Assembly: GCA_028287925.1 (NCBI GenBank)
Contig: JAQBOS010000086.1
Span: forward strand, 1 to 46,790
Length of the DNA stretch: 46,790 nt
Source: Mucilaginibacter sp.
GTDB taxonomy: Bacteria > Bacteroidota > Bacteroidia > Sphingobacteriales > Sphingobacteriaceae
Direction of reading: 5' to 3'
The translations under genes and the position numbers were made by a program. Positions 1 through 46,790 of the stretch are shown one piece after another (positions within the stretch are counted from its first letter, which is position 1; each line of letters begins with the position of its first letter). The notes beneath the pieces were generated by a model. That model was not told the origin of the DNA, ran no database searches, and saw only the letters and a list, made by a program, of their open reading frames with translations.

Positions 1-529
1 CAACTGGCAGCTGATAAACTGAACATAAGGCGTTTAATATTTTGCCGGTTAGTATATCTTTTTCTACGGCATTTATTTGCTGCAGGCCTTCAAAAGCTTC
101 CACGGCCTCATCAATAAATACGCCAGCCCCGGCGCTTGGCTCATATATTCGTTTCGGCAAAATATGAGCTTCCTTCATAGCAGCATAAATCACTCTTGGG
201 ATATAATCCGGGGTATAATAGGCCGTTTGAGAGCTACTTTTGAGGGCATCAATCGCCGATTTGTAATCAGCGGCTGATAATTTTTCTTTAAGCAAGGCAT
301 GGAGTTCCATTACCTGCGGGTATAGTTTAATATCTGGTGCGGACGCGCCGAATTTCGACCAATCAGCTATATCCCCAGGAGGAAACAATACAGCTTTTAA
401 CCCGCCAAACCCGGCATATTTTTTAAGCGTTTCCAATTCTGTTTCGGAGAGCGGCTGGGTAGTAAAGTCCAGAGCGATTCGGATGGCCGCAATATTGTCT
501 GCCATCTTCCTTACCGGATTAAATGCCAT
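1..529 (-). CDS. N6-adenine DNA methylase, probably the large methylase/helicase of ICEs; 5' part only, runs off the window
   Basis: Manual translation from ATG at 529: MAFNPVRKMADNIAAIRIAL..KYAGFGGLKAVL..TAYYTP..IYEPSAGAGVF..AVEKD; SAM-binding motif EPSAGxG; not in ORF track because it is truncated. Confidence 0.82.
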   Translation of the reverse strand, partial: MAFNPVRKMADNIAAIRIALDFTTQPLSETELETLKKYAGFGGLKAVLFPPGDIADWSKFGASAPDIKLYPQVMELHALLKEKLSAADYKSAIDALKSSSQTAYYTPDYIPRVIYAAMKEAHILPKRIYEPSAGAGVFIDEAVEAFEGLQQINAVEKDILTGKILNALCSVYQLPV

Positions 530-530
530 A

Positions 531-746
531 TTACACCTCCTGTAAATAATCTGCTATGGTGCCGATCACTTCGTACTTTAGGAAGCGGTCGTCCTCGTCC
601 AGGCCTTTGATGAGCGGCGCACAGAGTTCGAGGATATTCGTAAGCTCGTAGTGGAGAATCCCGTGGTTGGTGAAGCGCAGGTAGGCTTTCGGAAATTCTT
701 CCTCTAACACCAGCTTTACGTAATCGTAGGCTATGGAATCAGTCAT
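531..746 (-). CDS. Small hypothetical ICE protein (DUF1896-like position, just before the methylase)
   Basis: ORF 531-785; likely start MTDSIAYDY at 746 just after the traN stop; abuts the methylase start. Confidence 0.6.
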   Translation of the reverse strand: MTDSIAYDYVKLVLEEEFPKAYLRFTNHGILHYELTNILELCAPLIKGLDEDDRFLKYEVIGTIADYLQEV

Positions 747-762
747 AAAAATGGGAATAGGA

Positions 763-1557
763 TTAATTGGGCAGCGTGTCCGCATCCAGAATATCCTGGT
801 AAGAAATACTCAGGGTAACGATACGCCCGGAAAGCTGTTTTTCGCTAAGTTCAGCGTGAAGTACCTTGTTACCAGGAAAAGACATTTTTTTAAACACAAA
901 GATGTTTCGGTAATTTTTGGAGAAGGCGGGCGGGTTAAGCAGCACAAATTCCGGTTTAACCTCTACCGATTGGTTATTGGCTGCCTTGGTGACTTTTTTA
1001 TCATCTACCTTAAACCGGAAATCAGCAATGTCGTATTTCAGGTTGGTTTTATTGTGATAGCCGATATCCAGAAATATGTAATCGCCAACCGTATAAACAT
1101 GGTTCAACTGCCCTTTAATTCCAAAGGCTTTTACCTTTTCCATGCGGTTATCAGGTCTTTTGGCAATCAAACTCAGCGCCAAACCTTTCAGCTGGTTTTG
1201 AGAAAGGCCAATGCCGGAAATATCCAGCGGGTGCATGTCTTCAGGAACAATATTGATTTCTGTGGGTACACCCGGATATCCCGGTAATAACTTGTATTGA
1301 GCAATAAACTTTTCGCCAGCAACCGTAATCACTGAACCTAAAAAGGATTTGAGTGAATCCCGTAATTTTAAACGCAATACATTTTTGAGCGGCAGGTCAC
1401 CGGTAAGCTCTTTGGTGGAAATATCTACATATTGAATTGGCTCCGGCGAGATAAAGTGGATCGTCAGGTTTTCAGGAAGATAAACTACCGGCAATTTTTC
1501 CTGGGCATAAAGAGAAGGGGCGCATAGCACCAAAAGATAGAACAAAATCGTTTTCAT
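763..1557 (-). CDS. traN: Conjugative transposon protein TraN (DUF4138, VirB9-like)
   Basis: Signal peptide, TIHFISPEPIQYVDIS, ELSEKQLSGR; follows traM. Confidence 0.88.
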   Translation of the reverse strand: MKTILFYLLVLCAPSLYAQEKLPVVYLPENLTIHFISPEPIQYVDISTKELTGDLPLKNVLRLKLRDSLKSFLGSVITVAGEKFIAQYKLLPGYPGVPTEINIVPEDMHPLDISGIGLSQNQLKGLALSLIAKRPDNRMEKVKAFGIKGQLNHVYTVGDYIFLDIGYHNKTNLKYDIADFRFKVDDKKVTKAANNQSVEVKPEFVLLNPPAFSKNYRNIFVFKKMSFPGNKVLHAELSEKQLSGRIVTLSISYQDILDADTLPN

Positions 1558-1608
1558 GTTTATTTGTGTTTTAATAGTCGTTTACAGTTACTCATGTGTG
1601 CTGCTCAG

Positions 1609-2790
1609 TTAATAAGATTTCTGAGCGTTTTGCAACGCATCGGTATCGATTAGGTAGAGGTAAGAATTGTATTTAAGCTTCGCTTTGTTTTTGCGGATAA
1701 GGTCTGCAATGGCAGACGAGGTTGATTGAAAAACCTTGTCCAGTGAGCTCATGATAAATTGGCTGTTACCGGAACTGCCATCTATGGTTACGCCCTGCAC
1801 TGAATTGCTACCAAGGTCTTTCGTAAAATCCCGAAATGCGGATGATGGTACATACAGGCCGGGCAACCCGTCCATATCATAAATATCAAGTTTGACAGGA
1901 AGAATTTTCCCATCATATAGAATGGACGTTACCGACAATGTAACCCGTTGCTCTGTAAATCCGCTGACCATGGCGAAAAGGTAGGTGCCTTTTTTAATCA
2001 GGCTATTACCTGCCTTAATATCTTCCAACAATTTAAGCCGTAAACGTGAGCCTGCAAACCCAGTAACATTTTCGTCGATCACTGCACTGATAAAGGCGGG
2101 CTCTTTGTTCGGCAGAACAGTATTAAAATCTGCGGAAATAGCATCAGCCTTTTCAACAGCCAGTTTGACTTGATTTTGCTTTAGCCTGGCAACCTTATCG
2201 GCGGCCTGTTTTTTCTTCAACTCATCCTTATAGGCGGGGTCATTCGCTTTATTGATACTGTCCATGATGGCCATTTGCGCTTTGAAAACATCCATCGGGT
2301 CTTTTTCTTTGGCAATGGCCCCTACAGTAAGCGACGGATTAGCCCGCCTGTTGTTCATCGCCTCAATTGCTTTGGCAACCTGTCTGTCATGTGATAAGGC
2401 TATTTGTTGATCCTGCCTGATATTGGTCGAATTACCTGTACCAAATTTTAATTTCATAGCCTGCTGAATGGAATCCAGCCTATTCTTTTGCTTTTCAGAA
2501 TAATCATTGTTAAAGGCGGGATTACTTGAATTTTCACGGGGGATCACATTCACGGCGGTTAAGCCGTCTGCCTCCTTGTAGGTATTTCGGTACGCATCAA
2601 GTTTATCCGTTAATTGCTTTTTTCGCACATCGGCCGAAACATCACCAACCGACCCATTCAGCCCTGCATTTTCCTTAACCGTTGGCTTTGGCTTTGAAAA
2701 ACCGCTATGCCAGGCATAAAAGAAAAGGCACAAAAAGGGCAAAAGGATAAGTGGCAACACATATTTGGGCTGCTTAAAATTAATTTTCAT
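1609..2790 (-). CDS. traM: Conjugative transposon protein TraM (VirB10-like)
   Basis: N-terminal TM helix; C-terminal AVIDEN..GSRLRLKLLE, YDMDGLPGLYVP. Confidence 0.92.
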   Translation of the reverse strand: MKINFKQPKYVLPLILLPFLCLFFYAWHSGFSKPKPTVKENAGLNGSVGDVSADVRKKQLTDKLDAYRNTYKEADGLTAVNVIPRENSSNPAFNNDYSEKQKNRLDSIQQAMKLKFGTGNSTNIRQDQQIALSHDRQVAKAIEAMNNRRANPSLTVGAIAKEKDPMDVFKAQMAIMDSINKANDPAYKDELKKKQAADKVARLKQNQVKLAVEKADAISADFNTVLPNKEPAFISAVIDENVTGFAGSRLRLKLLEDIKAGNSLIKKGTYLFAMVSGFTEQRVTLSVTSILYDGKILPVKLDIYDMDGLPGLYVPSSAFRDFTKDLGSNSVQGVTIDGSSGNSQFIMSSLDKVFQSTSSAIADLIRKNKAKLKYNSYLYLIDTDALQNAQKSY

Positions 2791-2796
2791 ACGATT

Positions 2797-3210
2797 TTAT
2801 TTGAGTAAATGGTGAATTTTGGATAGGCGGTTAAGGGCGCTATCCAATAACGTGCTGTCTTCAGCTGAAAGCTGTCTTTTGGCCGTGAGGCTATCCACCA
2901 GCTTTTTAAGTTTCATCGTTTCCCGTATATTACCGGTTGCCAGTAAGATCTGGCTAAAGCCATCCTCTACGGGGTTGACTTTTTTTACCACGGTTATATT
3001 GGCTTTTTCGGGTTTGCGGAAAACTGTAAATGACAGCACAAATGATAGTGCCATCAGGAAGATCATACAACCCAAAAGGAATTTTGGGTAGGCACTCGCC
3101 AGTCGCTTGGCTGCATTCCCGGCAATAGCGAAATAGTTGCTAAATTCTTTATGAATTTCACTGTACAGTGTATCCCTCGGATCTCTGTTAGAATGTATTC
3201 TTTTCCACAT
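2797..3210 (-). CDS. TraL-like single-TM conjugation protein
   Basis: Lies between traK and traM, one TM helix; likely start MWKRIHSNRDP at 3210 (ORF track extends to 3261). Confidence 0.7.
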   Translation of the reverse strand: MWKRIHSNRDPRDTLYSEIHKEFSNYFAIAGNAAKRLASAYPKFLLGCMIFLMALSFVLSFTVFRKPEKANITVVKKVNPVEDGFSQILLATGNIRETMKLKKLVDSLTAKRQLSAEDSTLLDSALNRLSKIHHLLK

Positions 3211-3802
3211 CTTGCAGGTCTTTATTTTCAAGGGTTTTCCAATTGGTAATGAGGACACCATGCGGGTTGTTATCGCTTCGCGGGATATCTTTCAGGTTAC
3301 CTTCGGTAATCAGGGAACGGACAACCGTGGAGCTGCGCCGGTCAATTTTGAGTTTCCCGTAAAAACGGAAATAGTGTTTCGGCAAATCCACAGAGATGGA
3401 ATCCGTTTGCAACGTTAATACTGAACTCGAAGAAAGAATTGAGTTAAAAAAACCATTCTCCTTTAGGTTATTATACTGTTGCATCCCCGATTCATCCACG
3501 AGGTACATGGCCTTTTTCATCTGGTATTCCATGTAATTATCATCCGGGGTTAAGGAAAAAAAAAGGGAATGGAAAAGGTCAACATCAGCCCTGTATTCGG
3601 CTGGACGGTTCATCTGCACATCAGTTTGCCGCGCAAGAATTGGGATATTATTATCCAGGATATAAATACTTTTTTGCGCATTAGATACCATCTTATAAGC
3701 GTATAGACAATTCATGCCGACGATGATCAGCGAGGTAAGCAGGCTACCGGCCGCAATGAACGTCGCTAACCTTATTTTGGCTTCAATATTTTTTATGATC
3801 AT
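3188..3802 (-). CDS. traK: Conjugative transposon protein TraK (VirB8-like)
   Basis: FHSLFFSLTPD, RSDNNPHGVLITNWKTLENKD. Confidence 0.93.
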   Translation of the reverse strand: MIIKNIEAKIRLATFIAAGSLLTSLIIVGMNCLYAYKMVSNAQKSIYILDNNIPILARQTDVQMNRPAEYRADVDLFHSLFFSLTPDDNYMEYQMKKAMYLVDESGMQQYNNLKENGFFNSILSSSSVLTLQTDSISVDLPKHYFRFYGKLKIDRRSSTVVRSLITEGNLKDIPRSDNNPHGVLITNWKTLENKDLQDVEKNTF

Positions 3803-3814
3803 GATAAAAAGCGT

Positions 3815-3851
3815 AAAATTAAAAGGCCGGCCCGCATTTGCGGGTCAGCCT
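3815..3851 (-). terminator. Intrinsic terminator-like hairpin between traJ and traK
   Basis: Minus strand AGGCTGACCCGCA-AA-TGCGGGCCGGCCT followed by TTTAATTTT. Confidence 0.6.
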
Positions 3852-3883
3852 GACATCAAAGGAAAAAGAGAAAAAAGAAGATT

Positions 3884-5041
3884 TTAAAAGAAGCTTCCCG
3901 TTGCTTTTCTGGCCATACTTACCACTGTTCCCGCGCTGCGACCAAAAGTTGAGGTCGCTGAACTGATACCTGATGTGGAGATGATCCAGGTAGAGATACT
4001 TGGAACAGTGAACATGCAGATAGCCCCGATGAGGAATACAATAATCACGGTGCCAAATGATAGGATACCGTTTCCCGCAAACCAGGCCATTTTTTCAAGA
4101 TTTGCACTTAGTCCGTTTTCGCCGACCAGTTCTTTGTATTTACTAATCTCAGAGGTGAGTGCATATTCCTGCATCAGCCCTGTGAGATACATAATCAAAT
4201 AGGCAATGCCACTGTACAGGTTCACGGAAATAAAACGGGCGATCCACGTGCTGAAGCTATCGCGGAATGCCGGCAGAATACTGACGGCTACGGCGAAAGG
4301 TCCAAGGATAATCAGGATGGTGGAGTAAATGATCTGTATCATAAATATGATATAGGTTGCCAAACGTAAGATCCATATCCCCAACAGTTCCAGCAATTGG
4401 GTAAAGAGCAGCTGCATACCCACGGTAAGCCGGTTCTTTAATTCCAGTAGTGGAGAAACAACACTACTTATCCCTTGCTTAACGGTGCTGGTTACAGAAT
4501 CCCAGGCTTGCCCGTACCAGGTGTCACTTTCTTTTTCTGCAACCTCGGTTTGAGCCTGGTAGGTATAAAGGGAATTGGCAACAGCGAGCATCAGGTTGGA
4601 GCGGTTTAGCCGTAAGTTATCAACTGTGGTTTGCTCACTGTTAAACATCTGTTCCGTTTGATTGGCCACCAGGTCAGTAGGAAACGCGATCATTTTAACG
4701 AAGGCACCCCACCATAATATGATCATGGCTAATCCAAAAGGGCGCAACAGCGGCATAATCTCCAACTGTTTGTCTCCGGCCATCATTTCATAGGACTTGA
4801 TCGCGAAAAATATGATCATAAAAATGGCCGCAAGCGCTTTTGCATCAGTAATAAACAAATCGAAATGTGTCCAGACCGAATTCTTAAGTCCTTTTAGAAA
4901 TACCATGACACCGGCTTCATAAACGCCGTCACCCTGGAGAAACTGTAAAGTTTTGGTATTGTCTGTATTGGTAGTGGTTTGAGCAAATACTGCCGTGATA
5001 CAAAGGCACAGCAGTAGCAATAGTGTTATTTTCTTTTTCAT
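3884..5041 (-). CDS. traJ: TraJ-like polytopic membrane protein (VirB6-like)
   Basis: PLLRPF, ILGPFAVAVSILPAF, FTVPSISTWII; multiple TM helices; precedes traK. Confidence 0.85.
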   Translation of the reverse strand: MKKKITLLLLLCLCITAVFAQTTTNTDNTKTLQFLQGDGVYEAGVMVFLKGLKNSVWTHFDLFITDAKALAAIFMIIFFAIKSYEMMAGDKQLEIMPLLRPFGLAMIILWWGAFVKMIAFPTDLVANQTEQMFNSEQTTVDNLRLNRSNLMLAVANSLYTYQAQTEVAEKESDTWYGQAWDSVTSTVKQGISSVVSPLLELKNRLTVGMQLLFTQLLELLGIWILRLATYIIFMIQIIYSTILIILGPFAVAVSILPAFRDSFSTWIARFISVNLYSGIAYLIMYLTGLMQEYALTSEISKYKELVGENGLSANLEKMAWFAGNGILSFGTVIIVFLIGAICMFTVPSISTWIISTSGISSATSTFGRSAGTVVSMARKATGSFF

Positions 5042-5820
5042 TGCAGGTGTTGTAAAACTTGGTTGGCGATCTGGATGTCCGTTTGCGGTGTCCAGTTGCT
5101 GACAGTTACCTGGTTAGCTTTAAGTTTTTGCTGCTGGGCGGTCATATTTAACGTAACCTGGGCCGATGAAGTTCGGACCGCCCAGACACCTGCCAGCTGG
5201 CGGTATTCCATCAGGTAGCGGTGATAGGCCAGGATTCGGGAGCCACGATCCATTGTAGTGGAGTGTGCTGCATTGATTCGTTCCTTTAACATATCCAGCT
5301 CGTTTTTATACCAACTATATAAGCCTTCAGAAACCAGTTTGATACTGACCTGGGGAGAAAGGCCTGCTAAAATGGAAGCCATAGAATTATTAAGCACCGG
5401 TTTCAGTTCATTACGGTAATATAATTGCCATAAAGGGTCGGCATCGGATATCAAGCCGGACTGATTGGCAATTTCGGATAACGCCGTATTGCGCACGGTA
5501 TCCGACTGTAGTTTATATTTATTATCCGTAGTGTTCATCGCAGCAACTAATGCAAGGCGTTGTGTCTGAGGACCGGTACCACTGAGCGGGCGTAAATCAG
5601 TTTTGTGATAATTGGGATGAAAGAGGCCCCAGGTCAACCAGTAATATGGATTAAGGCTCAGAAACCCGGCTTTGGGTTCAAATTTGTTTTGGTCCCATTG
5701 CAGGTAAACCATACGTTCCTCTTGGTATCGGACGGCTTTGTCCTGTGCGGCGGACTGGCTGAAACACTGATGAATCAATGCGAGCCATAAAAACGGTAGT
5801 GGAATTAAGAATTTTTTCAT
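5038..5820 (-). CDS. Exported conjugation protein (TraI-like position)
   Basis: Signal peptide, YYWLTWGLFHPNY motif, 4-bp overlap with traJ. Confidence 0.65.
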   Translation of the reverse strand: MKKFLIPLPFLWLALIHQCFSQSAAQDKAVRYQEERMVYLQWDQNKFEPKAGFLSLNPYYWLTWGLFHPNYHKTDLRPLSGTGPQTQRLALVAAMNTTDNKYKLQSDTVRNTALSEIANQSGLISDADPLWQLYYRNELKPVLNNSMASILAGLSPQVSIKLVSEGLYSWYKNELDMLKERINAAHSTTMDRGSRILAYHRYLMEYRQLAGVWAVRTSSAQVTLNMTAQQQKLKANQVTVSNWTPQTDIQIANQVLQHLQ

Positions 5821-5875
5821 GTATAAATTGTTTTAAACTGCTTTTAACTATCATCCGGGTGCATCGGAGTGATGG

Positions 5876-6553
5876 TCATTGGTGTAAGTATTTAGCATTT
5901 TGAATGATTTGATTTACAATCCGGGTATCCTGACTGATGAAACCAGCAAATGGATTGAGTGACGCAATCACGCCGCGCTCCTTTGCCCAATACATGGCTT
6001 TCCAGGTACCATAGGCTAATCCATCTAATATTTGTAATTGGGTAATTACTTTGCGTAATAGCTGGTCACGGGAGTTATAGTCGGCCAGTACGTTATTGCC
6101 TTCTTTAAGAATGTAGCCTGAAACATCTGTAACCAGGGCCAGTGATCTTTTTCGCATTTCAGAGGCCATATTTCCGGCGAATACCAAAAGGTAAGGCTCG
6201 CTTTTAGCCAAATCCAATGCCTGGTTAATATAACCCGTTATATCAGCAACAATCACAGCCATGTTTTTAACTGCAAGTCCATCCTTTAAAGCGGAATTGA
6301 CATTGGATAATCCATTATAAATCATGGTTTGCGCCAGGACAACGGAACCCACATTGGTATTCAGGTCATTGATATTATTATTGATCTTGCCGAGATACTG
6401 GTCATGGGTCACTTCGGCGCTACTCCTTACTGCAGCATTCTGAGAAACCGCAACAAGGTGCTGGTAATCGATCACATATTGCTGCGCCATTAGTGAAGGT
6501 GAAAGGTAAAAGGCGAAAAGCAAAAGCAGTCCGAAGAATCTTTTTTTCATCAT
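5876..6553 (-). CDS. Exported helical conjugation protein, paralog 3 (C-terminal NAKYL)
   Basis: Signal peptide; similar to the products of 6550-7215 and 7747-8424. Confidence 0.7.
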   Translation of the reverse strand: MMKKRFFGLLLLFAFYLSPSLMAQQYVIDYQHLVAVSQNAAVRSSAEVTHDQYLGKINNNINDLNTNVGSVVLAQTMIYNGLSNVNSALKDGLAVKNMAVIVADITGYINQALDLAKSEPYLLVFAGNMASEMRKRSLALVTDVSGYILKEGNNVLADYNSRDQLLRKVITQLQILDGLAYGTWKAMYWAKERGVIASLNPFAGFISQDTRIVNQIIQNAKYLHQ

Positions 6554-7215
6554 TTTAAGTATTTAGCATTTTGAATGATGTCACTGCCGATAGACTTATC
6601 AGCATCTATAAAATTCTGAAAGGGGTTCGCCGCCCTTAACAGGGAAGCGAGGCTGGAGTATTGCATGATATTGAGCATGTTCCCGGACAGGTTTTGGATG
6701 TTGCTCAGTTCGGAGATCACATAATCAAAAAGCAATTTCCGGTCGGACGCCTTCATTTGGTTGACATCTGCGATGGATAAGCTGAGACCGGTAACATAAG
6801 CCACCAGGCTTTTGGCCTGTAATGCGAATTGCAAAGCGGATTGGTAACCTATAGCGATTAAAGCAGGATTTTTTTGTACCAACTGTACAATCTGCGACTG
6901 ATTGCTGACGATGCGTTCCACCATGGGCGTCGCATAAATACCGATGTCTGCAATATTAATGGCAGTGCTGAGGGTATTATATCGCTGCTGCAAAGTCCGG
7001 TACATTTTTTTCATCTTATCCAGCAAGGTGAGATTGGCTTGCTCGTTTGCAGTTGCCACCGCCTGTTGGTTCTTTGCTTTTACTTGGAGTTTATTTTCAG
7101 ATTCTGATTCATCAACCAGTTGGTGCAGTGCCGGAATGTCCAATATTTTTTGCTGAGCGAAAGTGTTCGCCGCTCCGGCAAGCAAAGCGGTGAACAATAT
7201 GATTATAGTTTTCAT
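6550..7215 (-). CDS. Exported helical conjugation protein, paralog 2 (C-terminal NAKYL)
   Basis: Likely start MKTIIILFTALL at 7215 gives a clean signal peptide (ORF track extends to 7335). Confidence 0.7.
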   Translation of the reverse strand: MKTIIILFTALLAGAANTFAQQKILDIPALHQLVDESESENKLQVKAKNQQAVATANEQANLTLLDKMKKMYRTLQQRYNTLSTAINIADIGIYATPMVERIVSNQSQIVQLVQKNPALIAIGYQSALQFALQAKSLVAYVTGLSLSIADVNQMKASDRKLLFDYVISELSNIQNLSGNMLNIMQYSSLASLLRAANPFQNFIDADKSIGSDIIQNAKYLK

Positions 7216-7219
7216 GATA

Positions 7220-7750
7220 CTATTTGATTTTCTGATCATTTCTGTGAAACACTGTCCAGCCAGGGCGGCGGGTCCATCCGTACAACTGGAGCCTCCTCGA
7301 ACCAGGGAATTCCATTTCGAGTAATTCATAAGCATCTTTCGGCTTTGCTAATCTGTTCGTTACCATTCCGGTAAATGCCGATTCGATCATATTCATGTAC
7401 TCATTGGAAAATGCAGGTATTTTTCCTTTGCTGCCAACCAGCAGGAACTCAACGGTCTTTTCATAACTGCCTGGTTTCCATTTTGGTCGTACCCACATAA
7501 TAGATCCACGCATTTCGTAACCTAACCGGGACATATATGCTCTGCAGTCTATCACATTTTTTTGGTTGACCCACAAATAAACCATATGATCCGAAGAGGT
7601 GAAGTCCCTCAGGGTATGCTCTATAAATTCGAATGCTTCAAGTGCACGTTGTGTTTTTGGCGGGATTTCGTCGCCTAAGATTATTGGCCTTCTTCTATAT
7701 ACACCAAAACGTTTCCATGGCGGACAAACCATAACCATATCAAATTTCAT
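7220..7750 (-). CDS. MT-A70-family methyltransferase-like protein with DPPW changed to CPPW
   Basis: KFDMVMVCPPW, YLWV, IMWVRP, EFLLVGSKG, KPKDAYELLE..PGSRRLQLYG..RPGWTVF follow the MT-A70 motif order; ATGA overlap with the upstream gene. Confidence 0.72.
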   Translation of the reverse strand: MKFDMVMVCPPWKRFGVYRRRPIILGDEIPPKTQRALEAFEFIEHTLRDFTSSDHMVYLWVNQKNVIDCRAYMSRLGYEMRGSIMWVRPKWKPGSYEKTVEFLLVGSKGKIPAFSNEYMNMIESAFTGMVTNRLAKPKDAYELLEMEFPGSRRLQLYGWTRRPGWTVFHRNDQKIK

Positions 7751-8424
7751 GGCTTGAGGTATTTAGCGTTAGTTAATACATCATTGGCAATTCTGACATC
7801 CTGATTTTGCCATTCTGCCCAGGGGTTAAGCGAACGAAAAATGCCGTTGATCTTCGCCCAGTACATGGCCCGGTCCATACCATAGGCGATGCCACGCAGG
7901 ATGCGCATTTCATCCGCGATATGATTTAACATTTTACCGCGCTCGCCGGAATCCATCAAATTTTTCCCACCCTTAAGAACGAATGCGCTCACATCAGCCG
8001 CAAGTGTTGCCGCCCTTGTTTCAAAATCGCGGGCACCCTGTTCAGCAAAAAGCAACAATACCGGATCGGATTTGGCCAGGGTTATAGAGGCCTCCACATC
8101 GTTGACGATATCGGTTCCGCACTCTGCGATTTCCTTAATGGTCGTTAGGTTATTAATTACTGAAGCGACCTGGCTAAGTCCCTGATAGATTTTGTTTTGC
8201 AGGTCGTTTACGATAACAAGCTGGCCGGTAACGGCAAGCTGACCTTTTTGGATCAGGTCAAGTTTATTGTTGGTCGTATTTAACTGGCCGTTGATGACAC
8301 CGGCGTTAATGGCAATAGCGGCTGATACTGCAGGGTCAACGGTTAAGGTTTGCGACATAGCTTTGCAAAAAGGCAGGCTAAGCAGTATAGCTGAAATTGC
8401 TAATTTAAAATTATAGATTTTCAT
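7747..8424 (-). CDS. Exported helical conjugation protein, paralog 1 (C-terminal NAKYL)
   Basis: Signal peptide; abuts the traG stop; LAKSDPVLLLFA matches LAKSEPYLLVFA in paralog 3. Confidence 0.72.
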   Translation of the reverse strand: MKIYNFKLAISAILLSLPFCKAMSQTLTVDPAVSAAIAINAGVINGQLNTTNNKLDLIQKGQLAVTGQLVIVNDLQNKIYQGLSQVASVINNLTTIKEIAECGTDIVNDVEASITLAKSDPVLLLFAEQGARDFETRAATLAADVSAFVLKGGKNLMDSGERGKMLNHIADEMRILRGIAYGMDRAMYWAKINGIFRSLNPWAEWQNQDVRIANDVLTNAKYLKP

Positions 8425-10844
8425 TATGGTTGTTTTTGGTTAACCTGTGAAATAAAGGCAGGTAATGATTTTCCACTGTCTTTAAAATCCCCGATAAAGG
8501 CATCAAGGCCATCAGGGTAAGAACCGAAGCGGCTGGTGTAACTTTCCACGGCCGATTTCTCCGGTTTTTCTGTTGTATAAGTAAGGTATTGTTGCAGCGA
8601 AACTTCTACGCCGTAAACCTCTCCAACCGCGCCACGGCGGATATATACTTCTTTAAACCGCCCGCGATTTTCTGTGTTATCAAGCTGATTAATGGTAAAT
8701 ATTTTTCGGCGTTCGGTATCATTGATCGAAAGCAATGCCGCGATATCATTGTAGTTATCCTTGAATTTGGTTTGGTCCAGCAGGCAGATGGTATCGGAGT
8801 TATTGATGATGCTGTCTTTCACCACCGCATTTCCGATGATATCGCCCAGCTCCTGCGTAACAACAATCGCCTCTCCCCAAAACTTTCTAACGGTTTTATA
8901 TAAGTAGAGTAAATACCCTGCCATAAGCGGGCTGGCGATGGCTTTCCACGCCTCTTCGACCACCAAAGCTTTGCGCCTGTTCGACCGGTATCGCATTTTT
9001 TGGATGAAGACGTCCATAATCGTCAGTGTGACGAGTGGAAAGAGCGTCCTATTTTCCTTAATGGAATCAATTTCATACACAATAAAGCGCTCAGTAAACA
9101 ATGATTTATCGGTGTCTTCATTCAGTAACCGGGCAAACTCACCGCCTTTATAGAACTTTTTCAGGACATATTTAAACTCGTCAAAATCAAACACGATCTT
9201 TTCTTCGATCTTGATCTCAGGGATCTTTTCAAGGGCAAATTCATAAAAGGTATTGAAGCTTAAATCGCCATTTTTAGCAAAGAATGTGCTGTAGTAGGCT
9301 GAGATCACATTTGCGATTACATCGCGTTCCACCGGGCTTAGCGTTCCTTCAGCACCTTTCCAGGTTACCCCGATCAGCGTACATAGGAAATCTTTTTTTT
9401 CAATATTATATTCCGCTTCGGTGATGCGGAACGGGTTCATCGTAATGGGGTTTTTATCCGTGTAGGTGATATATTTCCCTTTATAGTAGGAACACAAGCC
9501 CGAATAAGAGTGTCCGGTATCCACAATCACCATATCCATGTTATAAAGCATGTATTGCTCGATGAGTGAATTCATGAAAAAAGACTTGCCGGAGCCACTG
9601 GGGCCGAGGCAAAACCGGTTTCTGTTATTAATCCTTCCGGAGCGCATTGGTAAGTCTGAAGGGTCTATACCAACGGGGATGCCCTGGCGGTCGGTAAACC
9701 TGACCAGGAAATCAGAAGGCTCGTCCTTTGGCAGGGATTCTTTAAAGAAAAAGCAGATAGCCGCATCACAGGTAGTCAGGAACCAATCGTATTCTTTTAA
9801 TTCTACTCCGTTCCCTGGCAGGGCGGTACGAAAAAGTTCCAGTTGGTTGTAGGCATTTTTGCTCGGGATAATCCCTAACTGGAAAAGCGAACTCTCGATA
9901 AAATTGACTGCCTTTTGTATCGTGGCAACCGGTGCCGCCACCATAATATTAAAATGGCAATTGACCAGCAACTGACTTTCGCGGGCAACGTCATTCAGTA
10001 GTAGATCAATATCTTCTACGCATAATTGATTGGCAGGATCAGGGATACCGGCGTGCCTTTTCTTTTTTTGCTCCAGCTTTCGGAGCGTCACTACCTGGTT
10101 TGGTATTTCAATAACCTGGTTATAAACGATCACATCCACACCGGGCACCTTAAAGAGGAATGACAGGAAGTCTACCGGGAACCCGCGCATGCTTTCCTTA
10201 TCATTTAATTCAATGTGAGTAGAAACATCGGGCGGCAGATCAATGCTGTCAATATTAACCAGGCTGATACAGCGTACCGATTTTTCTCCCATCCTGATCT
10301 CGGTTTCTGAGGGAGCAAGGTTATCAAGTACAATATTGGACCTGCCAAAGTCCATGCTGAGCAGTTGTAAAACCAACTGGTTCAACAGGCCCTCATTCAG
10401 TGCTTTTGGTGATGGTAGAATGTCCAACACCTTGCCGATAGCCTGCCTGAAATCACGCAATACACGTCCATCATAAACATAAAACGCGCCTTTTTTAATT
10501 TGGCGCGTAATGGTTAAATAGGTGGTAACTTGCAGACATTCTCGCCCGTCAAAATGGGCATTATACCGTTTTTGCAGGTATTCAGTGGCTGGCGGGCCTT
10601 TATAAGGGGAGCGGCTGATGATGTCCTGCTTTTGCAGGAGATAACCATCGCCTAATATTTTCACCACATTGATGAGCAGGTGGTGAAATTCATCATACCC
10701 TGCCGGGTAAGCAGAATAACGGATAACTGGGTTTACCAATTGAATGACAACTGAGCATTCGCCGTTAAGGCCGATGAGCAAATCGTATTCCCCATCTTTA
10801 TCCACTCCTGCATAGGGAATGTTAAACAAGGTTTTTACGGCCAT
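8424..10844 (-). CDS. traG: TraG conjugative ATPase (VirB4 family)
   Basis: Walker A GPSGSGKS, VIVDTGHSY, VVEEAW; likely start MAVKTLF at 10844 (ORF track 10934). Confidence 0.95.
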   Translation of the reverse strand: MAVKTLFNIPYAGVDKDGEYDLLIGLNGECSVVIQLVNPVIRYSAYPAGYDEFHHLLINVVKILGDGYLLQKQDIISRSPYKGPPATEYLQKRYNAHFDGRECLQVTTYLTITRQIKKGAFYVYDGRVLRDFRQAIGKVLDILPSPKALNEGLLNQLVLQLLSMDFGRSNIVLDNLAPSETEIRMGEKSVRCISLVNIDSIDLPPDVSTHIELNDKESMRGFPVDFLSFLFKVPGVDVIVYNQVIEIPNQVVTLRKLEQKKKRHAGIPDPANQLCVEDIDLLLNDVARESQLLVNCHFNIMVAAPVATIQKAVNFIESSLFQLGIIPSKNAYNQLELFRTALPGNGVELKEYDWFLTTCDAAICFFFKESLPKDEPSDFLVRFTDRQGIPVGIDPSDLPMRSGRINNRNRFCLGPSGSGKSFFMNSLIEQYMLYNMDMVIVDTGHSYSGLCSYYKGKYITYTDKNPITMNPFRITEAEYNIEKKDFLCTLIGVTWKGAEGTLSPVERDVIANVISAYYSTFFAKNGDLSFNTFYEFALEKIPEIKIEEKIVFDFDEFKYVLKKFYKGGEFARLLNEDTDKSLFTERFIVYEIDSIKENRTLFPLVTLTIMDVFIQKMRYRSNRRKALVVEEAWKAIASPLMAGYLLYLYKTVRKFWGEAIVVTQELGDIIGNAVVKDSIINNSDTICLLDQTKFKDNYNDIAALLSINDTERRKIFTINQLDNTENRGRFKEVYIRRGAVGEVYGVEVSLQQYLTYTTEKPEKSAVESYTSRFGSYPDGLDAFIGDFKDSGKSLPAFISQVNQKQP

Positions 10845-11109
10845 AATGATTAAGGATGTAAATGTTTGAGTTACGGCTTTTGGAATGAAGGCCGCCTTTT
10901 TGTTTGCTGGCAGTAAAGAGCAGACCGCCAACAATAAAGCCGATCAAGACCATGGCACCAAGCCACATATTGACAAGGGACATCGTTAAAGCACCAAATA
11001 CAAGTCCGGTCAGCAAAGAGGCGATGCCCCAGTAAATGAACTTGCCTTTGAAGCCTTTGAATATAAGGGGCCGTTGCAGCCCCTTATATACAGGATACTT
11101 CCTGGCCAT
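10822..11109 (-). CDS. traF: TraF (DUF4133, VirB3-like)
   Basis: YPVYKGLQRPLIFKGFKGKFIYW plus two TM helices; likely start at 11109. Confidence 0.85.
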   Translation of the reverse strand: MARKYPVYKGLQRPLIFKGFKGKFIYWGIASLLTGLVFGALTMSLVNMWLGAMVLIGFIVGGLLFTASKQKGGLHSKSRNSNIYILNHYGRKNLV

Positions 11110-11111
11110 GA

Positions 11112-11417
11112 TTACAAGCCGAAGAATGCTTTGATCACCAACGCGGAAACCACGAGAAAGACGCACGAGCCGCCCCACCCCATTAATTCCTTATTGATAT
11201 CTTGATCACCGCTGTTCCACTTTGAATAGACACGGATGGCACCAACGATACCAACGATGCCGCCAATCACCAAAGTAATATTGGTTACGGGGGCTACGTA
11301 AGTTTTTAAGGTAGAGGTAGCTGTGTTCAAGCCGTTAACGCCGCTTTGCGCAAACACGGGAACGGAAAGGGCCAGCAATACGGCTGAAGCCCATAACTTT
11401 TTTGTTTTTGAGAACAT
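11112..11417 (-). CDS. traE: TraE (DUF4134, pilin/VirB2-like)
   Basis: IGGIVGIVGAIRVYSKWNSGDQD..WGGSCVFL. Confidence 0.9.
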   Translation of the reverse strand: MFSKTKKLWASAVLLALSVPVFAQSGVNGLNTATSTLKTYVAPVTNITLVIGGIVGIVGAIRVYSKWNSGDQDINKELMGWGGSCVFLVVSALVIKAFFGL

Positions 11418-11427
11418 TAATTTGGAG

Positions 11428-11628
11428 AAAAAAATAAAGGCGGAGATCTTTTAGAGCCTGCCGGGAGCAGGCCGGTTATGCTAAAAGAGCGTTCAGATCA
11501 CGAACACGCCCCGATTATTTCACCCAAGATGGATGGCAGATTAAATACTGCCGATCAAATCCAATAAGGATTTGAACTTTGAAGAAAGTACAGACAGGAA
11601 TCTTTTAAAGCTTCCAGGTAGGAAGCAT
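11428..11628 (-). other. Hairpin-dense intergenic region between the two traE genes
   Basis: Back-to-back stems GCTTCC/GGAAGC, TCAAATCC/GGATTTGA, GGCAG/CTGCC, TCTTTTAG..GCCTGC/GCAGGC..CTAAAAGA, closed by GGCG/CGCC and a T-tract. Confidence 0.5.
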
Positions 11629-11645
11629 TTAAGAAAAACAGGCAA

Positions 11646-11936
11646 TCAGATTCCGAACAATGCCCGTAAAAAAGGACCCGACAGGATCATAAAAAAGGAT
11701 GCAAAAAACCAGGCTGCTACAGCAGAATCTATCTGATCCTTACCCATCTGCCAGTTATGGTAAATTCTAAGTCCGCCTAACAAGCCAAATAAACAGGCCA
11801 GTACCATACAACAGTCAAAGGCGGAAAAGAAGGAGGAAGACAGGTCTTGTTGAGCCTGCTGCATTTCGGCGATGCCAGGTTGTGCAAATACCGTTGCGCC
11901 GAAAAAGCAGCAACAAACAAACAGGAGAAATTTCAT
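11646..11936 (-). CDS. traE: Second TraE-like protein (DUF4134)
   Basis: LFGLLGGLRIYHNWQMGKDQI..AAWFFAS.F. Confidence 0.8.
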   Translation of the reverse strand: MKFLLFVCCCFFGATVFAQPGIAEMQQAQQDLSSSFFSAFDCCMVLACLFGLLGGLRIYHNWQMGKDQIDSAVAAWFFASFFMILSGPFLRALFGI

Positions 11937-11939
11937 TAA

Positions 11940-12224
11940 TTAGAAGCTAACTGATTTTATGTACTCGACCGATTCCTCACGGGCGAGATTGAAAAGCTGT
12001 TTAAGGCTTACACCACCGGAAAAAGCAATAGAAGATTCCTTACCTGAACCGGTTATTTCCTCTACAAGTGATTTAATGGGATTGATGTCCTCCACAAAAG
12101 TGAGTTCATGTTTGTCAGTTCCAATTTCCCCGCGATTAGTTCGCAGATTATCCCAAAAGATGATTGCTACATAATATATCGAGTAGATACCAAGCAGCCA
12201 GATTGCAAATTTTAACCAAGTCAT
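11940..12224 (-). CDS. Small N-terminally membrane-anchored ICE protein
   Basis: TM helix ending YYVAIIFWD; ATGA-coupled to the upstream gene. Confidence 0.7.
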   Translation of the reverse strand: MTWLKFAIWLLGIYSIYYVAIIFWDNLRTNRGEIGTDKHELTFVEDINPIKSLVEEITGSGKESSIAFSGGVSLKQLFNLAREESVEYIKSVSF

Positions 12225-12836
12225 AATTCTGTGTTTTGAATAAATTGTTTGATGATAGTTTTGAGTTCCGGATTGGTCTCAAAAAGATATTTGACGGAGA
12301 AAGCGACCAATTTGGTGTTCTCCACACCGGTCGCCATTTTAAATTTGTTGATCAGATCGATTGTGTTTGCGTCAAAGCGGATATGTGCCATACTTTTATG
12401 ATTGCTGTTGTCATAAGCAAATAGTGACCTGAGTACAGTTTCATGGACTAAAACAGTCTGCTGCCCTACCTTTGTTGGCTTTTCAAGTTTTTCAGCTTTA
12501 GGAGAAGGGAGAGGCGCTGTAGGTGTTTCATTAATTATATTTTCGGTGCTTTTCCAGCGCGAGCAGTCCCAAAGGATGATGACCGTATAATAGGCTGCAT
12601 AGGTACACAGCATTCCGAGCAATAATTTTATCCGTGTCATAAGTAAGTGTTTTGAATAAATTGTTTGATGATGGTTTTGAGTTCGGGATGGGCCTCGATA
12701 AACTGCTTGACAGAAAAGATGACGAATTTGGTGGCATCCACGCCGGTCGCAATCTTGAACTGGCTCAGAAAATCCACTGTCTGTTTATCAAACCGATAAT
12801 GCACCATTGTTTTATGATCACAATTGTCGTAGTCAC
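12151..12836. repeat. Diverged direct duplication of about 270 bp at a 416-bp offset
   Basis: 12151-12420 resembles 12567-12836 (for example GTGTTTTGAATAAATTGTTTGATGAT and TCCCAAArGATGAT occur in both). Confidence 0.85.
12221..12640 (-). CDS. Chimeric protein: TM anchor plus RHH-like domain
   Basis: N-terminus resembles the 11940-12224 product; C-terminus resembles the 12637-12996 product. Confidence 0.7.
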   Translation of the reverse strand: MTRIKLLLGMLCTYAAYYTVIILWDCSRWKSTENIINETPTAPLPSPKAEKLEKPTKVGQQTVLVHETVLRSLFAYDNSNHKSMAHIRFDANTIDLINKFKMATGVENTKLVAFSVKYLFETNPELKTIIKQFIQNTEL

Positions 12837-12996
12837 GTAAGGCATCTATTATGGGCGGCACTAATGGCTTATTTTCTTTTTTCTTCGGCGTTCCGCTTTT
12901 TCCCACTTCTGTTTTTGATGGAGTTGCCTGTGCTTTGTCGCCCGGCTTTGTCATTTGTTCTCGAAGCTGGTCAGCTAATGATTTCATTTTTTCCAT
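12637..12996 (-). CDS. ParA partner, putative ribbon-helix-helix DNA-binding protein
   Basis: Overlaps the parA end; low-complexity N-terminus, then a strand (MVHYRFD) and two predicted helices. Confidence 0.6.
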   Translation of the reverse strand: MEKMKSLADQLREQMTKPGDKAQATPSKTEVGKSGTPKKKENKPLVPPIIDALRDYDNCDHKTMVHYRFDKQTVDFLSQFKIATGVDATKFVIFSVKQFIEAHPELKTIIKQFIQNTYL

Positions 12997-13610
12997 AAGC
13001 GGTCGGCAAATATTTCTTCAAAAACCGGGGTGATGATCCCATCAAGTGATAAAGGGGTCTGAAAGGTGGTAATGCGCTGAAAATCGATACGGTCAGGAAT
13101 CATAGCGGAGATCTTACCGAACCTGGAAAGCTGTTCGTTTACTTCGCTCATGATCTCAAACTTGACATTTGCTTTGATACGGTTGGGAATAAAAACCACT
13201 TCTATTTTGGGATTGACTTTTTTAAGTACGACCGTAAACAACACCGTTGACTCAAATGTGAACTCGTCATAAGAGAACGGGCAGATCACCAGGTCGGCAG
13301 ATTTAAAGACGGGGATCAGTCCGTCGTCATCGAGTTTACCGGGCAAGTCGATCAGCACTGCATCCTTTTTATTTTTCGTTAGAACTGGGATTAACAGGGC
13401 AAAACTTTCCAGGTTTGCCGGTAAAACATCATACGGTTCGTCGTTTTCCAGCACTTTGGCCTTTTCAAATTTCTGACAAATAGATTGCTGGTAATCCATA
13501 TCGATGATGGTCACTGGCCAGTCTTTAGCCAGGCTCAGGTAGTTCCCTGCCAGGACTGTAAGCGTACTTTTTCCAACGCCGCCCTTTTGGTTGCCAAATA
13601 AACAGATCAT
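12984..13610 (-). CDS. parA: ParA-family ATPase (short type, no N-terminal HTH)
   Basis: Deviant Walker A NQKGGVGKST, IDMDYQ, LIDLPG. Confidence 0.92.
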   Translation of the reverse strand: MICLFGNQKGGVGKSTLTVLAGNYLSLAKDWPVTIIDMDYQQSICQKFEKAKVLENDEPYDVLPANLESFALLIPVLTKNKKDAVLIDLPGKLDDDGLIPVFKSADLVICPFSYDEFTFESTVLFTVVLKKVNPKIEVVFIPNRIKANVKFEIMSEVNEQLSRFGKISAMIPDRIDFQRITTFQTPLSLDGIITPVFEEIFADRLWKK

Positions 13611-13631
13611 AGTTCTTCATGGGTTTATCCC

Positions 13632-14624
13632 TTAGCGGGTGTTTGTTCTTGCTTTTTTTTGTCGCCGGCGCTTCATGCCAAGCACCTGCTGGTCGTCCAC
13701 GTCATCAGAAATCATCACTGGCCTGATGTACACAGGTTCCGGTGCGTTTTCGGAGTAATAGGTGACGGCATCATTACTGAGATAATCAGGCAATTCTATT
13801 AGTGTTGGTTTAAACTCCTGCTCAACCTTGATATGCTCGTCCAGCAAGATTTTCAGATTTACAATTTCGCTTCCCTTAAAAACCTGCCTGGTTGCATGAT
13901 CAATTACAGTATAACCATAGGGGGTTTTACCTTCGGAGGAGTGGAACATGAGGTCAATTCCATATTGGGAATGCATCAACGCTACGAATTCAGCGGTTCC
14001 TTTTTTTGCTATAAACAATTTCTTCAGTTCCACGATCCTTGCTATATCCGGTTGATAAGCATTTAATTTTTTTTGAAGCTTTTTCTCATCAAGGTAGTCT
14101 CTTCCAAGATAGCCCTGGTTTTCAAGGATCAGGTAGAACTGAGCTCTGGTGCTGAACCGGTATTGCATCGCGAAGTCATAACCCAATACCTTATTAATAT
14201 TCCTTACCGCGCGTACCTGTTCATAATCCCTGTCTATTTGTTTACCGTCTTTTCCTACACGTGAGCTGACCAGGTGTACGTGATTATTCTCTGTGTCTTT
14301 ATGGAAAACGATCAGGTAAGGTTGGTCGCCATATTTCATTTCTTTTAGCCACATCACCGCAGCTTTGGTTAATTCCTGCTTGTTATAGTTCCGGCCATTG
14401 GCTGAAATAACTGCATGGAATTGCGTATTTTTCATGGCCTTGTTTTGCCCAGCAATCATCAACAAATAATTCACCAGATCCTGCGGGCGCGGATTAGCCA
14501 GGGCCTGAATTGCACCGAAGTTGGCGATCAGCATCAGTTCACCGGTGCTGCGGTCTACCTTATTCGTATTATACTTTACCCCTGCAAATGTCCTTGATGG
14601 TCTTTCGAGGATATGGGCAATCAT
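13632..14624 (-). CDS. Relaxase / mobilization nuclease (MOBP-like)
   Basis: GVKYN (catalytic Tyr), FHAVIS, YLIVFHKDTENNHVHLV (3H motif); likely start MIAHIL at 14624. Confidence 0.9.
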   Translation of the reverse strand: MIAHILERPSRTFAGVKYNTNKVDRSTGELMLIANFGAIQALANPRPQDLVNYLLMIAGQNKAMKNTQFHAVISANGRNYNKQELTKAAVMWLKEMKYGDQPYLIVFHKDTENNHVHLVSSRVGKDGKQIDRDYEQVRAVRNINKVLGYDFAMQYRFSTRAQFYLILENQGYLGRDYLDEKKLQKKLNAYQPDIARIVELKKLFIAKKGTAEFVALMHSQYGIDLMFHSSEGKTPYGYTVIDHATRQVFKGSEIVNLKILLDEHIKVEQEFKPTLIELPDYLSNDAVTYYSENAPEPVYIRPVMISDDVDDQQVLGMKRRRQKKARTNTR

Positions 14625-14652
14625 GTCTTTTGGCGTAATGTAGTAGTCGGGT

Positions 14653-14880
14653 AATCCGTTCACAAGTAGATCAGGAAATCAGCCAATCTTACAAACAATC
14701 GATCTCTGTGGGTGGAGAACCGGCGATCTTGAAATCTTACGATCAACGTAGCCATAGATATTAAAATCAGGTTATCCTACGATCTATCGATCACTATCTC
14801 TACCGATCTCCCAATCAACCGATCCAGCAATCTAATTACCATCCAATCTTACGATCTATAGTTCTCACTATCTGTAGATT
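14653..14880. repeat. Array of (A/G)ATC boxes in strict 8-bp phase; candidate centromere or operator
   Basis: ATC starts at 19 of 28 in-phase slots between 14654 and 14870. Confidence 0.8.
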
Positions 14881-14916
14881 TACTGGAGTGCTGCATTCTA
14901 ATAAAAAATGTTTGGC

Positions 14917-15327
14917 TTATATGCCCATCGCTCGTATGATCTTGCGGAGGGAGATTTCAAATTGCTGTTGAATTTTGATATATTCTTCGAACAACCGGTT
15001 AAACTGGACGATAATTGTCGAATTTAGATGTCCTTGCAGTTTTAACGTGTTGGCGTGTTTGGCCAGTTGGTTTATGTTATTGCCTATACGGCCCATCTCG
15101 GCCCCCGCACTGTCTAAATACCTGATCAGTTCCCTGGAGTTAATAACCGTTTTCTTTGCATCGGATAAAATCCGCATCCTGATCAAATCTGTTTTGGATA
15201 CCCCCAACTCTTTTTCCAATTCAGTAACTTCCCTGAATTCCTCTTCAGTAAACCTGACGTTAATAAACTTGCTTCTCCTGCCTTTTTCCAATTTCGGCCT
15301 CCCAGTCAGCTTTTTAAAGTCAGCCAT
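14917..15327 (-). CDS. mobC: Relaxosome accessory protein MobC (RHH)
   Basis: GRPKL, INVRFTEEE, RIGNNINQLAKHAN; likely start MADFKK at 15327. Confidence 0.9.
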   Translation of the reverse strand: MADFKKLTGRPKLEKGRRSKFINVRFTEEEFREVTELEKELGVSKTDLIRMRILSDAKKTVINSRELIRYLDSAGAEMGRIGNNINQLAKHANTLKLQGHLNSTIIVQFNRLFEEYIKIQQQFEISLRKIIRAMGI

Positions 15328-15336
15328 AGAAAAAAC

Positions 15337-15407
15337 GAGTTGCGAAGTTTTTTTATCTTCCCCCGGAAGGGCAAGAGACTTTTTGTGAAACAAAAAGACA
15401 TCTTGCC
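15337..15407. other. Candidate origin of transfer (oriT) region
   Basis: Imperfect inverted repeat GGCAAGAGACTTTTTGT-GAA-ACAAAAAGACATCTTGCC (15370-15407) directly upstream of mobC-relaxase. Confidence 0.55.
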
Positions 15408-15537
15408 GTTGCAAAAGCAACGGAAATCCTGATTAATAATTTGGGATTTCTACTGTTAAATAAAAAGTTGGGGGGCTGTTCTGCCACTATCTGTTCCCTC
15501 GCTATTTTGACAAAATCTATTGGTTTCAGCCAAACAT

Positions 15538-16479
15538 CTACCTTCCAAATGGTACACGTACTTTAGAGAAGAAATCATTCTTTTTTCCTTCCTCAGCTAC
15601 CGGCAATTTCAGTTGTAACTTGATTTTTTGATTATAATCATTAAACCCTATATAAACAGATGAGCGGTCAGAAGCGTACGGCAAAGCCTTTAAAAAGTCG
15701 CGGGTTGCTGTAATACCACCTTTATCGCGGTCAAAAAATATATCCAGGGCAGAGAAGCCCATCGCTTTTTTAATCCCTTGTTGTAATAAGTTTACAGAAT
15801 TCAGCACGATAATACTATGGTCTCCTTCAGGGTTTTCAAGACGCCAGCTTAAAAAGTCGATAAAGCCTTCGAATACGGCAGCCTTTTTCGGATGCCCAGG
15901 AATGAAAGTAATTCCCTTATGGCCTGTACATCCTTTAAAATACCGGTTCCTGACCTCCCATGAATTGTTCTCATTGAGCCACCCTGCAGCGAAATAATGT
16001 TTACGAACATCGTTATCATCCTCGGTATAATAATATACTTCACTGAGGTAAAATTTAGCGACCTCGAATACGCCACGACTTTTCAGATAATCAGTTATTG
16101 CAGGATGAACCCCTAATGGTTTTACCCGTTCAACAACCTGGTAAACTTTAGACGGTTTACGGGGCCGCATTACCTTTTGTTCAATGGGCTCGATGGAACA
16201 TACCTGTTGGATTTTTTTGACAACTTCATTGAATCCTAAATTTTTCCAATAGGCCAAACCAAAATCGATGATGTTGCCTCCTTTACCCGCTCCATGGTCA
16301 AACCATACACCGAGGTCATCGTTTACACTAAAGGATGGATCAGTATCGTCATCCCGCAACATACTGATATACATTTTTTCACGACCCCGTTTGGGAACGG
16401 GCTGATACCCCAAACGACTTAACAGGTCTACCAAAGAGGCCTGCTCTTTAAGTTCTCTGGCGGTTAATAACTTATTCAT
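15538..16479 (-). CDS. DNA primase-like Toprim protein (TraP-like)
   Basis: PSFSV..WFDHGAGKGGNIIDF; Toprim VFEGFIDFLS and FFDRD; likely start MNKLLTA at 16479. Confidence 0.85.
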   Translation of the reverse strand: MNKLLTARELKEQASLVDLLSRLGYQPVPKRGREKMYISMLRDDDTDPSFSVNDDLGVWFDHGAGKGGNIIDFGLAYWKNLGFNEVVKKIQQVCSIEPIEQKVMRPRKPSKVYQVVERVKPLGVHPAITDYLKSRGVFEVAKFYLSEVYYYTEDDNDVRKHYFAAGWLNENNSWEVRNRYFKGCTGHKGITFIPGHPKKAAVFEGFIDFLSWRLENPEGDHSIIVLNSVNLLQQGIKKAMGFSALDIFFDRDKGGITATRDFLKALPYASDRSSVYIGFNDYNQKIKLQLKLPVAEEGKKNDFFSKVRVPFGR

Positions 16480-16519
16480 AAATAAAAGATTTGAGTTAAA
16501 TAGAAAGCCGGTTACCGGC

Positions 16520-16557
16520 AAAAAATAAAAAACACCGCATTTCAGAATTGCGGTGTT
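16520..16557 (-). terminator. Intrinsic terminator just upstream of the first transfer gene
   Basis: AACACCGCA/TGCGGTGTT stem followed on the minus strand by TTTTATTTTTT. Confidence 0.7.
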
Positions 16558-16757
16558 ATAGCTAATGATAAGCTAAATGTACCGGCAGCGGGTATCGAGC
16601 CCGATAATTCGCTTCTGCCAGTATATATTTTCGGGATTACTCACGTCAGATCCTACGATCCGGGCTATTCACCTGCCTTCGCGTTTTCAGATTATTGCGG
16701 TTTTACGCTCACCTTCGCGAAATTTCCGGCTTCTCGCCGGATAATGCTTTATCCCCT

Positions 16758-16799
16758 AATGTCAAATAACGCTTGTTTTACAATCAGTTGAGCTGATTG
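16758..16799 (-). promoter_or_regulatory. Hairpin plus boxA-like sequence in the transfer-operon leader
   Basis: CAATCAG-CTCAA-CTGATTG hairpin followed 10 nt later by GTTATTTGACATT. Confidence 0.4.
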
Positions 16800-16862
16800 A
16801 TCGACTACTATTGTTGTAATCGTTGAAGCAAAGCAAGCGGAAATGGGGATGCGCATCCAGTG

Positions 16863-16894
16863 AAGGGGGGTGAAACAAATTTTTCACCCCCCTT
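16863..16894. promoter_or_regulatory. Perfect 13-bp inverted repeat, candidate operator of the transfer promoter
   Basis: AAGGGGGGTGAAA-CAAATT-TTTCACCCCCCTT. Confidence 0.55.
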
Positions 16895-17223
16895 GTAGCA
16901 GATGGCATTATTTTACTCGGTGAAAATATTTAATTAATTGAATTTAAGCGTGTTAATGCAGTTTATCAGCATTCATTATTTCGGCTAAACCTATTTCATG
17001 GCCTATACAAAATGCTGATAAAACACTTATGGAAGCATCAGTTTGCCCCCAACTCTATGTAGAAAACCTGGCGGTAATCTATCGCGGATAATTCAGCAAG
17101 TCTTTCCATGGAAAGCTTTTTTGGGGTGCTAAGACTTTTTGCCCTTAAGACTAAAAGGGCCAAACTGGGGAACAAGTAAGTTTATGAGAAACCTAATACT
17201 GGATTTAGACTAATCTTTGTTCG

Positions 17224-17967
17224 TTATCGCTTCCGTGAAGTTTTAAGTAGTTTGTTGGATAAGTAGCAAGTGAAATTTTCCCTGTAACTCTCACCAACAG
17301 TAAAGGATAAATTATTATTCATCCTAATCGTATTTCCCTCGATATAGTTGATGCAATCGGTCGAAATGATAAAGGCTCTATGAAACTGTTTAAATTCATT
17401 ACGAGATCCTAATAGTTCCAAAATATCTTTGATTGTTAAATAAGCGGTTAGGATTTTATTGCTGGCCAAATGTATTTTAACATAATTGTGTGAACTTTCA
17501 AAAGCAATAACTTCTTTATATCCGACTTTGACTATTCGCAAATCTTCCTCTTTATTTTTAACAAGGAAGTATTCATCATCTTGGGACAATTCTGAAATCC
17601 TTACTGGCTTTTCATTTGGAAATAATCGATTGATCGTCATGGAAAATTTTCCAAAAGTGAAGGGTTTTAAGAGATATGCATCACCTTCCACTTCAAAAGC
17701 TTCAAACGCATACTTTGAATGGGACGTAATGAATATTAATTTTTTGGTTTTGTGCCTGATAGCTTTCGCTAATTCTATTCCAGACAAAAATGGCATATCG
17801 ATATCCATAAAAATCAAGTCGATATTGTTTTCCAGGGTTACGCTTTCTAAAGCCTCAAGAGGGTTTTTATATATATCTACGACATTTAGTTTTGGGAGAA
17901 GTTCGATGTATTTTAGAATCGCATCAACAGAAAATTGTTCATCATCAATAATAATACAATTCAACAT
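17224..17967 (-). CDS. LytTR-family response regulator
   Basis: REC domain IIIDDE..FMDIDMP..YLLKP; LytTR domain FKQFHRAFII. Confidence 0.95.
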   Translation of the reverse strand: MLNCIIIDDEQFSVDAILKYIELLPKLNVVDIYKNPLEALESVTLENNIDLIFMDIDMPFLSGIELAKAIRHKTKKLIFITSHSKYAFEAFEVEGDAYLLKPFTFGKFSMTINRLFPNEKPVRISELSQDDEYFLVKNKEEDLRIVKVGYKEVIAFESSHNYVKIHLASNKILTAYLTIKDILELLGSRNEFKQFHRAFIISTDCINYIEGNTIRMNNNLSFTVGESYRENFTCYLSNKLLKTSRKR

Positions 17968-18449
17968 ATGTTCTTATTGTTATGCCGATCAGAAGGTTTA
18001 CCCATTTAGGCTGGGCAAACACTTCTCTTACGACAAAGTAAGTAATATTTTATATTAACCTGTAAATTTGTATAGTTAGTTTTATAATTGTTACGTAATT
18101 AACCTATTCTATATGAGGACTGTCTGGTAAATTTCTTCCTAAGCAACAATTTTGAAAGCCCCTAAAAACAACTAATTAACTAAATTAATCGTAATAAAGG
18201 TAATGCCCTCCTTTGTTACCCCAAAAGGAGTGTTTTCTACATAGAAAGGTTTGTTTTCTTAATTGATAAATAAATGCTGTAAAACAGCATTGTAAAATAG
18301 ATAGCTGCCCTTGCTTAATTGCCCGATATAATTGTCCCTAATTAAATATTGCCCTATCTGTGATCATTCGATTCGGATAAAAAAATATCATAATGAATAG
18401 TGAGCTACTATGATAAAATTACGGATTTTGTGCAATTAGTTTCTTTTAT

Positions 18450-19193
18450 ATGAATATAAATAAATGCATTATCATAGATGATGAGCCTTACGCTATTGAA
18501 GGACTTAAAAATTATATCGGCTCAATTCCAAATTTAAGCGTATTTAAATCGTACACTGATCCGGTGCAGGCACTAATCGAACTGGCAGCTTCTGACATGG
18601 TTGATTTAATCCTTTTAGATATAGACATGCCTAAAATAACAGGGATTGAGTTATCCAGGGAAATCAGGCAAAAAACCCGTAAACTGGTATTTACGACCTC
18701 CTACACCCAATATGGTTATCAGGCATTTGAAGTGGAGGCGGACGCTTACCTGCTAAAGCCATACACCTTGTCCAAGTTTGCTGCTACAATTTCAAAATTG
18801 TTTCCAAAAGAAGAAAAGTTTAGGCTGGAAGGTAACGTAACTGATGATTATTTTTTTGTCAAGAATAAGGATGACCATTTAAAAATCGTAAAAATCAGGT
18901 ATGACGAAGTGATCGCGGTGGAAAGCAAACAAAATTATGTCATGATCCATACGCCAACCAAAAAAGTTCTCACCTATATGTCGCTTACTGAAATTTCCAA
19001 AATTTTCAGACCCGTTCGGAAATTTGAGCAGTTTCAGCGCAGTTTTATTATTGGTAAAGATCACATCGATTCGATTGACGGCAACACAATCAAAATGGTC
19101 AATGGTCTTCAGATTACTGTTGGCGAATATTTCAGAAAGGATTTTTCGACATTTTTATCGGAAAAACTTATAAAGGCAAGGCGTAAAGAATGA
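18450..19193 (+). CDS. LytTR-family response regulator (divergent paralog)
   Basis: REC domain IIIDDE..LLDIDMP..YLLKP; FEQFQRSFII. Confidence 0.95.
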   Translation: MNINKCIIIDDEPYAIEGLKNYIGSIPNLSVFKSYTDPVQALIELAASDMVDLILLDIDMPKITGIELSREIRQKTRKLVFTTSYTQYGYQAFEVEADAYLLKPYTLSKFAATISKLFPKEEKFRLEGNVTDDYFFVKNKDDHLKIVKIRYDEVIAVESKQNYVMIHTPTKKVLTYMSLTEISKIFRPVRKFEQFQRSFIIGKDHIDSIDGNTIKMVNGLQITVGEYFRKDFSTFLSEKLIKARRKE

Positions 19194-19215
19194 CGCCTTT
19201 GCCTTTATTAAAACG

Positions 19216-19374
19216 TTAATTTGAACGACCTGCATTGAAAACACCAGTTTTCGTCATGGTTATCATGCTCGTTGTTGGGTCTGTCCCCTCTGTTTCAGTA
19301 ACGTTTTTTAACGAGTTTTGGGGTTTGTACACAAAAAGTGTAGTGTCGGGGATCTTAAAATGTTTCTGTTTCAT
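19216..19374 (-). CDS. 52-aa Cys-free Thr/Ser-rich putative RiPP precursor (candidate LanB substrate)
   Basis: Manual translation MKQKHFKIPDTTLFVYKPQNSLKNVTETEGTDPTTSMITMTKTGVFNAGRSN; fills the gap between LytTR and the kinase; below the ORF-track size cutoff. Confidence 0.75.
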   Translation of the reverse strand: MKQKHFKIPDTTLFVYKPQNSLKNVTETEGTDPTTSMITMTKTGVFNAGRSN

Positions 19375-19466
19375 AGCGTTTTTTTATGAAACTTATATTG
19401 AATTTTAACCCGATAAAAAATAGTTATACAGAACTATATTTTTTCTATTTAGAAAGGGCGACTATC

Positions 19467-20597
19467 ATGAAAAGAATATTTTCCAGTTGGTTCAAAAAAT
19501 ACAGGATTCATATATTAGTATGGATAATATTTATTTTATATGAATCAATTACAATAGGCTGGCTACTTGGCGTGTTCGGCAATCCAATAACTTATGCTGC
19601 ACATTATATTATTATTATTTCCCTCTTTTATTTTCATGCCAACTGGTCAATGCCCTGGGCACTGACTAACAATAAAAGGATACTGTGGAAGGTCCCAGCC
19701 ATCTTGGTGCTGGAAATAGTGGTATTTATTTTAATATCTTTTTTTACTGATAAATTATTGATCATTACCCATATTCTGTTTAACAAGGGCCCTCTGATAC
19801 TAAACCTTCAATATAGCTTAAAAACATTCTTTAGAGACCTTTATTTTATTGGATTTTCTACAGGCTATTACTTTCTACTTACTTATAATAAGGAAAAAAG
19901 GAAGACAAATGAACTTGAAAAACAGCGATTAAAAGACATTATTTACCAGCAGAAATCGGAGCAGGATCTAACCAAGGCACAAAATGCATATTTAAAAGCG
20001 CAGATAAACCCGCATTTTTTATTCAACACATTAGACTTTGTTTATCACAATATTTTGACCTTATCGCCAAATGCAGCGGACACAATTATCACATTATCTG
20101 AGATGATGCGTTATGCAATAGATTCTGATAAAATGGGTGATTTTATTCCGTTAGGAGATGAAATAGATCAGGTTGAAAATCTTGTGTATTTAAACCAGAT
20201 CCGGAAGAACCATGAGTTAGGTTTCATTCTGGAATACGAAGAAAATGTCCGGCAAATCTATCTTACTCCTTTAGTCCTGCTGACAATTGTAGAAAACATC
20301 TTCAAGCACGGCAACCTTACAGAAGACGGACATAATGCATTAGTCCATGTTTATTTGAAGAATGAAACATTTTTTATTGAAACGGACAATTTGATTAACC
20401 TTAGAACTAAAGGAGCAGGCAATAATAAAGGCATGAGTAATACAGAACAAAGATTAAAATATGCTTACGGAGATAATATTTTATTTAACTATTATTCTGA
20501 CGAATCAAGTCATTTTAAGGTTCAGTTGAGTATTCCGCTGAAACAGCTGAAATACCCCGGCGAGCCTTTAATATTTTTACCAGATACTGATATATAA
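19467..20597 (+). CDS. LytS/YehU-type membrane histidine kinase
   Basis: About four TM helices, AQINPHFLFNTL H-box, VENIFKHG; likely start MKRIFSSW at 19467 (ORF track 19386). Confidence 0.92.
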   Translation: MKRIFSSWFKKYRIHILVWIIFILYESITIGWLLGVFGNPITYAAHYIIIISLFYFHANWSMPWALTNNKRILWKVPAILVLEIVVFILISFFTDKLLIITHILFNKGPLILNLQYSLKTFFRDLYFIGFSTGYYFLLTYNKEKRKTNELEKQRLKDIIYQQKSEQDLTKAQNAYLKAQINPHFLFNTLDFVYHNILTLSPNAADTIITLSEMMRYAIDSDKMGDFIPLGDEIDQVENLVYLNQIRKNHELGFILEYEENVRQIYLTPLVLLTIVENIFKHGNLTEDGHNALVHVYLKNETFFIETDNLINLRTKGAGNNKGMSNTEQRLKYAYGDNILFNYYSDESSHFKVQLSIPLKQLKYPGEPLIFLPDTDI

Positions 20598-23367
20598 TCG
20601 CCTCGTGAATTCGCTGGTCGGAAATAAAAAGCCGGTTAATGTGCATATGCAGTAAATCTGCTGTCAGATTTATTTTGTCAGTATTGTTATCGCATTGATT
20701 CATGATTTCGACAAATTCAATTTCATAGCGATCATGCAACTTGTCTAAACCAGGTACAATTGTAATCACTAAAGATTCTTTATGCCTTTGAAACGATTGA
20801 TTTATTTTTTTGAAACTTTCCTGGTTCATACTTAATTCCTTTTTAAAACTATCTGCCATATTGGTGACAAACAAAATTTGAGCGTTAATCTCTTCAAAAC
20901 AACTTTCTATCAATCTTTGCATAGTTACCAGGGTAATAGCATAAAGTTGTACTGTTGAATATTTCTTCGCCAATAGGGATAAAATCGCTCTGCTATCAGT
21001 ATAGAAAAACCCTTCAACCAGGCTAATCCGGCTCGAACCGTACCGCTGGACTTCGCGTATATATGTCCTTATTTGTATGTCTGAAATTAATCCCGATAAA
21101 AAATCTTGTTCCAATAAAGAATTAAGCCGGTTGATGAAAAGATACCCCTGAGATATTTCTTTTAATTGCACGCGTAATCGGAGGTGTGGCTTAGGATCGT
21201 CATAGCGGATAAAAAACCATTGCTTAATATTTTGCCTGCCCTCTTTTAAAAACACAGCAACCTGGTTAAGTAAGACGGCGTTTCTTCGGGATTGATGGCA
21301 ATAAATTTCGAAATACAGCCAGTCGCTTCCTGGAAATGATATGCTTTTGACTGGATGATTTTGTTCCTTACCATTTGCAAAGTTTTGAAGACCCGAATAA
21401 ACTCTATTTTCATGGCCGTAGTTTAAAATATATTCGGCCACATATGGCTTTCCTTTATCATCTTTAATAGATACTTCCTTTGATAATAAAGCTTCAGAAA
21501 TATACATATACTTTTGTTGATTTTGACGGCAAAAGAGCAAAAACGCAATCATATCGGTTGCTATTTTGGGGTCAAAGCAAAGTGTCTGGTCTGAAAAGCC
21601 TGTTTTAAAAAGAGAATTAATACCACATTTCTGTAGCCAGTTTCCCAAAATCGTCAAAGCTTTTAGTGGCTCATCACCATCATTGATTTTCAAGATGTCC
21701 GGCGGGACTTGCCACATGGCTGGGGAAACAATTATATTTTTATATACTACCCTCGGATAACGATCCAGGTTGGGAAAAAATTGCTGAATCTTAAAACTCA
21801 GGTCGGATCTGATCCCCTGGTGCTGGAGATCACAAAGAAACCGGTAGACTGCAAGGTCTGAACGGGTATAATTATAGGCCGATGGAATTCGTGGAACGAG
21901 TCTTTTACCAAACTTCTTTGACCAAAGTATAACTTCAGAATTCCTGACGCCAACCAGAATATCTTCAAAATGAATTGGGGAGGGGTCGTTTGACCAGGTT
22001 AATATAGGCAGTTCGTATTTATAAAGCTGCTTCCGGCGGTTTACATTATCAACTTGTTTTTCCGCCTGATATGCAATGTCAAAAAAAAGTATTTCTGGGT
22101 TTGCTTTCTCTTCTAAAGACGAGATCTGCTGACCTAATTTCTCAAGTTCCGGGCTGGCGATAGTAAAACGACCTATTAGTGCGTTCGCTGTACAGCCCCC
22201 TAAGCTTACAATAACCGGTTTGTCGCCATAGAAATGTAGCATGACACTAAAACTGTTAGGTAGTGGCAATGAACTCTCGGTTTTAGTGTTTTCAAATTCC
22301 TCTAACCGTATGTCACCATTTTTCATTAAGGCATTCAATAAAAAAAGATGTAATTTGGTGTAGGATATCTGTAATTCCTGGCGATCCTTCTCATTTACTG
22401 AATCTAAAATATCTATCAGCTCCTGATCGCTCAAATGATTGCCAAGGTTGCCATAGCCAATCCCGATTTCCGGGTCCATTGCAATAGTGAGCGGAACTGC
22501 AGCAAGTTCAAACTTTTTAAGGAATGCGTTGCGAAAATCACTTAATTGACTATTTCCTGAAGTGGGCAAATTCAAATGTAAAAGTTTGACCAACTCAGAA
22601 ATATCTTTGACTTTCCTGCTATTAAGACCCCCAGATAATAATTTACGTTCTGAGATAACGTACACTTTGTTTGATGTCTCCCGTTCAATTTTTAACCGAT
22701 CAAAATAATCGTCACCAGTTATATTTGGAAGCAGTTCTGTTAACAGGAGTTGAAGACTTAATAATTGCTCAAGCAGAATGTTAAGGTCCTTTACATTCAG
22801 TTGGTAATTGGATTGCATGTATCCATAAACTTCCTGTTTATTTGTTTTTTCCTTGCACAGCCTTAAAATACCGGTAAGTTCTGGGAACTCCATTACTGAA
22901 GTCATTTCAAAACATTCATTTTTAAAACGGATAAAACGTATTTCATCGCCGACTGTGTAGACTGTGGAGTTTGTTTGAAACCATGATGAACATTTAACAA
23001 CTTTGCTGAAATCTTCAATGTATTTATCCTTTTCCCCCCAGTCTATAAATTGTTTGGCAAAAATATTTTGATTCAATATCAAGGGGGAAGAATCTTCTTT
23101 TGAAAACGGGATAGGTGTAAATGCAGCGAAGCCACCAAAAGGCGTTGCTCTATATTTTGCTCTATTAAAATATTTCCAAATGGAAAAGCCTATTTTTTTA
23201 TTGGCTGTTTCTATTGAAGGAAAATCAATATGTTCAATGGTCTGGTAAAAAGAAGGTGAAGCCTCACTGATAAGAGTTTTTAGTTCCTGCCATTTTTCTT
23301 CTATGGTATCATCTACGCTGAATACAGGCGTCCGGCAAATAACTATATCCAACAAATTCAACTTCAT
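20515..23367 (-). CDS. lanB: Class I lanthipeptide-type dehydratase (glutamylation plus elimination domains)
   Basis: CRTP, KYFNRAKYRATPFGGFA, YPRV; C-terminal WFFIRYDDPKPHLRLR, YIREVQRYG, HMHINRL; 950 aa. Confidence 0.93.
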   Translation of the reverse strand: MKLNLLDIVICRTPVFSVDDTIEEKWQELKTLISEASPSFYQTIEHIDFPSIETANKKIGFSIWKYFNRAKYRATPFGGFAAFTPIPFSKEDSSPLILNQNIFAKQFIDWGEKDKYIEDFSKVVKCSSWFQTNSTVYTVGDEIRFIRFKNECFEMTSVMEFPELTGILRLCKEKTNKQEVYGYMQSNYQLNVKDLNILLEQLLSLQLLLTELLPNITGDDYFDRLKIERETSNKVYVISERKLLSGGLNSRKVKDISELVKLLHLNLPTSGNSQLSDFRNAFLKKFELAAVPLTIAMDPEIGIGYGNLGNHLSDQELIDILDSVNEKDRQELQISYTKLHLFLLNALMKNGDIRLEEFENTKTESSLPLPNSFSVMLHFYGDKPVIVSLGGCTANALIGRFTIASPELEKLGQQISSLEEKANPEILFFDIAYQAEKQVDNVNRRKQLYKYELPILTWSNDPSPIHFEDILVGVRNSEVILWSKKFGKRLVPRIPSAYNYTRSDLAVYRFLCDLQHQGIRSDLSFKIQQFFPNLDRYPRVVYKNIIVSPAMWQVPPDILKINDGDEPLKALTILGNWLQKCGINSLFKTGFSDQTLCFDPKIATDMIAFLLFCRQNQQKYMYISEALLSKEVSIKDDKGKPYVAEYILNYGHENRVYSGLQNFANGKEQNHPVKSISFPGSDWLYFEIYCHQSRRNAVLLNQVAVFLKEGRQNIKQWFFIRYDDPKPHLRLRVQLKEISQGYLFINRLNSLLEQDFLSGLISDIQIRTYIREVQRYGSSRISLVEGFFYTDSRAILSLLAKKYSTVQLYAITLVTMQRLIESCFEEINAQILFVTNMADSFKKELSMNQESFKKINQSFQRHKESLVITIVPGLDKLHDRYEIEFVEIMNQCDNNTDKINLTADLLHMHINRLFISDQRIHEAIIYQYLVKILKARRGISAVSAEYSTEP

Positions 23368-23484
23368 AGTAAATTTCCAAACAAGCCGGAATGGGATTCG
23401 CTCCGTGACTTGACCCTGTTTTATTTCTTCAAAAGAATGATTATTTGATGTTCTAACTCACTGTTTTTTATACAATGGGCCAAT

Positions 23485-23516
23485 TTCGGGACAGAAAGGG
23501 GGGAATTCGGGAGATA
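23485..23516 (-). promoter_or_regulatory. 21-bp-period direct repeat TCCCGAA upstream of lanB (LytTR-type spacing)
   Basis: Minus strand TATC-TCCCGAA-N14-TCCCGAA; the same motif occurs at 37199-37232. Confidence 0.55.
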
Positions 23517-23895
23517 TCTACCTTACCAATTGGTAAACGATATTTAAACAATAGTTAATTTTATTCAATTTTATTTGGCCCCTACTTTACCAGAAAGTTG
23601 AAAGCGTCTCCAGTGCTTAATATTAATAAGAAACTCGTGCTTGGATGGATAAAAAGGGAAGGTAAAATTGAGTGTTGTTGTAAATTTTCTACATCTATCT
23701 ATGATAAAGGCCGAAGCAGTTGATCAAACAACAGTAATAATAATATTAAGAGGTGTATTTAAAGATACTCCAAATGTAAATTTCATTTTGGGTATGGGTA
23801 AAAAAATAATACACAAGGCGCAGCCATATTATCAGTTGAAATTTGGATATACGCTATTCTTCTTGAAACGAGGCCCGGACAAATAATTCACGATT

Positions 23896-24834
23896 ATGCT
23901 GGTATTCGGAACTCAAATTCATATTGTCACTGCTATTTTTATCGGACTTGAAATTTTGATGTTCATATTTAATTTGGCCAGTTACTTCTATTGGCCGAAC
24001 GATAAAAATCGTGGCTGGTACTTATTATTATTGTTTTTGATGCTGCTATACAACATCACATGCGGCCTTTTTCCTGATCCCCAATTTAACATTCCCCTGA
24101 ACGTACAGGAAATGATCGCCTACGGTACTGGTTTCCTGATGGCTTCCTATTTCCCATTCTATTTTTATAAGGTGTTTGATTTGAAAAACCTGCGCTGGCA
24201 TGCACTTATTGGAGTACCTCTATTCCTGATACTTCCTTATATAACCTTCTTTGTTATCTGCTATTCAATTAATGGCAAATTACAGTTAGACATCCGTTAT
24301 GGTATGGTTGTTCCTTTATTTTATGGGCTTGTCCTACTTAAGGTTATCTTCGGTTCTATCCGGGAAAAATATAAAACAGATCGTGATAAAAACCAATACA
24401 TTGAGGAGGTAGCAGTGTATTGTGCTATCAGCCCCTGGGCGGCTTTGGCTTTTTTCGAAATGGTAGAAGAGAGCCAGTTGACAGAGATCGTTTGCACAAA
24501 TTTTGGCATCCTCCTAATTTCCGCCCTGTTTTTGACAAGATCGATCAGTAATGCGCGACAAGAGTTTGATAAAAAACAAAATGTGCTGAATATTGATGGA
24601 ATTAGATCGGAGGAATTTTTGGCAAATTGTGTGCATCACGGCTTGACCAGGACAGAGATTCTAATAGTTCAAAAAATATACAAAGGCATGAAGAATATCG
24701 AGATTGCCAACACCATGTTTATATCAGAAGAAACAGTAAAAAAGCATATTCAAAACATTTTCCGAAAAACAGCGGTTCAAAATCGGTCAGCATTGATTCA
24801 TAGGCTTCAAAATCATCGTAAGTGTTTAATTTGA
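23896..24834 (+). CDS. Membrane-embedded LuxR-family regulator (multi-TM sensor plus C-terminal HTH)
   Basis: About seven hydrophobic segments; LTRTE..KGMKNIEIANTMFISEETVKKHIQNIFRK. Confidence 0.9.
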   Translation: MLVFGTQIHIVTAIFIGLEILMFIFNLASYFYWPNDKNRGWYLLLLFLMLLYNITCGLFPDPQFNIPLNVQEMIAYGTGFLMASYFPFYFYKVFDLKNLRWHALIGVPLFLILPYITFFVICYSINGKLQLDIRYGMVVPLFYGLVLLKVIFGSIREKYKTDRDKNQYIEEVAVYCAISPWAALAFFEMVEESQLTEIVCTNFGILLISALFLTRSISNARQEFDKKQNVLNIDGIRSEEFLANCVHHGLTRTEILIVQKIYKGMKNIEIANTMFISEETVKKHIQNIFRKTAVQNRSALIHRLQNHRKCLI

Positions 24835-24840
24835 GCCCAT

Positions 24841-24922
24841 TTGTCATTAAAAATACCACTATTTAGTAATGCCAAATCCCTGATTTGAGTATTTATCTCG
24901 CCTTGCGTCCAAAGTAACTTTG
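24841..24922 (+). promoter_or_regulatory. Promoter of the Crp-family gene with two tandem palindromic boxes
   Basis: Bacteroidota -7 element TAACTTTG at 24915; boxes at 24854-24868 and 24877-24891; near-copy at 37465-37546. Confidence 0.65.
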
Positions 24923-24987
24923 CCTCAGTTTAAACTACCTATTGGGAACAACCAGGCACTTAATTCCAATTATTTTTAATAATTATT

Positions 24988-25596
24988 ATGCAGAAAGACA
25001 CATTATACAAGGTTCTTTTTACCAAGAATCAATTACCTAAAGAATTGAGGTATGAGGTAAATAGAAAGAAATTAACCCAGTTTATTGATTCCAAAATTGG
25101 ATTTAGTCGTCATAGGCGTCGCCAACTCATTTTGAATACAGGACAAATTGCAGATCATATCTATTTTGTTGAACATGGAATAGCAAGGGGTTTTTATTAT
25201 GACAAAATGGAGAAGAAGGAGCAAACCGTAAGTCTTTGGGTTGAACAATCAATTATAACTGAACCTAATAGCTTCTTTAAAAATACACCTTCAGAATTGT
25301 ATATAGAAGTGTTACCTGGTACCCAATTAATTTCACTTTCACGACAGCACTTGATGGAAATATATAAGAAATTTCCATACACTACAATCTTCACCCAATG
25401 TTTAACATTACAATACGTTACGTATCACACCAAAAGGACGCACGACCTAATCAGTCTCAATGCCTGGGACAGATATATAGACCTGCTTAAAACCCATCCA
25501 AATATAGAGCAAAAGATTTCCAAAGATATAATTGCATCATACCTCGGAATTACACCACAATCACTTAGCCGTTTGATTAAAAACAATGGCTACTAA
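24988..25596 (+). CDS. Crp/Fnr-family transcriptional regulator
   Basis: IYFVEHGIARGFY; C-terminal IASYLGITPQSLSRL. Confidence 0.93.
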   Translation: MQKDTLYKVLFTKNQLPKELRYEVNRKKLTQFIDSKIGFSRHRRRQLILNTGQIADHIYFVEHGIARGFYYDKMEKKEQTVSLWVEQSIITEPNSFFKNTPSELYIEVLPGTQLISLSRQHLMEIYKKFPYTTIFTQCLTLQYVTYHTKRTHDLISLNAWDRYIDLLKTHPNIEQKISKDIIASYLGITPQSLSRLIKNNGY

Positions 25597-25638
25597 CCAG
25601 TCAATATTGACTTGAAAATCTGTATCAATTGATAACTC

Positions 25639-25680
25639 ATTTCTGAACAAATGGTAAGTGATTTCTGAACCAATGCTTAC
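25639..25680 (+). promoter_or_regulatory. Tandem 22-bp-period boxes (ATTTCTGAAC), degenerate Crp/Fnr-like sites
   Basis: ATTTCTGAAC at 25639 and 25661, directly after the Crp gene. Confidence 0.45.
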
Positions 25681-25750
25681 ACTTTTTAGGAATGTTCGAA
25701 CGTACCTTTATTTCAATATTTAACCAATAAGAAACAAGCCATATTAACCA

Positions 25751-25999
25751 ATGGGAAACTTGATTTATATAATGGAGGTAGGAACCAATCAAAAAATAGC
25801 GATGATCATAATCATTGCATCACTCTTGATTCAAGTTATACTTATTTGCATTAGATCCTATTTTCGTTACTACCCGGTTTTATCCGTAATAATTTTAGAT
25901 TATTTGTTTTCACGAGAAATAACTAAAAACAATAATATTCACGACCGCAAATTTGCTTTGTTTCCGGGTAGCTCCAGGCAGCGATTACAAAAAGAGTAA
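25751..25999 (+). CDS. Hypothetical small membrane protein
   Basis: 82-aa ORF with one hydrophobic stretch; no recognised motif. Confidence 0.3.
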   Translation: MGNLIYIMEVGTNQKIAMIIIIASLLIQVILICIRSYFRYYPVLSVIILDYLFSREITKNNNIHDRKFALFPGSSRQRLQKE

Positions 26000-26113
26000 A
26001 ACTACCTATAGCAGGTATTTTTACTCGGGGTGCTCACCTAAGAAGCTAACTCAAACAACCTTACAATTAGGTTATTGAGTAATCAAAATCGATGGTAAAA
26101 TCAAACACTGTTT

Positions 26114-26572
26114 ATGGAAAGTATGATTTTAAAAAAAGGTAGGGTTCAGCTTTCAGAGCTTGCAAAGGAAAGGCTAACTATATGCATTCGTTTTGTTTGT
26201 ATGTTTTTATTCCTCTATGCAGCATATGCCAAAATAATTGATCATGACCGTTTTTTAACGGGTTTATCAAATGTGCAGATCGTTAGTGCTATTGCGGTTT
26301 ACATTTCCTGGTTTGTTCCAATAGCCGAAATCATCATTTCCTTTTTATTACTGATTCCACAGACCGCTAAGTTAGGGCTTTATGGATTTATTGGTTTAAT
26401 GACCATATTCATTGGTTATATCATCAGTGTTCTGCTTTGGGAAAAATACCTTCCATGCCATTGTGGCGGAGCCATCGAAAAGTTAAGCTGGACACAGCAT
26501 ATATGGTTCAATCTCGCATTTATAATAATTGCCATAATTGCTCTCCGACTTTCTAAGTCAAACAAATCTTAA
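26114..26572 (+). CDS. MauE/DoxX-family redox-associated membrane protein
   Basis: LFLYAAYAKI, VPIAEI, LPCHCGGAIEKLSWTQHIWFN. Confidence 0.9.
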   Translation: MESMILKKGRVQLSELAKERLTICIRFVCMFLFLYAAYAKIIDHDRFLTGLSNVQIVSAIAVYISWFVPIAEIIISFLLLIPQTAKLGLYGFIGLMTIFIGYIISVLLWEKYLPCHCGGAIEKLSWTQHIWFNLAFIIIAIIALRLSKSNKS

Positions 26573-26585
26573 ATAATTACAAAAA

Positions 26586-26882
26586 ATGAAAAACGTAAAA
26601 CAAATAGCCTTTGGCCTGATTATAGGTTTAATGGCAATCGGGTTTAGTGCATTTACCAATGCGAAACCAAACAAGTCGAAATTCACAACATTTTATTACG
26701 GGCTGAACCATGCCGGTGATACCTATATTAGGTCTACAACTAATCCAGCATCAGGTTGTCACACTGCTTCATTACCTGATTGTGTGATTAGCTATCCTGC
26801 CGATAAGGGAGCAACGCTTGACCCCAATTCTTTACCTACAGGATCAACTGTAGTTAGCGGCCCAGGCTGGGTAAATCCATAA
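26586..26882 (+). CDS. Small secreted two-Cys protein (DUF6520-like)
   Basis: Signal peptide ending GFSAFT; C-x7-C; directly after MauE/DoxX. Confidence 0.75.
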   Translation: MKNVKQIAFGLIIGLMAIGFSAFTNAKPNKSKFTTFYYGLNHAGDTYIRSTTNPASGCHTASLPDCVISYPADKGATLDPNSLPTGSTVVSGPGWVNP

Positions 26883-26889
26883 TTGATTT

Positions 26890-26927
26890 AAAAGGTTGCG
26901 ACCTCACATGAGATCGCAGCCTTTTTT
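26890..26927. terminator. Bidirectional intrinsic terminator
   Basis: AAAAGGTTGCGA..TCGCAGCCTTTTTT between convergent genes. Confidence 0.8.
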
Positions 26928-26928
26928 A

Positions 26929-28398
26929 CTATAGATTACTTTCAATTAATGCTATAAAATCTTTTTTACTTCTTTCATCGAAGGGTTTAGTAGGATTGGC
27001 AGATATGACATTTCCATCCTTGCCTATGATGAGCATACTTGGGAATTCTGTAAACTTATAATGGAGAAAAAAGGTGTCGCGTTGCCCCAAACCTGTTGTC
27101 CGGGCATAAATCGAATGTTTTGTTCCATATTTCCCCAATTTAACACCGGCTTCAAAGGCTCTATCTTCAGTTTGTACGCCATTGACATTGAGGAAAACCA
27201 CATCTTTTCGGGATTTGAAATATTCTGCAATAGGATCTAATTTTTCTGACAATGCAATACAAGGTACACATCCATTTTCATAAGTTTTTAAGATTACTAC
27301 CTTTCCTTGAAAATCATCCAGTTTGATCGCTTGTCTTTTTACCCCGATAAAACTAAAATTATACGCTCTTACTCCCGGTGTTTTTGCCTGTTCTATTTGT
27401 TGTAAAAGCCTTCTGCTGTCGGCATCCCTTACAATTGATATAGCCTCTGGTAAGAGTTTCATTGAGACAGGATCTTGTAGTGCTGCTTCCAGAAAACAAA
27501 ACGGAATTAATTTATCTTTTAGTAAGCCTTGATATTCGCTTTTGATGTTATTATAAATTATTGTAACGGGAGCTAATTGGCTTTTCGACCTAATCATGGC
27601 TACCGTTTTATTTAGTTCAAAAACATATTGAACATACATGTATGAATTTTTAATCAGGAACGGATCTATTATGACAAATCCATTTTGCTGGGTTATCAGA
27701 AAGTTTACTTCCCGTTTGAGATTATTCAAATAAGTGGTATCCGGGAAATAATACGGTAGAGTTATTCTGTTTAAATAGTCTTTGTTTATAGCGCTCGCGG
27801 TATTGGTTCTTAATAAGTCTTTAATTCTGTTATCGTTCAGGGAGGAGTCTTTATTCAGAGAATCGAGGGATAGAGCCATATGCCATATGGCCCGTTTTTT
27901 ATTATCAACCATCATTTGGAGCAGTGAATTGCTATCCTCCGATTTTAATAATTTTAAATCTGAAACGATTAACTTTCCCGCCCAGTGCTGAAAATTCAAT
28001 TTTTCACTTCCTAAGCCGGAAAATCGTACATCATTCTCATGTGCGATATCCATAAAGATACTATCGCCCCTCGCAATCATAAACTGATAAAAAGTCACTG
28101 ACCGGATCATCCTGGCGCCTACACCTACTAAGTCGAAATAACTGATATCATTTTCGGGTTCTATGGTCACGCTGAATTTCCTGTTTTCTATATGGAGCGG
28201 TATTATTTTACAGGATTCCGGATTTTCCCGATTATAATTTGAATAGAATTCAATATAAGGGCCATTCGTGGCTGATCCAATTAAAGAATCAGAAATCTTC
28301 CCTGAAATTATAATTCGGTTGGGAACAATTTTTGTTACACTTTGCGCTAAACTGTTTAAACTGCTTAAAAGCAAAAAAACGCTTATCAATTTTTTCAT
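26929..28398 (-). CDS. Exported TlpA/ResA-like thioredoxin-fold protein
   Basis: Signal peptide MKKLISV (alternative start 28410); FQGKVVIL..GCVPC; FPSMLIIGKDG. Confidence 0.85.
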   Translation of the reverse strand: MKKLISVFLLLSSLNSLAQSVTKIVPNRIIISGKISDSLIGSATNGPYIEFYSNYNRENPESCKIIPLHIENRKFSVTIEPENDISYFDLVGVGARMIRSVTFYQFMIARGDSIFMDIAHENDVRFSGLGSEKLNFQHWAGKLIVSDLKLLKSEDSNSLLQMMVDNKKRAIWHMALSLDSLNKDSSLNDNRIKDLLRTNTASAINKDYLNRITLPYYFPDTTYLNNLKREVNFLITQQNGFVIIDPFLIKNSYMYVQYVFELNKTVAMIRSKSQLAPVTIIYNNIKSEYQGLLKDKLIPFCFLEAALQDPVSMKLLPEAISIVRDADSRRLLQQIEQAKTPGVRAYNFSFIGVKRQAIKLDDFQGKVVILKTYENGCVPCIALSEKLDPIAEYFKSRKDVVFLNVNGVQTEDRAFEAGVKLGKYGTKHSIYARTTGLGQRDTFFLHYKFTEFPSMLIIGKDGNVISANPTKPFDERSKKDFIALIESNL

Positions 28399-28399
28399 T

Positions 28400-29785
28400 T
28401 TATCTAACATTTTGTTTAATGCCGCTCAGGCTAATTTCATCATCTGGAATTGGGAAAACATAAAGCGACGAATTTGGAGGTAGGGTATATACAACGCCAT
28501 TCAGGTTTCTCTGTAATGTAATTTTCGCTCCGTCTCTATTATATCTTTTCAGATCAGACCATCTCAATGCTCTCCATACCAATTCCTTTCTTCTTTCTAA
28601 TAAAATCCGAATTAAGGCATTTGCCGCATTGGAAACCGTAAGAGGAGTGTATGATCCTGTTTTATAGCGGCTTACTAATAATTGATTTAAGACGGCGACT
28701 GCTGTTTGGGTATCATTACTTCGGGCGGCACATTCCGCTTTAATAAGCATAACCTCGTCAGTAGCTAAACCTGTAAAAGCATAAAAGCCACCACCAACAT
28801 ATCCACGTTTTAGATTATAATTGTTAAGGCTGTTTTTCTCAAAAAAAATAGGTAGTCTTAAATCACTTTTATTATACAGCTGTATTAAATTCGTATCCAC
28901 CCCCAAATTTGTATAGTAATCGGTGTAGCCTGTTGTTGCATCGTAATTATAAACCTGAGTTGAAAAAAATATTGTTTCTTCTGTGGTATATGAAAAAGGT
29001 GTTTCAGTTGTGGTGTCTACTTTGTTGTAATCAATTATCGTATTGTATTTCTTTAAGCATTCGTTCGCTGCGTTACCTGCGTCCGTGTATTTTCCCATGT
29101 ACAGATATACTCTTGCAAGCATGGCATATGCGGCGGATCTGGAAGGCCTGTTCGGATTGGTTTTGGAAATGTCATTATTAAGGAGGCTTACCGATAAGTT
29201 TAAATCAGCGATAATCTGATCGAACGTCTGTTGAAGGGTCGAACGTTGAACTGTTACGTCTATACCGGATGACATCCGCAGAGGTATTCCTAAATCTGTT
29301 GTCGCTGTTCCCTGATTATAAACGGGGGAAAAATTACGTGCGAGATCAAAAAAAGCATAGGCGCGAAAAAACAGAGCTTCGCCTGCTATATTATTATATT
29401 GAACTTGATTAGCCGCATTAGTGCCAATTGTTTTAAGTCCATCCAAAACGCTGTTTGCATAAAATACAGCTTTATAAACCTGGTTCCAATCGGGCTGATT
29501 TGTTTCCCCTCCATATAAATCTTTGTTCCATAAGTATGCTCCTTTATAAGTTAAGTTATTTAAAGCATCAAAGTCACTTTGGCTAACAATGAAATATTCA
29601 TCGGAAGACATCTGCGGTAATGCGCCCGTTTGATTTAGTGCTGTGTTATTTTCAAGCAACGCCTGAAAACCATTCAAGGTCGTCGGATTTACAATGTTAG
29701 AACTTGGTTTTGCATCTAAGAAACTCTTTTTACAGGCTCCCAAAAGGAGGGCCCCTAAGAATAAAATTATAATGTGATTTTTCAT
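28400..29785 (-). CDS. susD: SusD/RagB-family lipoprotein
   Basis: Lipobox LGAC, GEALFFRA, ERRKELVWRALRWSDLKR, YVFPIP. Confidence 0.95.
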   Translation of the reverse strand: MKNHIIILFLGALLLGACKKSFLDAKPSSNIVNPTTLNGFQALLENNTALNQTGALPQMSSDEYFIVSQSDFDALNNLTYKGAYLWNKDLYGGETNQPDWNQVYKAVFYANSVLDGLKTIGTNAANQVQYNNIAGEALFFRAYAFFDLARNFSPVYNQGTATTDLGIPLRMSSGIDVTVQRSTLQQTFDQIIADLNLSVSLLNNDISKTNPNRPSRSAAYAMLARVYLYMGKYTDAGNAANECLKKYNTIIDYNKVDTTTETPFSYTTEETIFFSTQVYNYDATTGYTDYYTNLGVDTNLIQLYNKSDLRLPIFFEKNSLNNYNLKRGYVGGGFYAFTGLATDEVMLIKAECAARSNDTQTAVAVLNQLLVSRYKTGSYTPLTVSNAANALIRILLERRKELVWRALRWSDLKRYNRDGAKITLQRNLNGVVYTLPPNSSLYVFPIPDDEISLSGIKQNVR

Positions 29786-29795
29786 AAAGAATCAT

Positions 29796-32700
29796 TTAAA
29801 AGTTTGTGGACAATCCAATTGAAAGTGTTTTGGGATTTACAAAAGCAGAGTAGAGGTAATCCGGATCGAGGCTTTGTTTGGTAGCTTTCCAGAGTATTCC
29901 AACATTATTCAAATAGGCATATATCTGCAGGTTCTTAAAAATCGGTTTGCCAATTAAGGATTTGAAATTGTATGACAGGCGGACATCCTGTAACCGGATA
30001 TTATCAGCCTTCTCCACTAAAGTGCTTGAGCCTTGAAAGAAAGCATTTTGTGCACTATTAAGGGGGTAGATGAGCGCCGGAATATTTGTTTTTAATTCAT
30101 CACCAGGCACCTGCCATCTTTTATCAAAGTCGGCGTAGCTATAACCATAACTGCCAAAAGCATTGCTTCCCGAAAAAACATTAGCCCTGCGAAAATAATA
30201 GTCAAACTTATAAACGATGTTAATGGAAAGTTCAAAGCCGACATAAGTAAAACTGTTGCGAAACGATCCGTAAATTAAAGGGGTCGCCGAACCGTTATAG
30301 GTTAGATTTGAGGCATCTGTAGAACGGGTTATGCCGGTAAAATTTTCGCTAATAATACCATTTAACAAGCCCTGTGGTTTCCCCTTATTATCTAAACCTC
30401 TAAAAGGATAGCTGAATATTGCATTATAAGGGTATCCCTGGAGCGGATTTGCATAATTTCCAATGATTATCTGCGCGTTATTAAGTTGCTTTACTTTGTA
30501 ATTGGTAACAATATCTTTTGTATAACTGAACAGAAATGTGCTTTGCCATCTTAGTTTTGAATTTCCAATACTGTTTTTGTTAAAAACAAAATCTACACCA
30601 GTGGTCTTTGTATCAGCGGCATTGCCTTTAAACTGTGTTATACCGGTCTGTGGCGCAATTGGACTATTTGCAATCAGGTCGATCCCATTTTTGATATAAT
30701 AATCCAGATTACCGGAAAATAGGTTGTTTTTTGTAGCGTAGTCAATCCCAAAATTAATATTTCTATCCTTTTCCCAGCGCAAAGAAGGATTGGGAGGATT
30801 AATGATGTTCGTATATTCAGTATTCCAGAAATTAGCACCGCCATCCTGTGCAGTAAGGTAGGCTGATGTTGTTTTATCTACATTTCCGTTATAACCATAA
30901 GTAACTCTCAATTTTAAAATTGGAAGTGGGTCAAAGTGATAAAAACTTTCTTTGTTTATGTTCCACATTAAACCTGATGACCATAAAGGAACACCTTTTT
31001 GATTGGTACTAACCCCAAATATGTTTGATTCATCGCGCCTGGCACTTGCCGAGAAAGTGTATTTACTTTTAAAAACATACGAAGCATTGGCAAATGCTGA
31101 TCTTGTTCTGTCAATAGTAAAGTTTTTTGAATTTAAATATGGAATAGTAGCAGAGTTATAAGAGCCAAAGTACTCGGGGAAATAATCAATATTATCAACA
31201 GGAAGTGATGAGTCTGTCGAGGGGTCAAAGCCATATAGAGTATTGGCAATTGATGACGACTGGTAGTCTTTAATTTCTACCCCTGCAAGCACATTTAAAT
31301 CATGTTTGTCGCCAAATTTTTTCGCATAATTAATTTGAGCCCTGCCGTAACTTGAGGTGTAACTGCTGTTGCTTGTATTATCGATTCCACCGGATGGAAC
31401 CGGGCTTGTAACATTCCCGGAGGTTGGATCTATTTGGCTAAATGAATTGATTAGATTTCTTGCGTAAAACGAATTGGCGTCATACAGCTGATTGTAATCA
31501 CTAAGTCCTCTCTCATATTGGTAATAGATACCAACATTTAGGCCCTTCAAAATTTGGTAGTTTAGATTTGTATTTAATTTGTAATCCGTAAGATTCGTGC
31601 TCGTGTTATTGGTATTTTCATCAAGCGGACGATAATTCCAGTCAAGCAGGTTACCAGTTCCTGCAGTATCGGTGTACTGCTTTCTTAATCCGGTACTTTG
31701 AACCACCGTAAGATGATTTCCATTTGCATCCGCTAACTGTTCATAGGGATATAGGGGTTTTGTATAGGCATTACCATTGTTTTTTGTTTTGCTTGTTACT
31801 AAAAGTAAGCCAACAGTTAGCTGCAATTTATTTTGGAGCAGATAGTATTTATTATTAGCATTCAGCGTAAACCTATTATAACTGCTACCGGCAATGTTCT
31901 GCAAATCTTTATCATATCCTGCTGAAACATAATAAGTATGTGTTTTACTACCACCGTCTATACTTAACGCGTATTGTTGATTGAACGATGGTCGATAAAT
32001 ATATTTTTGCAGGTCATTTCGTACATCAAGTGTTTTTAGCCGATTAATTTGCGCTGCAGAATCTGCTGTAGAGATTTGGACATTTCGCTTTTGAAGCATA
32101 ATAGCCACAGCGGGCGATATGGTACTGTACCCATCATTAATGGTGTTATTATAGTACCCTCTATTAAATAAATATTGTTCAAGTCCAATGTAATCGGTGG
32201 AACTTATTTGCGACTGATAATACAAATTCGGGCGGCTGGAAACAGTCATACTGGCATTAAAGGAAATGTGAACTTGATCGCTGGGTCTGCCCTTTTTGGT
32301 AGTTATAACTATCACTCCATTTCCGGCTCTAACACCCCATATGCTTGCAGCCGCGGCATCTTTGAGTATTGAAATGCTTTCTACATCATTTGGGTTAATG
32401 TTGGTAATATCTCCATCGTATGGAAAATTATCAACTACAATTAGTGGGTCAGGATTTGCAAATATGGTGCTTCGCCCTCTGATACTTATAGTCGCATTAT
32501 TACCTGTACCTAAACTCTTATTAAAAATTAAACCACTCGTAACACCATCCAACCTATCAAGTATATTTGTACCTACTCTTCGATTTATTAAAGCACTATC
32601 TATTAACACAAAGCTTCCCGTTGCTCGCTCTTTAGGTAAGGTTTGATATCCTGTTGAAACAATACTAACTGCATCTAATTTGGAATCATCTGTTTCCAAC

Positions 32701-33311
32701 ACTATTGTCAAATAACCTGAATCATCCGCAATCGCAATCTCTTTTTTTATAAAACCGATAAAAGAAATCTGCAGAATTGAATTTGGAGAAACATTATCAA
32801 ATGCGAATTCTCCATTTTTGTCGGTTATCGTAAGTTTATTTTCACCCTTTATCCTGATCGTGGCTCCCTGAAGAGCCTGCCCGTTGGTATCAGTGACTTT
32901 CCCCTTTAATGGTATTATTAATAAATGCTTATTTTCAGCAGGCAGCACCTTAAGTTTTGGAGCGTCATAACTGATTACAATTTTATCGTCAATAACCCGA
33001 AATGTTAATGAAAATGGAGCCAACAATTGTTTCAATACCTCTTTTAGTGGCTTGTTTATAGCATGAATGCTAACAGAATTAAGGATAAACTCTTTAGAGT
33101 TACTATAGATGATCGCTACGGATGCTTTTGCTGAAATTTTATCTAAACCCTCCTTTAGGCTTATTTTATCAAAGCTTATCGTAATCCTTTTTTCGAGGTC
33201 TTGGGTGTTTCCTTTTGCTTCAGCCATTGAAGGAAGATTTGCGAAACTATTTATAAAAATTATCAACAGAATCATTTTGATTGTTCGGTAAATGGGTAAT
33301 GTTTTTATCAT
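29796..33311 (-). CDS. susC: SusC/RagA TonB-dependent transporter with N-terminal STN signalling domain
   Basis: TGYQTLPKERATGSF, LKDAAAASIWGVRAGNGVIVITTK, C-terminal Phe. Confidence 0.96.
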   Translation of the reverse strand: MIKTLPIYRTIKMILLIIFINSFANLPSMAEAKGNTQDLEKRITISFDKISLKEGLDKISAKASVAIIYSNSKEFILNSVSIHAINKPLKEVLKQLLAPFSLTFRVIDDKIVISYDAPKLKVLPAENKHLLIIPLKGKVTDTNGQALQGATIRIKGENKLTITDKNGEFAFDNVSPNSILQISFIGFIKKEIAIADDSGYLTIVLETDDSKLDAVSIVSTGYQTLPKERATGSFVLIDSALINRRVGTNILDRLDGVTSGLIFNKSLGTGNNATISIRGRSTIFANPDPLIVVDNFPYDGDITNINPNDVESISILKDAAAASIWGVRAGNGVIVITTKKGRPSDQVHISFNASMTVSSRPNLYYQSQISSTDYIGLEQYLFNRGYYNNTINDGYSTISPAVAIMLQKRNVQISTADSAAQINRLKTLDVRNDLQKYIYRPSFNQQYALSIDGGSKTHTYYVSAGYDKDLQNIAGSSYNRFTLNANNKYYLLQNKLQLTVGLLLVTSKTKNNGNAYTKPLYPYEQLADANGNHLTVVQSTGLRKQYTDTAGTGNLLDWNYRPLDENTNNTSTNLTDYKLNTNLNYQILKGLNVGIYYQYERGLSDYNQLYDANSFYARNLINSFSQIDPTSGNVTSPVPSGGIDNTSNSSYTSSYGRAQINYAKKFGDKHDLNVLAGVEIKDYQSSSIANTLYGFDPSTDSSLPVDNIDYFPEYFGSYNSATIPYLNSKNFTIDRTRSAFANASYVFKSKYTFSASARRDESNIFGVSTNQKGVPLWSSGLMWNINKESFYHFDPLPILKLRVTYGYNGNVDKTTSAYLTAQDGGANFWNTEYTNIINPPNPSLRWEKDRNINFGIDYATKNNLFSGNLDYYIKNGIDLIANSPIAPQTGITQFKGNAADTKTTGVDFVFNKNSIGNSKLRWQSTFLFSYTKDIVTNYKVKQLNNAQIIIGNYANPLQGYPYNAIFSYPFRGLDNKGKPQGLLNGIISENFTGITRSTDASNLTYNGSATPLIYGSFRNSFTYVGFELSINIVYKFDYYFRRANVFSGSNAFGSYGYSYADFDKRWQVPGDELKTNIPALIYPLNSAQNAFFQGSSTLVEKADNIRLQDVRLSYNFKSLIGKPIFKNLQIYAYLNNVGILWKATKQSLDPDYLYSAFVNPKTLSIGLSTNF

Positions 33312-33499
33312 GTTTGACGTGTTTAATTATTTTATTGGTTTATTTAATTAGTCAAAAAGCTTTAGGACAGGCAATAGGAAGTCCATAATGCAAGAGTTCT
33401 ATCTTTTGCAGTGCCTTTATTCAAGTACTTTAATGAATTGATTGCTCGTTTTTGAGCAGGATATTTTAATCTATGTTTGAGGTAATTTGCGTATGAATT

Positions 33500-34543
33500 T
33501 CATTCTTCGCATCCTCCTTTCAATATGTATTTATCCTTTTTAATGACGACTTTAGCATTTATTGCAGCTGCCAGTTGTTCCAATACAATGTTTACTGGTC
33601 TATTGGTATTAAATTCACCATAACACAGGCAGTTCTTTGATTTACTTTCTATTTCAATTGGAATCTTGTAATATCTTGAAAAGTCACCTACTACGTCTTG
33701 AACAGGTGCCCCATCGTAATTTAATATACCATCTTTTCGACTAAGCATTTGACTGGCATTCGGATAATTTATGCTTATTAGGCTGCCATTTATTTTATTA
33801 AATTGGCTTTGATGATTTGGTTTTAGAACTACCGTTTGAGGGCCTACATTCGATAATCCCTTTGCAGTAACTTTTACAATGCCTGTTACAACGGTGACTG
33901 TACTATTTGTTTGTGCTTTAAATGATTGGATATTGAAAGATGTACCTACTACGCGGGTATCCATCCGTCCACTATGAACAACAAACGGATGCTTTTTATC
34001 TTTTGCGACTTCAAAAAAAGCTTCGCCTTCCAGTTTTACCTCACGTAGATTTCCTTTTAACTGATCTGGATATTCGAGAGAACTGGAAGGACTAAGCCAT
34101 ATTTTTGTTCCATCAACCAAAACCAGGGTCTTTCGTTCGCCTTGTTTGGTGTTTATTGTATAGAATTTGACTGGGTGTATAGCTTTCTTAATTTCCCACT
34201 GGAAATAGTTTATCATCAACCCACCAGCTCCAATTATTAAAAACCAGACTGCACAAATCTTGGCCCATTTGTACAACCGTGAATTTTTAGTAGTAGATAG
34301 TTCTCTACTTTGCGTTAAATCTTTAATTAAGTTAGACCTTGTAGTTGCTATTACAGTATCAATATTGGGGTGATCTCTTTTGTCTATTTCGGTGAATTCT
34401 AATTCTGTATTGATTAAAGCGCGTAATACCTCTTCATTTTCAACAATATCAAAATACCTCAATAATCGTTTGATCTCCTCAGGCGTACACCCACTTTCGA
34501 GGTATTTTACAAAAAGGTCGGCAATATCTAATTGATTTTCCAA
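33500..34543 (-). CDS. fecR: FecR-family anti-sigma factor
   Basis: LVDGTKIWL, REVKLEGEAFFEVAKD, VVGTSFNI; one TM helix. Confidence 0.93.
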   Translation of the reverse strand: MENQLDIADLFVKYLESGCTPEEIKRLLRYFDIVENEEVLRALINTELEFTEIDKRDHPNIDTVIATTRSNLIKDLTQSRELSTTKNSRLYKWAKICAVWFLIIGAGGLMINYFQWEIKKAIHPVKFYTINTKQGERKTLVLVDGTKIWLSPSSSLEYPDQLKGNLREVKLEGEAFFEVAKDKKHPFVVHSGRMDTRVVGTSFNIQSFKAQTNSTVTVVTGIVKVTAKGLSNVGPQTVVLKPNHQSQFNKINGSLISINYPNASQMLSRKDGILNYDGAPVQDVVGDFSRYYKIPIEIESKSKNCLCYGEFNTNRPVNIVLEQLAAAINAKVVIKKDKYILKGGCEE

Positions 34544-34632
34544 TGTTGTTTTTTATTCCATCATGCTGCAATTGAAAATCAGGTCTGCTGATAAGAAAAA
34601 TAAATAATTTTTAAAGAGAAAATGGAGTAGGA

Positions 34633-35232
34633 TTATTTTTTATGTAAAATAATCTGTTCTATTATTAACAGAATTGAAATCCCGTTGTTAAGTTGTAAAT
34701 ATTGTTTTAAAGCTTTATTGGCCTTTACGATGTGATCTCTTATTGTAGAAGTGGAGATTCCTAATTCATTGCTCACTTCATCGTAACTTTTGCCTTCCAA
34801 TTTACAAAGAGAATAAACTTGCTTTCTTTGGGGAGAAAGCTTGGCAATCGCGGCATGTAGGAGTTCCCGATCTTGCCTGGAAATGATTATATCCTCCGCA
34901 TTTATATCAAACTCAATATTTGCAATAATTAAATTTTCGATCAAACGATTATCCTTTGCGACTTTCCGGAAGTACATGAAAACCAAATTTTCAGCCACCT
35001 TGTATAAAAATGACTTCAAGGAACCTTCAACTTTTATGGTATTCCTTTTTTCCCAAATCTTTAAAAAAAGGTCTTGCAATAGTTCCTGTGCAATAAATTC
35101 ATCCTTAACTAACCGTAGAATATTTCGGTATAGCTGCTTACTAAATTTGTCATATATTATAGTAAAGGCCCGCTCACTTCCTTGCTGGAGTTGCTGAATT
35201 AGAATGTTTAAATTTTCATTGTCCGAAGTCAT
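34633..35232 (-). CDS. ECF sigma-70 factor (FecI-like)
   Basis: AQELLQDLFLKIW, LSPQRKQVY..EGKSYDEV..TIRDHI; likely start MTSDNE at 35232. Confidence 0.93.
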   Translation of the reverse strand: MTSDNENLNILIQQLQQGSERAFTIIYDKFSKQLYRNILRLVKDEFIAQELLQDLFLKIWEKRNTIKVEGSLKSFLYKVAENLVFMYFRKVAKDNRLIENLIIANIEFDINAEDIIISRQDRELLHAAIAKLSPQRKQVYSLCKLEGKSYDEVSNELGISTSTIRDHIVKANKALKQYLQLNNGISILLIIEQIILHKK

Positions 35233-35330
35233 TTCTTTGCCTCCTGAATTGAAAATCAATGGCAAGCCGAAGGAAATGAAGGCCGGAATACTGCAAATTA
35301 CAATAGGGCCGGTAACCCGCAAAGTCTAAT

Positions 35331-35467
35331 GTCGGCTGGCTCTGGTAAAGCCAACCTTTCCTTGCGGAAAGGTTTCACACATTGACATAAGCGAGCACCA
35401 GCCCTATCGCATGTATAGGGATGAATGCTCCACTTACCGTCGCGTGAAATTTACCAGATTCGCCGGC
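35331..35467. ncRNA. Candidate structured RNA element upstream of the ECF sigma gene
   Basis: Nested stems TCTGGTAAA/TTTACCAGA, AACCTTTCC/GGAAAGGTT, TTTCAC/GTGAAA, GAGCA/TGCTC, CCCTAT/ATAGGG in a GC-rich non-coding patch. Confidence 0.5.
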
Positions 35468-35502
35468 GAGGCTCGTGAGTAGTCTAACTAAATGTAAGAA
35501 TA

Positions 35503-35531
35503 CAAATGTATTAATTTTCTATTGTTACAAA
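35503..35531 (-). promoter_or_regulatory. Bacteroidota primary-sigma promoter reading into the structured element
   Basis: Minus strand TTTG-N17-TACATTTG. Confidence 0.5.
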
Positions 35532-35575
35532 TTATCAAGTGTTTAATTAGCAATATTAAGCAAAGTTGTTTGAAT

Positions 35576-35612
35576 ATCCAAATATTGGGTGTTAAATGCC
35601 CAATATTTGGAT
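35576..35612. promoter_or_regulatory. Perfect 14-bp inverted repeat, candidate operator
   Basis: ATCCAAATATTGGG-N9-CCCAATATTTGGAT upstream of the HTH gene. Confidence 0.6.
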
Positions 35613-35656
35613 GCTGACATGAGGGGTATTTACGCATTACTTTAGGATTTTTGGGA

Positions 35657-36085
35657 ATGGAGGAAAATGATGACTTGGGAAGATACATCCAAGCAAGATT
35701 GCGAGCAAAGAATATTGAAGATAAAGATGTCGCTGCAATTTTAAATATTTCTGTAAAAACAGTTCACAAAATTTATCCCAATAAAGATCTTTATTCTGAA
35801 AGGGTTGCTAAATTTTGTCTAATCCTCAATGAAAATATATTTCTTGACTTTTACGGGAAAAAGGAACCTCTAAAAACGTTGCTCAATAAGGATAGTGTTG
35901 ATTTAATTAGTGAGCTCTCTAAGTCAAAATCTGAAATCGAAGAATATAAAAAGATAGTTGGAATTTTAAATACTCAGTTACTGGAACAAAATTCTTCGAT
36001 AAAAGTACTGCATGAAGAAATAATTGCAAAATCAAATGAGATTTTGAAATTGTTAAATAGAAATAATATATCTCCGGAAAAGTAA
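35657..36085 (+). CDS. XRE/Cro-like HTH protein with C-terminal coiled coil
   Basis: DKDVAAILNISVKTVHKIY; ATG at 35657. Confidence 0.75.
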   Translation: MEENDDLGRYIQARLRAKNIEDKDVAAILNISVKTVHKIYPNKDLYSERVAKFCLILNENIFLDFYGKKEPLKTLLNKDSVDLISELSKSKSEIEEYKKIVGILNTQLLEQNSSIKVLHEEIIAKSNEILKLLNRNNISPEK

Positions 36086-36169
36086 TTGGTTTAGCTCTTT
36101 TAATCGTGAGTCTAATTTTAAAATACTTTTCGCTATGATAGCCAATAAAAGGTGATTCTTCCTATCATT

Positions 36170-36763
36170 TCACAACGGATAATTAGTAGCAACTTTTAAC
36201 TTCTGGTAATCATATGCATTGCTTTTATCTAACAAAGCCAATTCATCATAATATTTATTGGCTAATTCTTTATAATTTTTAAATTGTCTTTTTCTCTCTA
36301 TTATTTGTTGATTATTGTATTTCCAGGATTCATCACCCATAAATCTATTTGTTAATTCCTTGTAAAACTCTGCTCTCAAAACTTTGAGCATAAAATTCTG
36401 CATTTGCAGCGTGATCGCTTTCTCTGCCATGCTTTTTCCTGTTACCAGGTTTTTTAATGCAATTTTATTACCGAGGTCGGGATTTACCGTTATACTATTT
36501 AAACGTATATAAAGGATTGCCCTTAAAAACAAACTGGTTGTATCATTTGGGTGAAGCTTTAAGTTTTTGTCCAGGCTGTCAGTTAAAATAGAATATTTAC
36601 TTACTTGGGGCCTACCTAAAGTTCCATCATTTATATAAATTAAACCGGACCTGAGCTGTATAGGTAATTGTGCTAAGCTGGTAGTCGATTTTATTATTAG
36701 CAAGATAAAAAACAATAAATACGCCTTCGCTTTTTTCTTAGGGTGAAAAGTTAAATATATCAT
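36170..36763 (-). CDS. Hypothetical exported helical protein
   Basis: 197-aa ORF with a signal peptide ending SLA-Q. Confidence 0.7.
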   Translation of the reverse strand: MIYLTFHPKKKAKAYLLFFILLIIKSTTSLAQLPIQLRSGLIYINDGTLGRPQVSKYSILTDSLDKNLKLHPNDTTSLFLRAILYIRLNSITVNPDLGNKIALKNLVTGKSMAEKAITLQMQNFMLKVLRAEFYKELTNRFMGDESWKYNNQQIIERKRQFKNYKELANKYYDELALLDKSNAYDYQKLKVATNYPL

Positions 36764-36815
36764 AAAAAGTTAGTTTTCATTTTTAATTTGTCTTATTTTC
36801 CAGTCCACATAAGGA

Positions 36816-37106
36816 CTAAATCTTTGGACCTTTATATGATTGTAAAGGATCGTCTAAATAAGCTTTATAACGTAAATATTCAATTAAGTCCAATTTTTGA
36901 ATGTTATCCAATTCGTTGTATAATATCACAGCACTATTTCTGAAATCCATGAATTTTATATACCAACCTTTTCGTTCGTCTGAATTGAGCAAACATTCAT
37001 CAATTAATAATTGAATAAGACCAACGATAACATTATAACCCAATTCGTTATAAATTGGATGGTTATCAAAGAACCGCTTCTTTTCACCAGGTGAATTTGC
37101 CTGCAT
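36816..37106 (-). CDS. Hypothetical protein
   Basis: 96-aa ORF in AT-rich DNA, co-oriented with its neighbour. Confidence 0.5.
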   Translation of the reverse strand: MQANSPGEKKRFFDNHPIYNELGYNVIVGLIQLLIDECLLNSDERKGWYIKFMDFRNSAVILYNELDNIQKLDLIEYLRYKAYLDDPLQSYKGPKI

Positions 37107-37198
37107 ACCAGTTACTCTTTATTGCTCTTTAAAATAATTGGTTATCAAACACAAAAATAATTTTTACCTTCTAAAATGCCGTCAAATAGGGTAACCAG

Positions 37199-37232
37199 TA
37201 TCTCCCGAAAATCTACCCATCTATCCCGAAAA
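37199..37232 (+). promoter_or_regulatory. Second TCCCGAA 21-bp-period direct repeat
   Basis: TATC-TCCCGAA-N14-TCCCGAA. Confidence 0.55.
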
Positions 37233-37464
37233 ATATTTTTTTGAAATGAAAACAAAAATGAGAACCTCTGTATGCTGCAATAAGAGAGATTCCTTGTTAA
37301 AATCTAATAAATCTTTAGGATCAATTTCCCGAGCTTTGGGCAATTCAGCAAGAGAAGGAGAGCAATATTTTGCTTTCCTCATGTGAATAATTTAACCCAA
37401 TATCATTAACAGAGCGTGCAAGTACGTAACTCCTAAAATCATAAGTAGTAAAATATTGGTTCAC

Positions 37465-37546
37465 TTGTCATTAAACATACTACTATATAGCTATCCTAAA
37501 TCCCCGATATAGGTATTTTAACCCTCTGACCCTCAATATAATTTTG
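37465..37546 (+). promoter_or_regulatory. Promoter homologous to the Crp-gene promoter
   Basis: Aligns without gaps to 24841-24922; -7 element TAATTTTG at 37539. Confidence 0.65.
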
Positions 37547-37586
37547 ACCCACTTTTAAATTTTCAAAAAAATATTTGGAGTCAATT

Positions 37587-38753
37587 ATGAATTTCATAAC
37601 TATTCAGCTTCAGCAATTTGTGCGGGAATCGATAAGCCCCCAAAGGTTTATCGGAAAACAAATTTCATCTGACGAATTTATTAAATGGAAGAATTTCGTA
37701 GAAAAAGAAATCGCATCTGTAAATCCGGCCGTTTTAAATTCAAAATTACATAAACGGGATATTGCAGTTTTAATATCACAAGCTGTTGATTTAAGTAATA
37801 CCGTTAACTCTTATGTATTTAAGAGATCCTCAATTTTGAGAAATCATATACAGGCCAGCGTTATAAAAGAGCACTATAATTATACCCTTTGTCTTTTTGA
37901 AGGACTAATTAAAGAGCTAAATGATTTGTTTCCAAATGAGGCTGGTGCTGTAAAAATCTCTAATCCAAACTTATTTGAAACAATTTCCAGCTTGAAAATG
38001 CATTATTATAAATTGGACAGACATCTACAAAATTCAGACATTGAAAAAGATTTATTAGATATTGTCATGGCGGGAATTCTAAAACTAATTCGTAAGAAAA
38101 ACATCACACGGAACGACACGCTGTACATTAATTCATTAATTACTTTTCTTTTAGATGGGGGATCTTTAAATAACCAACAGCTGACGGATTTACTAATAAT
38201 TCACGATTTCAATACCCCGAATTTCTACCTTTATAATGTAAATTCATGGAAAAACCGCTTAGAAGATATTCCTGGACTGCATGAACAAAGAGAAATGTTG
38301 TTATTGGAAAAGGATCGGCTTTATAATCTATTTATCGAAAAAGGTTTGGTGATGCCTTTTATTAAAAAAAGCCTATTTATTGAGTTGGATGAGTTTTTAA
38401 ATGAGAAATATTCGGTAACCAAACAAATGGTTAAATTAACGAGAAAACTAATTCAGGATAATGAAAAAACAAAAGCCGGAACACGTTTTTTAATTAATAT
38501 GCCTGTTGCCCAGTTTGGCCTTTTTATAAGAATCCAAATTGAAAAAGGGCTGTTAGTTAAAGAAAATATTGGAGAGCTATTTAAGTTTTTCGCTACTCAT
38601 TTTTATACGCCAAATGCGTTATACATTTCTGCAGACAGTTTGCAGAAAAAATCAACCGATGTAGAATTTGCGACTGCGCAAAAGCTCAAAGCTCAGTTGA
38701 TCGCCATGCTTAATTGGTTAAATACTACTTATAATCTTTCCAATTATAATTAG
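37587..38753 (+). CDS. Hypothetical helical protein, possible ICE regulator
   Basis: Long intact ORF (TTG 37575 or ATG 37587); C-terminal MPVAQFGLFIR..HFYT..ISADSLQKK may be a DNA-binding domain (inference). Confidence 0.7.
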   Translation: MNFITIQLQQFVRESISPQRFIGKQISSDEFIKWKNFVEKEIASVNPAVLNSKLHKRDIAVLISQAVDLSNTVNSYVFKRSSILRNHIQASVIKEHYNYTLCLFEGLIKELNDLFPNEAGAVKISNPNLFETISSLKMHYYKLDRHLQNSDIEKDLLDIVMAGILKLIRKKNITRNDTLYINSLITFLLDGGSLNNQQLTDLLIIHDFNTPNFYLYNVNSWKNRLEDIPGLHEQREMLLLEKDRLYNLFIEKGLVMPFIKKSLFIELDEFLNEKYSVTKQMVKLTRKLIQDNEKTKAGTRFLINMPVAQFGLFIRIQIEKGLLVKENIGELFKFFATHFYTPNALYISADSLQKKSTDVEFATAQKLKAQLIAMLNWLNTTYNLSNYN

Positions 38754-38868
38754 CCATTGACTTAAGATAAAAGGTCTATATAAAAACAAAGAATTTATGA
38801 TCATATTAGTTGTTTAGAATTGGTAATTACATTACCAATTTACATTCCTCAACTCAAACAACATATAC

Positions 38869-39135
38869 ATGAATAACAGATATTCATTTAAGCTAATGTT
38901 TTGGTCTTACACCTTTTGTGCTATCCCATTCCTGTTTTTTGGCGGCATTTTATCATTTTTTAACGTAATTCCAGTGGAATTCAATGGCTCTTCTCGATTT
39001 GGCATTCAGGGGTTTGTGATTGCTGTAATATTTATACCATTTTTTGGTTTGATCTTTAGTTGCACAAATTGGCTTGCCTTAAATTTCGGACGTTTCCTAT
39101 ATGTTACTTTCTTAAAGGCTATTAAATCGAAATAA
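38869..39135 (+). CDS. Small two-TM membrane protein
   Basis: 88 aa, strongly hydrophobic. Confidence 0.6.
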   Translation: MNNRYSFKLMFWSYTFCAIPFLFFGGILSFFNVIPVEFNGSSRFGIQGFVIAVIFIPFFGLIFSCTNWLALNFGRFLYVTFLKAIKSK

Positions 39136-39446
39136 TTTATTTAATGTGTGCAATCAATGAATTTATTTTAAATGATTCCTTTTTTACCAAAAATTTAAAA
39201 ATTTAGCCATATTTGATTTTTTATAAAAATGGAATTTCAACCTGTATTTTAAATGATGATGTTCTTTTTTAACATATTTGGAGTTGTAGATTTTGGTGTT
39301 TTAGAATTTTTCAGGTTAACTAATAGTTACAGAAACAAAGTAATTTTCAACCGGTCGCGTCAAAGTTCTTTCCGGTCTTCTATGGGCTCTTAGGTCGAAA
39401 TTTCCCTCTCCGATTAAAATCTGTAAAAATTCAAACTACGAACATA

Positions 39447-40991
39447 TTAAAGGTGAGCTTCCGGCTTGCCCTGCATCCCGAGTTCAACTAAATGTGCAAT
39501 GAATTGTACAAAAGGAGCAATATCCTGTTCCGCACTTGCCTTTTCTAATGCCTGCATATAGGTATTCCGCTTTTCAACAGGGATCACAGTCCAGGGATAA
39601 CCACCTGAAGCCAGCATAGCATTCATCAGGAACCTACCTATCCGGCCGTTACCATCCATATAAGGGTGAATGAAGACAAAGATAAAATGTCCCAACACAG
39701 CGCGGACAGAAGCTTCCGGTTCCGCTTCCAGCAGTTCAAAGAAAACCGGCATAACATCCCGCATAGCCTCCACACTGAGTGGCACATGCTTAGAGCCGCT
39801 AATATAAACCTGGTTACCCCGGTAACCTGCCAGATCCACAGGGCGTAAAATCCCTGCGGCAACACTCGGGTCGAATAATTCGCGGTACCATTTACTATGA
39901 TCCCGACTGAGCTGGCTTCCTGCGTTTGCACCATTTAATATCGCATTAATAGAAGATTTAACTTCCTGAAAAGCCTGCCAATAACCTCTTGCTGCCATCG
40001 CATCTTTTTGTTTTTTATCCGCCCCGTTACCACCTTTATCCCATTCACCGCTGCGTACCCTTTCGATCAGTTCCGGTGTTACACGGTATCGCTCAATTGA
40101 AAGGGAATGATAAGCATCCGTTACATAAATTTCATCAACATGTTTCAAATAGCCTGAAATGTCTTTCGTCATGCCTGGCGGTTTTGGGAAATTACGAATG
40201 ACCACATCCCGCATTTCCTTCCATGTCAGTTTGATCCTGTTGACGTAGGGGGAACGCTCACGCGGGGAAAGTTCAATATCCAGCCTGTAAGTGAACGGAT
40301 CAGATTCCCTTGTGTCAAATCCCGCTGCCTTCATAGTTTCAACAATGTCCGTAGCGATCTTTTCACGGCCGATATTCCTAAAAGCTCCTGCTAAACGGCC
40401 TGCGATCCGGGTATGCCCATTTTCCAGCAACAAAGGCAATAATTCCGAAGCGTCCCGTATCATGGATAAGCCGGTCCTGGTATCTATTGGATTACTCGTA
40501 AAGATGGCCGGAGAACTATAGACCAAAGCTGCCTGTGGCTGGTACATCCGTATCCCGTTTATGATCGTTGTCGCGTTTGCGGGTATTTCTGCTTTAAGGT
40601 TAAACAAAGAACTCTGATGCGGCAAAGACATCGGCGTATTGTTAGCTTTTGGTGACCTGACGATCAACTGAGGTGGAACAGACCAGTTTCCTGCATGTAT
40701 CAGTAAAGATTGTTCCGGTGAAATACACCAGTCATTCCCATATTTTTGTTCTAAAAATTTAGCGCAAAAATCCCAATAAGAGCTATACCATGCGGTGCTG
40801 TCGCCGGGATTTTCCAATGGGTCAGATGGGATGTACCAGCCTTTTGAAACTTCCTTCAGAAACCCTCTTTTTACTAACAGTGTTCTTTGATCGCGTGGCA
40901 ATTCTGCCGTATGTATCGCTACCTCTCCCTTGTCCTGTAACGCTTTTAGCAGGCTCAATGCTTCTGCTAACTTTTCTCCCGGTGTTGCCAT
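39447..40991 (-). CDS. Fic-domain protein with long N-terminal extension
   Basis: Fic motif HPYMDGNGRIGR; YHSLSIE; likely start MATPGEKL at 40991. Confidence 0.93.
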   Translation of the reverse strand: MATPGEKLAEALSLLKALQDKGEVAIHTAELPRDQRTLLVKRGFLKEVSKGWYIPSDPLENPGDSTAWYSSYWDFCAKFLEQKYGNDWCISPEQSLLIHAGNWSVPPQLIVRSPKANNTPMSLPHQSSLFNLKAEIPANATTIINGIRMYQPQAALVYSSPAIFTSNPIDTRTGLSMIRDASELLPLLLENGHTRIAGRLAGAFRNIGREKIATDIVETMKAAGFDTRESDPFTYRLDIELSPRERSPYVNRIKLTWKEMRDVVIRNFPKPPGMTKDISGYLKHVDEIYVTDAYHSLSIERYRVTPELIERVRSGEWDKGGNGADKKQKDAMAARGYWQAFQEVKSSINAILNGANAGSQLSRDHSKWYRELFDPSVAAGILRPVDLAGYRGNQVYISGSKHVPLSVEAMRDVMPVFFELLEAEPEASVRAVLGHFIFVFIHPYMDGNGRIGRFLMNAMLASGGYPWTVIPVEKRNTYMQALEKASAEQDIAPFVQFIAHLVELGMQGKPEAHL

Positions 40992-41030
40992 AATTAATAA
41001 AATAATATTGGATTTTCTGTTTACCCTTTT

Positions 41031-41126
41031 GTACAAATGCAATGATATATAACAGTTCAATCACAATTATATACCCACGTACAAATACAATTATATTCAA
41101 ATGTACAAATACAATTATATTAAACA
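41031..41126. repeat. Four tandem imperfect 24-bp repeats upstream of the Fic gene
   Basis: Units start at 41031, 41055, 41079 and 41103; consensus GTACAAATACAATTATAT-N6. Confidence 0.8.
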
Positions 41127-41214
41127 AAATAAACAAAGGCCGATACCTAAATCCTCAAATGAAAGCGCCAGGCATTTCGCATACAATATTTATGTTCGTA
41201 TGCTAAAAGGCCAT

Positions 41215-41244
41215 GTCCACAAAGTAAAATGGCACGTTCACAAA
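41215..41244 (+). promoter_or_regulatory. 21-bp-period direct repeat GTyCACAAA upstream of the VKOR operon
   Basis: GTCCACAAA at 41215 and GTTCACAAA at 41236. Confidence 0.45.
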
Positions 41245-41396
41245 CTTCTTAGTTATTTATTTCTCAGGAACACTACTTTTAAGTGTCAAAGACACTTAAA
41301 CATTAATATTTCGATATCAACTATATAATTTGAGCTTTATGCCTATGTAGTAAATATTAAAAACTAAACCCTAAACCAGAAATATATTTAATAAGC

Positions 41397-42989
41397 ATGC
41401 TTTCATTTACCACCTACCAAAACCCAGAAGCAGCAGTCAACAAATTATTAACGACCTTATCAATTAAAATTGATCCTGAAATCATTAGTGGCGAATTAGA
41501 AAAACACCCGGATTACCCAAGCCTTTTGGCTTTAAGCGAAGTATTAACGGCGCTAAATATCGAAAATGCGGCTTACCACGTTGATACGAACAGTTTGACA
41601 AACGTACCATGCCCATTTATAGCGCATACTAATATTAATGGCGGTGATTTTTTAGTGGTAAATAAAATTAATGGCGATAAAGTTACAGTGTCCAGCGAAA
41701 AATGGAACAATCACAAGATAAACCTTGATGAATTTAAAAAATTATTCAAAGGCATTGTTTTAACAGCCGAACCGTCTGCAATTTTTAAAACAACTCCTTA
41801 CACAACTTTATTATCCACCATTAAAATTCCGGCCATATCAGCGGCACTTTTATTGATCTTAGTACTGGCACTTTTTAATACCGGGTATTTTTCAAAAATA
41901 GACTGGCAAACAGTACTGCTAACAATTTTTAAAACTGTCGGGTTAATAACTTCGATATTATTGTTGATCCAATCCATTGATAGTAATAACCCTTTGGTTC
42001 AAAAGCTTTGTCAAAGCGGTACTAAAACGAATTGCAACGTTATATTAACCTCAAAAGCGGCAAAAGTATTTGATGGGCTTACCTGGAGCGAGGTTGGTTT
42101 CTTTTATTTTTCAGGAACCTGGTTGATATTATTATTAGGAGGCGGGTCAGGTACTATTTGGTGGATATTGGCCGGACTAAACATTTTAAGCTTACCCTAC
42201 ACCTTTTATTCCATTTATTACCAAGCCCGTATAGCAAAGCAATGGTGTGTGTTATGTTGCACCGTACAGGCGGTGTTATGGTTAGAGTTCGTTCCATTAA
42301 TTACTATTGCCTATAAACCGTCTTTCAGACTTAAAGATGTCTGGGTAAGCACCGCAGGTACTATTATTTCCAGCATGTTGATCCCCGTCATTTTATGGCT
42401 AATTGCAAAACCTTTGATTTTAAAAGTAAAGCAATTACGGCCTTTAAAACAGCAATTGCGAAAGTTTAAATACAACACCAACCTGTTTAACAATGCCTTA
42501 ATGACACAACCTAAGTATTCTCAACCCGATGATACCTGGAGCATAGTTTTAGGCAATTTGAAAGCTGATCATATTATAACTATGGTAAGTAATCCCTATT
42601 GTGCCCCCTGTGCCAAAGCACATAATCAATTAATTGAATTGCTGGAACAGCGTGATGATTTACAGGCCCGAATAGTGTTTACGGCCAGTAATACTGATGA
42701 AGATATAAAAACCCCGGTAAGCCGCCACCTGATGGCACTGAACCAAAAGCCGGATAAAACGATTGTAAAAGAAGCCCTTCACGATTGGTATCAACAAAAA
42801 CAAAAAACTTACGAAGCCTGGGCAAAGGTTTACCCGGTACAAATAGTTGAAGCAGATTTTCACAAGCTTGACAAACAAAGAATATGGTGTGAAATGGCAG
42901 AGGTTACTGCTACTCCTACAATGTTGCTCAACGGTTACCGCCTGTCCGATTTGTATCAATTACCCGATCTAAAATACATGCTTGAATAA
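41397..42989 (+). CDS. C39-peptidase-like / VKOR / thioredoxin fusion protein
   Basis: HPDYPSLLALSEVL and PFIAH (C39-like); LCQSGTKTNC..S and WCVLC (VKOR); NPYCAPC and TPTMLLNG (DsbA-like). Confidence 0.9.
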   Translation: MLSFTTYQNPEAAVNKLLTTLSIKIDPEIISGELEKHPDYPSLLALSEVLTALNIENAAYHVDTNSLTNVPCPFIAHTNINGGDFLVVNKINGDKVTVSSEKWNNHKINLDEFKKLFKGIVLTAEPSAIFKTTPYTTLLSTIKIPAISAALLLILVLALFNTGYFSKIDWQTVLLTIFKTVGLITSILLLIQSIDSNNPLVQKLCQSGTKTNCNVILTSKAAKVFDGLTWSEVGFFYFSGTWLILLLGGGSGTIWWILAGLNILSLPYTFYSIYYQARIAKQWCVLCCTVQAVLWLEFVPLITIAYKPSFRLKDVWVSTAGTIISSMLIPVILWLIAKPLILKVKQLRPLKQQLRKFKYNTNLFNNALMTQPKYSQPDDTWSIVLGNLKADHIITMVSNPYCAPCAKAHNQLIELLEQRDDLQARIVFTASNTDEDIKTPVSRHLMALNQKPDKTIVKEALHDWYQQKQKTYEAWAKVYPVQIVEADFHKLDKQRIWCEMAEVTATPTMLLNGYRLSDLYQLPDLKYMLE

Positions 42990-43096
42990 ACATAAAAGAT
43001 ACTTTGTGCACAAAAGTAAAAGGAGCATGCACTTTGTAATACATGCCGATGCCGGAGCGTTTTCGGAAAAAATAATTTTTACTAAATACCTTTATT

Positions 43097-43273
43097 ATGG
43101 AAAATTTCAAAAAACTCAGCAAATCTGAGATGAAAAATGTTGTAGGTGGTGTTATGAAATGTTGTGGCCATACTGCTGATGGTGCACAAAGCCAATGTGG
43201 ACTTACTATGGACGCCGCCAAAGCTTGGGAAATGTGGTGCTGTGCAAGTTGCCAGGGCCCGTACAATAACTAA
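43097..43273 (+). CDS. 58-aa double-glycine-leader, six-Cys peptide precursor
   Basis: Manual translation MENFKKLSKSEMKNVVGG|VMKCCGHTADGAQSQCGLTMDAAKAWEMWCCASCQGPYNN; followed by a terminator; missed by the ORF track. Confidence 0.88.
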   Translation: MENFKKLSKSEMKNVVGGVMKCCGHTADGAQSQCGLTMDAAKAWEMWCCASCQGPYNN

Positions 43274-43284
43274 AAAAATGCAAT

Positions 43285-43310
43285 AAAGGATGGTATATTA
43301 CCATCCTTTT
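43285..43310 (+). terminator. Intrinsic terminator after the peptide gene
   Basis: AAAGGATGGTA-TAT-TACCATCCTTTT. Confidence 0.75.
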
Positions 43311-43326
43311 AATTACTAAAATTATT

Positions 43327-44793
43327 ATGAAGTTATCCTCAAACTATATATTTTTTCTTCTATTGGTATTTATCGCCTGCAAAGACAATACTAAAAAAGC
43401 AACAAAAGTAACACCTGTAAAACTAATTGTTAGTGACACCATTACCATCAATGGTGATAGCAAAAATGTCAGCACCAGAAAAACGACTTATCTATGTTAT
43501 TGGGATAAATACGATAATAACATATTGTATTCGAATGATTTTAAGGACACTAAACAGTTCACGTATAAAATCCCTACAAAGATCCCTGTAGTTTTACGAG
43601 ATATAGATGTACTTGGAGGGGTTAATTACGTTTTATTACCAGGAGACCACATATCGGTGTCATCCAATCCCCAACACGAACTGCTTAAACTTGAAGTTCC
43701 AAAAGATTCAATAAGGAATAACGAGCTTGACTTTTTTTGTGCGTTGAGTAAAGACAGGAATAAATTTGTTTCTTATCAAATGGTAGCGGCCATGAAATTT
43801 AAATGGCCGCAAAATGAAGTATTTGAAGAATACTTTATTAATTATCGGTACGATAACTATGATTTTGTCGCTAAATACGGAGAAGCCAAGTATAAGGATG
43901 AATTATTATTCTTAAGCAATTACACAAAATCAAAGAAAATCAGCAAGCAGATGCAGGGAATATTCACGGATATGATTTTTTTCAAATACACTGCAAACCG
44001 GTTGAAGTTGGATTTAACCTTGCTAACAAAAAATAAATTAGCAGATAGCCTGCTTGAACGTGACATAAAACTTTTGGGTACAACAGCCACTAAAGCCAAT
44101 TATCTATATCTTGAAGTTTTCAAACACGCATTATTATACTATCTTCAAATCCGGCAAGAACAAAAACAACATCCCATAAATACTTTAATAAAGCAAGATT
44201 TTACAGGGGTAACCAGGGATTATTTACTTTTTGACGTGGTAAAAAAAGCAATAGCCGGGCGTACTTATACCACAGCTATGTTAGATAGCTTTAATAAAGA
44301 TTGCACCGACCAGGATTTCAAGACGGAGATTAGTAAAAATTTAGAATTGATCTCACCTGCTAAAAAAACAATCCTGATAACAAGCACAGGTACTAAAATA
44401 ACTTATGATGATCTAATAAGCCAAAACAAAGGCAAAGTTATCTATATAGATTTTTGGGCAAGTTGGTGTATGCCTTGTATTCAGCAAATGCCTTATTCTT
44501 TAAAGTTGCATCATGATCTTGAAAAATACCCAATTAGTTTTGTTTACTGTTCAATGGATGAGTCCATGTCGTCCTGGGAGACAAAGGCTGATGGATTGGG
44601 AATAGGCACCGAAAATAGTTTTTTAGTATCCAATAATTTCAAAAGCACTTTAGCTAAAGGCTTTAATATAACTACGATACCACGATACATTATTATTAAT
44701 AAGGCTGGGAAAGTAGTATCTGTTGGGGGCTATTTACCGAATCAATCATCAACTAAAGCATACTTGTTGAAACTAATTGAAACTGACAAATAA
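43327..44793 (+). CDS. TlpA/ResA-family thiol-disulfide oxidoreductase lipoprotein
   Basis: Lipobox FIAC; KGKVIYIDFWASWCMPC; IPRYIII. Confidence 0.92.
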   Translation: MKLSSNYIFFLLLVFIACKDNTKKATKVTPVKLIVSDTITINGDSKNVSTRKTTYLCYWDKYDNNILYSNDFKDTKQFTYKIPTKIPVVLRDIDVLGGVNYVLLPGDHISVSSNPQHELLKLEVPKDSIRNNELDFFCALSKDRNKFVSYQMVAAMKFKWPQNEVFEEYFINYRYDNYDFVAKYGEAKYKDELLFLSNYTKSKKISKQMQGIFTDMIFFKYTANRLKLDLTLLTKNKLADSLLERDIKLLGTTATKANYLYLEVFKHALLYYLQIRQEQKQHPINTLIKQDFTGVTRDYLLFDVVKKAIAGRTYTTAMLDSFNKDCTDQDFKTEISKNLELISPAKKTILITSTGTKITYDDLISQNKGKVIYIDFWASWCMPCIQQMPYSLKLHHDLEKYPISFVYCSMDESMSSWETKADGLGIGTENSFLVSNNFKSTLAKGFNITTIPRYIIINKAGKVVSVGGYLPNQSSTKAYLLKLIETDK

Positions 44794-44937
44794 AACTATC
44801 ATAATCAATAGGTTAAACATTTGTCACCTAAAACACCTTCTTTGTTTTATGGAAACTGAATGGAACTGCCTACCCGTCGTTTAATCTTACTTGATAATAA
44901 CCGACCTTACATATCCCTAATTTTTTTAACACTGGAT

Positions 44938-44972
44938 TAGGTATCACAAAAATGTGATACCTATCTTTTTTT
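44938..44972 (+). terminator. Intrinsic terminator
   Basis: TAGGTATCACA-AAAA-TGTGATACCTA followed by TCTTTTTTT. Confidence 0.75.
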
Positions 44973-45091
44973 CTCTATTTCTGTTCGTTACAAATACCTG
45001 CCCCAAAAGCGCCGCATGTTTAAAAATACCCCATCACCACACAAAAATGCGGCGAAACGGGCACCGGCAGAGCCGGGGCCGCCGGTCAATA

Positions 45092-46228
45092 TCAATAGCT
45101 ATAACTTGAACCTGTTATATCCTTATACCGTTGCCCTAATACCAGGTGGGTCATATCTTTGGCATTGGCGAGATCAACAAACGACTTCACAACGCTTTCC
45201 CTGGTACGCCAGTGAAATGAATAAATTAGTGTTTCCTTATTTAACGTTACGGTTAGCGGTATTGGTAAACGATGGTTATGCGCATTTTGCAGCATCACCA
45301 TCCGGCAGCAGGTATTATGGTAGTCTTTATCGTTTATGTTAAAGGTTTTCAAACGGTCGGCAAGCTTTTCAAGCTGGCACCTGCGCAAATCCGTAATTGG
45401 TTTGCATTTTTTCCTTTTAGGCTTCTTATGATGAACGGTCAGGTCAGCATATAGCATTTCCTCGTTATAGTCGCAGTATTTGCAGCGAATTTCTTCCATC
45501 GCAAACAGCTTATTCCTTTTAAAAACCCTCCTGACAAAATTCTTGCGGGTTCTTTCCTGCGAAATAAATGCTTTCCGTTCGACGGCTTCCGGGGTTAATC
45601 TAATTTCACCCGGTTGCCCTGATGCTGTGTTTTTGTAAAGTTCCCGAAGCAGGATCAGGATGGGTAAGCGTTTTTCCTCGTTTTGTTCCCGCTTTAATTT
45701 TTCACCGATTTCTTTCGCGTTGTAACGATGCCCGTTCTGTATCAACTCCCGGATCAGTCGGCTTTCTTCACTTTCAGGCTGTTGCTGTTTAGCAACAAGC
45801 AATAGACTTTCTTTCTTTCCGATGGTATAAAATCCCTGGTAACTTTTCAGCTTTTCAAGGAAGGCTGTTCCTATGCCGGGTTGTTCCCTTTCCAATTCCT
45901 CTGCTTCCTGTTCCTCGGCATAAATCAGCTTAACCCAATCCTCGTACTGGTGATAACATAGGCGAATATCGAAATGGTGGTATTCAATTTCTTCCTTATT
46001 CATCGGCCTCGACAAAAACGGTACAGCATAAAACAAGCCCATCGGCCTTCGGTTGCGGTCGCACCACGTTTCAGCGTGCATATAAACATAAATGCGTGGC
46101 GGGTATTTGGTTTGAGGTTTAAAGCAATAATCCACCCTTCCTGATACTTTGCGGGGCAAAGCATTTAACCTATCAAATTCCGCTTTTTCACGGGGGGACA
46201 TCACATAACTTTCTTTAATTTTTACCAT
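45092..46228 (-). CDS. Hypothetical basic ICE backbone protein
   Basis: Long intact ORF; likely ATG at 46228 (ORF track 46279). Confidence 0.75.
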   Translation of the reverse strand: MVKIKESYVMSPREKAEFDRLNALPRKVSGRVDYCFKPQTKYPPRIYVYMHAETWCDRNRRPMGLFYAVPFLSRPMNKEEIEYHHFDIRLCYHQYEDWVKLIYAEEQEAEELEREQPGIGTAFLEKLKSYQGFYTIGKKESLLLVAKQQQPESEESRLIRELIQNGHRYNAKEIGEKLKREQNEEKRLPILILLRELYKNTASGQPGEIRLTPEAVERKAFISQERTRKNFVRRVFKRNKLFAMEEIRCKYCDYNEEMLYADLTVHHKKPKRKKCKPITDLRRCQLEKLADRLKTFNINDKDYHNTCCRMVMLQNAHNHRLPIPLTVTLNKETLIYSFHWRTRESVVKSFVDLANAKDMTHLVLGQRYKDITGSSYSY

Positions 46229-46313
46229 TTCCTTAAAATTTAAAAAATGCCTGTATTTCAGAAAAGCAATAGTGGCCAAAGGCAGCTTTGCTTATTTGAA
46301 AGTCTGGCGACCC

Positions 46314-46370
46314 AACACGCCGCCCGGCCTGTTGCGGATGAAAGCAGCAAGTGGCCGGACGGCGCGAGTT
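46314..46370. other. GC-rich intergenic hairpin
   Basis: CGCCGCCCGGCC-TGTTGC..GCAGCA..GGCCGGACGGCG. Confidence 0.5.
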
Positions 46371-46553
46371 TTATTCATTTCTCAGCCCACGCAATTTTTG
46401 GTAAACATCTTCCCAATAGGCTTGTAACCCCTCATCCAAAGTTTTGAATGAGGGGTCGGCATGGCGGTAGTGACGGTAATCGTCAGCCTGCATGATCGCC
46501 AGTTCGAGGTCGGTTACGATAATTTCCTTACCATCTAAATCAATGACTTTCAT
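46371..46553 (-). CDS. Small hypothetical protein downstream of PRTRC ThiF
   Basis: 60-aa ORF starting 10 bp after the ThiF stop; IIVTDLELAIMQA..YWEDVYQKL. Confidence 0.65.
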   Translation of the reverse strand: MKVIDLDGKEIIVTDLELAIMQADDYRHYRHADPSFKTLDEGLQAYWEDVYQKLRGLRNE

Positions 46554-46563
46554 AAGCGTGTTT

Positions 46564-46790
46564 TTAAGCTACTTTTAAAGGTGTCGTCTTGAATTTTTTA
46601 ACATTCAGGAATACCCCACGGTATTCAATCATGCCGTCCGATAGCAACTGCCACAGCAACTCACCGCCGTTTACCGCCAAAGCGGTGTTGACAAACAAAT
46701 CCTGCTTCTTTAGGGCTTCGGCCTGTGAACAGCTTGGTTCATCGTGGTCGTCCACTTCCTCCAAAAGCTGTTTAAATTCATCGGTTATTT
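46564..46790 (-). CDS. PRTRC-system ThiF-family protein, C-terminal fragment
   Basis: Frame is open to the window edge; PSCSQAEALKKQDLFVN..LLWQL..G..YRGVFLN resembles PRTRC ThiF C-termini. Confidence 0.75.
   Translation of the reverse strand, partial: ITDEFKQLLEEVDDHDEPSCSQAEALKKQDLFVNTALAVNGGELLWQLLSDGMIEYRGVFLNVKKFKTTPLKVA

Follow-up and report, generated by a model that had tools for sequence, protein, structure and literature searches.

A cyclase-free LanB, a cysteine-free Thr-rich peptide and a LytS/LytTR pair form a recurrent Bacteroidota cassette that may act as a peptide signaling loop

Genes and signals at the Mucilaginibacter locus

The DNA analyzed here (hereafter the window, a stretch of 46,790 nucleotides from Mucilaginibacter sp.) carries a cassette in which genes for a lanthipeptide-type dehydratase (LanB), a short peptide, a LytS-type kinase and LytTR regulators are interleaved. 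All five genes that an earlier note had described from the sequence, namely a full-length LanB, a 52-amino acid (aa) Cys-free peptide, a LytS-type kinase and two LytTR regulators, were found where that note had placed them. The features are as follows.

17224-17967, minus strand: second LytTR regulator, recognized by its receiver and LytTR domains
18450-19193, plus strand: cognate LytTR response regulator (PF00072 and PF04397)
19216-19374, minus strand: precursor peptide gene, 52 aa, Cys-free, recognized by the family profile
19386-20597, plus strand: ORF of the LytS-type kinase (PF06580), with a likely start at 19467 by alignment
20515-23367, minus strand: LanB dehydratase, 950 aa (PF04738 and PF14028)
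19170-19208, no strand: two-way terminator-like hairpin where the regulator and peptide genes converge
19421-19454, minus strand: direct repeat of period 21 before the peptide gene, a predicted LytTR site called by position rather than score
18213-18246, minus strand: direct repeat of period 21 before the second regulator, called by matrix score
23465-23498, minus strand: weak repeat-like site before lanB, score 11.4, at chance level and not counted as a site
19388-19395, minus strand: likely -7 promoter element of the peptide gene, TAAGTTTC, called by sequence
16631-16757 (approximate ends), minus strand: conserved structured RNA in the tra leader, a neighbor outside the cassette

Pfam and NCBIfam scans covered 46 ORFs of the window. 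The 3' end of the kinase gene overlaps lanB. To the left of the cassette lies a tra/mob region, and to the right a block encoding membrane LuxR, Crp, MauE, thioredoxin-like, SusD, SusC, FecR and ECF proteins. The initial statement that no LanC, YcaO, protease or transporter is encoded nearby needs qualification: neither LanC, YcaO nor an ABC exporter was found among the 46 ORFs, but the window does encode a C39 peptidase-VKOR protein (41397-42989) and, at 28400-33311, a SusC/SusD pair, both of them outside the cassette and not conserved with it across loci. No match to RteC was found among the same ORFs. The hairpin between the regulator and peptide genes had z values of -5.8 and -6.2, and 0 of 200 shuffled sequences were equally stable. 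The -7 element was presumed on the basis of the Bacteroidota consensus TAnnTTTG. A sigma-70 scan gave chance-level counts, its consensus not covering Bacteroidota promoters, and Rfam returned nothing at the gathering score in the window and only chance matches in the tra leader. A single-protein scan of genome contigs found just one near-identical locus; the closest named record is an uncultured Mucilaginibacter assembly with 99% identity, and named LanB homologues come mostly from Mucilaginibacter and Pedobacter.

Recurrence of the cassette and its components

A profile of 42 LanB homologues matched 143 of 401 genomes at family level, a count that takes in canonical LanBs, and 22 of 401 at phylum level. 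Loci of up to 20 kb, 120 in all, were hand-picked from the upper and middle ranks of the match lists, which with the window and one further locus (L001) gave 122; because of this choice, the fractions reported here describe the sample rather than the family. Most of these loci were cassettes; a LytTR regulator was present in 93 of the 122 and a kinase in 92. Among 115 LanBs of at least 850 aa, 78 were accompanied by a kinase, a regulator and a peptide with no LanC within 2.5 kb (a count that includes 8 peptides missed by the profile and added by eye), 16 by LanC and none of these three genes, and 10 by a kinase-regulator pair with no detected peptide, the other 11 falling into other classes. 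Five loci with the pair and no peptide (L111, L114, L116, L117 and L119) were set aside, their LanBs belonging to the canonical clade and their kinases lying outside the cassette kinase clade. Two layouts were seen among 77 complete cassettes, regulator-peptide-kinase-LanB in 36, as in the window, and peptide-kinase-regulator-LanB in 41. In all 77 the peptide gene is divergent from the kinase gene, and lanB converges on the kinase-regulator pair, with overlap in 62. The expected association of LanC-less LanBs with such peptides, LytS/LytTR proteins and tra genes was seen for the peptide and the two-component genes, but tra or mob genes lay in the 20-kb locus of only 14 of the 77 cassettes (any ICE marker, 24/77). 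No further gene family was common to most loci, and the cassette is not accompanied across them by any exporter, protease or immunity gene. PCAT genes occur in 5/77 loci; these and the C39-VKOR gene were considered as exporter or protease and rejected, neither being conserved with the cassette.

The absence of a cyclase extends beyond the immediate neighborhood. No LanC-like domain (PF05147, E 1e-5) was detected in 43 of 70 cassette genomes, all of them at least 92% complete and single-contig ones included, and some such domain was present in the other 27. The genome that contains the window, which is 86% complete, encodes a LanB of canonical type that is truncated where its contig ends (C598), and on C485 a LanC fragment next to a GG-type precursor that contains Cys. 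In two other families, LanC-like genes accompany related loci: in L066 and L149 (family f13) a LanC-like gene comes last, after LanB, regulator, kinase and peptide in that order; in L150 (family f61) such a gene is found with a related kinase and two strong repeats. The encoded LanC-like proteins are without the Cys/Cys-His zinc-ligand motifs, and these loci are plausible intermediates. A self-regulated class I lanthipeptide locus, having lost its cyclase, is the probable ancestor of the cassette.

The peptide of the window has a basic leader with an F-x-Y motif, a TDPT motif and a Thr-rich tail, with 0 Cys and no double-Gly site, and its description as Cys-free, Thr-rich and unannotated was borne out by the scans and the family profile. 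The family comprises 185 clusters at 50% identity, of which 149 short representatives were analyzed (the top match, a 1212-aa protein, was excluded). Its members share a basic leader carrying an aromatic-x-aromatic motif, then a linker that varies, a TDPT motif or something close to it, and a Thr-rich tail in which Thr and hydrophobic residues alternate. Among the 149, TDPT itself is present in 85 and a core Cys in 7; Thr makes up 33% of the core, where the median number of Ser/Thr residues is 8. A GG pattern at the leader end was found in 0/115 locus peptides and 1/149 representatives, whereas most canonical precursors in the same data carry it. For 36 members, no NCBIfam model matched and Pfam gave nothing over cut-off; atlas searches with the peptide and with a 124-aa target protein (see below) returned leads under 0.9 or none. 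Of the 12,240 small ORFs in the loci, the peptide profile matched 114, which with four exceptions were positional candidates opposite the kinase start; this specificity test is partly circular because the profile was seeded from positional candidates. A blind profile search of 37,859 ORFs of the own genome gave two matches at E <0.001, both divergent from a cassette-type kinase. As judged from these sequence comparisons, the peptide gene is more than a chance ORF.

The kinase is predicted to have four membrane helices with short loops and no periplasmic domain, and within its membrane part the alignment shows the polar residues H15, E26, Y47 and R123 to be conserved. All 77 cassette kinases form one clade (local support 0.997), outside which lie the remaining LytS-type paralogues encoded in the genome of the window. 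That genome encodes 34 LytTR-type regulators. The second regulator, 49% identical to the first, is accessory, occurring in 6 of 77 cassettes and belonging to one six-member clade. Co-divergence of the peptide with the sensor part of the kinase (rho 0.37) was not above that with the catalytic domain (0.36) or with LanB (0.39), and hence shows linkage rather than binding.

The LanB of the window has glutamylation and elimination domains and is of the full-length class I type; its model (mean pLDDT 84) has MadB, NisB and MibB as the best fold matches. Counted along the NisB alignment, Y66, R69, R73 and T75 correspond to NisB Y80, R83, R87 and T89, and W552, R732, R775 and H907 to W616, R786, R826 and H961. 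R732, R775 and H907 are elimination-domain residues. Among 87 cassette-group LanBs, 84-87 retain each of the mapped positions, except T75 (78/87); R12, R69, R400 and R775 are kept in all 87 and Y66 and H907 in 85, and R732 is invariant in 42/42 LanB homologues. A split with local support 1.0 in the LanB tree sets the main cassette lineages apart; exceptions are the LanBs of L066, L108 and L110, which group on the canonical side. In the NisB mutant data available from PMC4341554, Y80 and H961 were essential and R14, R83, R87 and W616 important. The match of the LanB motifs to NisB catalytic residues needs a correction at the arginine of the "RY" motif: R721 corresponds to NisB R775, a mutant of which showed no effect according to the same part of PMC4341554.

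Direct repeats, the proposed loop and its alternatives

LytTR regulators are described, in the available part of PMC2766830, as binding 9-10-bp repeats with 11-12-bp spacers. When 82 peptide upstream regions were searched for repeated motifs, period 21 scored 12.8, other periods (16-26) 8.9-10.7 and six shuffled sets 6.7-7.0. The repeats lie mostly 80-92 nt before the peptide start codon, others near 112-118, and because period 21 is the spacing given for LytTR sites in that part of PMC2766830, they are predicted to be LytTR-type repeats. A two-half matrix was built from 70 sites, 12 of the 82 placements having been dropped beforehand as implausible, and this locus and its two closest relatives were left out. 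With this matrix, the site before the second regulator, 18246(-), scored 19.3, first in the window and fifth in the 6.2-Mb genome, and the repeat is retained in L006 and L018. The best site genome-wide, also outside the training set, lies on contig C514, upstream of another peptide of the family that has a second kinase next to it. The window peptide's own site scored 10.5-11.4, and at 10.5 the score by itself does not rise above chance. The repeat is probably common to other LytTR pairs, as scores above 16 occur at 38 positions of the genome. Scores above 13 were reached by only 4 of 64 lanB upstream regions and, as controls, by 0/136 canonical-locus upstream regions and 8/317 unrelated upstream regions in cassette loci. 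In the window layout, 18 of 36 loci have a second site pointing away from the regulator, and 0/36 have one on the opposite strand; 14 of these 18 loci belong to one clade, in which the site precedes a gene encoding either an HSDR_N-domain protein or an unknown protein of 124 aa. The core of the earlier note's proposal, a LanB that acts with no cyclase partner on a Thr-rich peptide lacking Cys and is tied to a LytS/LytTR pair, gains support from the conserved linkage, the LanC-free genomes and the LytTR-type repeat upstream.

LanB enzymes dehydrate Ser and Thr by use of Glu-tRNA. With moderate confidence, we read the cassette as a self-amplifying signaling loop that would be run by a dehydrated linear peptide and have a locus-specific output. 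LanB would very likely bind the basic leader and convert the Thr/Ser residues after TDPT to dehydrobutyrine and dehydroalanine (Dhb/Dha) via Glu-tRNA, with no rings formed. The modified peptide would be the ligand that activates the four-helix membrane kinase, a step that we consider probable, and the LytTR regulator would, with high confidence, bind the 21-bp repeats. The regulator would then activate the gene of the peptide together with a single neighboring target, which in the window would be the second LytTR regulator and elsewhere the 124-aa or HSDR_N-domain protein (genus g25) or an RteC-like gene (clade-B ICEs). Because the cassette has no exporter, protease or double-Gly site, either host machinery would serve or the kinase would be contacted from the cytoplasm or inner membrane, and a diffusible signal would be without a known route. 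The peptide may thus act as a switch within one cell, a reading on a par with quorum sensing.

Alternatively, the dehydrated peptide might be an end product (antimicrobial, surfactant or similar), with the kinase sensing another cue and timing its production. Tandem near-identical peptide copies, numbering 2-7 in 13 of 77 loci, would suit a bulk product, the alternating Thr/hydrophobic tail also fits, and the role of the peptide as kinase ligand is one that we infer. We nevertheless consider an end product unlikely: exporter, protease and immunity genes are absent from the cassettes, with PCAT in the few loci mentioned above, the kinase clade is confined to cassettes in the kinase tree, and second sites aim at regulators and unrelated genes rather than at export functions.

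More doubtful still is a transfer switch of the conjugative element, in which the second regulator would act on the tra leader or on excision genes. At the window, the second regulator, with the strongest repeat, adjoins the tra leader directly upstream, in the slot of rteC in many related elements, where rteC directly follows the primase. Different LanB lineages recur in this slot of the element family (the window and L006, L054 and L125, and L049). In 17 clade-B loci, the peptide gene is followed, at about 70 bp or less where the distance was measured, by a 390-aa RteC-like gene. The C-terminal domain of its product resembles RteC (hhalign 58.6%, E 9.5e-5), and in four loci (L057, L100, L105 and L120) rteC and tra genes then follow on the same strand. 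Repeat matches before the RteC-like gene were rejected as separate sites, being the peptide's own site. In the CTnDOT element, as described in the available part of PMC3809561, a two-component pair activates rteC, and RteC drives excision and then transfer. Against such a switch, the cassette was present in 0/20 further loci upstream of related ICE primases (one of these loci being only 2.4 kb), which were drawn from a primase search matching 74 of 401 genomes. No repeat above 13 was found before primase, rteC or traE in any locus, nor anything above 9 in the tra leader of the window (16522-17224). The cassette is thus optional cargo of the element family. Moreover, the tra leader has its own conserved RNA with or without a cassette, as well as a terminator-like hairpin, and the second regulator also precedes outer-membrane/radical-SAM genes with no primase (L015 and L018). 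A single chromosomal site, beside htpG, holds 13 of the 77 cassettes. The cassette seems not to target the tra promoter directly. The earlier note's suggestion of a signal encoded by the ICE to control transfer gains no support as a general rule and survives for one lineage, through the RteC-like gene of the 17 clade-B loci, and indirectly for the window, through the rteC slot.

A third alternative, which we regard as very unlikely, is that this LanB clade performs other chemistry (partial dehydration or stable glutamylation) or mainly binds a peptide that is active as such. The column equated with NisB D299, assigned by extrapolation from the NisB alignment, holds Asp in 24/27 canonical-clade LanBs and in 0/85 cassette-clade LanBs, so that activity here may differ from that of NisB. 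Members of cassette clade A, to which the window LanB belongs, are also about 75 aa shorter than canonical LanBs before the D299-equivalent strand. However, the elimination-domain residues R732, R775 and H907 are retained, and in the part of PMC4341554 available, D299A reduced dehydration only slightly in L. lactis. Finally, an ordinary or decaying class I lanthipeptide system with LanC and a Cys precursor elsewhere is extremely improbable, despite the genes on C485, the LanC-like domains in 27/70 genomes and a Cys near the C-terminus in 13/115 locus peptides, being already largely refuted by the genome-wide LanC count, the separate side of the tree held by cassette LanBs and the conservation over 185 peptide clusters, which argues against decay.

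To return to the self-amplifying loop, we tentatively propose, in its most specific form, that a linear poly-dehydrobutyrine peptide from a stand-alone LanB could be the ligand of a dedicated Bacteroidota kinase family, making up a portable positive-feedback switch, possibly intracellular, that is wired to different outputs, including RteC-like genes that head transfer operons. If the loop exists, plant- and soil-associated Bacteroidota would have a common peptide autoinduction system, LanB would have a ring-free signaling product, and a defined set of enzyme, substrate, receptor and promoter would be at hand. The clade-B arrangement would then be a candidate input for the control of RteC-type element transfer.

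Comparison with known systems

The description of this cassette was not found in the literature searched: the available parts of PMC12328550, PMC10352776, PMC13440311 and PMC10885120 contain none, and work on Pedobacter lanthipeptides (Caetano 2020, Bothwell 2021) could mention such loci. Mining for Bacteroidota lanthipeptides has been anchored on LanC (PF05147), as set out in the available part of 10.1101/2020.03.13.990614, and LanC-anchored searches would miss cassette loci for that reason. A table of clusterless homologues in the accessible part of PMC3091789 lists Pedobacter sp. BAL39 as "LanB only", with no LanA or LanC. This LanB may be a member of the cassette group, but the entry, in that part of the source, gives no precursor, regulator link or function. 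Within the literature searched, this kind of peptide signaling would be new for Bacteroidota.

Bacteroidota class I lanthipeptides of the pinensin and PedA15 types share with the cassette a full-length LanB that has the fold and the catalytic residues of NisB, and a short precursor with a basic leader. Their leaders follow LxLxKx5L with a double-Gly (10.1101/2020.03.13.990614, available part). In contrast, the cassette has no LanC, GG site or C39 exporter and mostly no Cys, its LanBs form separate clades without the D299 equivalent, and NF038153 matches a canonical precursor but 0/36 cassette peptides. Judged by sequence, the cassette is thus not a class I lanthipeptide system: the LanB is of the required type, whereas LanC, core Cys and leader cleavage with export are lacking. 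Clusters of this lanthipeptide class adjoin the cassette in L058, L059 and L124. The thiopeptide, dehydrazole and goadsporin types differ by their YcaO, which is absent from the 46 window ORFs.

Nisin is cyclised, exported and antibacterial, unlike the cassette peptide as we read it, and the nisin regulator is not a LytTR protein. The likeness of the nisin system (NisA/NisB/NisRK) is that a LanB-modified peptide induces its own synthesis (PMC4341554, in the part available). With CTnDOT RteA-RteB-RteC, the cassette shares a two-component pair upstream of rteC, as the part of PMC3809561 available describes it; this position directly upstream is held only by the clade-B relatives and is absent in the window, where no rteC adjoins the cassette. 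CTnDOT also differs in that no peptide is described for RteA in that part of PMC3809561, and most cassettes are not near tra genes.

AgrA, ComE and BlpR are LytTR regulators of peptide autoinduction in Gram-positive bacteria. The cassette resembles such systems, of which SilCR/SilAB is an example in the available part of PMC2766830, in its membrane kinase, LytTR regulator, small peptide gene and repeats of 21-bp period. It differs in its Gram-negative host, four-helix PF06580 kinase and LanB-modified peptide, and in having no dedicated exporter or protease. On sequence criteria, the linked genes and the approximately 10-bp repeats of period 21 would place it with LytTR autoinduction, from which the lack of dedicated processing and export sets it apart. 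By analogy, therefore, the most likely reading is that the function of the cassette resembles LytTR peptide autoinduction, carried out with an enzyme of class I lanthipeptide type.

A conserved RNA in the tra leader

Comparison of primase loci revealed that the tra leader contains a conserved RNA with several stems, and a terminator-like hairpin was found next to the primase gene itself:

~16631-16757, minus strand: conserved tra-leader RNA with several stems
16523-16558, minus strand: terminator-like hairpin with a U-run, immediately upstream of the primase gene

The multi-stem RNA was present in 25 primase loci, whether or not these carried the LanB-kinase-regulator-peptide cassette, and is positioned directly downstream of a likely promoter and upstream of the hairpin. 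Both positions vary in 13 of its 29 pairs, pairing holds in 98% of cells, and none of 500 shuffles attained its value; no Rfam family matched it at the gathering score. The hairpin had a z of -4.8 (folded stretch 16500-16580). The RNA is a candidate regulator of conjugation, whether as an attenuator, a riboswitch or an sRNA.

Neighbouring genes and alternative modules

Several other features of the window lie beside the cassette:

17038-17175, minus strand: short helix-turn-helix remnant, flanked by the second regulator gene and the tra leader
23896-24834, plus strand: membrane-anchored LuxR-family regulator adjoining lanB
26114-35322: block of MauE, thioredoxin-like, SusD, SusC, FecR and ECF genes
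41397-42989, plus strand: C39 peptidase-VKOR-thioredoxin fusion

The LuxR-family regulator recurs on elements related to that of the window. SusC/SusD plus a thioredoxin-like gene flanked 22 of the 77 cassettes, and these neighbours lacked the 21-bp-period repeat in the upstream regions scored. The helix-turn-helix remnant, which had no Pfam match, has probably decayed, and comparison of gene content among loci showed no conservation of the C39 fusion alongside the cassette.

The element slot that the cassette occupies in the window was filled by different modules in the related loci L127-L135 and L144. That of L127 holds rteC, rhomboid and a C39 peptidase/ABC-membrane protein without an ATPase match, and that of L144 a PLP acyltransferase, GNAT and membrane LuxR; this acyltransferase is BioF/Kbl-like and scored under the cut-off of the alpha-hydroxyketone autoinducer synthase model.

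LanB and its partners in the same genome and in relatives

The window's own genome carries further related genes on three contigs:

C514, 1-1745: second cassette of clade-B type, truncated by the contig end
C485, 2055-2918: GG-type precursor with Cys, then a broken LanC remnant
C598, 21118-23754: canonical-type LanB, truncated by the contig end

The second cassette comprises a kinase start, the strongest repeat in a genome-wide site scan, a peptide gene (396-545) and an RteC-like gene (588-1745).

Among relatives, one peptide sub-lineage (L031-L034, L036, L028) ends in one or two Cys, and LanC is absent from these loci despite the Cys-ending peptide. Family f3 loci (L069, L072, L080, L081, L083, L084) also lack LanC, and their split LanB adjoins a shared gene of ~570 aa. 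In L108 and L110, a single kinase-regulator-peptide unit lies between two LanBs; genome G348 has no LanC-like match. Finally, L111, L114, L116, L117 and L119, where neither LanC nor peptide was detected in the locus, combine a canonical-clade LanB with two regulators and a kinase unlike the cassette's, possibly representing a second, independent cyclase-free arrangement.

Follow-up and report, generated by a model that had tools for sequence, protein, structure and literature searches.

The 52-aa open reading frame studied here is a real gene, and belongs to a conserved family with many members in Mucilaginibacter, Pedobacter and their relatives. We consider it probable that it encodes an autoinduced, LanB-dehydrated peptide pheromone with strain-specific types, whose modification, export, binding and output we infer. 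The window, that is, the whole stretch of 46,790 nucleotides that was analysed, is a Bacteroidota conjugative element with tra genes, a relaxase and a primase on its left side. Its cargo region has a lower GC content and holds the peptide cassette together with a SusC/SusD/TlpA/MauE block. Four genes make up the cassette (Table 1), encoding a full-length LanB dehydratase, a four-helix LytS-type histidine kinase, the Thr-rich precursor and a LytTR regulator. The peptide gene lies between LytTR regulator 1 and the kinase gene, and the latter is convergent with the LanB gene. Scanning the genome collection with LanB gave a single result, a 99% identical locus in one Mucilaginibacter MAG. Elsewhere in the window, at 26114-26882 on the plus strand, a MauE-like gene is followed by a 98-aa secreted-looking protein, opposite SusC/SusD/TlpA; this block is repeated on G000:C544 and is often found close to peptide cassettes.

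Table 1. Features of the peptide locus, in window coordinates.
Feature	Position	Strand	Basis
52-aa Cys-free, Thr-rich precursor peptide gene	19216..19374	-	translation, family profile, dN/dS
Leader patch TLFVYK, residues 12-17, predicted LanB-binding strand	19324..19341	-	conservation; putative role by comparison with NisB/FNLD
TDPTT, residues 31-35, predicted core start	19270..19284	-	in 41 rows, P33 and T34 are conserved to at least 90%
Predicted LytTR operator, distal 9-bp repeat	19445..19453	-	repeat model
Predicted LytTR operator, proximal 9-bp repeat (12-bp spacer)	19424..19432	-	repeat model
Conserved TAAGTTTC box, 28 nt after the operator, like the Bacteroidota -7 promoter element	19388..19395	-	
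LytS-type histidine kinase (PF06580), N-terminal four-helix membrane sensor, no Pfam family for the sensor	19467..20597	+	
LytTR response regulator 1, predicted kinase cognate	18450..19193	+	
LanB, 950 aa, full-length (PF04738 + PF14028)	20515..23367	-	
Second LytTR regulator, predicted circuit target	17224..17967	-	
Second operator and -7-like box, upstream of the second LytTR gene	18180..18245	-	16.5 bits
Terminator-like hairpin between the convergent LytTR and peptide genes	19178..19199	+	weak

The peptide quoted in the earlier note is the exact translation of the minus strand of the window at 19216-19374, and its description proved accurate. The N-terminus is basic (five K/R against one D/E in the first 25 residues), the last 27 residues contain eight Thr and two Ser, Cys is absent, and the gene runs antisense to both neighbours, with a 92-bp gap to the kinase gene, the likely ATG of which is at 19467. 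The same note had proposed to look for conservation and for synonymous-biased substitutions in related loci, and both were found. The ORF and both of its motifs are kept across the family, which counts 211 homologous genes in 121 loci, and dN/dS against 11 relatives was 0.16-0.29 in nine, 0.45 in one and not computable in another. A six-frame scan of the genome yielded 11,823 ATG ORFs of 38-68 aa, only two of which are Cys-free with at least eight Thr in the last 27 residues, a criterion chosen after the peptide had been seen. One is the window peptide; the other, a paralog on C514, likewise lies opposite a kinase gene. The paralog, a second Cys-free TDPT peptide (G000:C514:396-548, plus strand), has an operator of 16.0 bits, and a second LanB that runs off the end of G000:C598 may belong with it. 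A profile of 27 peptides gave 217 matches among the 7,512 small ORFs of 174 loci, and 211 of these are arranged head-to-head with a kinase gene. Another profile, of 41 rows, matches 196 database clusters at 50% identity, nearly all of them 36-68 aa long among the 150 listed; named entries are each a 'hypothetical protein' of Pedobacter or Mucilaginibacter, except for one 407-aa cluster member. No family in Pfam or NCBIfam matches the peptide, and an Atlas comparison returned only unnamed clusters, below 0.9.

Could the ORF nonetheless merely reflect promoter DNA, or a frame on the opposite strand? In 6/8 close sequences one antisense frame has no stops, and it shares third codon positions, so that a low dN/dS alone does not fix the strand. 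The evidence from the family does: each of the 211 genes has a start and a stop of its own, as does every tandem copy, the promoter motif is oriented toward the peptide strand, and the 196 database clusters are of matching length. The non-gene reading is as such largely refuted, and we regard it as extremely improbable.

Family members share two conserved blocks. The first is a basic N-terminus that closes with T-[LV]-F-[VI]-[YF]-K, the second a [TS]-x-P-T motif; the linker between them varies in length, and the tail beyond them is variable, hydrophobic and rich in Thr/Ser. The bipartite, precursor-like build proposed in the earlier note is thereby borne out, T-L-F-V-Y-K and T-D-P-T being precisely these two blocks. 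DPT itself occurs in 78 of the 192 unique peptides, and the looser [TS]xP[TSIVG] in 157. The last 25 residues contain at least four Ser/Thr (7.8 on average), and 192 of the 211 genes lack Cys, with any Cys at all in the other 19. Tandem precursor arrays of 2-8 copies are present in 34 loci, mostly with one core type per locus. A signal peptide was not found in the precursor, and a double-Gly is not conserved in the family. The TLFVYK patch would act as the LanB-binding leader strand, a role assigned on the basis of the NisB/FNLD strand in the available text of PMC7296275, and the core is predicted to start at TDPTT, with cleavage near there. Several cassette peptides (L116-L120, L179 and L062) have a C-terminal Cys, for example in CxC motifs, and lie next to TlpA-like genes; no LanC was found in the G370, G382-linked or G528 loci read, and these may be intermediates.

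The neighbouring LanB was likewise recognized correctly: it is full-length, its catalytic residues are intact, it aligns with NisB, and along its whole length its predicted model resembles MadB, NisB and MibB. Equivalents of NisB R14, Y80, R83, R87, R464, R786 and H961 are present in all 119 cassette LanBs, those of T89 and R826 in 118/119, and that of D121 in 105/119. Apart from R786 and R826, these NisB residues are those named in the available text of PMC4341554 and PMC7296275. At the position of NisB D299, 99/119 cassette LanBs have E or Q, compared to D in 14/18 LanC-linked enzymes; in the available text of PMC4341554, the D299A mutant differs little from wild type in vivo, although an earlier study had found it inactive. 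Window-type LanBs also lack ~65-70 aa after the leader-binding domain, a segment that is present in LanC-linked LanBs. The elimination domain is present (PF14028 at LanB residues 683-931) with R732, R775 and H907 conserved, which sets the enzyme apart from PEARL or small LanB ligases, and a reading as pyridine synthase was rejected with a model score of 13.6 bits against a cut-off of 325. To judge from its residues, the cassette LanB looks active. In a midpoint-rooted tree of 128 of the 161 sequences, left after thinning near-identical g25 LanBs, the cassette LanBs form one clade apart from the LanC-linked LanBs (FastTree support 1.0). LanB homologs are found in 123/229 own-genus genomes, a tally that includes the unpublished G442, used nowhere else, and in 84/121 g25 genomes. 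Nearly all LanB loci that were opened carry the cassette, and the system is therefore common. Some cassette-clade LanBs (L110-L113, L184, L094, L173) occur in other contexts with no peptide in the stretch read, which for loci L085-L184 includes only ~600 bp upstream of LanB; several of them are preceded by a short kinase-like ORF.

A LanC cyclase is absent among the 40 window proteins, and elsewhere in the 86% complete genome only a weak fragment was found. LanB-positive relatives gave no LanC match in 35/51 and 48/80, the second search covering 80 of the 92 intended genomes. Only in G213 is LanC directly adjacent to a cassette-clade LanB, and there the peptide has two Cys and the kinase is absent; in G210, G348 and G431 it lies 6-15 kb from the cassette LanB. 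Since the family is so poor in Cys, and LanC, exporter and protease are all missing, the predicted cassette product is not a lanthipeptide. With neither Cys nor LanC, a dehydrated product would stay without thioether rings.

The constant partner of the peptide is the kinase. Among loci outside the training set, 170/175 profile matches are divergent from a kinase gene, compared to 597/5,571 small ORFs, and 18 of 19 dispersed peptide copies are located in three-gene kinase-peptide-LytTR satellites without a nearby LanB. Because the peptide is linked more tightly to the kinase than to LanB, a signalling role is our main reading, in place of an ordinary biosynthetic one; this tie was missed in the earlier note, whose precursor-like gene was otherwise upheld. 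Matches to the sensor family have a divergent peptide in 52/63 (a tally over several locus readings), and the 11 without a peptide of their own include all three in LanB-negative genomes. Sensor-family kinase and LytTR pairs without a peptide (L276-L279, L281, L282, L287-L289) are possible listen-only modules. In a family sample of 201 genomes, LanB was found in 52 and the peptide profile in 23, all among those 52; as the profile was partly built from these genomes, the informative figure is its absence from all 149 LanB-negative genomes. The sensor profile matches 38/201 genomes, 35 of which are LanB-positive. In G190, which has a broken LanB and a broken kinase, the peptide was not found. 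The satellites, and the occurrence of the peptide in LanB-positive genomes only, fit one LanB serving several channels in trans.

These data also bear on whether the pheromone is modified at all. Kinase signalling could proceed with an unmodified peptide, LanB being a retained neighbour with another substrate, as would suit the 18 satellites without adjacent LanB, the changed D299 position and the segment missing after the leader-binding domain. Moreover, leader and LanB leader-binding domain show no co-variation beyond shared ancestry (partial r 0.09 and 0.06). However, the complete lack of peptide matches in LanB-negative genomes, the near-invariant catalytic residues, the Ser/Thr content of the last 25 residues and the peptide not found in G190 all argue for modification, which makes an unmodified pheromone very improbable.

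The sensor is predicted to fold as a four-helix membrane domain (pLDDT 93.6), with W19, E26, Y47, F54, Y55 and R123 as invariant residues. A fold search with this model returned unrelated helical bundles (best Z 8.3) and nothing trustworthy, and a complex prediction of the kinase sensor with peptide residues 21-52 scored 0.01. A separate lineage with LanB, kinase and LytTR (L075, L076, L077, L080), for which LanC is absent from the stretch read, has Cys-free, Thr-rich peptides with another leader type upstream of LanB; its LanBs fall among the LanC-linked LanBs in the tree.

If the core is what the sensor perceives, both would be expected to vary together. Across 55 g25 loci, variability was 0.54 in the sensor, versus 0.19 in the cytoplasmic part of the kinase and 0.05-0.10 in the regulator. 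Core and sensor distances gave a partial r of 0.60 in the 55 g25 loci and of 0.60 in 25 own-genus loci, compared to 0.10 and -0.10, respectively, for leader and sensor; permutation p-values across such related genomes overstate significance. The near-duplicates L089 and L091, and loci with short or missing genes, had been dropped from this set. After controlling for the intervening leader and promoter DNA, the core-sensor partial r was still 0.55 and 0.59. In the same analysis, the LanB elimination domain gave a smaller value of 0.21, in g25 only.

In 24 close species, hand-sorted into four core types (12, 7, 3 and 2), sensor pN was 0.12 within and 0.33 between types, and core type does not separate the cytoplasmic part of the kinase, LytTR or LanB. 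The type-specific region is a single block of ~650 bp that begins sharply at the sensor's end and extends from the sensor through the promoter to the core. The agr specificity groups consist of a hypervariable block of sensor plus peptide as well, and close species swap sensor, promoter and peptide as one block in a like manner. Peptide and sensor alleles are thus found as matched pairs, but since sensor, promoter and core are contiguous, linkage or block exchange alone can give the pattern seen in the close set.

In all three groups, the upstream regions have a peak of repeats spaced 21 bp apart, which is broad in g25. An operator model was built of two 9-bp boxes separated by 12 bp and followed, after a further 28 bp, by TAnnTTT. 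With the test group excluded from training, it outscored every one of the 20 own shuffles in 14/29, 47/57 and 28/33 held-out loci. Operators above 12 bits are found before the second LytTR gene in 20/27 loci, none of which were used in training, and before 14/19 satellite peptides, compared to 2/115 for the first LytTR gene, 2/118 for the kinase, 10/119 for LanB and 0/12 for SusC. Similar sites flank unrelated LytS/LytTR loci in the window's own genome, and being common to other LytTR loci, the operator marks LytTR control generally, rather than cell-cell signalling. A sigma-70 promoter scan remained at chance level; the TAAGTTTC box resembles the Bacteroidota -7 promoter consensus. The predicted promoter points to autoinduction of the peptide gene. 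Terminator-like hairpins were in weak excess, with two found against 0.9 expected in shuffles.

The same operator accompanies a few other candidates. At L217, L218, L221 and L226, a near-identical 65-nt hairpin ending in a T run is located ~110-175 nt after the operator. In 4/5 g25 genomes it comes after operator and -7-like box, each time at another chromosomal site, four in all, which makes it a candidate small RNA target; it has no Rfam match and is absent from the 201-genome sample searched. A 124-aa protein without a Pfam family (L223:1770-2141, plus strand, and also L224 and L227) has a strong operator and adjoins a g25 LytTR gene, a candidate target positioned like the window's second LytTR gene. 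Lastly, the gene for a 67-aa small protein with the same operator (G000:C89:6945-7148, plus strand) is divergent from another LytS/LytTR pair and lies ahead of an ABC transporter operon.

How might such a circuit operate? It would start from the peptide gene, on which purifying selection acts and which is arranged head-to-head with the kinase gene. LanB would bind the TLFVYK leader strand and convert Thr/Ser of the core to dehydrobutyrine/dehydroalanine, after which a protease and an export route encoded elsewhere, the weakest step, would free the core near TDPT to the periplasm or the medium. The mature core may then bind the four-helix sensor, as the co-variation suggests, and phosphorylated LytTR would activate the peptide gene and the second LytTR gene, a positive feedback to which the operator points. 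Within one genome, a single LanB would serve several satellite kinase-peptide-LytTR channels.

Among the neighbours of 29 cassettes (~8 kb on each side, with 65 proteins scanned in Pfam), no exporter or protease is conserved; SusC/SusD genes are found near 10-11 of the 29. The C39-VKOR-thioredoxin gene at 41397-42989 (plus strand) was set aside as the protease, as the family has no conserved double-Gly and the gene is an irregular neighbour. Similar C39 peptidase-VKOR-thioredoxin genes adjoin one of the satellites (L263) and one module that has no peptide (L281). Because exporter and protease are missing, a cell-internal feedback keeps some weight, in which the peptide, dehydrated or not, stays in the cell and, once inserted in the inner membrane, adjusts the activity of its own kinase. 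Small membrane proteins do tune kinases, as in MgrB/PhoQ, and the basic N-terminus and hydrophobic core would suit such a role, with which sensor co-variation and operator are equally compatible. Conversely, sensor-plus-peptide allele swaps among close species at one chromosomal site, together with the amplification to 2-8 copies, are easier to understand under selection for between-strain signalling, and we consider an internal role unlikely. Copy amplification would also raise the yield of an antimicrobial. Nisin induces its own synthesis, and the LanB-linked dehydro-peptide could similarly be a bacteriocin in the main that also acts as its own inducer; LanC-containing clusters with a kinase/LytTR pair do exist in the family (L065, L291, L293). 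Yet the neighbours of those 29 cassettes include no recurrent gene for a transporter or for an immunity-like protein, the satellites consist of kinase, peptide and regulator only, and the Cys needed for rings is absent from most of the family, so that a self-inducing antimicrobial seems improbable.

The pheromone cassette as we propose it combines elements of several known systems. TbtB/TbtD (thiopeptide), GodF (goadsporin) and the PEARL ligases belong to the same fold family and also operate without a lanthionine cyclase. These are split or without an elimination domain and work with other tailoring enzymes, whereas the one fused enzyme of the cassette is its only modifying gene. With comCDE, agrBDCA and blp of Firmicutes, the cassette has in common a small precursor beside a membrane-embedded sensor kinase and a LytTR regulator, and the hypervariable sensor-plus-peptide block. 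It differs in its Gram-negative host, a LytS-type kinase (PF06580) with four helices, predicted LanB dehydration instead of a thiolactone or an unmodified peptide, the lack of an AgrB or ComAB equivalent, and a precursor divergent from the kinase gene. A further likeness is the 9-12-9 direct repeat before the precursor promoter, which is the geometry of ComE sites in the available text of PMC4005675. Class I lanthipeptides (NisA/NisB/NisC; MadB, MibB; pinensin; Pedobacter ped) share the full-length tRNA-dependent dehydratase, in which the residues for glutamylation and elimination are conserved, a hydrophobic leader patch, a Ser/Thr-rich core and a linked two-component system. In contrast to these, the cassette has no LanC, transporter or protease, its cores are nearly all Cys-free, and its LanBs stand apart in their own clade. 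Its leader is neither of the FxLD nor of the LxLxKx5L/GG type reported for Bacteroidota in the available text of PMC7268733.

Related clusters may indicate where the cassette came from. In L065, a divergent precursor with one Cys accompanies LanB, LanC, a peptidase-transporter and a kinase/LytTR pair. In L293, LanC occurs with a DPT peptide that contains Cys, and L291, which comes from a different family, combines kinase, LytTR, LanB and LanC with a peptide free of Cys. The existence of these clusters suggests that the cassette arose by reduction from self-regulated lanthipeptide clusters.

Bacteroidota dominate plant and soil microbiomes. To our knowledge, no dedicated peptide quorum-sensing circuit has been established for them, which the literature searched does not contradict; this literature, thin in its coverage of subscription chemistry journals, contains no description of the cassette. 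As far as the available text of each goes, a 2010 survey noted a Pedobacter 'LanB only' gene (PMC3091789), and a 2020 precursor survey centred on LanC-domain proteins and set Cys-free precursors aside (PMC7268733). For Gram-negative soil bacteria, the cassette would represent a so far undescribed system of strain-specific peptide signalling, in which dehydration and sensing by the kinase are both likely. More tentatively, and as a picture that we find plausible rather than probable, there could be a peptide language throughout the Sphingobacteriaceae, with ring-less dehydrobutyrine pheromones that are kin-specific, made by a single lantibiotic-derived LanB and perceived by new four-helix receptors in parallel channels, and with mobile elements carrying sets of their own. 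The proposed circuit itself would account for the orphan 'LanB only' genes that have been noted since 2010 and were skipped by LanC-centred mining. The cassettes would furthermore supply matched peptide-receptor pairs that are open to direct testing, and a stand-alone dehydratase for producing ring-less dehydro-peptides.
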